Origin: Basidiobolus meristosporus CBS 931.73
Lineage: Eukaryota > Fungi > Basidiobolomycota
Assembly: GCA_002104905.1 (NCBI GenBank)
Contig: MCFE01000562.1
Span: forward strand, 1 to 57,783
DNA length: 57,783 nucleotides
Direction of reading: 5' to 3'
A program made the translations under genes and the position numbers. Below the pieces are notes generated by a model. It was not told the origin of the DNA. It was given only the letters and a program-made list of their open reading frames with translations, and made no database searches. This document shows positions 1-57,783 of the stretch, one piece after another. Position 1 is the stretch's first letter. The number at the start of each line of letters is the position of its first letter.

Positions 1-1750
1 TGCAAACTATATGTGGAATAGCCACAATAGTAGTGGGTAGGCACATAATTTGGGGTGATTTTATGATGGAATATATGAATTTCACAAGGGGAGGTAGAAA
101 AAGGAAATATGATTTGGTAAATTGGTACTGTAGCATTGTACAGCCATTTTAATGCCAATAGATATCTGTATAAAGGCCATCAAAATACCACCAATCTTTT
201 CTCATATATGGCATATATATTTACTGGCCACTTGGGTCTGCCTATATTAATGTAGACTGCAATAAAATAGTCAGAATGCTGTTTTCCATTGAAGAACCAC
301 ATCAACACCTTCAAGTTACCTACCTATTTAGCAGTAGAATCAGCAAAACACTGTTGCAATCCAGTCATAAGATTGTAAAGAGGGTCAATAATTCCAGGCT
401 GCCAGCATTATGAGAGGCTTATTGCAAGATCCTGATGGCTGATCCTGATTGAATCTACCTACAGAACCAAATTATTTTTCATAGGGAGTAAAGCTGAGCT
501 CTATAATGATGGATATAACCCTGAAAGCTGTATGCAGTCCAGGTCTACTCTAAATGGACACACAAAGCAACCTTGCCAATTTGGGATTTGCAAGAAATAG
601 TTAGTAAACAGCACTGGGAAGCTTTTTTGACTTCAATAGCACTTCAAGGTCATAGACTCAGAAAACTGTTTTACAGGCTTAAGCATGGTGTAAAAAGACT
701 ACACATGTCTGGAGGAGATTGGGTTCATTTGGAGCATTGGGGATCACAGTGTTTATATGAAACAGCTCAAGTTGGGCTAATTATGCTTGGTCTGTATGTG
801 AGCAACCTAAAAACATTCATAAGCTACAAGAAGGCCCTCAAACAGACAAAATCAAATCTGTTCAGCAAATTCAAGATGATGCCTCATGTTAAATATAAGA
901 TCTAGAACTCATCTGATTCTCAGCTCATATTGTGCTATTATTCTGATAGTATATTGCAGGTATTGAACCAGTGGTCTGCAATCAAATTTTCAGTTACTAT
1001 CTGGCACACTGTGATACTATTTGCACTTAATGTGGCACAATCCAGTGGAAAAAGTCTTATTCTCTCATATACAGATGATAAGTCTATATATGCTATTACT
1101 AACATAGTGAGGAAGGTTGATACCAGCTGGTTAATGATATAGTAGCAATATGCAGTAAAGGCAGAATGCTGGTGTAAGTCTGACATAAAGCAATAAGAAG
1201 CCTATTGACACACAATCAAAATGCTATCATGTTTTTGCCATATTATTCATTCTAGATTTACAAGCTAGCTGGGTACCCCTTAGGATATTGATAGTTATAA
1301 GCCTAGAGAAGCTTAAGAATCTGTCAACAATAAGACAATATTCTGCTGGTCATCAGGTATTTTCTCCCTTATTACCAGTAACATTGAATGTACCATAATC
1401 TTCAACATTATGAATAGGTTTGTACAGCAATATCATATGTATTGGAGCACTAAAGCACTATGTATGCAAGGTGTAATGGTCACAAATTAATATATATGGC
1501 AATACACATGTTTGTGTTCTCATGAATGTAATACTCTAGTGGATTTACAAGTCTTAAATACCATTAGAATACCAGCTGATTATCAGAAGAGTTTCAAGTT
1601 TGAGGTTCTTCATAGGGATACATCTGCATGTCTGCCTAATAACTAGTCCTGAGATATTTAGAGCTGAAAGTTTAGAGAAACCGGAGTTCCACTGATATTA
1701 TAATAATATTCAGCTGGCCTTTTGATCAATGAATGTGCATAGGTATGTAA
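1..1750 (+). mobile_element. Degenerate DNA-transposon relic, 3' part of the same CACTA/En-Spm-like family as the 8.0-11.2 kb element
   Basis: Aligns by eye to the reverse complement of ~8280-9480. At ~150-215 it reads LMPIDICIKAIKIPP versus IMPKELCIKAVKTPS on the minus strand near 9350. Nucleotide blocks at 344-440 and 1610-1700 match 9090-9190 and 8290-8390. Almost no CG dinucleotides and many stops. Boundaries approximate; runs off the left edge. Confidence 0.55.
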
Positions 1751-4526
1751 AGAATAAAAGCAGTTCCAAAGTTTATTAGGAACACAATGCTTCCAGAGAA
1801 GTCAAGGTAATTGAGACATCAAGTTCATTCTAATGAGTGTACGTACTAATTTATCCCTTTTTGCTGCACCATGTTCATCTATCACATATGTTTACTAATA
1901 GAACGTAGCATAAATAGGCGCCCTACTACTCCATCATTTAAAATGATCACCATGCATTACATCAGGCCATGCAACTGATGGTACTAAAGCAGGATATTTG
2001 CATGCATTGCCAACACATCAGACATATCCAGGCCCATCGCGATGTCAATCTATACAGAAACTGCTGAGATCCTGAGCAACCAGATTTTAATGAGGGGGAA
2101 GATTTCCCACCAAAAGGCACTAATTCGCGGATTCCGTAGATAGCCTAATACTTTCTATTTTGCGGTCTAGATAGTATTCGCAAGTGCCTGAAGTGGGCAC
2201 CATATGCTTATGGACCTAGACCGCGAAATGATTGCTGCTAGTTGTGGAATCATGGAAATCCATTTGAAGAATCGCCAGGACTTTATGGACAGCATTGGAC
2301 AGGTAGCCTGTCGGAGTGGCTAGTAGGTGGCGCCAAAAATGGACACCAGCAAGAACTCCGAACCAACCATAGGCCCTGAAGCATCACATGGGCGCCCTCT
2401 TTGTATAGCTCTACGGTGAATGGGATGGAGATCCGAGGTATTTTTAGAACCAGATGGGTCAGGCGCACTCAACGCTACACACTTAGCTAACGTGACAAAC
2501 GCACCATGATATATAGCAGGTCCAGCAGCAGCCCCATCGCATCGCTTATTATCGAATTGTTGTGAGGAATGATTAGGCGGGAATCGCAGTGCATCACGGC
2601 ACCACTGGTACACACTGGTAGTTGCTGCATGACACTGGGATTCGTCTGGACAGTGGATGTCAACAAGCCGTATGAGGATTGATTGGAAACTTCGCATTGT
2701 GCATCTGTGGCATCGGCTAATGATTGCTCATGGTTTGTATGTTCATGTCAAATCATCCCTGCTTCCCCCATCCAACGGCGATTACATTCTATTTCTGAAA
2801 CGTTTCAGTTCAGGGCCTCTGAATGGCCAGGAGTAGCCCTCCATTCCGGAATCATCCCAGATGGCTAGCCGATTCCGGAAGATCTCCTTGGAGCCTGGTG
2901 ACCGAAGGATCACAATCCAACTCATCAAGCAGTGGAATCATGGGGAGCCAACACGAGGATCGCATGTGTTGACAACATAGATGGTTTCCGGGTAGTGCAA
3001 TACAGCAATGACGTATCGCTTGTGATGGAGCCAAAGGAGTTGAATCAACTGATTGTTCGTGATCAATCAACAACCGAGCTAATTAATGCACGTAATGAAT
3101 AGCCCCATCCCAATGCTTTTCCAAGACTACGAAGCGTAAACAATGACTGTTTGGGATGGTCGACCTCTGGCTAAGCCTAAAACCGAGAATGGCTCAGCTG
3201 GATGGATGTTTTACCTAAATCCCCATCCCCGACACCGTTGCCGTTGCTGTCCCCATGTTGAGCAATTGTTGATGCTCTGCCTTTCTCCGACCAAGAATGA
3301 TACACGTTGTGCGTCCGGGTCTGCTCTTGGGCACGACGCCGTTTCATCGTTTGCGATGCAAAGATCGGGCGCATAATATTCAGTCGACAAGTGTGGTTCC
3401 AATTTAATCACTAGTTACACGTCCATTTAGTCCGAATTAGGTCATTGGAGGGTGGGAACCTGGGCGTCACGTGCGCAGCGGGAGTAGGAGAATGAGAAAT
3501 TTCTGTTTATGACTGTTTTGACGACCTTGTGACTGGGATTTTGAGGGGAGGCTGACCTTGAAGATGCCTGGAGATGCATTTGCAAGGTGTTAGTTGCGTG
3601 CAATCTCTTGAGGTGCGCGGGATCTAACGATTCAATGGCCCATTTCAGTTATCTCCAAACTGTTGCTTATCTTGTCGGGAGACGACACCTGGGATTGGGA
3701 ATGGAAATAAGCATATTCGTCATGGGATGTTTGAGCTGATGCAAGTCCAATAATCGGAGAACTGGGTTCGTCATTGAACTCTAAAACCCGCGCTTACCGG
3801 TGTGTCTAGCTTTTGCTCGTGGTTTGATAGGCAAGGAATGTGTCCTCAAGCTTGGGTAACTCTACGGTGCAACGGGTGTGCTGCAGGCCATTGTAGGACT
3901 TCCCGCTGCCCTGCCAATACACATTGGCGCGGCTCTTGCCACTGATGATGCCCACGGACGCCGCGTATTGCCATCTCGCAATGGCGCACATGTTTAACCC
4001 ATCACAGTAACCCAAAAGGCTATCATCATCCTATGCACGATGTGATCACACCATTTCAAATGGTGGTTATCTTTAGAACTCCAAGCAGGATTACCAAATG
4101 CGAGCGGTCTATTGCGGAATCTGAATCTTGACTACATTGGCTGATTACAGGCTCTGGTTGGTTGGATGGCAATTTTGGTCAGATGGGTAAAGTTTCAGGA
4201 GAGATAGTGGCCAGCAGCAAGGGCATGGTCTCATAGGCTTGTGCCCACCGAAAGGTATATAAGTCGGCCCTCGACACGCCCAACTCGTTACTGTCCGGTT
4301 CTTTTCTATTTTCCTTCACCTTCTTCCTCTTGCTCGATAAATTTTGACTTTAGAAACTGCGATAATGGCCTACTAGACTGTTTGTTTCGCTCAGCAATCC
4401 CTCGTATTTCCTCCCTAATTGCGACCACCTTACTCTACGATAATTCCTTCTGAAGAAAGAATTTCGATCCAACCAAGCACCATTTTTCCCCTACCGAAAT
4501 ATCATGAAGCGCTTAACAAGTCCTCT

Positions 4527-5330
4527 ATGCCCTCGGCGTCCTTTTTATCTACACCACAGCAACTGCCATCACCGCTCAAGTTCCACGTTTCGTCTCCGAA
4601 CGTATTTCCTCCGCGACTAAACAACCCACCACCTGACATGGCTGCCGACTACCCTGGCTCTGACTTGGGGGATAGCCAGTGCTCTCCTCCCACCGACAGC
4701 GCCCCTTATTATGAAGATGTATATTATCACCTATACGCTATATCGCAAAAAAAACTTGTGTCCATTACCGAATCACGAATAGATCTAGGAGTTCGTAAAG
4801 CAGTTCTAATCAACAATTTATTCCGCACCCTCCCACCGTCAGCCGCCTCAGAAATGATCATGACCGACTCCAACGATACGGATGATGAGTCCGAGTCCGT
4901 CCCGTCTATCGATATGGAGGAGCAATCCTGGTTTGACTCATGTTTGGAAGACCTGCATGACGATGACGATGATTTCGACAACTCTGATGACGAGATGGAG
5001 TGGTCTTGGTCGTCAGGCAACGTTCAAGGAGACTCCTTCATGGACTATGATCACACTCCGCAGAACCACTCTTCGCCATGTTTCCTGCACCAATCGAAGG
5101 AGGGGTATCAGGTGGTTGGTGACCCGCGCCTCCGCAGCTCCATGGGTGCGTCTAAGCCGGGGCCCAAGTCTCTTGCCACCTCCCATCAGGAGAAGCAGGC
5201 CTACCTATCAAGATACTTTTGCAGAGACGGCACGGTCCCTTCGAACGAAGCGCACAACAGCAGGATATGGTCTGGTAATTCGGGGAAGTTCTCCTTGGGC
5301 TGCTATTCCAACCATCTATTTTATTTGTGA
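4527..5330 (+). CDS. SERTA-like domain protein with acidic region (putative transcriptional co-regulator)
   Basis: Open frame 4419-5330; first ATG at 4527, alternative at 4638. Segment LYAISQKKLVSITESRIDLGVRKAVLINNLFRTL (4731-4832) matches the SERTA pattern IS..KL...L.K.VLINN..R and is followed by a D/E-rich tract. The 3' end might be spliced. Confidence 0.65.
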   Translation: MPSASFLSTPQQLPSPLKFHVSSPNVFPPRLNNPPPDMAADYPGSDLGDSQCSPPTDSAPYYEDVYYHLYAISQKKLVSITESRIDLGVRKAVLINNLFRTLPPSAASEMIMTDSNDTDDESESVPSIDMEEQSWFDSCLEDLHDDDDDFDNSDDEMEWSWSSGNVQGDSFMDYDHTPQNHSSPCFLHQSKEGYQVVGDPRLRSSMGASKPGPKSLATSHQEKQAYLSRYFCRDGTVPSNEAHNSRIWSGNSGKFSLGCYSNHLFYL

Positions 5331-7999
5331 TGTGCTGGTGAGGGCGAGGTCCAGCTAACTCCTAACGTACTCCATTGCTACTTATCACGGACACAACATC
5401 CAAGTAAATCTCTTCTAGGTCTTCTTTTTATTGTTTAGCACTGTTTTATTTCGTATAAGAGCATTACAGTATTTCTTGATTTTCATCTTTCTGTAGAACC
5501 ACCACACAACTAAATTCCGTCCTTAAACTCGCTTCAGTTTTTGAAAATGTATTCAATTATTTTACCACCCACTGTGAACAAAGCCGTACACCAGCACCCC
5601 TTTGAAACTATTGCGCCAGAAAGAATATAAATACACTCTTTAATTAGAGCCACCCGAGTCCTTCCTGAGTTTATCTTCCACGAATGGCTCTAGCTCTCGT
5701 AACCTTTCAACCTAACTCCCATCCTTAACCCACCCTGATCGAGGTCCTCCCATCCGTGAGGTAGGGGGGACAATAGTAAAGCCCCTGTTGCTGAATGTTT
5801 GTAAGGACCGCGATGTGACTGCATTCCTGGACACACGCCTAATGCCCGGCGCTGTCGAGTGACCGTCACTGGGTTTGTCAAAAATCGGAGTTTGCGCGGT
5901 GGATGCAGCGTGACTAAACAAAGATAATAGGTTTGTCATCGTGACATGGCCTTGCTTGCTTCTGGGAAGGTACCATTTCCCGACCGATCCACCAATCCCG
6001 ATGAGACGGTGCGATGGATGGCTTTCGTCGATTGAAATAAGCTCATCCGCTTCACGACAGGGGTAGTCACTTGGATCCTGTGGCGGGATCACTCATATCT
6101 AGGTCCCATTGCCTCATCGGGATGCTGCTAGCATCCATTCCCTATCCCCTCCGAGCCAGGTCACCTGACCAGATGCGTGACAAGAGATGACGGAGTCTGC
6201 GGGATTGACCAGCTGAAACCCGAGCTTCAATCATTGCTGATACAAGGGATTAAGGTTAGATGACGCTAGACTGAGTGGCCAACATGGGCGATGGATCCGA
6301 GATCCTAGAAAGAACGTGCCCTATCTCTCGCTGCAATCCGCGCATAGCCGGGCCTTGTGATTCACGCCTCAAGCAAAGGGCTGGTTGCTGATCTGTAATC
6401 ACAATTCGCCCCAATCGCCATATACTAGGGTAGAGAAAATCCTCGGATCGTGATCAGCTCCCCCTGACATCGTCATGGGCAACATCAGACACGCAACCCA
6501 CCTTCGCAACTTCAAACCTAGTCAAACAGCAACCGCCCTTCCCTTCCCTCTCCTAAGCAGTCCGGGATGTCGAGGATCGCCTTAATCAGGAGGACTTTTC
6601 GTCCGCATTGGCTGGACGGATCCGGGATTGATAGGAATGGTTACCAATCGTGGCTAGCTGCCCACCCACTTTGAGCAATACGGAGACTTCAAGTTGTACA
6701 GCCGTTGGGTGGACTGCCAGTTCCCTGTTTTGCCAGTCACATCTCTAGGTTTACCCTCTCCCCCAATCAAAGGCCTCTTACCGGATTACACCAGCTTCAC
6801 TAAATTGCTTGGTTAGAAGGGGCAATTCTAGCCATCTGTTATCAATGAAACCAACCATCGTTCAGACTATCATTAACTTAATGAATCGAACTCCTGATAG
6901 CATCTATAGATAGGTCATTTGGACGATCATCTTGGCCATTCATAGAAACTAGCCCATGACATACGGCGGATGAGCCTGGATGGAAGTCGCCCTCCCACAT
7001 GTGCTCTTCGGTCGGGTTTCCAGCGGTACGCAAGTAAGCTAGCCAGTTGCTCACTCGCTCTAACTCGGCATGCCTACCCCCAAGGGTGACGAATGCTCTC
7101 CCTATCGAGAGGGCTGGCATGTGTGCCCTCGGCCTTGGCTATTCTGAATCCCTGTTGGCGGTTTGAACTATTGGTTGATCCTCCGATTAGAAGATTTGCG
7201 ATTTAGCCCGGGGTAGAAATCTCACTAGTTCACGACATATTTGTACCGGCTCATGTGGCAATGGGCACTGTGCTTTCCTACACCGTATGGTGGGGGATGT
7301 CAAACCCATGGTTGCCCCCTGGGAGCTGCGGGATTTGACGCACACAAGTGTATTACAATCACTGGAAGCTCGTTGACAACGATGCCCCCGGAAGCCAAAG
7401 TAATGATGAATTTCCTGTCATTGGTAACGTGACTTGAATGATACCAATCTCGTGAGCGCTTTACAACTGGTTTCGCAGCATCGTCCCTGCGAAAATACAT
7501 TGGTCTTACCTACTTGGTTCATTCTATTGAATATGTTTATCATGAATAGCAGCAGCATGGGTCATTGTCAGATGATGCTTGGTTCTCGATTTTCCTAATT
7601 GTCAGGATCATACATGAACCAAATGTGCAATTGCTCATTCCTCTTGTGTGTCCCAATTCATCACCTGGCTCTTTTGTATCTTTCTTTAAATACATCTCGA
7701 GTTCATTGTTAAATCGGCCGGTTAAATGACCAATGGTAAGGTGTTACAGAGTCTGGGAAATATTTCGAACTAATATGACGGACCTGGGCGTTGGTTTGAT
7801 ATTCAAACGTAGACTGGCCTCTGGTAAAGAAATTCTAATTCCTGATTAAGGACTCCTGCAGCGCGGTATACCAAGAATTTGACCAAGCTGACTAGTTTGG
7901 TACTAGTTACCTTCATGCCCAAATCTGTTAAATTTGGTGAGAGAAGACTAGGTTTTTGTTGTGTACTACAAATAGCTAGCTTTCCCGCAAACTAGTTAC

Positions 8000-10900
8000 A
8001 AGCAAGGATTTCTTGATAATGTAACCAATGGCATTCCAATCGGTTCTCATACATGTATACTGAGATCATATAGAATGCTTCACTTCCTGGTGTATTGGCA
8101 AGTTGGACAATTATATTGACATGTCAGGGATAGTAAGAGTTTTAAAGGTGTGCATGTGTTTTACTATTAAGTTATACTTACAATGTCATTTGCTTTGCAC
8201 AAATATCAAGGGTGAGCAATATTGTAGTAATAATAAGTTAACCATACCCTAAGAAAAAAAGTTAAGAAAAGGCCCATTAGAATACCCTCATATTATCAGC
8301 TGAATTCCAGGTTTCTCAAAACTGATAACTCTCAATATCTCAGGTATTAGCTATTTGGCAGACAAGCAGACATATTTTCCTGGAGGAGACTAGGCCAGCT
8401 AATAATTGGTTGAATTTCAAGCTTGAGATTTTTCATAGGTCACAGTGGTGAATATCCCTATGAAAGATCACAAACTTGGAATTCATCTGACCTTCAGCTG
8501 GTATTCTGCTGGCATTCCAATGGTACTTTGCTCATATAGCTGGTGCTTTCTCCGCATATTATCAGTTGCAATTTTTGGCAGAAGTGGTCATCAGCTGATT
8601 ACCAAGTTTAGTCTGAATGCAAGTTGGCCTAATCTCCTCCAGGAAAATATATCTGCTGTTATGCCTAACAGCCAATACCTGAGAAATTGAGAATTGTCAT
8701 TTTTGAGAAACTTGGAATTCAGCAAACATTATGATGGTATTTTGCTGGCCCTTTCTCAATTTTTTTTCTCAGGGATTTGTTTTGGGTATCTCTGAAGCAA
8801 GCTCAATCAAAGCAAGCTTACTTATTGGGTCATAGACAAACAACTTCCATGCTACATGTCAGGCTCCAAGCAGTGGTACAAATATTATCAAGTCAACTTG
8901 TTGAGCTTTGGAACATACATCCAAATCAGAGATTCAATGACAAACATATGCATGCTCAAAGCACCCACTCCTTTATTGTATCTACCCTTAGTGTATTAGA
9001 GTGCCCCAGTATTCCAATAAGTGCCATCTAGTGCCCAAATAGGGCATCATCAATACATTTACCCTTTGAAGAATGAATTGGTCCTGCTGTCAGGATCCTA
9101 CATTGAGGCCATCATAATGCCAGCAGCTTGGAAGTATTTACACCCTACACAATCTTTTGGTAGGATTATGATGGTGTTTTGCAGCTTTTACTACCAAATA
9201 GAGTTATAATGTCAACAGTGTTTTAATGGTCGTTTGGCAAGACTTTCACAGCATTTCTATGTTCTTCATTTGGTCTACATTCATTTGAGCAGACAAAGTT
9301 GACTAATATATGTAACTCCTTATATGGCAAGAAACAGGATGGTGTTTTAACAGCCTTGATGCAGAGCTCTTTTGGCATTATCACAGCAGTACAGAGGCCT
9401 ACAGCCAGTCCTGTATAATTCTGCTGTACCACTTTAGTAAATACTATTTCATTTTTCTGCCTCATCTTAATGCCAATATATTCTTTCTCCCTGCTGCAAT
9501 CTAAGGCCCCACATTGGTGCACTCTGGTTCTTGTTTGTGCAAATGCCATATTGAATGGTGCAGAAATTAGCTTGTGCCTAAGAGAAACTTGGCATGCTTT
9601 GGAAAGTTATCCTAATAAAAATCAGTTGCTTGTTGCATTTCACCCAATCTTCCATTAATTGACAGATTACCCATGCATCTGAGCAGCTTAGCTTCTTAAT
9701 TCCAAAGGCATAGGGGTCTCCATTTGCACATCTGGGCTCAGTATTCTCCAACTTCTGCTGGTGGTCCTCCATATGCCAATTCATCACATCCATGATGGGC
9801 CTGAAGGCAATAATCTTGATGAAATTGGAGTATGGTGGGATTTGCAACTTGACTTGTCTTCCTATCTTGCCACACATGCATCTCATAGGAAACTCCCAAA
9901 AGGTGAAGTAAGGTTCAACATTCTCCACATGCAGAGTAAGATGAAGTAGAAAATGTTTACAGTAGAAGCATTGATCTACAGGTATGCCTTTGTACATGTA
10001 GGATAGTAGCTCAAATCTGGTCACAAGCCCATTACATAAATGCTGTAACTATGTTAAATTGACATTGTGATGCATGTCATGATTACATGACATCCCTGAC
10101 CTTTCATAATCTGACCAAACCAAATTGTTAAAGACATTCCAGTTACCTCTAGAACATTTTGTCACATTTTAGCAATTTCATGCAGGCTTCAAGTCCATGT
10201 AACACAATAGATCACTCTATGGAAGCTTCCCACTGGAATTTATGTAGTCAATGCCATATATGGCATTCACATATCCCATCATCTAGTCACATGCTCAACT
10301 AACCCCATGCATATCCCCATGTGGTGTTCTAGTCTGCTCTTTAGTATGTTTCTATCATTGAACACTTACTGTGCCTCACCCCAGAACCCCATCAGTATTG
10401 CCAATATCTCTTGGCATCCATATTGCAAAAAAGTATTTATAATCTTACCCCCCCTTTTGTATTCCTTGGTCTAATAAACACAGGACTTGAATAGGCATCC
10501 TTGCCTTGGAATCACCCTTGCCTTGTTGATCCAAACTCAAGTCCCTTCCTGGTTCTGCCTTGCCTAGCACTACTCTCCTGCCTTGTGTTCATTCATAATA
10601 ATACACTTCTGGATAATTATTCCCAAAATATCAACATATGACTCCCAATGTTTTCAATGTGCGCAAGGTAAAAATAGCTTTCCAGCTTTGCTGCAACTAC
10701 ATGCTGGCTTCTGTACATTTTCAGTGGGAAGATGATCCTCCTAGTGTTGGTTTCTGGATGATAATTATGTGTATCAGTTACAGGGCAGGTATTCTAGATC
10801 TCACATATTCAATAGTAATACGCTGTGTTATGTGCTGAAAAGCAAGCTATCTTGTGGATTGCCAAGTTATCTCCAATGCAGGCAATAATTTGCTCTTTAA

Positions 10901-11161
10901 CATGATGGCCATTTACTATTATCCTGCTGGATAGCATATAATACATCCAGCAATGGATACAAGTAGCCACCTAGGTTGGTTGGTTAATTGTGCCCAGATA
11001 TCTATGAGACTACCATCACATCTCTGCTCTGATACTGTAAGATGGACAGCAGATTCAGGTTGATGAGAATTAGCAGCCAGCAGGATTTGCTGATAGAGTA
11101 CCTGTTCAATGTGAATCCATCAAGCACCAAGGCAAAGGCATGGCCATATATACCTTCAAGG
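8000..11161 (-). mobile_element. Degenerate CACTA/En-Spm (CMC) transposon, transposase core and 3' part
   Basis: Minus strand from 11161 reads LEGIYGHAFALVLDGFTLNRYSISKSCWLLILINLNL...PTNLGGYLYPLLDVL, then in a shifted frame IIACIGDNLAIHKIACFSAHNTAYYY*ICEI. These correspond to the En/Spm Transposase_21 DG, WP..L.N.NLP, YL.PL.DEL and GD.PA..K...F.GH...C..C motifs. CpG-depleted, with stops and frameshifts. No CACTA terminus identified; left boundary approximate. Confidence 0.7.
8271..8751. repeat. Imperfect inverted repeat (~130-bp arms, 8271-8400 and 8622-8751) near the 3' end of the CACTA-like element
   Basis: Reverse complement of 8271-8400 (agctggcctagtctcctccaggaaaatatgtctgc...gagaaacctggaattcagc) matches 8622-8751 (agttggcctaatctcctccaggaaaatatatctgc...gagaaacttggaattcagc). 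Confidence 0.8.
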
Positions 11162-11508
11162 TGTTGTAAAAGTTTGTAATTCCACCTAAATATTCACCTA
11201 ACTTAGTCACTTAGATCATTACCACCATATCCTAGAGAATACTGACCAAAATCCTTGTTGGGATTTACTTAGAATATCTTCACCAAAGTATTGGATACCC
11301 AGAACATGAAACTTCTCAAAGTTGCTCAATCAACCCTAAACTTTGCACACATGTTCTTGCAACCTTCCTAAACTTACTCTATGCACTTGTTATGCTAAGA
11401 CCATGTAAAAGTATAAATACTACTTTTCATTCAACAAATCATTAAGGGAAACCACATAGTCTACTTGATCTCCCAATCACCTTCAATATCTCCGAGACAC
11501 TTAAAACA
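11162..11508 (+). repeat. 5' LTR of Copia copy A (347 bp)
   Basis: Starts TGTTGTAA, ends AACA immediately before the PBS; homologous to 15387-15678 and, in reverse, to 15681-16029 and 20388-20737. Confidence 0.9.
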
Positions 11509-14500
11509 GGCTATGAGCCCCAAGCTGTTACTCTCTGCAATATCTAATACTGATATTACTAGAATTTTCCCTCTGCTGAATGTTGGATGGATCTAACTAC
11601 CAAGGGTGGGAGGTGAAGATGAAGATGCTGCTATAAGAAAGAAGCCTTTGGGATATTCTCATGGGAGAAGAATGCCCTCCTAAAAATATGGGAGAGCAAT
11701 TCCTCAAGTACCAGTCAAAAGAGCAAAGCACCATTAACTGCATATGCCTTAATATCAGAGACAGATTGCCAATTCAATGCTCAAAAGCAAAAATGGCAAA
11801 GAATGCCTGGCAGGGATTAGAAGACACCTACTAGTCATATTTAGATGCCAAAAGTATGTATCTTAGACAAAAATTATTTACTACAAAGATGCTGTCAGGA
11901 GAAGAAATGAAAAATCTAATTAACAGAATTACACTGCTGGTGAATGAGATGGAATTTGTGGTTGGACCAACTACTGATGAGGATGTGATAGTAGCCATCC
12001 TAAATATCCTGACAGACAGGTTCTAGGGCCTTGTATCAGCTCTGGTGTTCAGAACTAAAGATTTGGTCTTATATTATGTATATGGATGGCTCCTGGATGA
12101 AGGTTTAAGAAAACCAATTACCAATAAGAAGGAAGAAGAAATTGATTTAATAAGCAATGATAACCAACAAAAAATATACCCAACACCTTTTAAAGTCAAT
12201 AGCAACCTGATTTGCAACTACTACAAAAGGAAAGGACACACATCAGACCAGTGCTTCAAAAAGAGAGAGAGTCAGCAGAAAAAGCCTGAACATGGAAATG
12301 TTGCAACAACTGAAGATAGACTATTCATATCTGCTCTAATAAGACTGCAAATAAGGATTCTCATACATGTTGTATTGACTGTGGAGCATCTCAACACTTT
12401 ACACACCAAAAAGAACTTTTGACCCAATATTAAGAAATTCCAATTAAGAAGGTTTTCATGGGTAACAGTAGAACACTTTATGCAGTGTGAGAAGGAACTA
12501 TTTAAGTAAACCTTAGAAGCAGTGAAGGAAGCCAAGCACCAACCTTTGAAGAAGGACTCTTTATACCAGAAATAGTCAAGAACCTACTATCTGCAAGCAG
12601 GGCCACAGCAGAACAACTCAGTTTCAGCTTTGGCAATTCTGGATGCAGGATCACTGATCAAAATGGTGCCCATATTGCTTTTGGTACTGGAGATCAGAAT
12701 CTATACAGGTTGACCTATATTCCATCATATCTGGAGGCCAATATAACTAACTTAAATCAAGAAACATCAATGCTTTGGCACAGGAGATTTGGACACATCA
12801 ATTTTGATTATTTACACACAATGATCAAAGATCAGCTAATTTCTGTAGTAAAAATTGATCCCCCAGCTAATTTAGGGCACTGTGAAGCCTTCATTTATGG
12901 GAAACAAGCCAGACAGCTGTTCAAGAGCTATTGGTCAATTAAAACTAAGAAAAAATCAGATCTAATACACTCAGATATATGTGTACCTATGCAAAATTAA
13001 TCATAGGCGGAATGAAGTATTTAACAACTTTTATTGATGATTATACCAGATACATATGGGTCTACTTCATGGAGAGAAAGGAAGAAGCTCTTTTCAGGTT
13101 CAGGGAGTCTAAAGCTATGGTGGAGAGAGAAACTGGTGAAAAAATCAAGAAAATACACTCTGACAATGGTGGAGAATATATCTCAAAACTCTACATCCAC
13201 TTCTGCAAATTCCATGAGACTAAGCAGAGACTACTGTACCATACTCCCCACAGCAAAATGGAATAGCAAGATGTGCAAACAGATCAATAACAGATATGGC
13301 AAGATCTGTGATCCATGATCACATATTATCCTATGATTTTTGGGCAGAATCAGTTGCCACAGCTGTATACCTTAAAAATAGGAGTTATAACAGAACTCTT
13401 TGTGATTCTACTCCATTTGAAGCAAAAAGCGTAAAATGCATAATTCTGGGCTACTGCAATGAGAGTAAAGCATACAAGTTCTACAATACCATAGTAAGGA
13501 AGATGATCAAGTCCAGGGACATATTGTTTGATAAAAATGCAATATTTTCACAAAAAAAGACATTGGATGATGTTGCAAATCTGTTCTCAAGTTCACCAAT
13601 TGTCAGGATCAAATCACAGCAAAATGATGAGAATGTTTTTACTCCAGAGGAATCTACAACTGTGGTTAGCCCAAAGCAGAGCCCAGGAATATCCTGGAAG
13701 AGAACACTCCCGTATCAAATGCCTGGAGATCCAATGGGACAAGAAATAACCCAAAATACTATATCAATGAGGGTACAAACTTAGCCTATACCTATTCAGT
13801 TCATATTGATGAGCCCAAGGCTGCAAAAGAGGCCCTAAGTAGCCCTCAGACAAAGTTTTGGGGATCTGCAATGACTGAGGAATATGATGCCCTAATGGAA
13901 AATCACACTTGGGACTTAGTTAAATTACCAATCAACCAAAAATCTATTGGATGCAGATAGGTCTTTAGGACAAAATACAAGGCTGATGGTAAAACTGAAA
14001 TATGCAAAGCAAGACTTGTGGCCAAAGGATACTCCTAAACAAAAGGAATTGACTACACTGAGACCTTTGCACCTGTAGCCAGGTTGAGTTCTATCAGATA
14101 AATATTGGCTATTGCAGCCAAATATAAACATCTTATACAAGATATGGATGTGAAGCTGCATTTTGGAATGGAGAACTTGATGAGGACATGTATATGGACC
14201 AGCTTGATGGGTTTGTAGACCAAGATAACCCCCATTTGGTCTGCAAGCTCAAAAAGCTTTTATGGACTCAAACAATAACCTGGAGCCTGGAATTGCAAAA
14301 TAGATTCTTATTTGGAATCTTTGAGTTTCAAAAGTAGTAATGCAGACTATTGTGTATACTCTAAACCAGATAGAGCAAATCCAGTTCTACTAGCCCTATA
14401 TGTGGATGATCTCATTTTAGCCGCCAATAACCTAGAAACATTGGAAGAGACTAAATCCAGCCTATCTAGAGAGCTCAAGGTGTCCAATCTAGGAGAACTT

Positions 14501-15386
14501 GGTTAGTACTTAGGGATAAAGTTCTCCATAGAGAGAAGTACCCAGACTATCACCCTAAGCAATCCAAATATATTCAAGATAAACTAAAGAAGTACCAAAT
14601 GGAAGACTGTAAACTGTCAGCTACCCCAATGGAGACAAACCTTAACTTGGTCAAAACTCAACCAAATCAAGAGAGCTTGTTGTCATTGGAAAGCCCTAAC
14701 TCTCCTTATCAATTCATAGTTGGCAGTTTGATGTATACCATGCCTGGAATACATCCAAATATCTCATATTCAGTGAGAGTTGTCAGCCAGTATAATCAGA
14801 ACTATTGATCTGATCATATTGCAGCAGTTAAGCGGATTTTTAGATACCTAAAAGGAACTGCTGATATCTGCTTAAGATACACTTATAAAGATTTAGAACA
14901 GGATCTTGTGGGATACTCTAATGCTGATTGGGTACAAAATCTGGAAGACAGAAGATCCATCACAGGATACACTTTACTTTACTGTAAAGGAGAAATTTCA
15001 TCATATTCAAGAAAGCAACCAGCCATAGTGCTTTCTGCCACAGAGGCAGAATATGGCCACCTGTGAAGCTGCAAAAGAAGCAATACAGCTAAGGAAGCTT
15101 TTTAAAGATTTAGGCTTATGTCAAAAAATGCCTATTACTTTGTTTCAGGTTATTCAAGGATGTATCCAATTGGATAGAAAACCAACTTTTTATGCTAGAG
15201 CTCAGCACATAGATATTAAACATCATTTCATATGTGAGCTATAGAGAGTATCTTAGCTAACTTAGCCTACTATTCTACAGATGAAATGATTGCAGACATA
15301 TTCACCAAACCATTAGCTAGAGACAAGTTTGAATATCTTAGGTTGAAATTAGGACTAGTCAGTATGAAGATTTAGTTGAGTAGGCA

Positions 15387-15678
15387 TATTGTAAAAAACT
15401 TGTAATTCCACCTATATATTCACCTAACTTAGTCACATAGATCATTGCCTACAAATCCCAGAGAATACTGGCCAAAATTCTTGTTGGGATTTACTTAGAA
15501 TATTTTCACCAAAGTATCAGGTACCCAGATCATGAAAATTCTCAAAGTTGTTCAGACAGCCCTAAGCTTTGCATACATGTTCTTGCAACCATGGTAGGCC
15601 TATTCAATGTGTTTACTACTTTAAGACCATGTAAAAGTATATATACTACTTTTTCATTCAGCAAATCATTAAGTGAAA
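15387..15678 (+). repeat. Truncated 3' LTR of Copia copy A
   Basis: Follows a purine-rich tract (gagtagg). Matches the 5' LTR up to ...aaatcattaagtgaaa, then abuts the inverted LTR of copy B; roughly the last 55-60 bp are missing. Confidence 0.85.
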
Positions 15679-15680
15679 GC

Positions 15681-16029
15681 TGCTGTAAGAGTCTTGGAGA
15701 TATTAGAAGTGATTGGGATGACAAGTAGATTATGTGGTTTTCACTTAATGATTTATTGAATGTAAAAGTGGTATTTATACTTTTACACAGTCTTAGCATA
15801 ACAAGCATGTAGAATAGGTTAAGGAAGGTCCCAAGTACATGTGTGCAAAGTTTGGGGCTGTTTGGACAACTTTAAGAATTTTCATGTTCTGGGTACCTGA
15901 TATTTTGGTGAAAATATTCTAAGTAAATCCTGATAAGGAGTTTGGTCAGTATTCTCTAGGATTTGAAGGTAATGATCTAAGTGACTAAGTTAGGTGAATA
16001 TATAGGTGGAATTACAAATATTTACAACA
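15681..16029 (-). repeat. 3' LTR of Copia copy B (349 bp)
   Basis: Reverse complement begins TGTTGTAA and ends ACAGCA; homologous to 20388-20737. Confidence 0.9.
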
Positions 16030-18963
16030 CTCCCACTCAGCTAAATGCTCATACTGACTAGTCCTAATTTTGACCTAAGATATTCAAACTTGTCTCTAGC
16101 TAAAGGTTAGGTAAATATGTCTGCAAGCATTTCATCTGAAGAACAGTAAACTAAGCTAACTAAGTTATTCTCTATAGCTTCATATATGAAATGATGTCTA
16201 ATCTCTATGTGCTTAGTTCTAGCATGAAAAGTTGGATTTCCACCTAATTGTATACTTCCTTGATTATCTTGAAGTAAAGTAATAAGCATTTTTTGACATA
16301 GGGCTAAGTCTGTAAAAAGTTCTCCTAGCCACATTGCTTCTATTGTAGCTTCACAGGCAGCCAAATACTCTGCCTCTGTGGTAAAAAGTCCTATGGTTGG
16401 TTGCTTTCTTAAATTCCATGAAAGTGCTCCTTGACAGTAAAGAAAGGTGTATCCTATGGTGGATCTTCTGTCTTCCAAATTTTGTCCCCAATCAGCATCA
16501 GAGTATCCCACAAGGTCCTGTTCTGAGTCCTTATATGTGTATCTTAAGCAGATATCAGCAGTTCCTTTTAGGTATCTAAAAATCAGCTTAACTGCTGCAT
16601 TATGATCAGATCCATAGTTCTGATTATACTGGCAAACAACTCCCACTGAATATGATATATCTGGACATGTTCCAAGCATGATATAAATCAGGCTGTTGAC
16701 CATAGATTCATAAAGAAAGTCAGGGCTTTCAGATGGCACCAAGCTCTCTGGATTTGGTGGAGTTTTGTCCAAATTAGGCTTTGTCTCCATTGGGGTAGCT
16801 ATTGATTTACAGTCTTCCACTTAGTAGTTCTTTAGTATATCTTGAATATACTTGGATTGGCTTAGGGTAATAGTCTGGGTACTTCTGTCCATGGAGAACT
16901 TAATCCCTAAGTAGTAACTGAGTTCTCTTAGATTGGACATCTTGAACTCCTTAGATAGGCTGAATTTAGTCTCTTCCAATGTTTCTAGGTTATTGGCGGC
17001 TATAATAAGATCATCCACATATAGAGCTTATTGAACTGGATTTGCTCTATCTGGCTTATAGTATATACTATAGTCAGCATTACTCCTCTTGAAACTCAAA
17101 GATTCCAAATTAGAATCTATTTAGCAATTCCAGGCTGTTGGTGATTGTTTGAGACCTTAGAGAGACTTTTCAAGCTTGCAGGCCAAATGGGGGTTAGCTT
17201 GGTCAACAAACCCATCAGGCTGGTCCATATACAAGTCCTCATCAAGTTCTCCATTCAAAAATGCAGGTTGTACATTCATTTGATGAGCAAAAAACTTATA
17301 TATGGCTTCAATAGCCAATATTAATCTGACAGAATTAAACTTGGCTATAGGTGCAAAGGTCTCAGTATAGTCAAGTCCTTTTGTTTGAGAGTATCCTTTG
17401 GCCACAAGTCTTGCTTTGAGTCTTTCAACTGAGCCATCAACCTTGTATTCTGTCTTAAAGACCCATCTGCATCCAGTTAATTTTTAGTTGATTGGTAATT
17501 TGACTAAGTCCCAAGTTTGATTTTCCATCAGGGCCTGATATTCTGCAGTCATTGCAGAACTTCAAAACTTTGTCTGAGGGCTATTTAGGGCCTCTTTTAC
17601 AGTCTGGGGTTCATCAATATGGACTGAATAGGCATAGGCTAAGTTTGTACCCTCATTGATACAGTAATTTGGGCTATTTCTTGTCCAATTGGATCTCCAG
17701 GCATTTGATACTGGAATGATCATTTCTGGGATATTCCTGGACACTGATTCTGGCTGAACCATGGTTGTAGAGTCCTCTGTGGTGAAAAATTTTCATTGTT
17801 TTGCTCTGATTCAGTCCTGACAATTGGTGGATGTGGGATCAGATATTTGTCATCATCTGATGTCATTATTTGTGAAAGTTTTGAATTTTCATCAAACAAC
17901 ACATCCCTAGACTTGATTAGCTTCTTTGCTTTGGTATTGTAGAGTCTGTATGCTTTACTCTCATTGCAGTAGCCCAAAAATATGCATTTTACACTTTTTG
18001 GCTCAAATTTTGGCTGATTTCCAGGCAGTTTCTTGGCATATGCTGTACACCCAAATATTCTTAGATGTTCTGCACTTGGTCTGTATCCATACCATGCTTC
18101 AAGTGGAGTAGAACCACAAAGTATTCTGTTATAACTTCTATTTGTAAGATATACAGTAGTGGCAACTGATTCCACCCAAAAATCATAGGATAATTTTTGA
18201 TAATGGATCATAGATCTTGCCATATCAATTATTGATCTGTTAGCACATTCTGCTACTCCATTTTACTATGGGGAGTATGGTACAGTAGTCTCTTGCTTTA
18301 TCCCATGAATTTTGCAGAAGTGGATGAGGAGTTTAGAGGTATATTCTCTTCCATTGTCAGAGTGTATTTACTTGATTTTTTCACCAGTTTCTCTCTCCAC
18401 CACGGCTGTGAACTCCCTGAACTTAGACAGAGCTTCTTCCTTTCTCTCCATGAAGTAGACCCATGTGTATCTTGTATAATCATCAATTAAAGTGATTAAA
18501 TACTTCATTCCACCTTAGGATAAATTTTGCATAGTTCCACACAGATCTGAGTGAATAAGAACTAATTTTTTCTTAATTTGATCATCCTGGAGCAATTTAA
18601 TGGTTGTCTGGCTTGTTTCCCATATATGCAGGCTTCACAGTGCTCCAAATTGACTGGGGGATCAATTTTTACTCCAGAAATTAGCTGATCTTTGATCATT
18701 TTGCACAAATAATCAAAATTGATGTGTCCAAATCTCCTGTGCCAGAGCATTGGTGTTTCTTCATTTAAGTTACTTATATTGGCTTCCAAATATGATGGAA
18801 TATCAGTCAACTTGTATAGATTCTGATCTCTGATACCCAAAGCAATATGGGCACCATTTTGATCAGTAGTCTTGCATCCAGAATTGGCAGAGCTGAAACT
18901 GAGTGCTTCTGCAGTGACCTTGCTTAAAGATAGTAGGTTCTTTGCTATTTCTGGTACATAGAG

Positions 18964-19332
18964 TGTGAGTACTAAATGCAGTACCCACTCTTTGCCCAAG
19001 AGTTCTCCCCAGAGTCCTACCCAATGTCCCCCAGTATCCTCCCTATGATTCCCCCACGCACCCTCCCTGCTATCCCTACCCTTATCTAGTTTGAACACTT
19101 ACCATAACAGGAAGGTGTTCACACCCCTATTTTATAACACATTGTCTATTATCTAAGCCCCTCAAGTGATATATATATGTACCCAATTGAACCAAGACAA
19201 GAAGATTTGAACAAAATAAACACAAGTCTTTATTACCTTGCTACCTTCTATTGGAGGCTATTCTGAACCAAGTGGTACTGACTTGACCTACAGGCTCTCC
19301 CACTCACCAAGTACAGTCAGTAATAACCCACA
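18964..19332. mobile_element. Solo LTR (369 bp) of an unrelated family inserted in Copia copy B
   Basis: Termini TGTG...CACA flanked by a perfect 5-bp duplication TAGAG (18959-18963 and 19333-19337). Removing it restores the Copia peptide KEVLYV/PEIAKNLLS. Confidence 0.88.
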
Positions 19333-20387
19333 TAGAGTACTTCTTTAAAGGTCATTGTATGGCTTCCTTCACTGCTTCTTAGGTTTACTTGGATAGTTGC
19401 TTCTCCCACTGCATCAGGTGTTCCATTGTCACCCATGAAAACCTTCTTAATTGGAATTTCATGATATTGGGTAAAAAGTTCATTTTGGTGTGTAAAGTGT
19501 TGAGGTGCTCCAGAGTCAATATACCACATCTGAGAATCCTTGTTTGTGGTCATATTCAGTGCAGATATGAATAGTCTATCTTCAGTTGTTGCAGCATTTC
19601 CATATTCAGGCTTCTTTTGCTGATTATCTTTCTTTTTGAGACACCGGTCTGAAGTGTGTTCTTTCCTTTTGCAGTAGTTGCAGAACAGGTTGCTGTTGTC
19701 TTTGTAGGGTCTTGGGTACCTCCTTTGTTGGTTATCATTGCTTATTAAAGCATTTTCTTCTTCCTTCTTATTGGCACTTGATTTTCTTAATTTTTCATCC
19801 AGGAGCCTTCCATATACATGGTTTAAGGTCAAATCTTCAGTTCTGGACTCTAGGGCTGATACAAAGCCCTGAAACTTGTCTGTCAGGCTATTCAGGATGG
19901 TAACTATCACATCCTCATCAGTAATTGGTATGCCCACAGATTCCATCTCATCTACCAGCAGGGTAATTCTGTTGATTAGATTTTTCATATCTTCTCCTGG
20001 CAGCATCTTTGTAGTAAGGAGTTTTGTCTCAGATACATTTTCTTATCAGCTGAACATGACTGGTAGGTGTCTTCTAATGCTTTCCAGGCATTCTTTGCCA
20101 TTTTTGCTCTTGAGCATTGAATTAGCAATTTGTCCTTAACATTAAGGCAAATGCAGTTAAAGGTACTTTGTTCTTGCTTCTGGTACTTTAAGGCTTCCTC
20201 TCCCACATTTTTAGGAGGGCATTCTTCTCCCATGACAATATCCCAGAGGCCTCTTTCTTGCAGCAGCATCTTCATCTTCACCTTCCACACTTGGTAGTTA
20301 GATCCTTCCAACTTTTCAGCAGAGGGAAAAATTCCAGTAATAGCAGTAGTAGACATTGCAGAGAGTGACAGCTTGGGGCTCATAACC

Positions 20388-20737
20388 TGTTGTAAGAGTC
20401 TTGGAGATATATGGAAGTGATTGGGAGAACAAGTAGATTATGTGGTTTTCACTTAATGATTTATTGAATGTAAAAGTAGTATGTGTACTTCTACCTGGTC
20501 TTGGTATTACAAACACGTAGAATAGGTTAAGGAGAATCCCAAGTACATGTGTGCAAAGCTTGGGGCTGTTTGGACAACTTTGAGAATTTTCATGTTCTGG
20601 GTATCTGATGCTTTGATGAAAATTTTGTAAGGAAATCCCAACAAGGAATTTGGTCAGAATTCTCTAAGATTTGTAGGTAATGATCAAAGTGACCCAGTTA
20701 GGTGAATATTTAGGTGGAATTACAAATTCTTACAACA
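20388..20737 (-). repeat. 5' LTR of Copia copy B (350 bp)
   Basis: Reverse complement begins TGTTGTAAG, ends ACAACA and is directly followed by the PBS GGTTATGAGCCC. Confidence 0.9.
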
Positions 20738-20960
20738 CTCCAATGGTGTTGGTTGAAGTGTTTGTATGAGGAGCTATCCACAATAATTTGATGAGTCTTT
20801 TAACAGTTGGTCACATGCTGAATTTTGATGATACCAGGAATTTGTAAATATCAATCAGGAAAGTCAACTCCAGATTCTAGTAGCCAGTAATCAGAACCTA
20901 TACTGTGAAAATGATCTAAGAGTAAAGTAGCTAATTGAAAGCAACCTCACACTGATATAA
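20738..20960 (-). mobile_element. Upstream segment of the CACTA transposase separated by the Copia pair
   Basis: Minus strand reads QIIVDSSSYKHFNQHHW(S) right up to the Copia LTR, resembling the En/Spm D(G)..WKHF motif. It joins in-frame to LEGIYGHAFALVLDGF at 11161. Right boundary approximate (CpG reappears ~20965). Confidence 0.6.
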
Positions 20961-22809
20961 AAAGACGGATGCTGGCTTTACCAATGCTTTGGCTAATATT
21001 GAATTATTGGATGCAGGAATATCAGCATGAGTGGATGTGGTTTGGTTCACTACAATTTAAATATCCAGCTACGGCCAGTTGCTTGAACCGGAAAGCATAT
21101 TTTCAAATGATTTCCCAACACGTTACCAACAGCAATTTAGTCGAGAACTCACGTGGAAATATCAAGCAGAAGTGATTTGGGGCTAATTACAAGATCAGAT
21201 GATATGATGGATTGCTTAGGAGTTTCAGCAGTTGATTTTCACCGAAACTGATAGAAGTGTACCACCAAACCGACGTCCCGAGACAGTTTCTGCTACAACG
21301 CTCTACGCAGGTTGTACAACGATGCTTAGAGCCGGAGCTTCCCCATGTAGTCCTGTTGCCAGAGTGATGTCATTCGAAATATAGAGCTTGAGAATGTTTC
21401 TTTGTTTCTTGGATGGATTAGGTATTCCACTCCACTCTGGTGTCACCCAACCAGCTGCTGGTGGAACAAGGGATTCTATTACTTTTCGCTAATAGATCTT
21501 CTCTACTTGGCTGAAGTATATGCAAAAGCACCCAGGCAAACTGGTGCAAACTACCATAAATGCCAGGTGACGTTACCTCCCTGGCCCAATACCGTTCGCC
21601 CATCATTTAAGGTTTCAGTGCAAAGCAACAGGGCACCTTCAAACTGTGACACTAATCCGACATATGGCTATATGCTACTCCCATCGTGCATATTACTGCA
21701 GTATAGCCCAATCTGATCGCTCTCTATATGCAGATATTGGGACATTCCATCTATTCCCTCATGGGTGATTGAATGCGATCATTGGGGCTTTAGGGTCAAC
21801 TTTCGTATTAGTATGGTTTCGGCACTCCACTTCTCAGCAGAATCCGGGAAAGAGAGGCTCTTTCCGAGTACCAGGCCGTACCACCGGTGGAGTCATAAGA
21901 AGCCCTTGATCCACGGCGAATATCTCGGTGGGTATTGCGGTGTCCGGCAGAAACGTCAGAAAAGCTTAGAAAGGACCTCAAACCCCGTATACAACTGCGG
22001 CCAGAATCCCGGTTTGCGCATGGTTGTGTGTAGAGCTGTGCGTTGCCGACATATTAACGCAAGCCCCAACCTGCAGAGAACCTCTTTATTTTTTGCTTGG
22101 TTGCCTAGCAACTTGGGCCAAGATAGGCATTCCATAATTGGGGCGAACGTTCGCAATGTATGCGCTATTGGTAGGCTCGCTTCCATGTAGGAACTGCTTT
22201 GAGTCATGAACATACGTGGCTGGGAGCATGCACCCAGCATAGCATCGAACACCAGCCATGGTCGTTCCAAAAGAACATGGAAATTTCGAGCCACCACGAT
22301 GGAATTTCGATTTCCGTGGGTGGCCGATTGGCACCCTCCAATAGGACTACATATGGCTGACAGACCAATTGGCAGTTGGATCATTTGTAGGCTGCTTAGA
22401 TGATGGGGATCAAGATGTTTGTACGACCAAGTCCCTCCGGGAGTGGTAGTCAGGTAAGTGCTCATTGTATCACAGAGATTGGCCGGACGGTGGACTGTAG
22501 ACTGCATCTCTCCTATCCAATACGAGGGGATACCCCTCAGTTGAAGCTTTGCAGAAGTTGTTTATTCATGATTTTCTCACTCAATTCTGACCCCAATCCA
22601 GGAATATCATTGGCGAGTCACGAAAAACGGGTGGATCGCTCATGGACAGCAAACGCGGTCGGATTTGAGGTGAGAGGGCTATATTATGATATATTGGTGA
22701 TGTGGAGGATATTTGGATAACAATTACATTGGAGGGCAACTATGTTGTTCGTATATTACACGTTCGTAACATCCACTCGGCCACGCAGAAGTGGGGATAC
22801 AGACAGCTT

Positions 22810-23799
22810 TCAGTCGTCTAGCAGGAAGGAGTCTTTCAAGGATGGCCCGAAGTTGTATCGAGAGCCGAACTTCTCTGTTCTGAAACTAGGTACGCCGGTG
22901 GGGTCATCTGGGGAGTTCGGCTCCTTCTTCAGCCCGATCGGCCTGTCTTCAGGCGATCTCTTGTTGACCTTGACCCGATCAAACACGAAGTCCACCCGAT
23001 AGTTCATCCCGTCGTTGCTATCCCAGAAGATCTGATCCCCCACCTGATACTTCACCGCAAAGAACATCGACTGCTTATTCGGCAAGATGCGGTTGAGCCG
23101 ATTACTAAGGTCGATCCGAAACTTGAATCGGTCGATCCCGCCATGGTCTGACCTGACCAACGAGTCCACGTAGTCAGCGTTGGTTTCGTCCACGCTTTTC
23201 CAATAGTTGAATGTATACCGGATGGTGATCACCTTGTAATAGCTTAGGTTTTGTACCTTGATCAGCCCTCTTAAGTCGTTCTCGTCTGGCGACAGGTCAA
23301 TCTTGTCGACGAGCACTGGTCGGGAATCACTCATGGTTCGGGCGTATATGCTAGGGGGGAAGTTGGGCAGTCGGATGGAAAGCCTGAGTTTCGTCTCGAC
23401 CTCGGGCTCGTTCTCCTCATCGGAGGAATTGGAATCTTCCACATCGGAGCTGGGATTCGAGATGACTTCAGGCCTTTCCCCCTGTTTGAATAACTTGATG
23501 TGCTCCAAGCTGGCGCCAAAGTGGACAAACTTTGTTGGAGTGGTAGGTTGCGAGCGCGAGTTACCTTTCAGCACGGGCTTTACCACCTCCCCACTCCGTT
23601 TGCGCAGCAGGGGCGGTGGTGGAATGGGGATTTTCATTCGCGGCTTTCGCGTTTGCCAACTGTGGAGTAAAGCCTCCGGGTCACTGGGTGAAACCGAGAG
23701 AGAACTCAGGGAGAAGGAGAGTCCATTGTCACTGGGCTCGATGATTCTAGGCTTGGTCTCGTCGGTCATTTTCCGACTGTCTCCATAGTGAACACTCAT
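22810..23799 (-). CDS. PP1 glycogen-targeting regulatory subunit with CBM21 domain (Gac1/Gip2/Pig1-like)
   Basis: 329-aa single ORF. RVxF-type motif KFVHF after RKRSGEVVKPVLK. CBM21 signatures GLIKVQNLSYYKVITIRYTFNYW and FFAVKYQVGDQIFWDSNDGMNY. C-terminal FGSRYNFGPSL motif. Confidence 0.9.
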   Translation of the reverse strand: MSVHYGDSRKMTDETKPRIIEPSDNGLSFSLSSLSVSPSDPEALLHSWQTRKPRMKIPIPPPPLLRKRSGEVVKPVLKGNSRSQPTTPTKFVHFGASLEHIKLFKQGERPEVISNPSSDVEDSNSSDEENEPEVETKLRLSIRLPNFPPSIYARTMSDSRPVLVDKIDLSPDENDLRGLIKVQNLSYYKVITIRYTFNYWKSVDETNADYVDSLVRSDHGGIDRFKFRIDLSNRLNRILPNKQSMFFAVKYQVGDQIFWDSNDGMNYRVDFVFDRVKVNKRSPEDRPIGLKKEPNSPDDPTGVPSFRTEKFGSRYNFGPSLKDSFLLDD

Positions 23800-24729
23800 C
23801 TACGCAGTGGAAAGGAGGGGGCGCGGCTGTGGGCGTGTGGTGGTTGTAGTTGAAAGTGTGCACCAAGAGGTAGAAAAAACCAAAGTCGGGCTGCTCAAGG
23901 AAGCAGAGAGCGAATAGAGGCTGGTGAGACGATCAGATGAAGGGACTCACACTTCTATGTATATCCCTCGATGACATGTATGCCGCCAACCCAACCCAAT
24001 GTGGATGAATAGGAAATTTTCTCTACAATGGACTTGAAGCCACCCCTGAAATCCCCTCTGGATTCATTCCCGGCAACCAATGAGGATATTGCCTGGAATG
24101 AATGAATGAATGACTGTCGCTCGAGTGATTATGGGCTCAAGCGTGTCACAATGCCTATCCAAAGAGGAAATCGATTCGTGGTCGAAGTCATGATTTCGTA
24201 ATGACAATAATGATTCGTGGTACACGATCAGTGACAAGGGATGTGCCTGGTGCTGAGGAAAATGACGCTCCCGTTTCATGTGCCGTACGACAGCGTGAGC
24301 GTATGGTCTGGAAGGCGCCGCAAGAACCAAGCCGTGTCCGTGGTAATTTTCCCTCGCTCGCTCGTTTGTTCCGGATGGTCAGCGACAGAGTCCATCGTGA
24401 CCATTCCAATATCATCGTGCCAGTCTCTTCCGACAGCCATGGAGGTTCTGGGATGATCAGGCGTGGATATGCAATGTGGCGGATCAAGTGTCCGTGAAAT
24501 AAAATTATTTATTTGAATCCAATGATATGACTTGCTTCACAAACGCCTAAATTTAGAATGCATGATTGGCCGGCGGGATGGGTGAATGGGTGAGCATCCA
24601 CTGATCGTCTCGCTGGAAGCTGCGCGAAGCGGATACTAGGCTTGTGCTTGCTACTGTGAAAATGAACGCCCCTCCAAATGCTGCTATGGGAAGAAACGAA
24701 GATAGTTCGAGGCCGTTTCGCGCAAAGGG

Positions 24730-25934
24730 TTAGTTTTGGCAGCGCAGAAATTGCGTGTATCTATCTTGATTGATTTGCCCAAGATAGTTGTCCACCAGCA
24801 ACTCGGCCACATAAGTCTTCCCATCATCGCCAAGCTTAACGATTGGTGTTGGAGAGCAGGTGCCAAGCGCCGGCCCCTCAATCGACAAATCTCCCAAGTT
24901 GTCGGTATAGCGTTGATGAGTCTTGAAGTAGTTGGCTTGTGCGCGATAAACCTGGCCTAGTATGTAGCGGGGCAAGGCTGACACGTCCTTGGGTGTAGTA
25001 GTGGCATTGCCGGCAGAGAACCCAAATGTGCCCCAATACTCTGGATTCTGGATGTCTTGCGAATTCTGGGGCGTCCACGTCTGGGTGATGTACTTGATAT
25101 CATTCTGACTTCTCTTGAATCTTCCGCCAAAGTTTCTGGAGGGAATCACTCTGACATAGATAGCGTGTCAGCGGTGGGACATGACGTGAGCAAGCAGGGG
25201 TATCACTTACACAAGGATATTAATGGAGCTCCGATTTGGATCTAAATCGTTGCTGTCAAATTCATTTTCATCCCCTCGTTTCTGAGTAACGTCCAGTTTG
25301 TTGATGGGCAGTGCCCATTCCACCGTCCAGGATCTCTCTAGTTTGTTGGCGCGGGAGGCAATCCTGTACCCACCAGACCCCTGTATTTTGATGGCTTTTT
25401 TCGACTGGGAGCCCAAAGTCCATGAAGTGCTGTTGCGGCCATTATTAGCTGGTGGCTTATCCCAAAGAAGTTGCTCGGTTTGACCATAAGGATTGGTCAT
25501 GATTTGCTTGTAGTTATGGTTCGTACTACGGGGGTTGTAGAAGATTCCTAGTTTGCTCAAGCCAAACACTAGCGGGGACAGTATTTTTGTTAGAATCCAT
25601 AGAAACCTGATTAAATGTAAACCGACCAACATTCATCTAGGTCCTTGCTGGCTAGGGGATTCTTCAACTCACAGCCAATATAGATATACTGGGAATCCTG
25701 CAACATCTTGAATCTAGATTGAACGTTGCTACTCTGAGAGGCGCCATCCTGGATGTCACCAAAATATGCGGACCACTTGACTGCTTCCCATGCCGGCTCA
25801 TTCAAATTGCCATCTACCTCTATCGGAGCAAAAGTTTTTTGGGAAAAGTAGCTCTTTGGTAAGGTGACATTGCAATCGCTGGCCAGGGATGAGGCCACCA
25901 TAGCGCTGATAAGGAGTAAAGTCGAGTACCACAT
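24730..25934 (-). CDS. Secreted CBM9-like (carbohydrate-binding family 9-like) protein, 3 exons, ~360 aa
   Basis: Exons 25934-25631, 25568-25211 and 25150-24730 (1083 nt, in frame), with GT-AG introns of 62 and 60 nt carrying branch sites. Signal peptide MWYSTLLLISAMVASSLA. Motifs IEVDGNLNEPAW, RFKML.DSQYIYIG, WTVEWALP, TWTPQ...I.NPEYWG, LGQVYRAQ..Y. Confidence 0.75.
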
Positions 25935-26568
25935 GGCGATGAGTAAGTTTGGATGCTTTGAATGAAGTGTGGGTAATTTGACTGCTGTGTCGCTGTACTA
26001 TGGGTGGGTTATATACATATACTGCTTGGTAGACTTTTGCCTGCATCTCCTTACGATTACGTTGAAGGGCTGAGGAGGTCCAAATCTAAGCCTAAACCCA
26101 AGAGTTAGCCTCAGCCGACAACATCCAGATATCCACCATATATGGCAAGTCGGCTCAAATCACATTGATAGGATCCACAACTATGACACCATGGATCAAG
26201 TATGACCGGCCTACCATAAGGGAAAATACATTATCCCAACGATTTCTACTTCGATGTGCAATGTGTCAATCGAATGGCAAATAACCAGTCCACTTAAAAT
26301 AGTAGCGTAAAATTACCAAGCACCCACCGACCATTCCATAGATCAGAGTTGACTTATAAGCAACATTCTATTTGGGTATTTATTCTAAGAATACGTATAT
26401 ACAGCATTGTCAAGGTAAGCCTAGTCTAAGTTTGTAAAGGTGGCTTCTATACCGATAAATTAAGGAACGAGCGTCTATTTGTTAAAGAGATGGAAGGAGT
26501 CGAAGTGTGTGAACCAGTATTTTGATTTTTACATCAGGTTCACCACCTTTCGAATTTGTAGTACGTAT

Positions 26569-26874
26569 CTAAGCGGTGTCTCCCTTAAGGAAAGTACGCA
26601 AACTTTTGTCAAGAAGACCGGCGATTTTGGCGTATGCAACCTTCTCCTCGGATGTACACTCACTCAAGCTAGCAGGCGCTAGGAAAGTCTCTAGTTCGTG
26701 TAGTGAGTTGACATACAGTTCTGAGTCGGAGTAATACAGAGTAGATTCATCCGAGTCTATCGAGTCCTCCTGTTCATGAAAGTCTTCAAGTTCATGTTTG
26801 GCGGTGGTTTGCATCTTAGGCAATGAAGAATGACGCTTCAAGGAGGAGAATGGGTTGATGGTGAATAGCTTCAT
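26569..26874 (-). CDS. Hypothetical small acidic protein (101 aa)
   Basis: ATG-initiated ORF with protein-like composition (acidic/Ser-rich middle, helical C-terminus); no recognisable domain. Confidence 0.45.
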   Translation of the reverse strand: MKLFTINPFSSLKRHSSLPKMQTTAKHELEDFHEQEDSIDSDESTLYYSDSELYVNSLHELETFLAPASLSECTSEEKVAYAKIAGLLDKSLRTFLKGDTA

Positions 26875-29668
26875 TCAGGTATGCGTCTATTTGTCTATTA
26901 GTTGTGGGAAATGAAGCCGACGGCACAAACAGGTAGGAATGTAGTGGATGAGGAATGAGACTGTACACAGAATCTATAGGGTTGGACTTGTACTGATTAC
27001 TTTTGACATTCCCATGTCTTTGTTGGTCCTTTTATATCTGAAAACCCTGATATTTTGGCAGCCACAAACATTTCTATGGCTGTCCATGTTTGTAAGGACC
27101 GGCTCCAGAATCCAATCATTGTCATTGGTACCATTCTCCAGATTCCAGGAAACGTAAAAATTGGTCACTAGTCAAAATATCCATATATGGTTAGCCTTGA
27201 GGTTCGATTGGCTCTGGGCAGCCAAAGATAGAAATTGGAAGGATCTCTTGCGTCTCTTTTTCTTACAAAATCCGCCTGACCAGTAGAAGCGGAATTTCGG
27301 CATTTGATATGCCCATTCTATATACTCAGAAGCCTACATAAGGGATATCGCAGAGCTGACTTGACCCATAGATATCTGTTAAAGTTGGTCAGCAACAATC
27401 TGGACGGACTATCCGATGTGTTGACTTATTTCGCGGTAACCAATCGGTAGGCGGGATCTTGGCCAAAGAATCGATTTAGTTAGACTGTGAGGTGAGACTA
27501 CACTACTCACTCGCCAATTTTACCAAGGATTCCGTTTTCCAGGATGCTCCAGTTTGCATGGAATAATCCCGGAAACTTTTTCCATGCATCTGAAATTTCG
27601 AGAAATTACCGAACATGTATGATAGCGGGTTGATCCTCGGTCAATCGCTCCCACTATATTAGAGCATCCTACAAGCGCCATTGATTGTAAATATAGTGTA
27701 TCGCTGGAGATAAGCTCTACTATGTCAGGATGGCTGAACCGCGGAGCCCGAATTCAGCAAATTCTACCAGGGACCATGGATCACCTGCTGCGCATTTTTT
27801 GTATGGACGGATCCCAGAAACTATTCGAACTGGGCTATTCGGAATGGATGTAGGCCGTGCCTCAGCAAAACGCATTCACCACTCTCTGCTTTTCTTGGCA
27901 TGCTGTCTCAGCCTCTATGCCTCCCAAAACCTCGGCCGCAACCTGATTTGGAGATAACTGGACGGAGTGGAATACACCTAGCTCGAAAGTAAAGCATAGA
28001 GTTGATTATAATCGAAGACATCGCAAGTAAATCCCTCGCATCCACATGTAATCATCGCAAATGGTGAGCACTGATTACCATTGAAGGCATCCTGGCGAAT
28101 GCGCTACCAATGTACCGCACGTGAGAATTGGCGAACGTAGCCCAACTGACGGAGTAGATACGCCCTTACACATGCACCCTAGTTATTGAATCACTTTTAT
28201 CCCAAACAAACGAAGTCACCTGGTAACCCTCAGAATAGCATGGTGAAGCTAACCTGAGAGCGAGCGTACCGCATCGCCCATTCCATGAAATGCTGTTGGT
28301 TTAGAGTTAGACAATATTTCGCTAACTATGCGTATATTAAAAGTCAATGTTAAGCAAAAACCCACAAAATGATCGAAACATAATGGCTATTCTGGAGTGG
28401 CTGATGAGCTATTAGCTAATTGAGATCACCCAGTTACTCCTTTTAGCTAATAATGGCTTGGGAGATGTGCACAAAGTTGGATTCTAAGTGAAACAAAATG
28501 AATCCGACTTGGCGAATTCATTATAATAATGTAGCTTAGTGCCAAATAGGGCAGATAATCACTTATAGAGGTTACATCGTCCTCTGGGCTTTCGTGAAGC
28601 TGAGCCAAGAACTCCATAAATGTATGCAACTAAATCATCCATGATTAGCCCGATGCACTAGATATGAGCTTCCTGATTGGTCAGATCCTCCTTCGTTCAG
28701 TTGCATGCCTTGCTCACAAATTAACCAGATTATAGTCCCAATCTACATCAGACCAGCCGCCATACCGAGTAGAAACGAAAATGTTCAGTTACAATGCAGT
28801 TAACTTACCCACACTCGTCCTCAACTCATTTAAGCAGGTGTGTGGGATACTTCGCAATATGGATAGAGTTTTTTTAGCTTCCACCTGACAGATTTACACG
28901 AAATTCACCGAGTCAAATGACCTGGGAATTGATATCTGGCCGAAGGTGGCCAATCACTTCACCAGCAAAGTATCTGTGCAACATGCTCCTCTACATCCTA
29001 TTTGTGTTGTGTTCCTGAGGAATCATGTCGGGCTTGGAAGAGCCATCGGATACAATGACTCAACACTGTATACTACGCGGAAGTGCTGGGTGTGGTGCGT
29101 ACGCCGTATGTGGGCCATTCACAGGACGATAATGGGCCCCTTGATGAAGTGAAATCCAGCTATGCAACATTGATCCTCACAACCATACATACTTGGTTAA
29201 GTTAGCGTGGCTATAAATGGGAGTAAGTTAGATGAGCACCTACACGATTGATCATAAATGTTGATGTTAATTTGAGGTTACACTGATTCGCCATCTTATT
29301 GGTCCGTTGATGTTGGAATGATATATGTCTTGGAAATTAGTGACCACCATTCGAAGTACACCCAAGTGATTTTATGGATCCGTGACTACTAAAGCTTACT
29401 TCTATTGAAGACAAGCAGGTTCATGCATGAAAGTGGGGGTAGTTTTTGGGGCCGAAGAGTGGGTCACCCGTTTGATCCTTGATATTGTATCCCCCATTAG
29501 TAGCAGTGCAGAATCCGGCTTATTACTTTTACAACTCTTTTTAATACCATCCATACTATTTAGAACTGTACTCTATCCCACATACTTGGTATATACGGAT
29601 TGTTAGAGAGTTGCCATATATTCCCTTCATATAGTAGACTCTGTTTCCCCTACGTTCGCTAAAAGTCA

Positions 29669-32600
29669 ATGCTTAGTTCCGAGAGTTTCGAAGCCAACAG
29701 CGACGCCATTAGGTTGGCTCGTCATCAGAGTGTGCCGGCTGTTGCTTCCCGAGCGAATTTTGAAGTAAACACTTACGTCTCAACTCAAACTTCTTGGAGA
29801 TACTAACCTCTTTCTCACCTCAGAAGCCTTTGTCTACATTCAACCGGCTGTCTTTGATGTTTCGCGGGGCTACGGTAGGCTCGGATGGTGCGCTTTCATT
29901 TTCCCAGACGCTGACCTTCTTTACGTATTTAGCAACCAAGCGCCGTCCAGACCAACCCAAAAAAGGTAACAACGGAGCACCCTTGAGGCTTCTCCGAAAG
30001 TCACTGATATATTTTTTTAGAGTAATAAGGGTATAGAAAAGGCGTTGTCTCAACTCATTGAGCTGGAAAAAGATTGTATCAATAATTTATCGGTAATCAT
30101 TCAGGTTGGTAGTTACTATAAGACTGTCTTCTCTACAGGGAAAAATACGCAGGTACTTATTATGAATCATTGATGCCAGTGTTCGGAGGACGTCTTGCGG
30201 AAGAAGCACTTGCTTTCTCCCGCAAAAATAGATAACTTGTTGGGCAACTTTCCGGACCTCTTTGAGGTTCATCACAGTTTTTTGGAGGTGAGGGTTTGAT
30301 CGATCACTCGTAACTATTGTTGGTCATTAACGCCTTCACATTACTAGCAACTTGAAGAAATTGAGAAGGGTGCAGATAATCATGGTGGACTGGGATATGC
30401 TATTATGCAAATGGTACGTCGTATACTTTTAGTGACCGGGTCCGATTAATCATATTAACACTAGTTATTAGATGAACAAATTGGATACACCATACACGAA
30501 GTGCTGTGAACTCCAAGTCAAAAGTCTAGACGCTTGTGAAGAGGTGTTCGATAATGCGTTGGTTCGCAACTTCTTAAAGGAGGCTGGTCTGCATGGCTCT
30601 GACGATTCGCTACATACCTACATGGCTAACCCATTCGACACGTTGTTCAAATACAGAGAGTTGTTCATGGTGGGTTGAACCCTGAAAGGTTGTCCACCTT
30701 ATATTCAGCTGACTTTCACGCTTTAGAGTGTCTGTAACGATGTAGATCCTGGGGACTTGGAGTATGCTCTGTTTCTATCCGCCAGCGATAAGATCAATAG
30801 GTTGTCGCAAATTGCTAGTACTGCACAGACTAACTGGAAGGATTGGAAAAAAGTCAAGGACATTCAAGCAAAATTGGACTTTTCTGAGCTCAATTCTGCT
30901 CCACAAGTACGTGTTCCATACATTTCAGCTAAACTCTAGTAGAAGCCATTTAACGTTTGCTTATTTTGTAGTCGCGTCGGTTGTCGCTTCGACCTGATCT
31001 TAATATATCTCACAATGATTTTGCTGGTCTACGTAAGGTGCTTCGAGACGATAGATTCGTACGTGTTGAAGGCGAGGCCAACCCCACGGAGCAGCCTATT
31101 GCTTTGATTCTCTTGACCGACTTATTGTTGCTATGTGAACCAAAGCAAAAGGATGAGCAAGAAATCTATTGCCTACTGAAACCTCCCCTCCCTCTGGAGA
31201 ACGCCTCCCTAGAGCCATATTTTGGTGAAGACCCAGATGGTACGGCATGTCCATTGAATGCAACTGGATTCTTGACTGACAATATGTATTTCTTGTCATC
31301 GAGCAGGAAGGTGTATGGAACTAGACATCGAAGGGGATGAGAGAATCTTACTACGCGCATCGGAAGGGACTGATAAGGACTCATGGCTTCAGGAATTCAA
31401 AACCTACCAGATTGCCAAATTGCTTGAAGAGACCTACAACAGTGAGAGACGTCTTTGTTTGCCCAACCCAAATGATTCTCTAACATGATCTTCAGTTCTA
31501 GACTTTGACGATCAAGAAGACGACGATGACCTTGATAATCGGAACACCATGACCGATTTCAATCCCGACATGGGAGACACCGCAATGGTGTTGGATTCGA
31601 TCAAGCAAACCCTTGATTCCCTAAAGGATGATATCTCTTACCCGAATCAACGATTTAGCTTAGATCCATCCTCGATCAACTTTGATTCCATCTCGTTCAC
31701 TGACGAGCCTATATCTATATCAGAGACGGACGACCGTGCTAGTCTTCATTCGCCCATCAGTGAGCCGCCTGCACCTGAAAAGAGAGCAAGCCTGGTTCTA
31801 TCTCCGGTGGATATCAGCTTTGATAGCTCAATAGAATCAGAAGAGCCCTCAGCCAATATCAGATCATCCATCATCTCTTTAAAGAATGATTACTTCAACA
31901 ATCCAGAGTTGCTCACCAGATCCTCCACTGAGCCTTCGGACTTGGAATCTCCAAAATCCATTGCCGATCGGAGATCCAAAACCGAGTCGAAGATTGATTT
32001 CTTCTCGCCTGATTTCAAACTGCCGACGATGGAAACAGCGAAGGAAGAGCCCACCAGCCCAGTCACCACCGAATCCACGTTTGCTAGGCTCTCCAGACGC
32101 ATCAGCACGCTTTCAAGAAGATCCAGTTTGCCGTCAGAACCAACCATTGAAGCTGTGGAACCGAGAAGCGTGCCGCAACCACTTCCTTCGACCAACTTCA
32201 TGCAACAGAAGCTGAATACTCAACCAGCCTCACCGACCGAAGAATACCCCGAGATATCCCAGAAATCACCAACATTTATGGAGCCAGACAACGAGCTTCG
32301 CTCCGAACTCAGCTTTTCAGAAATGCCAAAGGTAAGCTGGAGCCCGTCGACATTCTGAGGAGTTGTCCTCATTAAACAACCCTTCATTTAGCGTCGAAGT
32401 CTCGCCCAGCGCATCATGGACAATCCTAGGCTCTCCCACCTTTGGAATCGCAACAGAGCCTCCACCAGTTCTATGTCTTCCATTTCATCGGTAAGCACCA
32501 TCGCCACTATCATCGACTCCAAATATGTGAGTGAAGCATGCGACATAGCACAGTGGTGCGGGGATCATTGGGGCCGAGTTGGTCAATGTGTACTCGAGGT

Positions 32601-33276
32601 ACGAGAAACTTCCGCGCGCAAAAGTTGCATCGCATTGCTCACGGAGGGTACTCAGAGGCAGATACTGAACGCCTGGATCCTTCCGGACACGATCATCGAG
32701 CGTTCGGATAAGGCAGATGTGATCATTGTATGCCAGATCAGCCGCAAAACGGCCAAGTACCGCATTCGGTCGGATGACGAGACAGAGGCAGATGAGATCT
32801 ACGAGGTGTTGATGACCGAGAAGGAATTCAGCACTCCGCAGTCCAACGAATACCCAGCAAACGACACCTTCATCTCCAGATCGGACTCACTGCTGACTAC
32901 CAAGTCGGTCGCTGATGAAGTCCGATGTGTCTTCGAATCTAAATGCAAGTTGTTCCTCTTAGAAGATGGAACTTCGTGGGCTCGTCTTGGGTCAACCATT
33001 GTCCAGCTCATGGTTGCCTTCCCATCACAACGAATGAAGCTTGTTGTAGAGTCCACGAAATCCCGAAGAACTCTGATCAACGCTGATGTCCCAGACAGAG
33101 GGGTTGAGAGAAGACAGAAAAGAATCATCATCACGATACTAGACGAAAAGAAGCTTTCGCATGTCCATCTGTTGACATTCAAGAACATCACCGTCGCCAC
33201 TCACCTGTTCGAGCTGCTTACCAACAAAGATGGAGGTCTCAGATACACTCGTTCGCTGAGCATGTACGAGGGATAG
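29669..33276 (+). CDS. Multi-exon DH-PH (RhoGEF-like) protein with Ser-rich linker and C-terminal PH-like folds
   Basis: Spliced peptides: KALSQLIELEKDCINNL (DH CR1), LSPAKIDNLLGNFPDLFEVHHSFLE, YMANPFDTLFKYRELF (CR3-like), LILLTDLLLLCEPK and ILLRASEGTDKDSWLQEF (PH). Long exons 31549-32331 and 32392-33276. Start codon and one internal splice junction (~30105-30180) uncertain. Confidence 0.75.
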
Positions 33277-34752
33277 AATGGCTTGCGCGAAATCCTTGCC
33301 ACACCGTTACCGCAGCGAAGTATTCTATTCTGTTATAATTTAATGCGCTGTACTCCCCCCCCCCCACAGAAAGTCTATTGTAGATTATTATTAGGTACCA
33401 AACCCAGTAAGCCCAATTTTATCAGCCCCTTGACAATGCATATCACCGCTACAGGTTTCCATAACCCTTATTCATACCGTAGTACATGATGGGGCATATA
33501 ATAAAATCCACTACTCAGCAAATGCTTCACAGCAGCTACTGGCTTTGTGCATAAATTCGCCACCTCGTCCAGAGAGATAAAGGTCATATTCGCAGAGTCA
33601 TGTGGAAATGACCACGAGGTGTAGCCGGGGCGTTCCCACCTGAGTTGCTGACCTATACATATAGTACCATAGGTTGGCTGAGCACAACCGCTCAAACACT
33701 ACATCCATTCTGGTGGCCAGATGCAGGCCCTGAATTCAATTTTCCCCTTCCCACAAAGGGCACATAATTAGCCTCACTCCCCAAACCCACCCCAAAAGTG
33801 TTACAGTTCCAGGAAAATCGGTTGTTTCAAGAGACGGATCAAGTGTCACTGTTGCCTCGTATTCAACATTTACCATGAGTGTGTGTCCAGATATGCCCAG
33901 ATATTGTACCCAGGATTTTCAAGTCAACATAGGCTTTACTCAGGCAAGAATGGCTGGACTCTAGACCATCATCCTTGCACACATACTACTACTAAATCTC
34001 CAACCACATGCAAGCCCCCACGATCTATAGCATAAATCAAGCCTCTCTAGTCAAGCTCACTGCTTCGAAATCCATCTATAGCCTTCATTCCTTTGTTTTT
34101 GGTCTACCCTGGGAAACGGTTGATTCCTTCACTGTGGTATGGCGTCCGGCACGGATAGCTATTGGTCCCGCTAAAAATGGAGTATTTATGCCCCAATTAT
34201 CACATTACTACTTATGCTGTCTGCTTTACCAAATCATGCCATTTGATATTGGTTGTTAGTAGACATTCAGGACATGGAGGCCAGGTGGAGGTGGACCTTG
34301 GTGATCCAACTCCACATAAAAACTAGCTTATAATATAGTAAACGTAACATCAACGGGCTGGTGGGAATGAACGATCTTTGTGACTGTCCACTTTAATCGC
34401 CAACTATGAATCATGCTTAAACTCATTCAGAGACCAAAACTAATTATGAAAAGTAAAGATAAGCAACCCTTCCCTAGCCCCTGAGCCAAATCCGGCTTGG
34501 AAATGGCGATGCTGAGATGAATAGATGTTCTTCAAACTCCAAGGCTTCGGGTGCCTTACATAGCGTCCACATTATAGTTAAGGTGACGCCGCATCGCTTG
34601 GCAGATCCCAAATTAACTTTCATTCGATGCATATAAATAGCTCTGCGATGACGTTTCGAGGCCACCGAAATGGTTACATGATCGCCTAGAAAGGATAACC
34701 GACAAAGACGACGCCACAGGTTGGTTCTCATATAAAATGCCTTGAAAATCCG

Positions 34753-35992
34753 ATGTTCCTCACCACAGCACCGATTCCTATGGATTTTGAAACCGACCAA
34801 GATGCCCTGCTCTACAAGAGTATTTGTAGCGTCTCCAACAAATTATCCAAGTACTTGAGCACCGAAAAAAGCAATGTCCTGTACTCCCCCCTCTCCGTCA
34901 GCTTAGCCTTGTTATTACTGCTTAATGGCACCTCGGAGCAGGCCGATAGTAGAGAGGAGCTGTTAGCATTCTTCGATATCGTTGACGACAGAGGGGAAAA
35001 ACTAGACAAGCTGAACTCCATTATGAACACCTCATTGAAGGCGTACTTCAGCCAAGACAAGAACGGTTCCGCGAACAAAGACCAAACCGACTTCATCGTA
35101 GGCAATTCCCTCTGGGGGGACCAGATATTCCCTTCCTATGTTAGCAGAATCCAAGATCTATTCGAGGCCGAAGGCTTCCCAGTCCCGAAGAACGGCAAAG
35201 AGGTGAACGACTGGATAGAACAAAAAACAAATGGTCATCTGAAACGGTTTTTCGATGATGATAAGCAGTTCTCCAAAGATTCCGTCATGTTGCTCAACTC
35301 CGTGTACTTCCGTGGCAACTGGGCTATTCCTTTTGACCAGCAACAGTCATACATGGGAGAATTTTCCACAAGTAAAACCCACATGGCAGAGGTCCGCATG
35401 ATGCGCTCGAGCGGAGAAAAGTGGGAGCACAAAGAAAACGGCAAGTATGAAGTGTTGAGACTACAGTATAAAGACACGAAATTCAGCGCCAGCATAGTGC
35501 TTCCTAAGGAAGTGCTTACCTTTCAAGAGGCTGAGGCCATGATGACCAAGGAAGATTGGGACTTCGTATATTTGCAACGTTCGATGGATAATGAAGGAAC
35601 CGTAATTATCCCGAAATTTGATCTTGAACACAGCGTGGAGTTAAAGGATGGGTTGGTGAAGTCTGGAGTGAAGAAAATATTCAATAGAGCGGAGTCTGGG
35701 TTGACTGAGCTGTGCGCATCACCCATTGAAGTCAAGCAAGTCTATCATAAGTGCAGGATTCAAGTCGACGAAACAGGTATTGGCTAATATCCACTATTTT
35801 CCATAGCATTCAATCTAACCTAACCTTTCTCCAGGCTCTACGGCAAGCGCGGCCACGGCGATTCTAATGATGAAGTGCTGCCTACCAATATCACCGCCGT
35901 TTTACTTCGAGTGTAACCGGCCCTTCTACTTCATCATTCACACCGACCGGGGTATTCCACTGTTTGTTAGTTATGTTCAAGATCCAAAATAA
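34753..35992 (+). CDS. Serpin (serine protease inhibitor family), intracellular, 2 exons
   Basis: Exon 1 34753-35776 has NVLYSPLSVSLAL, VNDWIEQKTNG.L, LLNSVYFRGNW..PF and IPKFDL. Intron 35777-35834 (58 nt). Exon 2 gives hinge/RCL DETGSTASAATAILMMKCCLP and the serpin signature FECNRPFYFII. No signal peptide. Confidence 0.93.
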
Positions 35993-36188
35993 ACTACACC
36001 ACTTCTTGATTTACATTTAACTTACAATCAAAGGCCAATTCCATAGGTTAAACTAATCTACATATTGAGACTGAGACTGCCATGACAACGGTGCATTTGA
36101 CTGTTTCAAGTCTCCAAAAATTACTCAGCACATTGGCATTTATGAGGTACGTTGTGGGTGTTAATGTCACAAGATACATCCTTGGAGC

Positions 36189-36210
36189 ATATATATATAT
36201 ATATATATAT
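36189..36210. repeat. (AT)11 microsatellite
   Basis: Perfect AT dinucleotide run read directly. Confidence 0.9.
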
Positions 36211-37607
36211 GCCGCGTTCTTCCATGTTATGAACAGCACTAAATATTCCAAATGTTTACTGGCAATCATGGATTTTCTGGAGTTGGATGGAATCAGCTCA
36301 AACCAGGGTTTGACAAACCTACCTTGAAGTTGACATGATCTAGGTGGAATTGGTGCAATACAGTATCTAATTACAAATATATTTGGATATAGTACCTTCA
36401 TCTATATGAAATTGGGGTGTGTTGACTGATTCACTAAATCGTGGAAATTGCGGAAATGCTGGGAACACCAAAAATATCACAACCTCCTGGGACCTGGTTC
36501 AAATATATATTTTTACTTTTTTGATGTCTGCTCCACCTTACAATTGCCTTTCAGCCCCATAAATTGCTAAGAGAAAATCACTCTATGCTTCACTTCCAGC
36601 TTCCCACTGCCACCTTCAACAGGAACTACCTAATGCCATAGCAAAGCTGCTTTTGGAAGCATTGGCAAAACAGCCTTCCTACCATATTTGCTTATATCAT
36701 TCATCATCAGGCTTATCAGTGATTTCTCCGGAATTCATATTTTAGCATGGTGATATACAGGTATTTATCCCAGATATGCTATACAATATATGAAGGATGT
36801 TTGAGGCAATAAGCAGTGTTTCAACACTGCACACTCTTGGTATAGATTTCTTGTTGATATCGTTAGGAGGTATGATACCATGGAAGAACAGGCTTGGGTT
36901 TAGAGGCCATATAGTAGCATATCTCTATATGTAATATATAGACTTAATACGCACTATATGAAGCATAATTACCACCTTTGTTAGTAACCGCGAGTTTGGA
37001 CCTTTCTTTAGACACTCTGATCATTTGTTTTGCGAACTTTAGCTGAAATCCAATTAACCAAATAATGCACCTTGCTGAAGCCCTCTGGTACTTCAAGTCA
37101 CTTCCAAAATTCCCCAAAGGTTTGCACCAACGACAAGGCTGAAGAACCATGAAACCCGAAAAGATATCGTATCTGAGGTATTTACTAGGGTTCTTTGGTG
37201 TACTAAAATAAATCTTCATCCTCACATATCAGTCAAGACGAACTGAACTTAATATCAAATGTCCATGCATACACTAGGATATTGTGCTTCAACATAGTTA
37301 CCAAATCCCATGTGTGGCAATCAATCATTTTAGCAAGAGCTAAGGTCTTCTACATCACACAATATTCTGCTATAGGTTAGGATACAGAACGTTGATCTTT
37401 GAACGCTCCAGAAATAGGCAAGTAATGGGTTTATTTAAAGTGAATTAGTGTTAAAAAGCGCCATCGCACTATGCATTAAAAGAGGCCACTGGTTCTAACT
37501 CAAAAGTCTTGGAGAGTCATCTTTTTTTTGCCAATTATCTGATGACGATGGAGGACATCCACAAGCTTCACAGAGATTTCCAACGACCTCATACATGGTT
37601 TGCCGAT

Positions 37608-39305
37608 CTAGCGTTTACCGTTTACGTATTCCTTCATCCGCTCATAATTTCTTTCGATGGTTCTCCTAGCGCCCCTCCATTTCCCTGGCCCCACCAGGCG
37701 AAAATTGGCTGGCCACCTTGGGGCGAAGAACGATTTCCATGCCAGCTTTAGGCTTCCATGCTCTCTTAGAATGGCCCACAGGGATGGGTAGAATCCGCAC
37801 AGGCGAGCTAAATCATCCAGATATCCTTGATTTGGCTCCCATATAACACGCTGAGTGGAAGGCAGACGCTTCCTCTTATCTTCCAAGTATCGGGAGATCT
37901 CGGTGCTGGATGGAAGTGATATAGCACCGGTCCATAGGGAGGTGATGTATCTATTCTGAACGTCGCTGCAAAAACGTCAGTATAATGTGGATGAAAATAC
38001 TGGAAATTCACGATTACCTCAGGATAAATGTCGAGTCTAGACGAGAAGCAATCTTCAGTTAAGCGGATCACATGTGACACGTGCGAGCCTAAGCTTACCT
38101 ATGGTGAACACAAATCCGAGAAAGGCAATGCTGGGGTCATTCGGAGGGAAGATTCCCTGGTAAAGCCAGAGTGGCCCACGCTCGCAAGAGCTTTTCTGCC
38201 TGGGTTGTCCGCCCAAGACATACTTGTTGACATCGTCCTCTGTAAAGAAAGGAAAATCCAATTTGAATCCGGTGGCCAAAATAATTGCATCTACGTTGGA
38301 CACCACATCACCATTACAAAACTCGATGGATCGGCCATCATCCAAAAACCGCTTTACGGCTGGCTTCGTGAGGACATGGCCAGAGGCCAGTCGCTCAAGA
38401 AGAGCACCGCTAGCTGCTGGAGGCTTCTCCATGAACGAGAGCTTCTTACTAGGATTAAGCCATCCCAGGGGTGGTACCATAATGAAATTTGTGATCAGGA
38501 AATTGCTGAGCCATGTGGGAATGATGGAGGCGAGAAATCGAGAGATCCCCAAGTCGAGCGGGAGCCCCTTGTTGGTTAATCGGGGAAGTATCAACGTCCC
38601 GCTTCGAGAAGAGATCACTACCTCCTCTGCCGTGTAAGATAATTCACCAGCAATGTCACATCCGCTTGTACCAGATCCGATCACAACCACACGCTTGCTC
38701 TGAAACTTGAATGGTTCGTGGTAATCCAACGAATGAATGATTTCACCACGGAATTTCTCCATGCCTTCGTATCTGGCCTCGTTCGAATGATAGTTGTGCC
38801 CAGTGGCAACAATCACATGATCGAATACTTCATCTATCGGCTCGGGGTTGCCTGAGGCAGCACTCAGGTATCTCAGTCTCCAACCGCCGTTTCCCAAGCG
38901 GCTTACATTGACAACTTTGTGCTGCAATCGAACACTATCCACGAGATTAAATTCCTTCGCATAGTTCTCAATGTATTTGTTGACGTATTTTTGAGGAAGG
39001 TATTGGGGCCATCCTGAAGGGAATGGGTAGTCGGGATATGGCGACATGTCTCTACTCATGATGAAGACGATTCCTTTATACATTGGTGTGGGTCCACCCT
39101 TGCATCCCTCGTAATGCCATAGACCACCTAGCCATGGATTCTGCTCAAAACAAACTGGGATGAGGCGCCCCTTGGTTTCCAAGCATGCCTTTACTGCATT
39201 CAAACCGCCAAGCCCTAGTCATACTGTTAATCCCGTGGATACCAGCTTCGTTGAGGTCAAATGAACTATACCTGCACCGATGATAGCTACTCGTTTACCA
39301 GCCAT
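37608..39305 (-). CDS. Class B flavin-containing monooxygenase (FMO)
   Basis: MAGKRVAIIGAG|LGGL (FAD motif, intron 39215-39271), FMO signature FRGEIIHSLDY, NADPH motif GSGTSG, ATGF. 19-nt micro-exon 38018-38036. C-terminal PANFRLVGPGKWRGARRTI. Exact last exon uncertain. Confidence 0.9.
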
Positions 39306-39558
39306 GATTTCAGCCTGAAGATCGTCTGAGCGGGAATTTATAGGCCAGGAGCTTGACTCTGGATCTACAATGGGCAGTGCCATCAGTTGAACCCAGTTAT
39401 AATCCAGTTTGTCCCTGTCCGAGTTGGCATTTGATGTGCCCATTTAAGGAATGAAGTCGTTCTACATAGCATCATGCTGATTTTCTTGATTTTATTATTG
39501 GGTTGCCCAGGAGCATCCAATGAACTGAGGGCAGCCTGATTCATGGAAGCATGGAACA

Positions 39559-40304
39559 TTACATTGCCATCTGTGACCAGGTGATGATCTCCAGGATTGA
39601 TTTCACGATGGGTTTGGTCTCTTGTAATGACATGGGTAAGGTGTGCCCTTTTCTGTGATCGAAGCACACAGTCATGCCATCGCACAGAGAGAGCAGCCCA
39701 AGGCTCTCCTCGTACCACTGGTCTTTTCGTCCGACGATGTGACAGGTGGGAATATGAATTAACCCGTGTCCGGGCGTGCTGGCTTTTTTCCCCATTGCCT
39801 CATATCGATCCCCAGTTTCGATGTTCCAAGGCCGTGTGCCACAAAAGAAGATTGCAAACTTAAACATCGGATAAGGGTGATGTTCGTGATCCCGAATCAA
39901 GATAGCGGCTGCCAGCGCAGCTCCCTGTGAAAATCCCATCACCCCATCGAACGGGCCTTCCTCCTCAATAAACTGTAGCACATAGCTGTGTGCATCCATA
40001 AGTTCCTCTCTGCTTGGCGGGGCGGAGTAAAACGTGCGATAGGGACCAACGAAAAAGTCCCTGATTCCTACGATGAAGCCAATGTTAATAATCGAGAATC
40101 TTTTAGCAACCAAATCGTACCTTCTGCTGGGTCGCAAATCAATGGGGCCTCTAGGAAGGTGAATTCACACATGGAGTCCAACTGTTCCCGGATGGCTCCC
40201 GTTTGAATTCGAAATATTTCGGCACTGGTCCCCATACCGTGGAGGCACAAAATTCTAGACTTGGCATACTTGAATAAAGGAACCCGAGTTAGTGTGAAGA
40301 CCAT
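39559..40304 (-). CDS. FSH1/LovG-like serine hydrolase (possible trans-acting thioesterase), 2 exons
   Basis: RILCLHGMGTSAEIF, GPFDGVMGFSQG nucleophile elbow, IPTCHIVGRKD (Asp) and HRKGHTLP (His); one ~55-nt intron after CDPAEG. Confidence 0.88.
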
Positions 40305-40979
40305 GGTTTTGTCATAGTAGCACTCAAGGACTGATGTTCCTACCATAGCACCAAATACTGAACGAATGAAGAATGGCTGAGTGCATCTCACATTTTATGT
40401 GATGAATCAAGTTAGTCCCACGTTGCTTTCGAGAACCGGTTCAGCGGAAGCTGGCTTCGAGTGGAAGTTTGTGTCACTACGTATGCTGGGCTACACTGTC
40501 GCATTGCTTGTAGCCCGGTTCCATGCAAGCGCTTGCCAAAGAGGGAAATTCCTTTAACACTGAGTCGTACAAAAGCAATTATCCTTCATTGAAGGATGTC
40601 ATCCAATAGTTCATGCAATTTTATCGGCCAGAATAGATCACGAAAGTATATAGAGGCACAGATTACTTCCTTCTAGAATAACCAGTTCCTTGGCGATGTG
40701 ATCAGGAATCCTCGGGTAGCTGAAACCCAGCGGTAAAATAGTCATTCATACCAGCATTCATCCCCAATGTCAAGTCAAGCCCACAACCACTATCGCCATG
40801 CAACATTAGTCATGGGAGCTGTAACTCCATTATCCTGAAATAACCAGCCTTGACGAATGCAGAAGTGGATTGTCATGATTCCTGGGGTGGCAACCGAAGA
40901 TAAATGAGAAATGCTAGAGATATCTCGCAGCATCCTTTCTTACCTCCACTCATCAACCTAACACCAGCCCTCAAGTAAA
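40305..40979. promoter_or_regulatory. Divergent intergenic region shared by the two hydrolase genes
   Basis: Head-to-head ATGs at 40304 (-) and 40980 (+); contains palindrome GAACCGGTTC at 40433-40442. Regulatory role inferred from geometry only. Confidence 0.5.
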
Positions 40980-42449
40980 ATGCCTACTGGACACTTCGTA
41001 TTCAAGGACCCGACTTTCGAGTTTGAATTCATTCGCCTCTTGGGCTACGCCCCATTTGATGGCGCCGATATCGCTGAATGCGTGGCCACAGCTTTGCGCA
41101 TCACTGATGGTGATTTCGAAAGCTGGTACCGGGAATGGTGTGATACCGCTCAACAGGTGAAGGGTAACCTGCAGATTCCCAAGTATAAACGAGAGCTCCA
41201 AATACCTAACAAGATTCTAGCCCAGGGAATGGCTGCGTCGAGGCATGGTGACGAAGTTGGCGCGAGGAATGCCTTTCTGAGAGCCTCCAACTACTACCGT
41301 AGCGCCGAGTTCTTCTTGCATGGAAATCCAACGGACCCACGGGTAGTGGCCACTTGGCAATTGAGTGTCGATGCGTTCCGGCTAGCCTTGGGGTTTTTCA
41401 AGACCAATGTCGAGCTGGTTGAGATCCCATATGAGGTAGGTGACCCGGCAAATACACCACTAATGTTGCACTTGATGTCCCATCTCCTATCATACCATAG
41501 AATACTACTCTGCCGGGCTACCTATTTTACTCTTCAGATTATCATAAGGGGAAAAACGAAGCCAGACCACTCTTGATCCATCACGGTGGATTTGATTCTA
41601 TTCAGGAAGAGTGCTACTTTATGTCCGCGGCTGGGGCAATCTCCCGCGGCTATCATACGCTGATATTTGAAGGCCCTGGTCAAGGAGGAGTTCTAAGAAA
41701 ACAGAACATCAGATTCCGACCTGATTGGGAGGCAGTTGTTACTCCCGTGGTTGATTGGGCCTTAAAGAGGGAAGAGATCGACCCTCTAAAGATAGCGCTG
41801 ATGGGAACCTCACTTGGAGGGTGGGTTAATCATATTCAATGCTGAGCTACAGATCATCGACTAACCCTCCCGCATTAACCACATATTTTTGGCATTTCTA
41901 AGTTTCTTGGCAGTGAGAGCAGCCGCGTTTGAGTATCGCCTAGCGGCCTGCATTTCCATTGATGGCTTCTATGATTTTTGGGAGGTTGGGAAAGCCAAAA
42001 TGCCCGCAGCCTTTATGTCACTCTGGGAGACTGGCATGCTATCTGATTCCATGGTTAGTAGCCTTGTGGCGGGAATCTGCAAGTACAGTCCATCGCTACG
42101 CTGGGAAATCGCCCACACACTGTACTCATTCGGAGTGGAGAATTTTGCCGATGCCGTGACTGAGATCAAGAGGTACAACCTCAAAGATGGGGTGGCTGAG
42201 AAGGTTCGCTGTCCTACTTTAATCACAGGGGCAGAAAAGAGTATTTATTACACGCCAGAATCTCAAAATCGTCCAATCTACGACCACCTCACTTGCAAGC
42301 AAAAAACCTACATGTTGTTCGCTGAAGAAGACGCTGGGGGTGTACACTGTAAGATGGGGGGCCTGCTTCTATGCCATCAGAAATGCTTTGAGTGGCTTGA
42401 TAAGCAACTGGATATCAAGAGAGCGACTCGTGAACTCATCAACAACTGA
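40980..42449 (+). CDS. Alpha/beta-fold hydrolase (S9/FrsA/DHPON-hydrolase-like), 4 exons
   Basis: N-terminal FEFIRLLGY..FDGADIAEC, FLRASNYYRSAEFF, GGFDS..EE, FEGPGQG, nucleophile elbow MGTSLGG, C-terminal GGVHCKMG. Three GT-AG introns (~41156-41207, ~41436-41500, ~41821-41904). Confidence 0.88.
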
Positions 42450-42656
42450 ACCACTTAATAAATATCTTGATCCGTAACAACACAAGAATGTCGTAACATT
42501 AATTCGAAACAAACACCCCAGCTGACTACCCTTGGTACACAGGTAGTGGTGGGTACAGGTGAGTTTAGGAATACTCAGGTAATACAGATCAATGTGGCGC
42601 AAAAAGACTTGCGAGATTTCCTTTATTCGGGGGCCATGTGGTTGATGGGTAGATCT

Positions 42657-44924
42657 TCACATCCCAGGTGAGAATTTCTCTTTGATCTTCACCAAATATT
42701 GATTGGCTTTCAATTGAAGTGTCACCAGATGGACCAATTCTGTATCCTGGCCCGGAATCAGCTCAAATTCGAACATGTGTATAAGCCTTGCCAACACCAA
42801 ACGAGATTCCATCAATGCGAAGCTAACAAAAATGGTTAAAAGGACTCCTCTTTAACAGATCACATGGGCCACTAACTTCTTTCCAATGCAGTTTCGGGTT
42901 CCCGCACTAAACGGGTAATACGCATCCCATGTAGGTTCGGTTCCTCCTGGAAGCCAACGTCCCGGAACAAATGCCCTTGGATTAGCCCAGTAGTGCGAAT
43001 TATAGTGCAAGTGAGTGGTGGAGCAAATGATGGTTGTCTAGTCATTCGTTCATTCGAGAAAGTCGTGTTTAGTGGTTATCAGTGGGCGCACTTGATATTT
43101 CATTACCTCTTGAGGGACGTAGTAATCTCCAAAAGCCACATCACTAGGTGCTTCCCTGGAGAATCCTTCATCTATGTTAGTGATGATTAGATGATGGCGA
43201 TGGGAATGCCTGGCTCCTTACCACCCGCCGCAGGGGGCATTAGCCTCATAGTCTCGTGAATGACAGCGTTCAAATAAGGTAGCTCTTTGGTGGCTGAATG
43301 AGTAGGCACTGAATCTTTGGTTGGGAAGGTAGATTCTATCTCGATTTTTAGCTGCCTCATGGCCTCGGGGTTTTGGAGGAGGAACATGATAGCGAACGCA
43401 ATAGAGTTACTAGTGGTTTCAGATCCGGCCATTCTATATGAATGCATTTAGCGTGGAACAGGTGGGTATTTCCGATGAGTGCTCTTACAAAAACACTATG
43501 ATTTCATCTTGAATGTCAAGATCACTCAGTGAGTCTTCTCCATTTTGAGTGTTAATTAGTACTTGCAGTATGTCAGGTCGGTGGTGCTCGACAGAGCTCT
43601 TCCTTTTATCGATGATCTGTTGCATAAACTTCGCAGGAGAGTTATGGAGGCTGTATATTAGCATTCTGCTATGGCGTTACCTTGTCGATCCATTCATCAC
43701 GAGCGCTAGGAATGAAAGGAATATATTTCAAGGGAGGAAAAATCTGTTGCTGGATGTAAAATTAGTATTAGCTAGTAGAAGAAAACCCATTTTAGTTACC
43801 ATTGCAGTCATGCGCAAAGAGGATGTCAGTTTCTCGGGTAATGGATGCGATCCGTTTGCCACAATGTTGAACGTGCCTCCAAATGCGATTTCGCCAATGA
43901 TATCCTATTACAGGCGCCATTGATTAGACACAAAGGATTGTATGCACAAACTAGTGCGATATACCAAAGCTAGCATATTGAGAGTCTTATATATATCCAC
44001 TGTAGCAGTACCGTTATTACTGAGGCAATCCTTCTGGAACTTGCAGACCAATTCCAGTATGCAGCCTTGCACTAGTGGTTCTAGTGACTTGACGTAGGAT
44101 AATGAAAATGCCGTGGACAAAAGACGACGCTATAGAATCTAGAAGATGAGCCACCGTCACAGACGATCAGAGGGTTTCAATCTTACCCTGCTTTTATGCC
44201 ATGGCTTCTCGGTGGCACTGAAGAGAGTAGGGCGGTGCACTTCTTGGCGAAATTTGATGTACATCTTGGATTTTGGGAAATCCGCTGACACCAACACCTA
44301 CCGCGGAAAGTGAATAGAACGCAATGTACAGGGATCAATCAAAATGAGGTTACTATACCTTTCGAACCGCCTCTTTATCTGCAACTAGTACAACACCCGG
44401 GGCTATTTAAAATGGAAAGACATCGAACAGGTCAACACATTGCTACCAAGGCTAGATACATAGAAATAATGTTACCAACGCATACCACCGACCCGAATTT
44501 ATCGTGCAGCTCCAGAGCATGCTGAAAGCTGTATGTTGCATGGATCAAATTGGGTATTAGGGCTGGAGCTTTTGCATAGAATCAAGTTAAACCTCACAAA
44601 CCCCTTGCCACGTATCGATTGCCATAGCCACGGAAGCCCCGATAAGCGATACAAGAAAGGGCCAGGTATCCTACGTAAAGGATCGAAGAAGAGCGCCTTC
44701 AACATCTAAAGGATTATCTGGTGAGCTTATCCTCCACGAATGAGCCAGAAATTCTGCTCAGTATCTACCGTTGCCAATGCATAAGCCAGAAGACATGTCA
44801 CAGAAATGCCAAATATCCACACTGGCGTGTGATCAGAAAGAGGAAAGGTATCTTCGACCTTGAATGCGGTGGAGACGATAGAAGATACGTTTCCGCTCCA
44901 AGCAGATGGATCAAGAAGCCACAT
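42657..44924 (-). CDS. Cytochrome P450, intron-rich
   Basis: N-terminal TM segment and IPGP motif, I-helix AGSETT, K-helix ETMR, meander PGRW, heme motif PFSAGTRNCIG. Last exon ends ...VKIKEKFSPGM* (TGA at 42657-42659). Some 5' micro-exon boundaries not resolved. Confidence 0.9.
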
Positions 44925-45359
44925 GGTGGTGAGCTAACAAACTTCGTTGGACTCCGCTGAATGTAAACTTCATTCTATATATGGTTTTAAGGGATGACAA
45001 TCGTTGCTTGAAGTTGGATGTTAATTACCCAAGTAAAAGCATTGGGGCCTTCTATCTTTGGTAGGCCCTCTAGTGAGCAGATCATAGCCATTAATGGATA
45101 GTTGTTGAACCATGTCTGTTCCCCAATGTTAATAGAATTCTATACTCCATTGGCAACAATTCACCTGAATTGGCTATAGCCAGTACGGCCCATTCACATT
45201 GTGTAAAACACTTGTATTTGTGAATCCAGGCTGTATTCCTACGTACCACCAAGCACAAACAAACCAAAGTACCGTTTGGACAGTATTCAATAGATGGGAA
45301 ATCACGAAAATCGTTTATTTAACTGATTAGAATTGCCAATCATCCCCAGAGTACAAGAC

Positions 45360-46748
45360 CTACTGATAGTCTCGAAAATCAGTCGTGACGTCATTAGCAA
45401 CGACATCTTGAAAACGTTTTGCATAAGCTCTGCTCATAGATACGGTTACTGTATAGCCCACTCGTATTCCCTTCTTTTCTAACGGATATATCATGACCCA
45501 GTTCTTTACTGGTAGACTGCGACCGTCCAGCAGGTGTGTAAACGAGTTCACTTTCAATCCAAAATCAATTTGATAGATTGGAAATTTCGTCCAATCGTCA
45601 ACATAAAGGGTATTGGAATGAAACCACGGCATGAGATCCATGATCTTGCCAGCCCGCTGCACATCCAATGTCCATTTCATCTGAGAGATCACCTCGGCTG
45701 GTTCATGATGCAAAATAGACCTGCGGATACTTCTTGCTAGCATGGGCATTGCCAGATTCTTCTCCTCCTTGGTGCTTACGCATCCGATAGCATTGCCAAA
45801 ATACCCCACTTTAGGGAGACCGCAATGCCCTCGAACGTCCAAGATGGTGGCCACATTCAGCATCATCTCTTCAGCCGAAGTGAAGATATGGCGATTGAGA
45901 GCATGGACTATATAGGCTTTAAGACAATCCTGCGTGGAAAGATACTCCGAAGGGGAGCTTATGTGTGATAAGCCGGTGGTTAGTTTTCTTTTCAGGATTT
46001 TCGCCGCTTCAATAGGAAAGTAGACTTGGACATGGTCAATGTCATTCCAAATTATATGCCAGATTAACGGGCTATAGCCCTGAATCTTTTCCCACAGAGT
46101 TGATGCCATTCGTGCATGGGCAGTGCCACCTGGGTACTCACAAGGCGGTAGCTGACTGGGATAAGGTGTCGCAATAGACTCCGGTGCTTCCTGGGGATAG
46201 CGAACATGTGTAGGGGCAAGTACGTGTGCTTTCGAGTCTACGTACAATTTAGACCATGTCTGTAGAAATTCAAATATACCAGCCCCATCGGCAACGCCAT
46301 GGCACATGCTAATCCCTAAAGCCCATTGATCAGGTTCGCTTGTAAAGCGAGTTACCTTCACTTTGAATAAAGGCTCATTCTTGTCTCCAGTAGAGATTCG
46401 CATGGCGTTAATTTCGTCGACATATTCCTTAGCATCGGCTTGGTTAAAGCCGCTAAACCTTGATGTCAGCCTAACTGGAATAGGTCTATTCGCCAGTAGT
46501 ATAGTCATGGCTCCTCGAGACAGTACTGAAGGCCTTCGAAATATTCCACAAATGGGAGGATAAAAGGATAATGCGTCCGAGAGAGAGCTCATGAATTTGG
46601 CTTCGTCCAGCTGCCCATCCAAGAGATAATGAAAGCTTACTGGCATGAGAGTGTAGTCTGATGGACTCAAAACCAATTCGGGGTGACCATCCAATGCAGT
46701 TGGCTGCCGAGGCTCGATAAGCACCACAGTTTCTTTCGGAGAAGCCAT
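45360..46748 (-). CDS. CoA-dependent acyltransferase, HXXXD transferase family (BAHD/Tri101-like)
   Basis: 462-aa intronless ORF; CHGVADG (HXXXD), YLSTQD, GYFGNA, and terminal YQIDFG (DFGWG-like). Confidence 0.9.
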   Translation of the reverse strand: MASPKETVVLIEPRQPTALDGHPELVLSPSDYTLMPVSFHYLLDGQLDEAKFMSSLSDALSFYPPICGIFRRPSVLSRGAMTILLANRPIPVRLTSRFSGFNQADAKEYVDEINAMRISTGDKNEPLFKVKVTRFTSEPDQWALGISMCHGVADGAGIFEFLQTWSKLYVDSKAHVLAPTHVRYPQEAPESIATPYPSQLPPCEYPGGTAHARMASTLWEKIQGYSPLIWHIIWNDIDHVQVYFPIEAAKILKRKLTTGLSHISSPSEYLSTQDCLKAYIVHALNRHIFTSAEEMMLNVATILDVRGHCGLPKVGYFGNAIGCVSTKEEKNLAMPMLARSIRRSILHHEPAEVISQMKWTLDVQRAGKIMDLMPWFHSNTLYVDDWTKFPIYQIDFGLKVNSFTHLLDGRSLPVKNWVMIYPLEKKGIRVGYTVTVSMSRAYAKRFQDVVANDVTTDFRDYQ

Positions 46749-47878
46749 ATGGTAATGGTGACAGTAGTATGATTGCGAAGCTGAATGATTACTTATTAAC
46801 GAAACCTGTCAATATATTCTAGACCTACTTGCATCATACACCTTACAGATCATGAGACTTGGAAGAATCGGTCTAAAAACGTGTTTAGCTATCTGTGGGC
46901 GCAAAGTTCTATCGTATCAGAGGTATCTAACATAGACCGTTGGGGCCTTTGATGAGATAGTTTGATGCTGGCTTTCTAGTTGGGATCAATAGAATTGGTG
47001 ACTGATAAACATCTGCCACTTGTATTTAGCCAAGTCAAATATGTCTTTCGGGAATTTATTTCTGTTGTGAATGGGTAACAGCCCAAAACGGTTGCTTGAG
47101 TAGCGTTATTGGTCATCATCACTTCTAATATCATTCCGTGGCTATATTAGGTGGCTACTGACCTCTGGGCACCAGTGCACATCCAATTCTTGTTGAAAGC
47201 TACCTCACGCTTCAGCTCCTATGATCTTGCGGAACATACAATCAAGATTCTGGAAATTGTAAATGGGCAGAGCGTGTATTGTAATGAAATCAAACAATCT
47301 ACCAGATTCTATACAAGTATCGATCCAACGTCAACATACCAGTCCTGCTTAAAACCACTACCAGGAAAAACCGGTAGTACATACTTGTTGCAAGGTTCCA
47401 TAATCAGAACAGTTTATAGTAGAAAAAGTGGGAGGATTTGGTTTGGAATAGTTAAGCGTTAAAGAAGCTATGCTGGCATAATCACAAGTAGTTGGGTACA
47501 AATTGGGCGTGATGCCATTCATACAATATCCACTCGTGTGTAACAAGGTGCAAATATAAGTAGAGGTATTCATCCGGAATAATCCGGAATATACCGATAG
47601 GAACTGAAAGTAGTGTGTTCATTTGTAACGGTAACATGGTAAGGTAACCTGGGTCATCAGATGCCGTCAATGTTGAAGTGAATATACAATACTCTTCTAT
47701 GACTGTATTGGTTACTTATGCTACCCAACTGAGGGAAAACGGTGTGAGTATGCGGCCATTCTATATTCCCAGTTACACTTGACAAGCCTGTTCCCCATAA
47801 TAAATTTCATTTATAACAAGGCCATCCCTCATTCATGTTGCGATATTCAAGTGCCTGAGTACCTTTTCTCTGAGAGCC
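46749..47878. promoter_or_regulatory. Divergent intergenic region between acyltransferase and PKS
   Basis: Head-to-head ATGs at 46748 (-) and 47879 (+); tandem ATCCGGAAT at 47572-47580 and 47582-47590. Function inferred from geometry. Confidence 0.5.
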
Positions 47879-50800
47879 ATGTCTACTAGCTTCACCCCGG
47901 TTGCTGTGATTGGTGTTGGTTGCCGTATGCCTGGTGGGGCCACTAATCCGTCCAAACTATGGAGCTTACTAAAGGAAGGAAGGAGTGCTCAAGCAGAGGT
48001 TCCCAAAGGCCGTTTCAATGTGGAGGCATTTTATCACCCAGATGGGGATCACAAAGGAACGGTGAGGAATCAATGTTTACTCCCTGGTGTCTAAATCGCA
48101 TAAATTGAGATTTTTCTTAGGCAAATGTCAAGACTGCCCACTTCCTAGAAGAGGACCCTAGCACCTTCGATGCTAGCTTTTTTTCCATCTCCCCGAATGA
48201 AGCCAAAGCTATGGATCCTCAGCAAAGAATTCTGATGGAGGTAGTCTATGAGGCCCTTGAAAATGGTGAGGATACACATATTATATGAAGGCAGCGTTAA
48301 ACTAATCTCCGCTTCTTTTACTCAGGAGGAATACCCATAGAAAGTATTGCGGGTACTGACACTGGAGTCTTTGTTGGTAAATTGATGTTGGAGTTTAGAA
48401 CAATAAACGACGTTACTAATCCCAATATCAGGTTTATTTACAAACGATTATCACGAAATGCTCATTCGAGACGTCGAGACCGCTCCATTGTACCAAGCCA
48501 CTGGTACTGGTCATGCTATCGTGTCCAATCGAATTTCATACTTCTTTGATTTGAAGGGGCCAAGGTAAGCAAAAGAAATCCTGAATTCCGATCATATCTT
48601 GGCTGATACCCATTTCAGTTTTACTCTGGACACAGCATGTTCATCTAGTTTGGTAGCAGTTCATTTGGCATGCCAAAGTTTGCTAACAGGGGAATCTAAA
48701 ATGGTAATCTACACATGTTCCCTATTGGATTCCAGGGCTTCTGCTTAATTTTTATGCTCAGGCCATCGTGGGTGGAACGAACCTGATCTTCAGCCCAGAC
48801 TTGTTTGTGTACGTAAAGTTTCATCAACTTGATCCTGAGCAGGGTCATGAATTAATGTTTTTCACATATAGCGCTATGAGCAACCTACATTTCCTCAGCC
48901 CTACTGGTATTTGTCATACCTACGATAAAGATGCGGATGGTTATGCTAGAGGCGAGGGTGTATGTACCGTCGTTCTCAAGCCCTTGGAGGATGCAATCCG
49001 TGATGGAGATCCGATTCGTGCGGTTATTAGAGGAACCGCTGTTAACCAGGATGGCCGTACCTCAGGTATTACTTTACCTTCTACAGAGGCACAAGAGGCT
49101 ATGATCCGTTCAGCCTACCAAAAAGCTGGCTTAGACTTCAAATCCACTCAGTACTTTGAGGCCCATGTAAGACTTATTTGGGTCTGCTCCAAGAATTTCG
49201 ATTAACCTTTCACTCATTAGGGAACAGGGACCCCAGCTGGAGATCCAATTGAGGCAAGCGCTATTGGACGCGTGTTTGGTGCCGACCGCTTGGAGAACGA
49301 TCCTCTTATAGTAGGATCCATAAAGACCAATATTGGCCACCTCGAAGGCGCAAGTGGTCTTGCTGGTTTAATCAAAACCATTTTGTGCTTAGAGAAAAGC
49401 CAAATACCTCCAAATCTTCATTTTGCAAAAGCTAATAATAGGATCGATCTTGACAAATGGAGGATCAAGGTAAGCACCTTCTTATCCGAGACTACCTGTG
49501 TGGTATTAATGAATAATGTGACCTCTGCAGGTGCCGAATTCTCTATTAGCCTGGCCAAAGAGTGAAGGGTCAGCACCTCGTAGAGCAAGCGTGAATTCCT
49601 TTGGATACGGTGGAACCAATGCACACGTGATTCTAGATTCCGCGGAGTCCTACCTTTATCCCATAGACAACACAGTATCAAACATACATTCTCACCACAA
49701 AAAAGCCTATCTTATCCCTCTTACCAGTAATGATGAAGCGTCAGGTAAAAGAATGGTTGAGAGTTTTGCTGCTTTTCTTCAAGAGGATGACTTGTCTGAG
49801 CGAGTCAGTATCGATGATTTGGCATTCACTTTAAGCTGTCGTCGCTCTATGCTTCCCTGGAGAGCAAGTCTAGTCGTGTCCTCTATTGCAGAGTTACGTG
49901 AAAACCTCCAGACACAAATCAACTTCGTTCACCAAGAGAACAAAGTGCCTAGGGTTGCCTTTGTATTTACCGGGCAAGGTGGACAATGGTAAGGCAAAAT
50001 TGAATCAAAAGACACCAAGCAGCCTGGATATGTATTAACACGTATATATCCTATGCAGGTGGGGTATGGGTAGAGAGTTGATAGAGCGATCACCTCGATT
50101 CAAATCGGTACTGCAACGATGTGATAGTCATTTGCAGACACTACCTGATAGGCCTGCCTGGTCACTGCTGGGTAAGCGCGACTGCCTAAAAACACGCTCA
50201 ATATAATATACCAATGTGTAACTAACCCGATGTTTAGAGGAATTCTTAAAATCCGAGGCCGAAACTCGGGTAAATCAATCCGAATTTTCTCAACCTCTTT
50301 GCACAGCTCTGCAAATTGCATTGGTGACTTTATGGAAATCTTGGGGAGTCGAGGCAAATGTGGTAGTTGGTCACTCGTCTGGTGAAATAGCCGCTGCGTA
50401 TGCCTCAGGAGTGCTTACGCTAGAGCAGGCTATCACGGTAGCTTATTATCGAGGCATTCACATGTCAAGAGCCTCTCTCCAAGAAAAGAAGGGTGGGATG
50501 ATCGCAGTCGCCATGTCTGAAGCTGAGGCAAACGAATTCCTACTGACCGAGTTTTCAAGTGGAGTTGTAGTCGCTTGTATCAACAGTCCAACGAATGTCA
50601 CCATTTCTGGAGATATAGATGTTATAAATGCTATCAAGAGCAACCTGGATGCGAAGGGAGTCTTTGCTAGAATCCTCAAGGTGGATTCTGCCTTCCACTC
50701 ACATCATATGCATCCACTGGGACCGGCGTATCAAAAGGCATTAGAGGCATATCAACTAGAGCCTAGTCAACCTCAAATTCGTATGGTGTCATCGGTCACC

Positions 50801-53800
50801 GGCGCTGCTATAGCAAATGGGGAGGAGCTTGGACCGGCGTATTGGGCAGAAAACATGATGTCTCCCGTCCAGTTTTCCAAAGCAGTCGAAGGCGTTTTAC
50901 TTACTACAGATCGTCGATCAAGATCTAGTAGAGCAATTGATGTTGTGATCGAGGTTGGGCCTCACTCTGCCCTTGCAGGGCCTATCAGTCAAATTATGAA
51001 AGCAATTCAGGTGCCGAAAAGTGATGTTCCATACATATCTACACTAATCCGTGAAAAAGATGCTGAATACACGACCGCGGCTGCGGCAGGAAAGCTGCTG
51101 GAAAGAGGGTTCCCAATCAATTTGGAGCTAATCAACTCTCTGGAAATTCTAAACGACGATCATTCAGTCAGATGTATCCACGGCAAATGCCTTACTGATC
51201 TTCCAACCTACTGCTGGAACCATTCGAACAAGTATTGGCACGAATCGAGAGTTAGTAGGAACTATCGTTTCCGCGTAGAGCCTCGTCACGACATCTTGGG
51301 TGCACTCTGTCCAGATTCTATCGATACCGAGCCGCGCTGGCGAAATCAGTTAAGGATTAAAGAGCTTCCGTGGTTGATGGATCACATGGTGCAGGAAAAC
51401 GTCATCTTTCCAGCGGCTGGGTATATCAGCATGGCTTTGGAGGCAGCAAAGCAGTTCAGTAACTCCGAAGGGGACACTATTGATGAATTTTATCTAAAAG
51501 AAATCTGCATTCAAAAAGCCCTGATCCTGGATGACTCGGAGAATGGTGTGGAAACGCTCTTTGTATTGCGATCAACTCCATCCAGCAGCAAATCCTCATC
51601 AGCGGTATGGAAAGAATTCAGAGTATTTTCCTATGGCGAAAACGAGAAATGGGAGGAGAACTGCCGTGGCCAGATTTCCATTAAACTGACTGGAAGCAAA
51701 GGCACCTCTCATTGCGGCCCAGGCTACGATAAAGTGCAATTATTGGAAGCTGAGAAAGAGTGCACCGTTAATGTAGATTCGGAAGACACGTATGAATCCC
51801 TTGCCAGCGTTGGATTGGAATATGGCATTACATTTAGAGGACTTCGCAATATCAAAGCTGGCAAATCCCAAGCAATAGCAACTGTAGAAGCACAGGATGT
51901 GGAAGAAATCATGCCCTCGAATTATCAAAGCAGCTATATCCTCCATCCTTCAGTTCTGGACGCTTGCTTCCAGCTCATATTTCCTGCGATGACTGCAATC
52001 AATAGCAATCAAGGACTATCCGAGCCTTATGTGCCAACATATATCAAGAAGCTAATCGTCTCCGGTGATTTTGTTACTGAAAAATTCGCTCAAATGAAGG
52101 TTCATGCCATATCGGATATGAAAGGTTTTCGTGAAGCTGAAGCAAGTTTACGTGCTTACTCCACAAGCAACTCCGACGAAGATGAATGCAAGCTGATAAT
52201 GGAGGTTCTTGGATTGCAATGTACAGCCCTCGGAAGGTCTGGAAAGGAAATTAATGAGGCATTGGCCAAAAACCGCTCGTTGTTCTTCCGCATGATCTGG
52301 GCCCCGGATTTCGAGTATTTCACACCAGAGCAAGCGAACTGCCAGTATAAACCAAGCTACGAAGCAAAGAAGGAAGCTGATTTAGTGCCCGTTTTGGAAA
52401 AACTCTCGTTATTTTATATTAGACGTGCGCTCGCCATCATTGACCCAAAAGAAGTTAGCTCATTTGCTCACCATCATCAAACATTCTATGAATGGATGGA
52501 GCTGATGGTGAAAGAGACTGCTATGGGCAACTTGGATTATACTGATCCTGCTTGGTTAACCGAGTCCATGAGTACACTCGAATCACTTGCTAATAGTGTT
52601 TCCGAAATATGCGTCGATGCCAAATTGCTGAATCAAATTGGTTCTAACCTTGAACGAATTCTTAGGGGAGAAGTGGAAGCATTGGAACTGATGTTGAAGG
52701 ACGATCTTCTCTATGATTTCTATCGATATGCGCTAGGAAATGGCCAGGCTTATAACACATTGGAGAAGGTGGCTGATAGCTTTGCTCATAAGTACCCAAA
52801 CGCTAATATTCTGGAAATCGGTGCTGGCACAGGTGGAGCCACCAAAGCCTTCTTGGAATCTCTGGGAGGAGGAAATAACAAGCGAAGACGCTTTGCTTCT
52901 TACACATTTACCGATGTGTCAAGTGGTTTCTTCGAGAAAGCTCAGAATATATTCGCTCATTGGGACTCTTGGATGACCTACAAAGTACTCGACATCGAAA
53001 AGGATCCTTTATCTCAGGTTGGTCCATATCAATAATGCCTATAAACTCCAGTACTCAATCAATATTCCAGGGTTTCGTAGAAGGAAGTTATGACCTAATT
53101 GTGGCCGCCAATGTAAGTTAGGAACCACAAGTTAACTTCAGAATATTCTCTTATTGTCATATCAAAGGTTTTGCATGCCACAGCAAATATGGAAGTAACC
53201 ATGAGTCATGTTAGAAAGCTTTTGAAGCCGTAAGTACTTTGGGCCTGTGTTCAACACCTGCAAATTCACTCACAGTGGTTTTAGTGGTGGCCGCCTCGTT
53301 TTACTGGAGATCACCAGATGTAATTAAAATATGATAGAAAGTAATTTCACAGCATCTTTACTAACATTACAACAGGTTTGCTCCGAGTTAGCGTCATGAT
53401 GGGCCCGCTTCCAGGGTGGTGGCTAGGGGAAGGAGATGGCCGCAAGTGGGCACCTACGATTAATGAGTCTGAATGGGACACTCTGCTTAAGAAAACGGGA
53501 TATTCCGGATTGGATGTCTCTGTAAGGGACTTCGAAGATGAAAGTAAATATATGTGTAGTATTATGATGTCAGAAGCCGTAGGTGAATCTATAGAGCGAG
53601 AGGTATCCGGAAGAAATTCTATTGTTGTCGTTGTCAACGATGACTCAAATGCTTGTTCGGTCGAGGGAGCAATTTTTGCACAGCTACAAGTTGTTGCTAA
53701 GCAAAACCAGCAATCCATCCAAGTTGTTTCGTTCAGTCGAGTATTTGATAGCGATACATTTTTTGGGAGTGTACCAACAGTAATAGTTCTTGCAGAGCTA

Positions 53801-56800
53801 GAACAACCGATTTTGCTCAATTGTGACGAACGGATGTTTCAGGGATTGCAGCGAATTATGGATCAATCATCAGTTGTGCTCTGGCTCACACAGGTACAAA
53901 TCCATTACAAATTGCCGCTCGCAACTTCATTCACGCTAATCTGAAATCTATGTAGGGTGGTTCCGTGGAATGCTCCAAACCTGAAAACAGCTTGATTACT
54001 GGCCTCTCCCGTAGTATTCGTTCCGAAAACCCAGCAATTAACTTGATCGTCATTGATTTGGATTCCAAAGATGGCACGAAAGCGGATCATGTAGCAAAAA
54101 GAATCTTTCAAATATACGAAAAAACCTTAAGAACTGCACAAGAGCAATGTTCTGACCAAGTTCTAGGGCTACTGGAAGAGGAAATTGCCGAGAGAAATGG
54201 CCTCATCCTGATCCCACGAATTATTCCCGACACTGAACTTAATGCCAATCTGAACCAGACTGCCAGTAAGATTCGGGTTGAATCGTTCTACCAAGAGGGA
54301 AGACCACTTCGCTTAGAAATCGGCCAGCCTGGTCTTTTAGATACATTGGAATTTACCGATGACCCAGTAGTCGCTGAGCCATTACACGATGATGAAGTCG
54401 AAATTGAAGTCAAGGCCGCTGGTCTCAACTTCAGAGATATCACTGTTGCCATGGGTGTTTTGACCGATAACTTCCTTGGGTGTGAATGCTCGGGAGTCAT
54501 CTCAAGGGTTGGTGCTAATGCTCCAAGCAATTTGAAGGTAGGAACTCGAGTGGCCACCTGGATTTTAGGTGCGTATTGCAATTATGCACGTAATCCAGCG
54601 ACTCTAGTTCAACCAATACCCGATTCCATGGCATTTGATGTCGCGGCTTCCCTGCCAATTGTGTATTGTACTGCGTACTACGGTCTGATTGATATTGCTC
54701 GACTTCAGCCTGGGGAAACTGTGCTTATTCATGCAGCTGCAGGAGGTGTTGGTCAAGCCGCGATTATGCTTGCCAAGTGGGTGGGTGCCGAAATATTTGT
54801 CACCGCTGGATCCTCCCGGAAAGTCGAATTCTTGAAAAAGACGTACGGCATTCAGGAAGATCACATCTTCTCAAGTAGAGATAACTCGTTTGTCAAAGGC
54901 GTTCTTGATAAGACTCACGGCCGTGGTGTAGATGTCATTCTAAACAGTTTGGCAGGAGAGCTTCTAAGAGAAACATGGGATTGCGTTGCAAACTTTGGCC
55001 GCTTCATAGAGATGGGGAAACGTGATATCCAGGAGAACGGAAAATTAGACATGGGTCCATTCATTCGTAATGTAATGTTCGCTTCGGTAGACCTGACAGT
55101 AATCTTCAGACAAAACAAACCTTTGGGGGCCAGATTATTCCAAGAGGTGATGGCGTTGCTGAAAACTGGTAGTATACGGGAGGTATCTCCTATCACCATC
55201 TATGACTTTTCGAATATAGAGTCTGCATTTCGTTTCATGCAAGCGGGAAAGCACATTGGAAAGATCGTTCTTACCCCCAAGAAAGAAGACATGGTGAAGG
55301 TCCGTGTACCTCCCAGGAAGAAATGCAGCTTCCGTGAGGATAGAACCTACCTACTAGTTGGTTGCTTAGGTGGCCTTGGACGCTCATTATCTATGTGGAT
55401 GCGAAAAAATGGTGCCAAATACTTCTTGTTCCTAAATAGAAGTGGAGTTGAGAAATCGGAAGCAAAATCTTTGGTGCAAGACCTAATGGATGATGGCGCC
55501 ATAGTCAATGTTGTCAAGGGAGATGTGTCTGTCTATCAGGATGTCCAAAACGCCATCGATGCTGCTAAAAAGTCCATGCCTGCAATCGGAGGTGTAATTC
55601 AAGCCGCTATGGTACTCAAAGATGCTATATTCATGGATATGCCTCATAAGGTGTACCGTGATGTGATTCAACCTAAGGTGACTGGATCCTGGAACCTACA
55701 TAATCTTCTGATGGATTCCCCGTTGGAGTTTTTCGTCATGTTCGCTTCACTCTCAGGCGTTATCGGAAACAGGGCCCAATCCAATTATGCTGCAGCAAAT
55801 ACCTATCTAGATGCACTAGCACGCCACCGTCGTAACCTGGGTCTGCCAGGCTCAACAATTGACGTGGGTATGATCGTTGGTGTTGGATATGTGGCCGAAA
55901 ATGCTCAACACGAATCTACGTTAAGAAAATACGGCTATCTGGGAATTGATGAAAGAGAATTCCATGAGATGTTGGATGCAGCAATCTCTGGCCAGCCGCT
56001 TTGCGATAGTAGCGACATGTCAATGGTGGATTCAGAAACCAGTGCGCAGTATGTTACAGGAGTTGGAAATCCGAGGTCCATGAAAAAACATATGACAAAT
56101 GGAAATGAGGGTGAAGGTGATGCTTTTTGGGCTGGCAATGCTAGATTTTCGCATTTGATTGTCATAGCCGATGACGACAGCAAGAAAGGGCAAGAAAGTG
56201 AGATCGGCACTGAAGTACGGGCAATTAAAGATTTGCTAAAGGAATGTCGGGACAAATCAGAAGTTGCACTCGTAGTAGTTGAAGCCTTTTTGAAGAAGCT
56301 GTCCGTCATATTGGCACTTCCTATTGAAAATTTGGACCCGGCCCAATCCACATCGAAGTATGGCCTTGATTCACTGATTGCTGTTGAAATTCGTAACTGG
56401 TTTTATCGCGAATTCACGGTAGATGTTCCTCTGTTTGGTAAGCTGCCAGTCTATACTATTTTTTGCTTCGTTACTAAAGTAAATTTCCTATCATTTGAAA
56501 CATAGATATTTTGGGCAGTAAATCCATCTATGCCTTGGCAGAAAAAATCGCTAATAAGATTCAACTTGATGCAACCGAAGAGACTCATGAGCAATCTCCC
56601 AACGCTAAGGGGTCACAAGGAATGAAAGAACTTATTGGACCATTAGATGAACCTTCACTTGTCTCCAGACCTCGAACCCAAGATCTCTTAATGTCTCATG
56701 GACAGCAACGCTTATGGTTTATGCAAAAATACTTGGAAAACAAATCTGCCTACAACGTGACACTAGCTGTCCGGTTCGATGGCTCTGTGAATGTTCGCGC

Positions 56801-57783
56801 ATTAGATTCAACCTTCCAATACTTGATCCAGCGTCACGAAGTACTTCGTACTAAACTTTTGCAGAAGGATAACAAGTTTGTTCAAGAAATCGCCACTTTG
56901 GTCCCATTCACTATCGGAATCATTGACTTAACGGATGGTATTGATACCGACAAGGAGGAAGCTATCAATAAGGCTTTCAAGAACGCTAGTGACCACGTAT
57001 TTGATTTGGAGGCTGGCCGCGTCATTTTGGCGAACTTACTGCAGTTTGACAGTTTATCTTCAGTTTTGATTCTTGGAGTCCATCATGTTGCTTGGGACAG
57101 AGCAAGTGTTGATTTACTGATAAAGGATATGGTGGCCATATATTCTCAAGTTGCAGCAGGATTGGAGCCACCTGTGTTAGAGCCTCTCTCACTTCAGTAC
57201 GCTGATTTTGCCATGTGGCAGCATGAGCGACTCCAAGGGCAATTTTTGGAGAGTCACCTACAGTATTGGAAGGAGAAGCTGGATGGGATCCCAGATGCAA
57301 TGCCTCTACTTCCGTTCGCCAAGGTAGAGCGGAGACCCGAGATTCAACAATTCCAAACCCAATCCGTACGTTATGTTCTAGAGAATGAAGCTTGGGAAAC
57401 AGCAAAGAAAGTAGGGCAAACTTATGAAGCAACTCCGTTCTTCCTGTTGATGGCCACTCTTCAGCTATTGATGCACAGCTATAACAAAGAGGAAGAATTT
57501 ATTGTGGGATTTACTGATAGAAACCGCACACATCCTGCATTAGAAGAAATCGTTGGTTTCTTCGTTAACATTCTTCCGATTCGTGGCAAAGTTACAAGTG
57601 ATACTACTTTTGCCGAGGCGCTAGAGAACGTACGCAAAGAATGCCTAGAGGCTTATGAGTACAGCGCCCTACCATTCGACCTGATTCTAAGCCAACTTCC
57701 TGAGAAGCGCTCCATGGCACATTTCCCGATATTCCAAATACTGCTCAACTACCAAATCTACCAAATACCGAAGGTTAGCTTCC
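47879..57783 (+). CDS. Highly reducing iterative PKS fused to an NRPS condensation domain (KS-AT-DH-cMT-ER-KR-ACP-C...), 3'-truncated by the window
   Basis: About 16 GT-AG introns. KS DTACSSS (Cys codon 48638), EAH|[16 protein letters not shown]; AT GHSSG and AFHS; [12 protein letters not shown] and HPSVLD; c[12 protein letters not shown] and NVLHAT; ER GLNFRD and HAAAGGVGQ; KR GCLGGLG and SNYAAAN; ACP GLDSL (Ser 56371). After intron 56438-56505 the frame is stop-free to 57783 and encodes a C domain ([22 protein letters not shown] at 57081-57098, [17 protein letters not shown]). Confidence 0.95.

Follow-up and report, generated by a model that had tools for sequence, protein, structure and literature searches.

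Among the known systems closest to the locus reported here are the lovastatin/compactin and fusarin C gene clusters. In the lovastatin system the ER of LovB is inactive and requires the trans-acting ER LovC, and LovD belongs to a family other than PF02458. FUS1 lacks a functional ER, and fusarin is an unreduced polyene. To our knowledge, hardly any polyketide or hybrid clusters of the ascomycete type are known from fungi outside Dikarya, and we know of no PKS-NRPS of the architecture considered here, retaining both an ER and a C-methyltransferase (CMeT) domain, whose product is known. The Fusarium fusarin C cluster combines the PKS-NRPS FUS1, the alpha/beta hydrolase FUS2, the FSH esterase FUS5 and the P450 FUS8, reportedly the composition set out by Niehaus et al. 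in 2013.

Among the Mucoromycota and Zoopagomycota genomes analysed by Tabima et al. 2020 (PMC7466969), Basidiobolus meristosporus alone had KS domains within true fungal PKS clades. That study placed two KS domains of the strain among fungal reducing PKSs, under gene-model numbers that are not tied to the present locus, named the two gene models among its HGT candidates and counted zero PKS-NRPS hybrids for the strain. The natural products from B. meristosporus in the literature that we searched are cyclic peptides only (PMC11376311), and the same literature held no description of the cluster, the C domain, the single-gene or hybrid architecture, or the product. An initial annotation of this DNA had called the cluster undescribed; this holds for the cluster, its hybrid architecture and its product, whereas all six genes carry GenBank annotation and the strain's reducing-PKS KS domains had already been catalogued (PMC7466969).

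Gene content and layout of the locus

The window, by which we mean the whole stretch of DNA analysed (57,783 nt), is the entire contig MCFE01000562.1 of assembly GCA_002104905.1. The locus occupies positions 37608-57783 (Table 1), and the right end of the contig falls inside the PKS condensation (C) domain. The initial annotation had guessed at a non-Dikarya host, rightly so, since the contig belongs to Basidiobolus meristosporus CBS 931.73 (Zoopagomycota). The six gene families that it named were recovered at the same positions by Pfam matches and GenBank gene models, and both of its head-to-head pairs, FSH1/hydrolase and transferase/PKS, are real. Its description of the genes as uninterrupted was wrong: five of the six contain short introns, 16 of them in the PKS alone, and the transferase is the sole single-exon gene. 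Intergenic gaps across the six genes measure 207-1,130 bp, and gene content and layout together match, as had been proposed, a fungal cluster of the HR-PKS or hybrid type.

We read 37608-57783 as a genuine secondary-metabolite gene cluster with a core of HR-PKS plus C domain, most likely a complete PKS-NRPS hybrid, and assign this reading a probability of roughly 0.7. The six genes would be co-regulated; a k-mer test of their promoters found no common motif beyond chance. Neither transcription factor nor transporter genes were found within the window.

Table 1. Positions of the genes of the locus and of the domains of the PKS (contig coordinates).
Feature	Position	Strand	Details
Class B flavin monooxygenase (FMO-like)	37608..39305	-	508 aa in GenBank, 2-3 introns
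FSH1-family serine hydrolase (P0311, K493DRAFT_306994)	39559..40304	-	230 aa; PF03959
Alpha/beta hydrolase	40980..42449	+	421 aa, 2-3 introns; GenBank model with Abhydrolase_6
Cytochrome P450	42657..44705 (GenBank), probably to 44924	-	463 aa; PF00067 on GenBank product
BAHD-like acyltransferase (PF02458)	45360..46748	-	462 aa, single exon; Pfam 49 bits
PKS(-NRPS) gene, single	47879..57782, open at contig end	+	KS-AT-DH-CMeT-ER-KR-ACP-C, at least 2,985 aa
KS domain	47879..49632	+	9 exons; DTACSS, HGTGT, NIGH; PF00109, PF02801 on exon pieces
AT (GHSSG) and DH domains	49960..52168	+	PF00698, PF21089, PF14765
C-methyltransferase domain	52676..53497	+	PF08242; SAM motif I LEIGAGTGG; crossed by four mini-introns
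ER (NADPH motif HAAAGGVGQ intact), then KR (GCLGGLG)	54247..55959	+	PF08240, PF00107, PF13602, PF08659
ACP (GLDSL)	56272..56597	+	PF00550, PF23297
NRPS condensation domain	56685..57782	+	PF00668, 254 bits, profile positions 4-361 of 456

The tailoring genes

On its left the candidate cluster begins with the FMO, a putative boundary; the FMO could be a bystander. Its main exon matched PF00743 with 217 bits and its C-terminal exon with 58 bits, the exact intron positions being ambiguous, and its best solved relatives were the reconstructed mammalian FMO3-6 and FMO5 (184 bits).

For the FSH1 hydrolase, an exon model with one intron of 53 nt (40068-40120) yielded the annotated protein length. The AlphaFold model (pLDDT 92) had FPY3, FUS5, phiM and alnB as its top Swiss-Prot structural matches, with FSL2, mlcF and LovG lower down, and each of its first 20 Swiss-Prot matches was a fungal cluster esterase or hydrolase. 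FUS5 supplied the second- and third-best reviewed structural matches, at 31-32% identity. The FSH1 fold, a GFSQG nucleophile elbow (S108) with D177 and H203 conserved in the alignment, and nearest relatives that are encoded in clusters place the enzyme in the LovG/FUS5 family, the cluster-associated branch of the FSH1 esterases; its nearest named sequence relatives come from Pezizomycotina.

The alpha/beta hydrolase shows a predicted resemblance to the DHPON-hydrolase / SMU_737 / AntI group. The middle exon carries the nucleophile elbow GTSLGG and matched 2jbw, 3fnb and AntI (6hxa) in the PDB, the C-terminal exon matched 3fnb, and exon-level Pfam matches fell under the curated cut-offs. The P450 must comprise many exons, as it is spread over about 10 ORF fragments, among which AGSETT, ETMR and the haem loop FSAGTRNCIG could be recognised. 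A 63-nt GT-AG intron (44706-44768) appears to join it to an upstream exon with a hydrophobic helix. This exon (44769-44924), a probable 5' addition to the annotated gene, would supply the membrane anchor. The acyltransferase has the HxxxD motif (CHGVADG) and a DFGLK variant of DFGWG; it matched rosmarinate synthase and HCTs weakly in the PDB, a word-indexed search returned no homologues, and the nearest Atlas clusters were transferase families of Zoopagomycota.

Alternatively, the PKS might work with few or no neighbours, and one or more of the FMO, the hydrolase and the transferase might be ordinary genes of Basidiobolus placed beside it by chance. Chance placement would agree with promoters that share no motif, a transferase whose nearest families are native to Zoopagomycota and an FMO resembling general animal-type FMOs, and also with the surroundings of a paralogous PKS in the same genome (ORX81340.1 on MCFE01000707.1), where SABATH methyltransferase, GNAT and RabGAP genes stand and the tailoring genes of our locus are absent. 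It would have to produce, however, six enzymes of classic tailoring families within 20 kb, with spacers of 0.2-1.1 kb and two divergent promoters, and an esterase specifically from the cluster-associated FSH1 branch, on a contig whose other 37 kb hold copia elements, a CBM21 protein and a serpin and nothing comparable to the six-enzyme block. We consider such a partial cluster doubtful and retain the six-gene cluster as our working reading.

The PKS gene and its continuation past the contig end

Predicted splicing, in agreement with the GenBank models, gave the PKS 17 exons separated by 16 GT-AG introns of 53-70 nt, and the spliced model ran without a stop codon over its entire length. It equals ORX86871.1 (P0122) over all 1,942 aa and 14 residues later, within the same exon, enters GenBank model P0001. 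GenBank divides the PKS into these two models and gives the condensation domain no annotation; judged by the spliced model, the PKS is one intact gene. The module order on the single polypeptide, KS-AT-DH-(CMeT)-ER-KR-ACP, is that of a fungal iterative highly reducing type I PKS, and in the predicted protein every catalytic motif examined (36 protein letters, not shown) is intact, along with GLDSL. The catalytic His of the DH lies in a stretch of 11 protein letters (not shown), and the DH motif (10 protein letters, not shown) keeps this His with Glu replacing the usual Gly. Splicing of the CMeT region was identical to the GenBank model, and the last intron (56438-56505, 68 nt, GTAAGC...ATAG) crosses the ACP. 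The ER is predicted to be active. The C domain follows the ACP directly and has an intact HHVAWD motif (HHxxxD), as in a PKS-NRPS hybrid.

The C domain has reached position 361 of the 456 in its profile when the contig stops, so the truncation of the PKS comes from the assembly and is not biological. The expectation of the initial annotation that the locus continues to the right was confirmed by two contigs from the source sample's reads, which cross the end of the window without differences and reach 4,078 nt further, about the length needed for an A-T-R module. An orthologue in a strain of the same species label (about 86% nucleotide identity) lies on a contig that extends 6,414 nt further. 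The predicted A-T-R part most likely sits just past the contig end.

Comparison of the PKS with hybrid and LovB-type synthases

No close characterised relative was found, the best PKS matches outside the genome being 40-45% identical. The C domain was closest to the C domains of fungal hybrids, scoring 214 bits against the metagenomic P0003, 185-194 bits against ACE1-like hybrids and 147 bits against PsoA. An ER-KR tree placed the PKS in a clade (SH-aLRT 99) with PKS-NRPSs that retain the ER motif. Both regions thus group with ER-intact Pezizomycotina PKS-NRPS hybrids (C-A-T-R) and not with LovB. The full-length clade members from Coniosporium (P0308) and Penicillium (P0266) have the order KS-AT-DH-ER-KR-ACP-C-A-T-R, and so does the P0003 locus.

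A rival possibility is that the PKS is built like LovB, with a lone terminal condensation-like domain and no A-T-R. The FSH1 esterase would then free the chain from the ACP, as LovG does, to give an acid or lactone; oxidation would follow, and the BAHD-like transferase would acylate the product or use it as an acyl donor. A LovG-family esterase does lie 7.5 kb upstream of the PKS, with LovG and mlcF among its structural matches; the lovastatin cluster likewise has a P450 and an acyltransferase, and no A domain is seen up to the contig end. Against this, the C domain scored just 72 bits against LovB and 66 bits against MokA, its HHxxxD is intact, every full-length member of the ER-KR clade has A-T-R, the DNA runs on for at least 4,078 nt, and FUS5, from a PKS-NRPS cluster, is among the best matches of the esterase. 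As predicted from its sequence, the PKS has neither a CON-like C domain nor an inactive ER paired with a trans-ER. We judge a LovB-like arrangement to be improbable, and a complete hybrid remains the preferred reading of the core enzyme.

Residence and origin of the locus in Basidiobolus

The paralogue ORX81340.1, which is also cut by a contig end, is 58-67% identical to the PKS over KS-AT-DH-CMeT and shares its first 10 intron positions. Both features suggest an old paralogue and, with the GC content given below, a PKS long resident in the Basidiobolus lineage. Contaminating ascomycete DNA in the assembly, or DNA acquired from an ascomycete very recently, would account for the fact that all named PKS and esterase relatives are from Pezizomycotina, but is close to refuted by the low best outside identity, by 16 short introns of which the first 10 recur in a paralogue on another Basidiobolus contig, by the orthologue in a second strain, by a GC content (0.45 in the cluster, 0.43 in the remainder of the contig) that matches the flanks, and by the copia elements and Zoopagomycota-type transferase on the same contig.

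We tentatively suggest, as a possibility at well below even odds, an ancient gain by Basidiobolus of a Pezizomycotina-type PKS-NRPS that uses its own ER and CMeT. The gene would since have gained host introns, been duplicated and recruited native Zoopagomycota tailoring genes, and would make a new fully reduced, methylated acyl-amino-acid metabolite. Were this true, zygomycete-grade fungi would have their first hybrid polyketide, of the tetramate or pyrrolidinone type, and the locus would provide a dated example of megasynthase transfer from Dikarya to Zoopagomycota.

Discussion

Under the hybrid reading, the PKS would build a reduced, C-methylated chain with its own ER and no separate trans-acting ER, the C domain would amidate the ACP-bound chain with an amino acid, and the product would be released reductively or by a Dieckmann route. 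The P450, the FMO, the AntI/DHPON-like alpha/beta hydrolase, the FUS5/LovG-family esterase and the BAHD-like acyltransferase may modify the product or edit stalled intermediates. The A-T-R module, the role of each tailoring enzyme and the product are predictions of this scheme.

At this locus Basidiobolus meristosporus has a PKS that is large, intact and rich in introns, bears a peptide-forming C domain and is accompanied by a full complement of tailoring enzymes. It corrects the public annotation, in which the gene was split into two models, and, under the hybrid reading, the published count of zero hybrids for the strain. For heterologous expression the locus offers a defined target in a fungus that is associated with the gut and occasionally pathogenic, and it bears on the spread of megasynthase genes between fungal phyla.

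Also close in kind are uncharacterised ER-retaining hybrids of Pezizomycotina, namely Coniosporium apollinis W97_05335 (P0308), Penicillium frequentans KAJ5533456 (P0266) and the metagenomic P0003-P0005. They share with our PKS the KS-AT-DH-...-ER-KR-ACP-C order and an intact HAAAGGVGQ-type ER motif, give its best C-domain scores, fall in the same ER-KR clade and form the adjacent lineage in a KS-AT tree. They differ in that identity is just 40-45% and none has a known product; no methyltransferase domain could be detected in P0266 or P0308, whereas the PKS described here carries a CMeT whose SAM motif is intact, and the KS-AT tree makes stand-alone HR-PKSs, not these hybrids, the sister group of the Basidiobolus pair.

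With the lovastatin/compactin clusters (LovB, LovG, LovA and LovD; MlcA/MlcF) the locus has in common an HR-PKS that carries a CMeT and ends, as far as the contig reaches, in a condensation-type domain, an FSH1-family thioesterase (with LovG and mlcF among its matches), a P450 and an acyltransferase. Unlike in the lovastatin system, the cis-ER motif is intact and the window contains no trans-ER gene, and the C domain is distant from the LovB/MokA CON domain (66-72 bits). The fusarin C cluster lacks the FMO and the BAHD-like transferase found here, and the ER of our PKS looks intact, unlike that of FUS1. At the family level, and with the reported fusarin composition, the two loci have the same four gene families side by side.

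A single core gene runs into the end of the contig

GenBank represents the PKS locus by two models, ORX86871.1 (47879-54585, marked 'partial') and P0001, a second model of 625 aa (54628-56505). Removal of 16 GT-AG introns, each 53-70 nt long, gave a 2,985-aa frame with zero stop codons, which matches ORX86871.1 exactly over the model's full 1,942 residues. Past its end the same open exon runs on, and 14 codons later it enters P0001. The last intron (56438-56505) falls within the ACP and is followed by a condensation (C) domain exon (56506-57782), where GenBank has no gene model. The open frame, the identity to ORX86871.1, the continuation into P0001 and the C-domain exon therefore define one gene, not two, and one that includes a C domain.

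The domain order is KS, AT, DH, CMeT, ER, KR and ACP, then an NRPS condensation domain (254 bits, Pfam). Motifs are intact in the KS (DTACSS, HGTGT, NIGH), AT (GHSSG), CMeT (LEIGAGTGG), ER (HAAAGGVGQ), KR (GCLGGLG), ACP (GLDSL) and C domain (HHVAWD). The DH keeps its His, but its HxxxGxxxxP motif has Glu where Gly is usual.

At its right end the PKS is cut by the assembly: the match to the Condensation profile breaks off at position 361 of 456, with the final base of the contig. Among public contigs compared over window positions 51784-57783, two from the source sample had zero differences over this range and extend 4,078 nt past 57783. A second sample, labelled as the same species, contains an orthologue with ~14% nucleotide differences, on a 27-kb contig that reaches 6,414 nt past 57783. 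Full-length relatives have ~1,150 residues after the equivalent point of the C domain, corresponding to ~3.5 kb plus introns, and the 4,078-nt extension would fit that expectation in length. We infer that the window PKS probably has an A-T-R module.

A paralogue breaks off in a similar way

A second PKS of the same genome, ORX81340.1, is 58% identical to the window PKS over AT-DH-CMeT and 67% over KS-AT. Its first ten exons match those of the window gene in length, bar one indel, with identical intron positions; these introns are therefore older than the duplication. ORX81340.1 is likewise truncated by a contig end, right after the CMeT domain, and perhaps both paralogues interrupt the assembly through similarity of their 3' halves. 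Two further contigs in the source-sample read assemblies, 7.8 kb and 38.6 kb long, align to short CMeT-ER and ACP pieces of the window (53207-56406) with ~9-23% mismatches. Their word depths, 112 and 103, are about double the 57 of the contig that carries the window, depth not being equivalent to copy number. These contigs may be the absent 3' half of the paralogue, or collapsed copies.

Layout of the cluster and its surroundings

The cluster is real and was placed correctly by the initial annotation, and its architecture and its host are both uncommon. Six genes of biosynthetic families occupy the last 20 kb of the window where they had been proposed, in agreement with the GenBank gene models, and the two head-to-head gene pairs are genuine. 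The genes had also been called uninterrupted, which is wrong, as the transferase alone is a single exon. The guess from neighbouring genes that the host lies outside Dikarya was right, the host being the Zoopagomycota fungus Basidiobolus meristosporus CBS 931.73. Among 1.84 billion representative proteins searched, one (P0122) is 100% identical and corresponds to ORX86871.1 of this strain, and the window is the entire contig MCFE01000562.1 of assembly GCA_002104905.1.

Features of the cluster, its paralogue and the rest of the contig (window coordinates unless a contig is named)
Feature	Position	Strand	Basis or remark
FMO-like monooxygenase	37608-39305	minus	Pfam
FSH1 serine hydrolase	39559-40304	minus	Pfam
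Alpha/beta hydrolase	40980-42449	plus	GenBank gene model
Cytochrome P450	42657-44705	minus	GenBank gene model
PF02458 transferase	45360-46748	minus	Pfam
Type I PKS	47879 to contig end	plus	Pfam
Paralogous HR-PKS ORX81340.1	MCFE01000707.1, 8541-15136		adjoins SABATH-type methyltransferase (PF03492)
Ty1/copia-type copy	12027-14805	plus	broken by stop codons
Ty1/copia-type copy	16110-20437	minus	broken by stop codons
CBM21 protein	22810-23799	minus	329 aa
Serpin	34753-35787	plus	PF00079, 187 bits

Two 8-mers were common to at least three of the four promoter regions, versus 3.4 expected in random regions, and gave no signal. That the six genes are co-regulated, and where the cluster begins and ends, we infer solely from their closeness and their families.

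The remainder of the contig encodes a CBM21 protein and a serpin and carries two retroelements of copia type. The retroelement copies lie in opposite orientation and carry a gag zinc knuckle, integrase, RT/RNase H fragments and an SH3_retrovirus domain. The CBM21 (glycogen/starch-binding) protein probably serves protein phosphatase 1 as a regulatory subunit and has no relation to the cluster. Serpins are uncommon in fungi, and the closest Atlas clusters of this one are animal serpins.

Enzymes surrounding the synthase

Members of the FSH1 cluster-esterase family release or edit ACP-bound chains. The fold predicted for the FSH1 esterase (pLDDT 92) had only fungal-cluster esterases or hydrolases among its first 20 reviewed structural matches in Swiss-Prot, with FPY3 ranked first, FUS5, from the PKS-NRPS cluster for fusarin, ranked second, and phiM, alnB, dbaE, pigG, FSL2, mlcF and LovG lower. 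Its named sequence relatives belong to Pezizomycotina (34-43% identity). These structural matches and relatives mark it as a cluster-type enzyme that may have been gained jointly with the PKS.

The alpha/beta hydrolase resembles 2,6-dihydroxy-pseudo-oxynicotine hydrolase, SMU_737 and the polyketide-trimming AntI. Its exons gave only sub-threshold Pfam matches, and an Atlas search with one of them led to clusters of bacterial fragments, which the length of the query fragment probably explains. The FMO is of animal type, with the FxGxxxHxxxY motif legible in translation. For both genes the intron models are approximate, because several GT-AG combinations give the annotated lengths.

The P450 has the haem loop FSAGTRNCIG. 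As annotated, it begins 11 residues ahead of the RRIPGP hinge and without a membrane anchor. An exon at 44769-44924 on the minus strand encodes a hydrophobic helix and can be joined to it by a 63-nt GT-AG intron (44706-44768), so that, judged from the sequence, the gene probably has an unannotated first exon encoding the anchor. The transferase has HxxxD and a variant of DFG, and its single-sequence AlphaFold model reached a pLDDT of 36.5. A word-indexed search for its relatives returned the query itself only, and its closest Atlas clusters are Zoopagomycota families. Taken together, the cluster suggests a mosaic put together within the host.

Origin of the synthase

All named relatives of the PKS belong to Pezizomycotina, at no more than 45% identity, and the GC content of the cluster resembles that of its flanks. 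At a probability of roughly three in five, we favour the view that a Pezizomycotina-like donor passed on the gene long ago, the alternative being vertical descent with widespread loss. Forcing all 30 other fungal rows into one group that excludes Basidiobolus made the tree 13 log-likelihood units worse (p-AU 0.023), a result of moderate weight because the test was picked after the tree had been seen and used a single outgroup. Transfer has been raised before: Tabima et al. 2020 (PMC7466969) listed the two reducing-PKS gene models of this strain as HGT candidates with bacterial best RefSeq hits, whereas the closest relatives of the window PKS in the present searches are fungal proteins.

The same study predicted 38 clusters in this strain, counted zero PKS-NRPS hybrids, and placed two KS domains of the strain among fungal reducing PKSs (PMC7466969); the core gene is therefore probably among those already catalogued. 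We dropped an identification of the window PKS with N161_14278, the B9252 hybrid of Tabima et al., as the A domain of that protein is SrfA-like. A 2025 preprint that covers 19 genomes of Basidiobolus reports no more than counts, and the natural products of B. meristosporus in the searched literature are cyclic peptides only (PMC11376311). That literature contained no description of the core gene's true structure, C domain, neighbours or product.

Relation to known hybrid synthases

The C domain scored highest against metagenomic PKS-NRPS fragments (P0003, 214 bits; P0005, 202 bits), followed by ACE1-like hybrids (178-194 bits) and a Penicillium hybrid (~162 bits). In the PDB it matched bacterial Txo2 (165 bits) and PsoA (147 bits), but the CON domains of LovB and MokA at only 72 and 66 bits. 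Although Txo2 and Txo1 head the PDB list, a bacterial origin was rejected, since C domains of fungal hybrids outscore them.

In the ER-KR tree, the window PKS fell inside an 8-row clade (SH-aLRT 99) that holds all C-domain-bearing rows of the tree. The KS-AT tree, rooted on modular PKS, branched in the order ACE1-like hybrids, ER-bearing hybrids, the Basidiobolus pair, and 24 stand-alone HR-PKSs with CMeT and ER, the pair grouping with the stand-alone enzymes (support 92/85). The two placements thus make the enzyme intermediate between hybrids and stand-alone HR-PKSs.

Two full-length hybrids of the ER-KR group, P0308 (Coniosporium apollinis) and P0266 (Penicillium frequentans, a row in the ER-KR tree) read KS-AT-DH-ER-KR-ACP-C-A-T-R, the P0003 locus has the same order, and all three hybrids retain the ER NADPH motif. 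To our knowledge, characterised fungal hybrids depend on a trans-acting ER. The window enzyme brings together a CMeT, a C domain of hybrid type and an ER that is apparently active.

Follow-up and report, generated by a model that had tools for sequence, protein, structure and literature searches.

The window analysed comprises the entire NCBI contig MCFE01000562.1 (57783 bp) of Basidiobolus meristosporus CBS 931.73, a frog-gut fungus. Its downstream end is occupied, on the forward strand, by what would be one gene, starting at 47879 and still open at the contig end (57783), in which an iterative HR-PKS part is followed by a condensation (C) domain. The features of this region are as follows.

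47879-56437, + strand: HR iterative PKS part in many exons, with the ATG at 47879 (Pfam on exon translations and tblastn of a relative's proteins)
about 47879-49990, + strand: KS of the PKS part
about 50060-51064, + strand: AT of the PKS part
51287-52243, + strand: DH of the PKS part
about 52760-53400, + strand: cMT, split into mini-exons (Pfam score just below the cut-off; VLHAT and LLKPGG-type mini-exons visible)
54388-55272, + strand: ER (ADH_zinc_N Pfam matches; intact 11-residue motif; GGVG motif)
55345-55875, + strand: KR of the PKS part
56257-56437, + strand: first part of the ACP
56371-56373, + strand: Ser codon for phosphopantetheine attachment in the ACP (YGLDSL), matched in the alignment by GLDS in five relatives
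56438-56505, + strand: predicted 68-nt spliceosomal intron, phase 1, with GTAAGC as donor, a branch-like TACTAAA and CATAG as acceptor
56506-56681, + strand: start of the last visible exon, with the two remaining bases of the split Asp codon, the final ACP helix and a ~45-residue ACP-C linker
56682-57767, + strand: NRPS-type condensation domain with motifs C1-C7 (PF00668, first ~79% of the profile)
57081-57101, + strand: catalytic motif HHVAWD (57081-57098) followed by R (57099-57101), read directly
57768-57783, + strand: end of the contig, reached by the open frame with no stop before the last base

Searches were made on individual exons rather than on a joined spliced protein, and Pfam yielded the domain set KS-AT-DH-cMT-ER-KR-ACP, with the cMT just under the cut-off. 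The NADPH motif of the ER (GGVG motif) looks intact, in place of the dead ER0 that marks the canonical subgroup, and no separate gene for a trans-acting ER was recognised in the window. In the public annotation, two NCBI gene calls (47879-54585 and 54628-56505) split one continuous open frame (53956-56502), so that the PKS is cut in two, the second model ends at an in-frame TAG (56503-56505) inside the predicted intron, and the C domain is missed. As the contig physically ends at 57783, the record lacks the final ~95 residues of the C domain and all that follows. The PKS belongs to a small cluster together with an FMO, an FSH1 hydrolase, an alpha/beta hydrolase, a P450 and an acyltransferase-family gene.

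The intron at 56438-56505 and the ACP-C junction

The earlier note had read the end of the PKS model at 56505 as an intron running from GTAAGC (56438) to CATAG (56505), and this reading was supported both by its fit to homologous proteins and by its likeness to sister introns. The upstream PKS frame ends at 56437 with a single leftover base, G, and the sequence from 56506 reads AT ATT TTG GGC, so that joining the two would give a G-AT codon for Asp. In alignment A1, in which the query was set against five ER-KR-ACP-C-A relatives across the ACP-C junction and its linkers, exon 1 ends at column 80 and exon 2 begins at column 82; column 81 is Asp in 5/5 relatives, and no residues matching the intron occur in them. 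Homology thus supports the intron, the lone column left between the exons being accounted for by the split Asp codon. Its likeness to the other introns of the gene supports it further: at least nine more short introns (size class 53-70 nt) look similar, and those at 48565, 49470 and 50172 have the same donor hexamer, GTAAGC. The TACTAAA branch-like site lies ~28 nt upstream of the acceptor, and GC content is 0.31 in the intron versus 0.45 in the flanking exons.

Removal of the intron would rebuild the Asp codon and complete the final helix of the ACP, a helix conserved throughout the relatives of alignment A1, in agreement with the earlier proposal that splicing restores the ACP. If instead the intron were retained, or if the C frame were a decaying relic, the gene would encode an HR-PKS and nothing more, closing at 56505; this is what the public model shows, with its stop at the in-intron TAG. 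However, retention would remove that conserved helix, and the canonical intron signals are identical to those of the sister introns. The open frame of ~425 codons noted earlier was also recounted as 425 stop-free codons from the junction to the last base (57782/57783), where a run of 428 open codons would arise at this base composition with a probability of ~9e-12, and the C-domain motifs within it are all intact. A plain HR-PKS was thus considered very unlikely, and on this comparison of sequences the ACP and C domain are very probably joined on one polypeptide by splicing of 56438-56505.

The condensation domain and its lineage

The Pfam Condensation profile (PF00668) matched residues 59-420 of the last exon at E 3.2e-75 (254 bits, with the curated cut-off at 30.6), spanning profile positions 4-361 of 456, with the contig ending at profile position 361. 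Core motifs C1-C7 occur in order and are all intact in the visible part, and the HHVAWD core followed by R, to which attention had already been drawn, is confirmed within this match. The domain is of the active HHxxxD type and is predicted to be competent. It also contains the block PLLPFAK and a further 19-residue stretch. A phmmer search of the PDB with the C exon returned Txo2 (2.6e-47), the C domain of the PKS-NRPS PsoA (6.6e-42) and LovB (5e-19).

The genes beside the PKS, among them the FSH1 serine hydrolase, the P450 and the acyltransferase-family gene, form a neighbourhood that we take to be loosely reminiscent of the lovastatin cluster. They favour a reading in which the domain would be a structural, LovB-like CON domain that forms no amide, with release of the product by the adjoining FSH1 (LovG-like) hydrolase; LovB-like nonaketide synthases are likewise PKSs with a terminal condensation-like domain and a neighbouring FSH1-type hydrolase. 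However, the LovB family motif is HRxxxDG (PMC13492342), whereas HHVAWDR is found here. The similarity to LovB is also much weaker than that to PsoA, and the ER looks active where LovB has an ER0. This reading was regarded as highly unlikely.

The affinity of the C domain was established from signatures and phylogeny. The motif HHxxxDR was present in 6/6 fungal hybrid relatives versus 1/54 bacterial C domains, while HHxxxDG was found in 48/54 of the bacterial domains and 0/6 of the fungal ones. LPFA occurred in 5/6 fungal hybrids (1/54 bacterial) and NYQ likewise in 5/6 (0/54 bacterial), and the Basidiobolus domain carries HHxxxDR, LPFA and NYQ together. Because of these counts in six fungal and 54 bacterial domains, the blocks that the earlier note had called typical of fungal hybrid C domains can be taken as diagnostic of them. 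A phylogenetic placement, which had been proposed as a check, pointed the same way: in a C-domain tree rooted with distant C-family domains, the query was sister to six Pezizomycotina PKS-NRPS hybrid C domains with support of 99/98. In the ER-KR-ACP tree, the query fell into a 100-supported group with five C-bearing relatives, apart from 54 fragments without a visible C domain. By these sequence-based measures, the C domain is placed in the fungal PKS-NRPS hybrid lineage.

It was also considered whether a bacterial C domain had recently been fused to a fungal PKS through horizontal transfer. Basidiobolus is known for uptake of bacterial genes, including other synthetase genes (PMC7466969), and the best single-domain matches by score were bacterial, at 33-38% identity. 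Among candidates of 234-744 aa, the word search with the C exon returned bacterial C domains only and no Basidiobolus fragment; in the representative-set search with the same exon, multi-module bacterial NRPSs were ranked on summed scores, with no self or near match. However, the rooted tree places the domain as sister to the fungal hybrids and not nested among bacterial domains, the signatures it carries, with DR rather than DG, are absent or nearly so from the 54 bacterial domains, and the PKS part shows the same sister relation to fungal hybrids. Recent bacterial transfer was consequently considered extremely unlikely.

Continuation beyond the contig end

The ER-bearing Pezizomycotina hybrids provide the closest guide to what follows the C domain. 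Their ACP-C junction layout is identical to that of the Basidiobolus gene (P0273, P0275, P0308 and P0380 on locus L002; metagenome and Logan contigs), and HHxxxDR, LPFA and NYQ are common to both. Identity is 44-46% over ER-KR-ACP and about 27-33% over the C domain, and both the PKS and C parts are sister in trees. They differ in that the Basidiobolus host is non-Dikarya (Zoopagomycota), in that its gene has many more introns, one of them inside the ACP, and in its cMT, which is not listed for these relatives. Where contigs could be inspected (P0273, P0308 and P0380 on L002), the arrangement is KS-AT-DH-ER-KR-ACP-C-A-T-R, and every member of the sister clade with a traceable downstream region continues as C-A-T-R. 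C-A-T-R fragments with a named source are those of Metarhizium rileyi, Penicillium malachiteum and Xylaria sp. P0274, with the A-T-R fragment P0415 as its possible continuation, may have the same arrangement.

The preferred reading, one of the two between which the earlier note had left the choice, is that the gene is a full PKS-NRPS, in which an A-T-R (or A-T-DKC) module follows beyond the contig end; about an even chance was given to it. The iterative HR-PKS (KS-AT-DH-cMT-ER-KR-ACP), its ACP fused in frame to the C domain once the 68-nt intron is spliced out, would then build a reduced and methylated polyketide. The C domain would take the finished chain from the ACP thioester and form an amide with an amine, here an amino acid carried by the T domain further downstream; release of the product would be either reductive or through Dieckmann cyclisation.

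A real, if less than probable, possibility is that the gene stops soon after the C domain and encodes a PKS-C of the kind represented by TwmB (wortmanamide). Its chain would be released as the amide or ester of a small-molecule amine or alcohol in free form, and not be passed to an amino acid bound to a carrier. An active-type HHxxxD C domain directly after the ACP is consistent with this, and PKS-C enzymes are an established fungal class (cited in PMC11153888). Neither a hybrid nor a matching A domain was reported for the strain (PMC7466969). In a word search with the 891-aa A-T-R piece of a relative, no Basidiobolus protein of this PKS-NRPS family was among the matches, a result bounded by candidate length (490-1559 aa), by word sharing and by its restriction to annotated proteins; the matches were fungal relatives down to E 3e-106, followed by bacterial proteins at ~1e-82. 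A metagenome scan for the continuation gave only bacterial loci, at 34% identity. Against a PKS-C, A-T-R is present in all sister-clade members that could be followed downstream, and no gene in the window was recognised as an obvious supplier of an amine.

Counted against a full PKS-NRPS were the absence of Basidiobolus matches in the A-T-R word search, the zero hybrids catalogued for the strain (PMC7466969), and the presence in the cluster of the FSH1 and other hydrolases, for which a self-releasing PKS-NRPS would have no need.

Some other non-canonical continuation may also be envisaged, such as the layout of PfaA, in which an ER-bearing PKS is followed by C1-C2-A-T-CT. PfaA demonstrates that ER-bearing PKS-NRPSs with an unusual NRPS part exist (PMC11731387), and the Basidiobolus enzyme too has an intact-looking cis-ER, plus a cMT. 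The nearest relatives found, however, are C-A-T-R and not C-C-A-T-CT, and, going by the described layout of PfaA, such a continuation was judged very improbable.

Evolutionary setting and comparison with characterised enzymes

A survey of 69 zygomycete genomes in 2020 recorded just one PKS-NRPS/NRPS-PKS hybrid, which belonged to a different strain and had a bacterial-like A domain, and listed zero hybrids for B. meristosporus CBS 931.73 (PMC7466969). In all probability the latter strain has such a fusion, of a Dikarya-type HR-PKS to a C domain of the hybrid type, which would correct that catalogue; a gene model that stops inside the predicted intron, together with the contig break, would have hidden it. 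This would not be a new kind of enzyme, and its PKS cluster is marked as a target for expression. For tracing how fungal hybrid synthetases arose, the gene would also supply a deep outgroup. One tentative and rather unlikely interpretation is that it is a branch of the fungal PKS-NRPS lineage older than Dikarya and passed on vertically, in which the cis-ER still works and a cMT is present. If so, the ACP-C fusion would be older than Dikarya, and the ER0 and trans-ER of canonical hybrids would be a later state. Alternatively, the gene may derive from an old transfer from an ascomycete to Basidiobolus.

Among characterised enzymes, the canonical fungal PKS-NRPSs TenS, DmbS and PsoA likewise consist of an HR-PKS followed by a C domain, that of PsoA being the PKS-NRPS match from the PDB. 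They have a dead ER0 and depend on a trans-acting ER (PMC6839510), whereas in the Basidiobolus enzyme the NADPH motif of the ER looks intact and the window shows no gene for a trans-ER. The LovB-like synthases are set apart by HRxxxDG in place of HHxxxDR as well as by their ER0. TwmB, which is likened here by description, likewise combines an HR-PKS with an active-type C domain, and could release its chain onto a free amine (PMC11153888).

Predicted splice junction between the ACP and the C exon

Reading of the DNA and translation of both frames showed that the ER-KR-ACP frame of the highly reducing PKS gene, which starts at 47879, runs to 56437 and leaves one spare G. Read through unspliced, it continues for 22 codons to a TAG at 56503-56505, and the 68 bases at 56438-56505 start with GTAAGC and finish with CATAG, both as the earlier note had described. 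A second frame, beginning (G)AT ATT TTG at 56506, then runs without a stop to the final base of the window, over 425 codons (P ~9e-12 for a 428-codon open run at this base composition). An alignment of the ACP-C junction (A1) was made from five relatives carrying ER-KR-ACP-C in one unbroken frame, with the two exon translations kept separate, and searches were likewise run on single exons and not on the joined protein. In this alignment exon 1 finishes at column 80 and exon 2 starts at column 82. All five relatives have Asp in the one column left between the exons, and Asp is precisely what the split codon G|AT would encode after splicing. The relatives lack any residues corresponding to the 68 bases, which are thus inserted with respect to the protein and do not reflect an assembly frameshift. 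Retention of these bases would cost the ACP its last helix, in keeping with the earlier proposal that splicing completes this domain and opens some 425 stop-free codons. The predicted intron is also like other short introns in the gene, of which at least nine are clear (54-70 nt); three of these share its GTAAGC donor, and GC content is 0.31-0.43 in introns against 0.45 in flanking exons. A few further introns in the cMT region are less certain. The assignment of 56438-56505 as an intron is therefore supported by four lines of sequence evidence.

Clear short introns of the PKS gene
48062-48120, + strand
48266-48325, + strand
48377-48431, + strand
48565-48618, + strand
48704-48761, + strand
49167-49220, + strand
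49470-49530, + strand
49989-50058, + strand
50172-50237, + strand

The public annotation divides the gene between two models.

NCBI gene calls
47879-54585, + strand, 1942 aa, KS to cMT
54628-56505, + strand, 625 aa, ER-KR-ACP

The second call takes as its start a Met inside a frame that lacks stops throughout 53956-56502, and it ends at the TAG within the proposed intron, so that the PKS is cut in two inside the ER domain, at a point across which a relative aligns unbroken. The C domain is covered by no NCBI model, and its frame reaches the physical end of contig MCFE01000562.1 (GCA_002104905.1) at 57783, the window being the whole of that contig. A published catalogue records no NRPS-PKS hybrid for strain CBS 931.73, where it counts four PKS or PKS-like genes, and a single hybrid among 69 zygomycete genomes (PMC7466969).

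Identity and affinity of the condensation domain

The C exon matched Pfam PF00668 over residues 59-420 (nt 56682-57767, E 3.2e-75), and as the match stops at profile position 361 of 456, having begun at 4, the last fifth of the domain is cut off by the contig end. Core motifs C1 to C7 are all there, in order, and the intact core HHVAWD lies at 57081-57098, followed directly by R, both as picked out in the earlier note. The best solved-structure matches were the teixobactin synthetases Txo2 (2.6e-47) and Txo1 (6.5e-43), with the C domain of the fungal PKS-NRPS PsoA at 6.6e-42 and the LovB CON domain far weaker at 5e-19. A LovB-like identity was rejected, as LovB-like domains carry HRxxxDG (PMC13492342), match far more poorly and follow a dead ER.

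The nearest single domains by raw score were bacterial (33-38% identity), so that in B. meristosporus a bacterial graft had to be considered. An initial tree that had no outgroup could not settle the point, and a more careful one was rooted with one epimerisation-like and one starter-like domain. There the query and six fungal hybrid C domains formed a clade (99/98), the query being sister to the six. HHxxxDR was found in 6/6 fungal hybrid domains and 1/54 bacterial ones, so that an R after the Asp characterises the fungal hybrid clade; HHxxxDG occurred in 0/6 and 48/54, LPFA in 5/6 and 1/54, and NYQ in 5/6 and 0/54, respectively. The query has the fungal state at all four, and the blocks that had been called typical of fungal hybrids on first reading were borne out by these counts.

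The PKS part, its relatives and a possible downstream continuation

Pfam searches on the exons gave KS, AT, DH, cMT, ER, KR and ACP. The nucleotide-binding motif of the ER is kept (window 54700-54760, residues ~250-273 of the 53965 frame), and a cis-ER of this kind beside a hybrid-type C domain is unusual. The motif was also found in relatives P0274, P0380 and P0292, while P0273, P0275 and P0308 fail the pattern. The cMT core (53018-53375) is split into several mini-exons, with pieces such as VLHAT... lying between GTAAGT donors, and this may explain a methyltransferase Pfam score just below the cut-off.

A word search with the ER-KR-ACP exon returned only its own 625-aa model at 100%, the next relatives standing at 44-45%. 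Among these relatives, P0273, P0275, P0308 and P0380 are ORF fragments that span ER-KR-ACP-C and enter an A domain. On the three contigs inspected (those of P0273, P0308 and P0380, the last at locus L002) the full order KS-AT-DH-ER-KR-ACP-C-A-T-R was read, with an NAD_binding_4 reductase. L002:4187-16038 (JGI metagenome contig Ga0654440_0002321) holds one such complete ER-bearing fungal PKS-NRPS. All four ORFs break at one A-domain point (Pfam AMP-binding position 171), pointing to an intron conserved at that site. Named members of the relatives' A-T-R family come from Metarhizium, Penicillium, Xylaria and Aspergillus.

In the ER-KR-ACP tree, the query grouped with five C-bearing relatives and a fragment on a long branch, taken from a contig of 4.3 kb (support 100). 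Outside this group fell the remaining 54 fragments, none with a C domain seen. Judged from these trees, PKS part and C domain agree in ancestry, which indicates that the ACP-C fusion was present in the common ancestor with the ER-bearing ascomycete hybrids and would predate the split between the Basidiobolus gene and that clade. Descent of the gene may have been vertical, or by an old transfer from an ascomycete.

A relative's A-T-R piece was used as query in a protein search whose reach was set by annotation, shared words and the length of candidates. Fungal relatives were recovered down to E 3e-106, followed by bacterial NRPSs at ~1e-82, with no Basidiobolus protein; the result speaks mildly against an annotated A-T-R of this family in the CBS 931.73 assembly. 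Scanned against metagenomes, the C exon gave bacterial loci only (34% identity). Given the unreadable downstream sequence and the negative A-T-R search, a full PKS-NRPS, the layout of the relatives, is put at an even chance, and a truncated PKS-C, ending soon after the C domain, is a possible but less favoured reading; other layouts or a dead gene together take up what little is left.

Proposed chemistry, gene neighbourhood and known enzymes

The domain set, the active-site motifs and the geometry of the predicted fusion are what the sequence shows. By established family knowledge, the iterative PKS would assemble a chain, reduced and C-methylated, on the serine of the ACP (codon 56371-56373), and the C domain would direct attack of an amine on the thioester, freeing the ACP. 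In a PKS-NRPS the amine would be an amino acid carried by a downstream T domain, with release by an R or DKC domain; in a PKS-C it would be a free small molecule, as for wortmanamides (PMC11153888). The genes at 37608-46748, upstream of the PKS, are likely cluster partners, and among them no amine-supplying enzyme and no trans-ER was seen.

Neighbouring genes
22810-23799, CBM21 starch-binding-module protein, apparently unrelated to the cluster
34753-35787, serpin, apparently unrelated to the cluster
37608-39305, - strand, FMO-like monooxygenase, likely partner
39559-40304, - strand, FSH1 serine hydrolase, likely partner
40980-42449, + strand, alpha/beta hydrolase, likely partner
42657-44705, - strand, P450, likely partner
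45360-46748, - strand, Transferase-family PF02458 acyltransferase (HxxxD, intron-less), divergent from the PKS, likely partner

Both strands of an AT-rich region at ~13296-20383 carry fragments of a Ty1/copia-type LTR retrotransposon (gag, GAG-pre-integrase, Pol beta-barrel and retroviral SH3-like), which are broken up into short ORFs.

What the annotation misses is very probably a deep-branching PKS-C(-A-T-R?) hybrid of Dikarya type, carried by a fungus outside the Dikarya. Canonical TenS-type hybrids combine an ER0 with a trans-ER (PMC6839510), whereas the Basidiobolus enzyme has an intact-looking cis-ER. Other hybrids that bear an ER are PfaA (PMC11731387) and the relatives found here.
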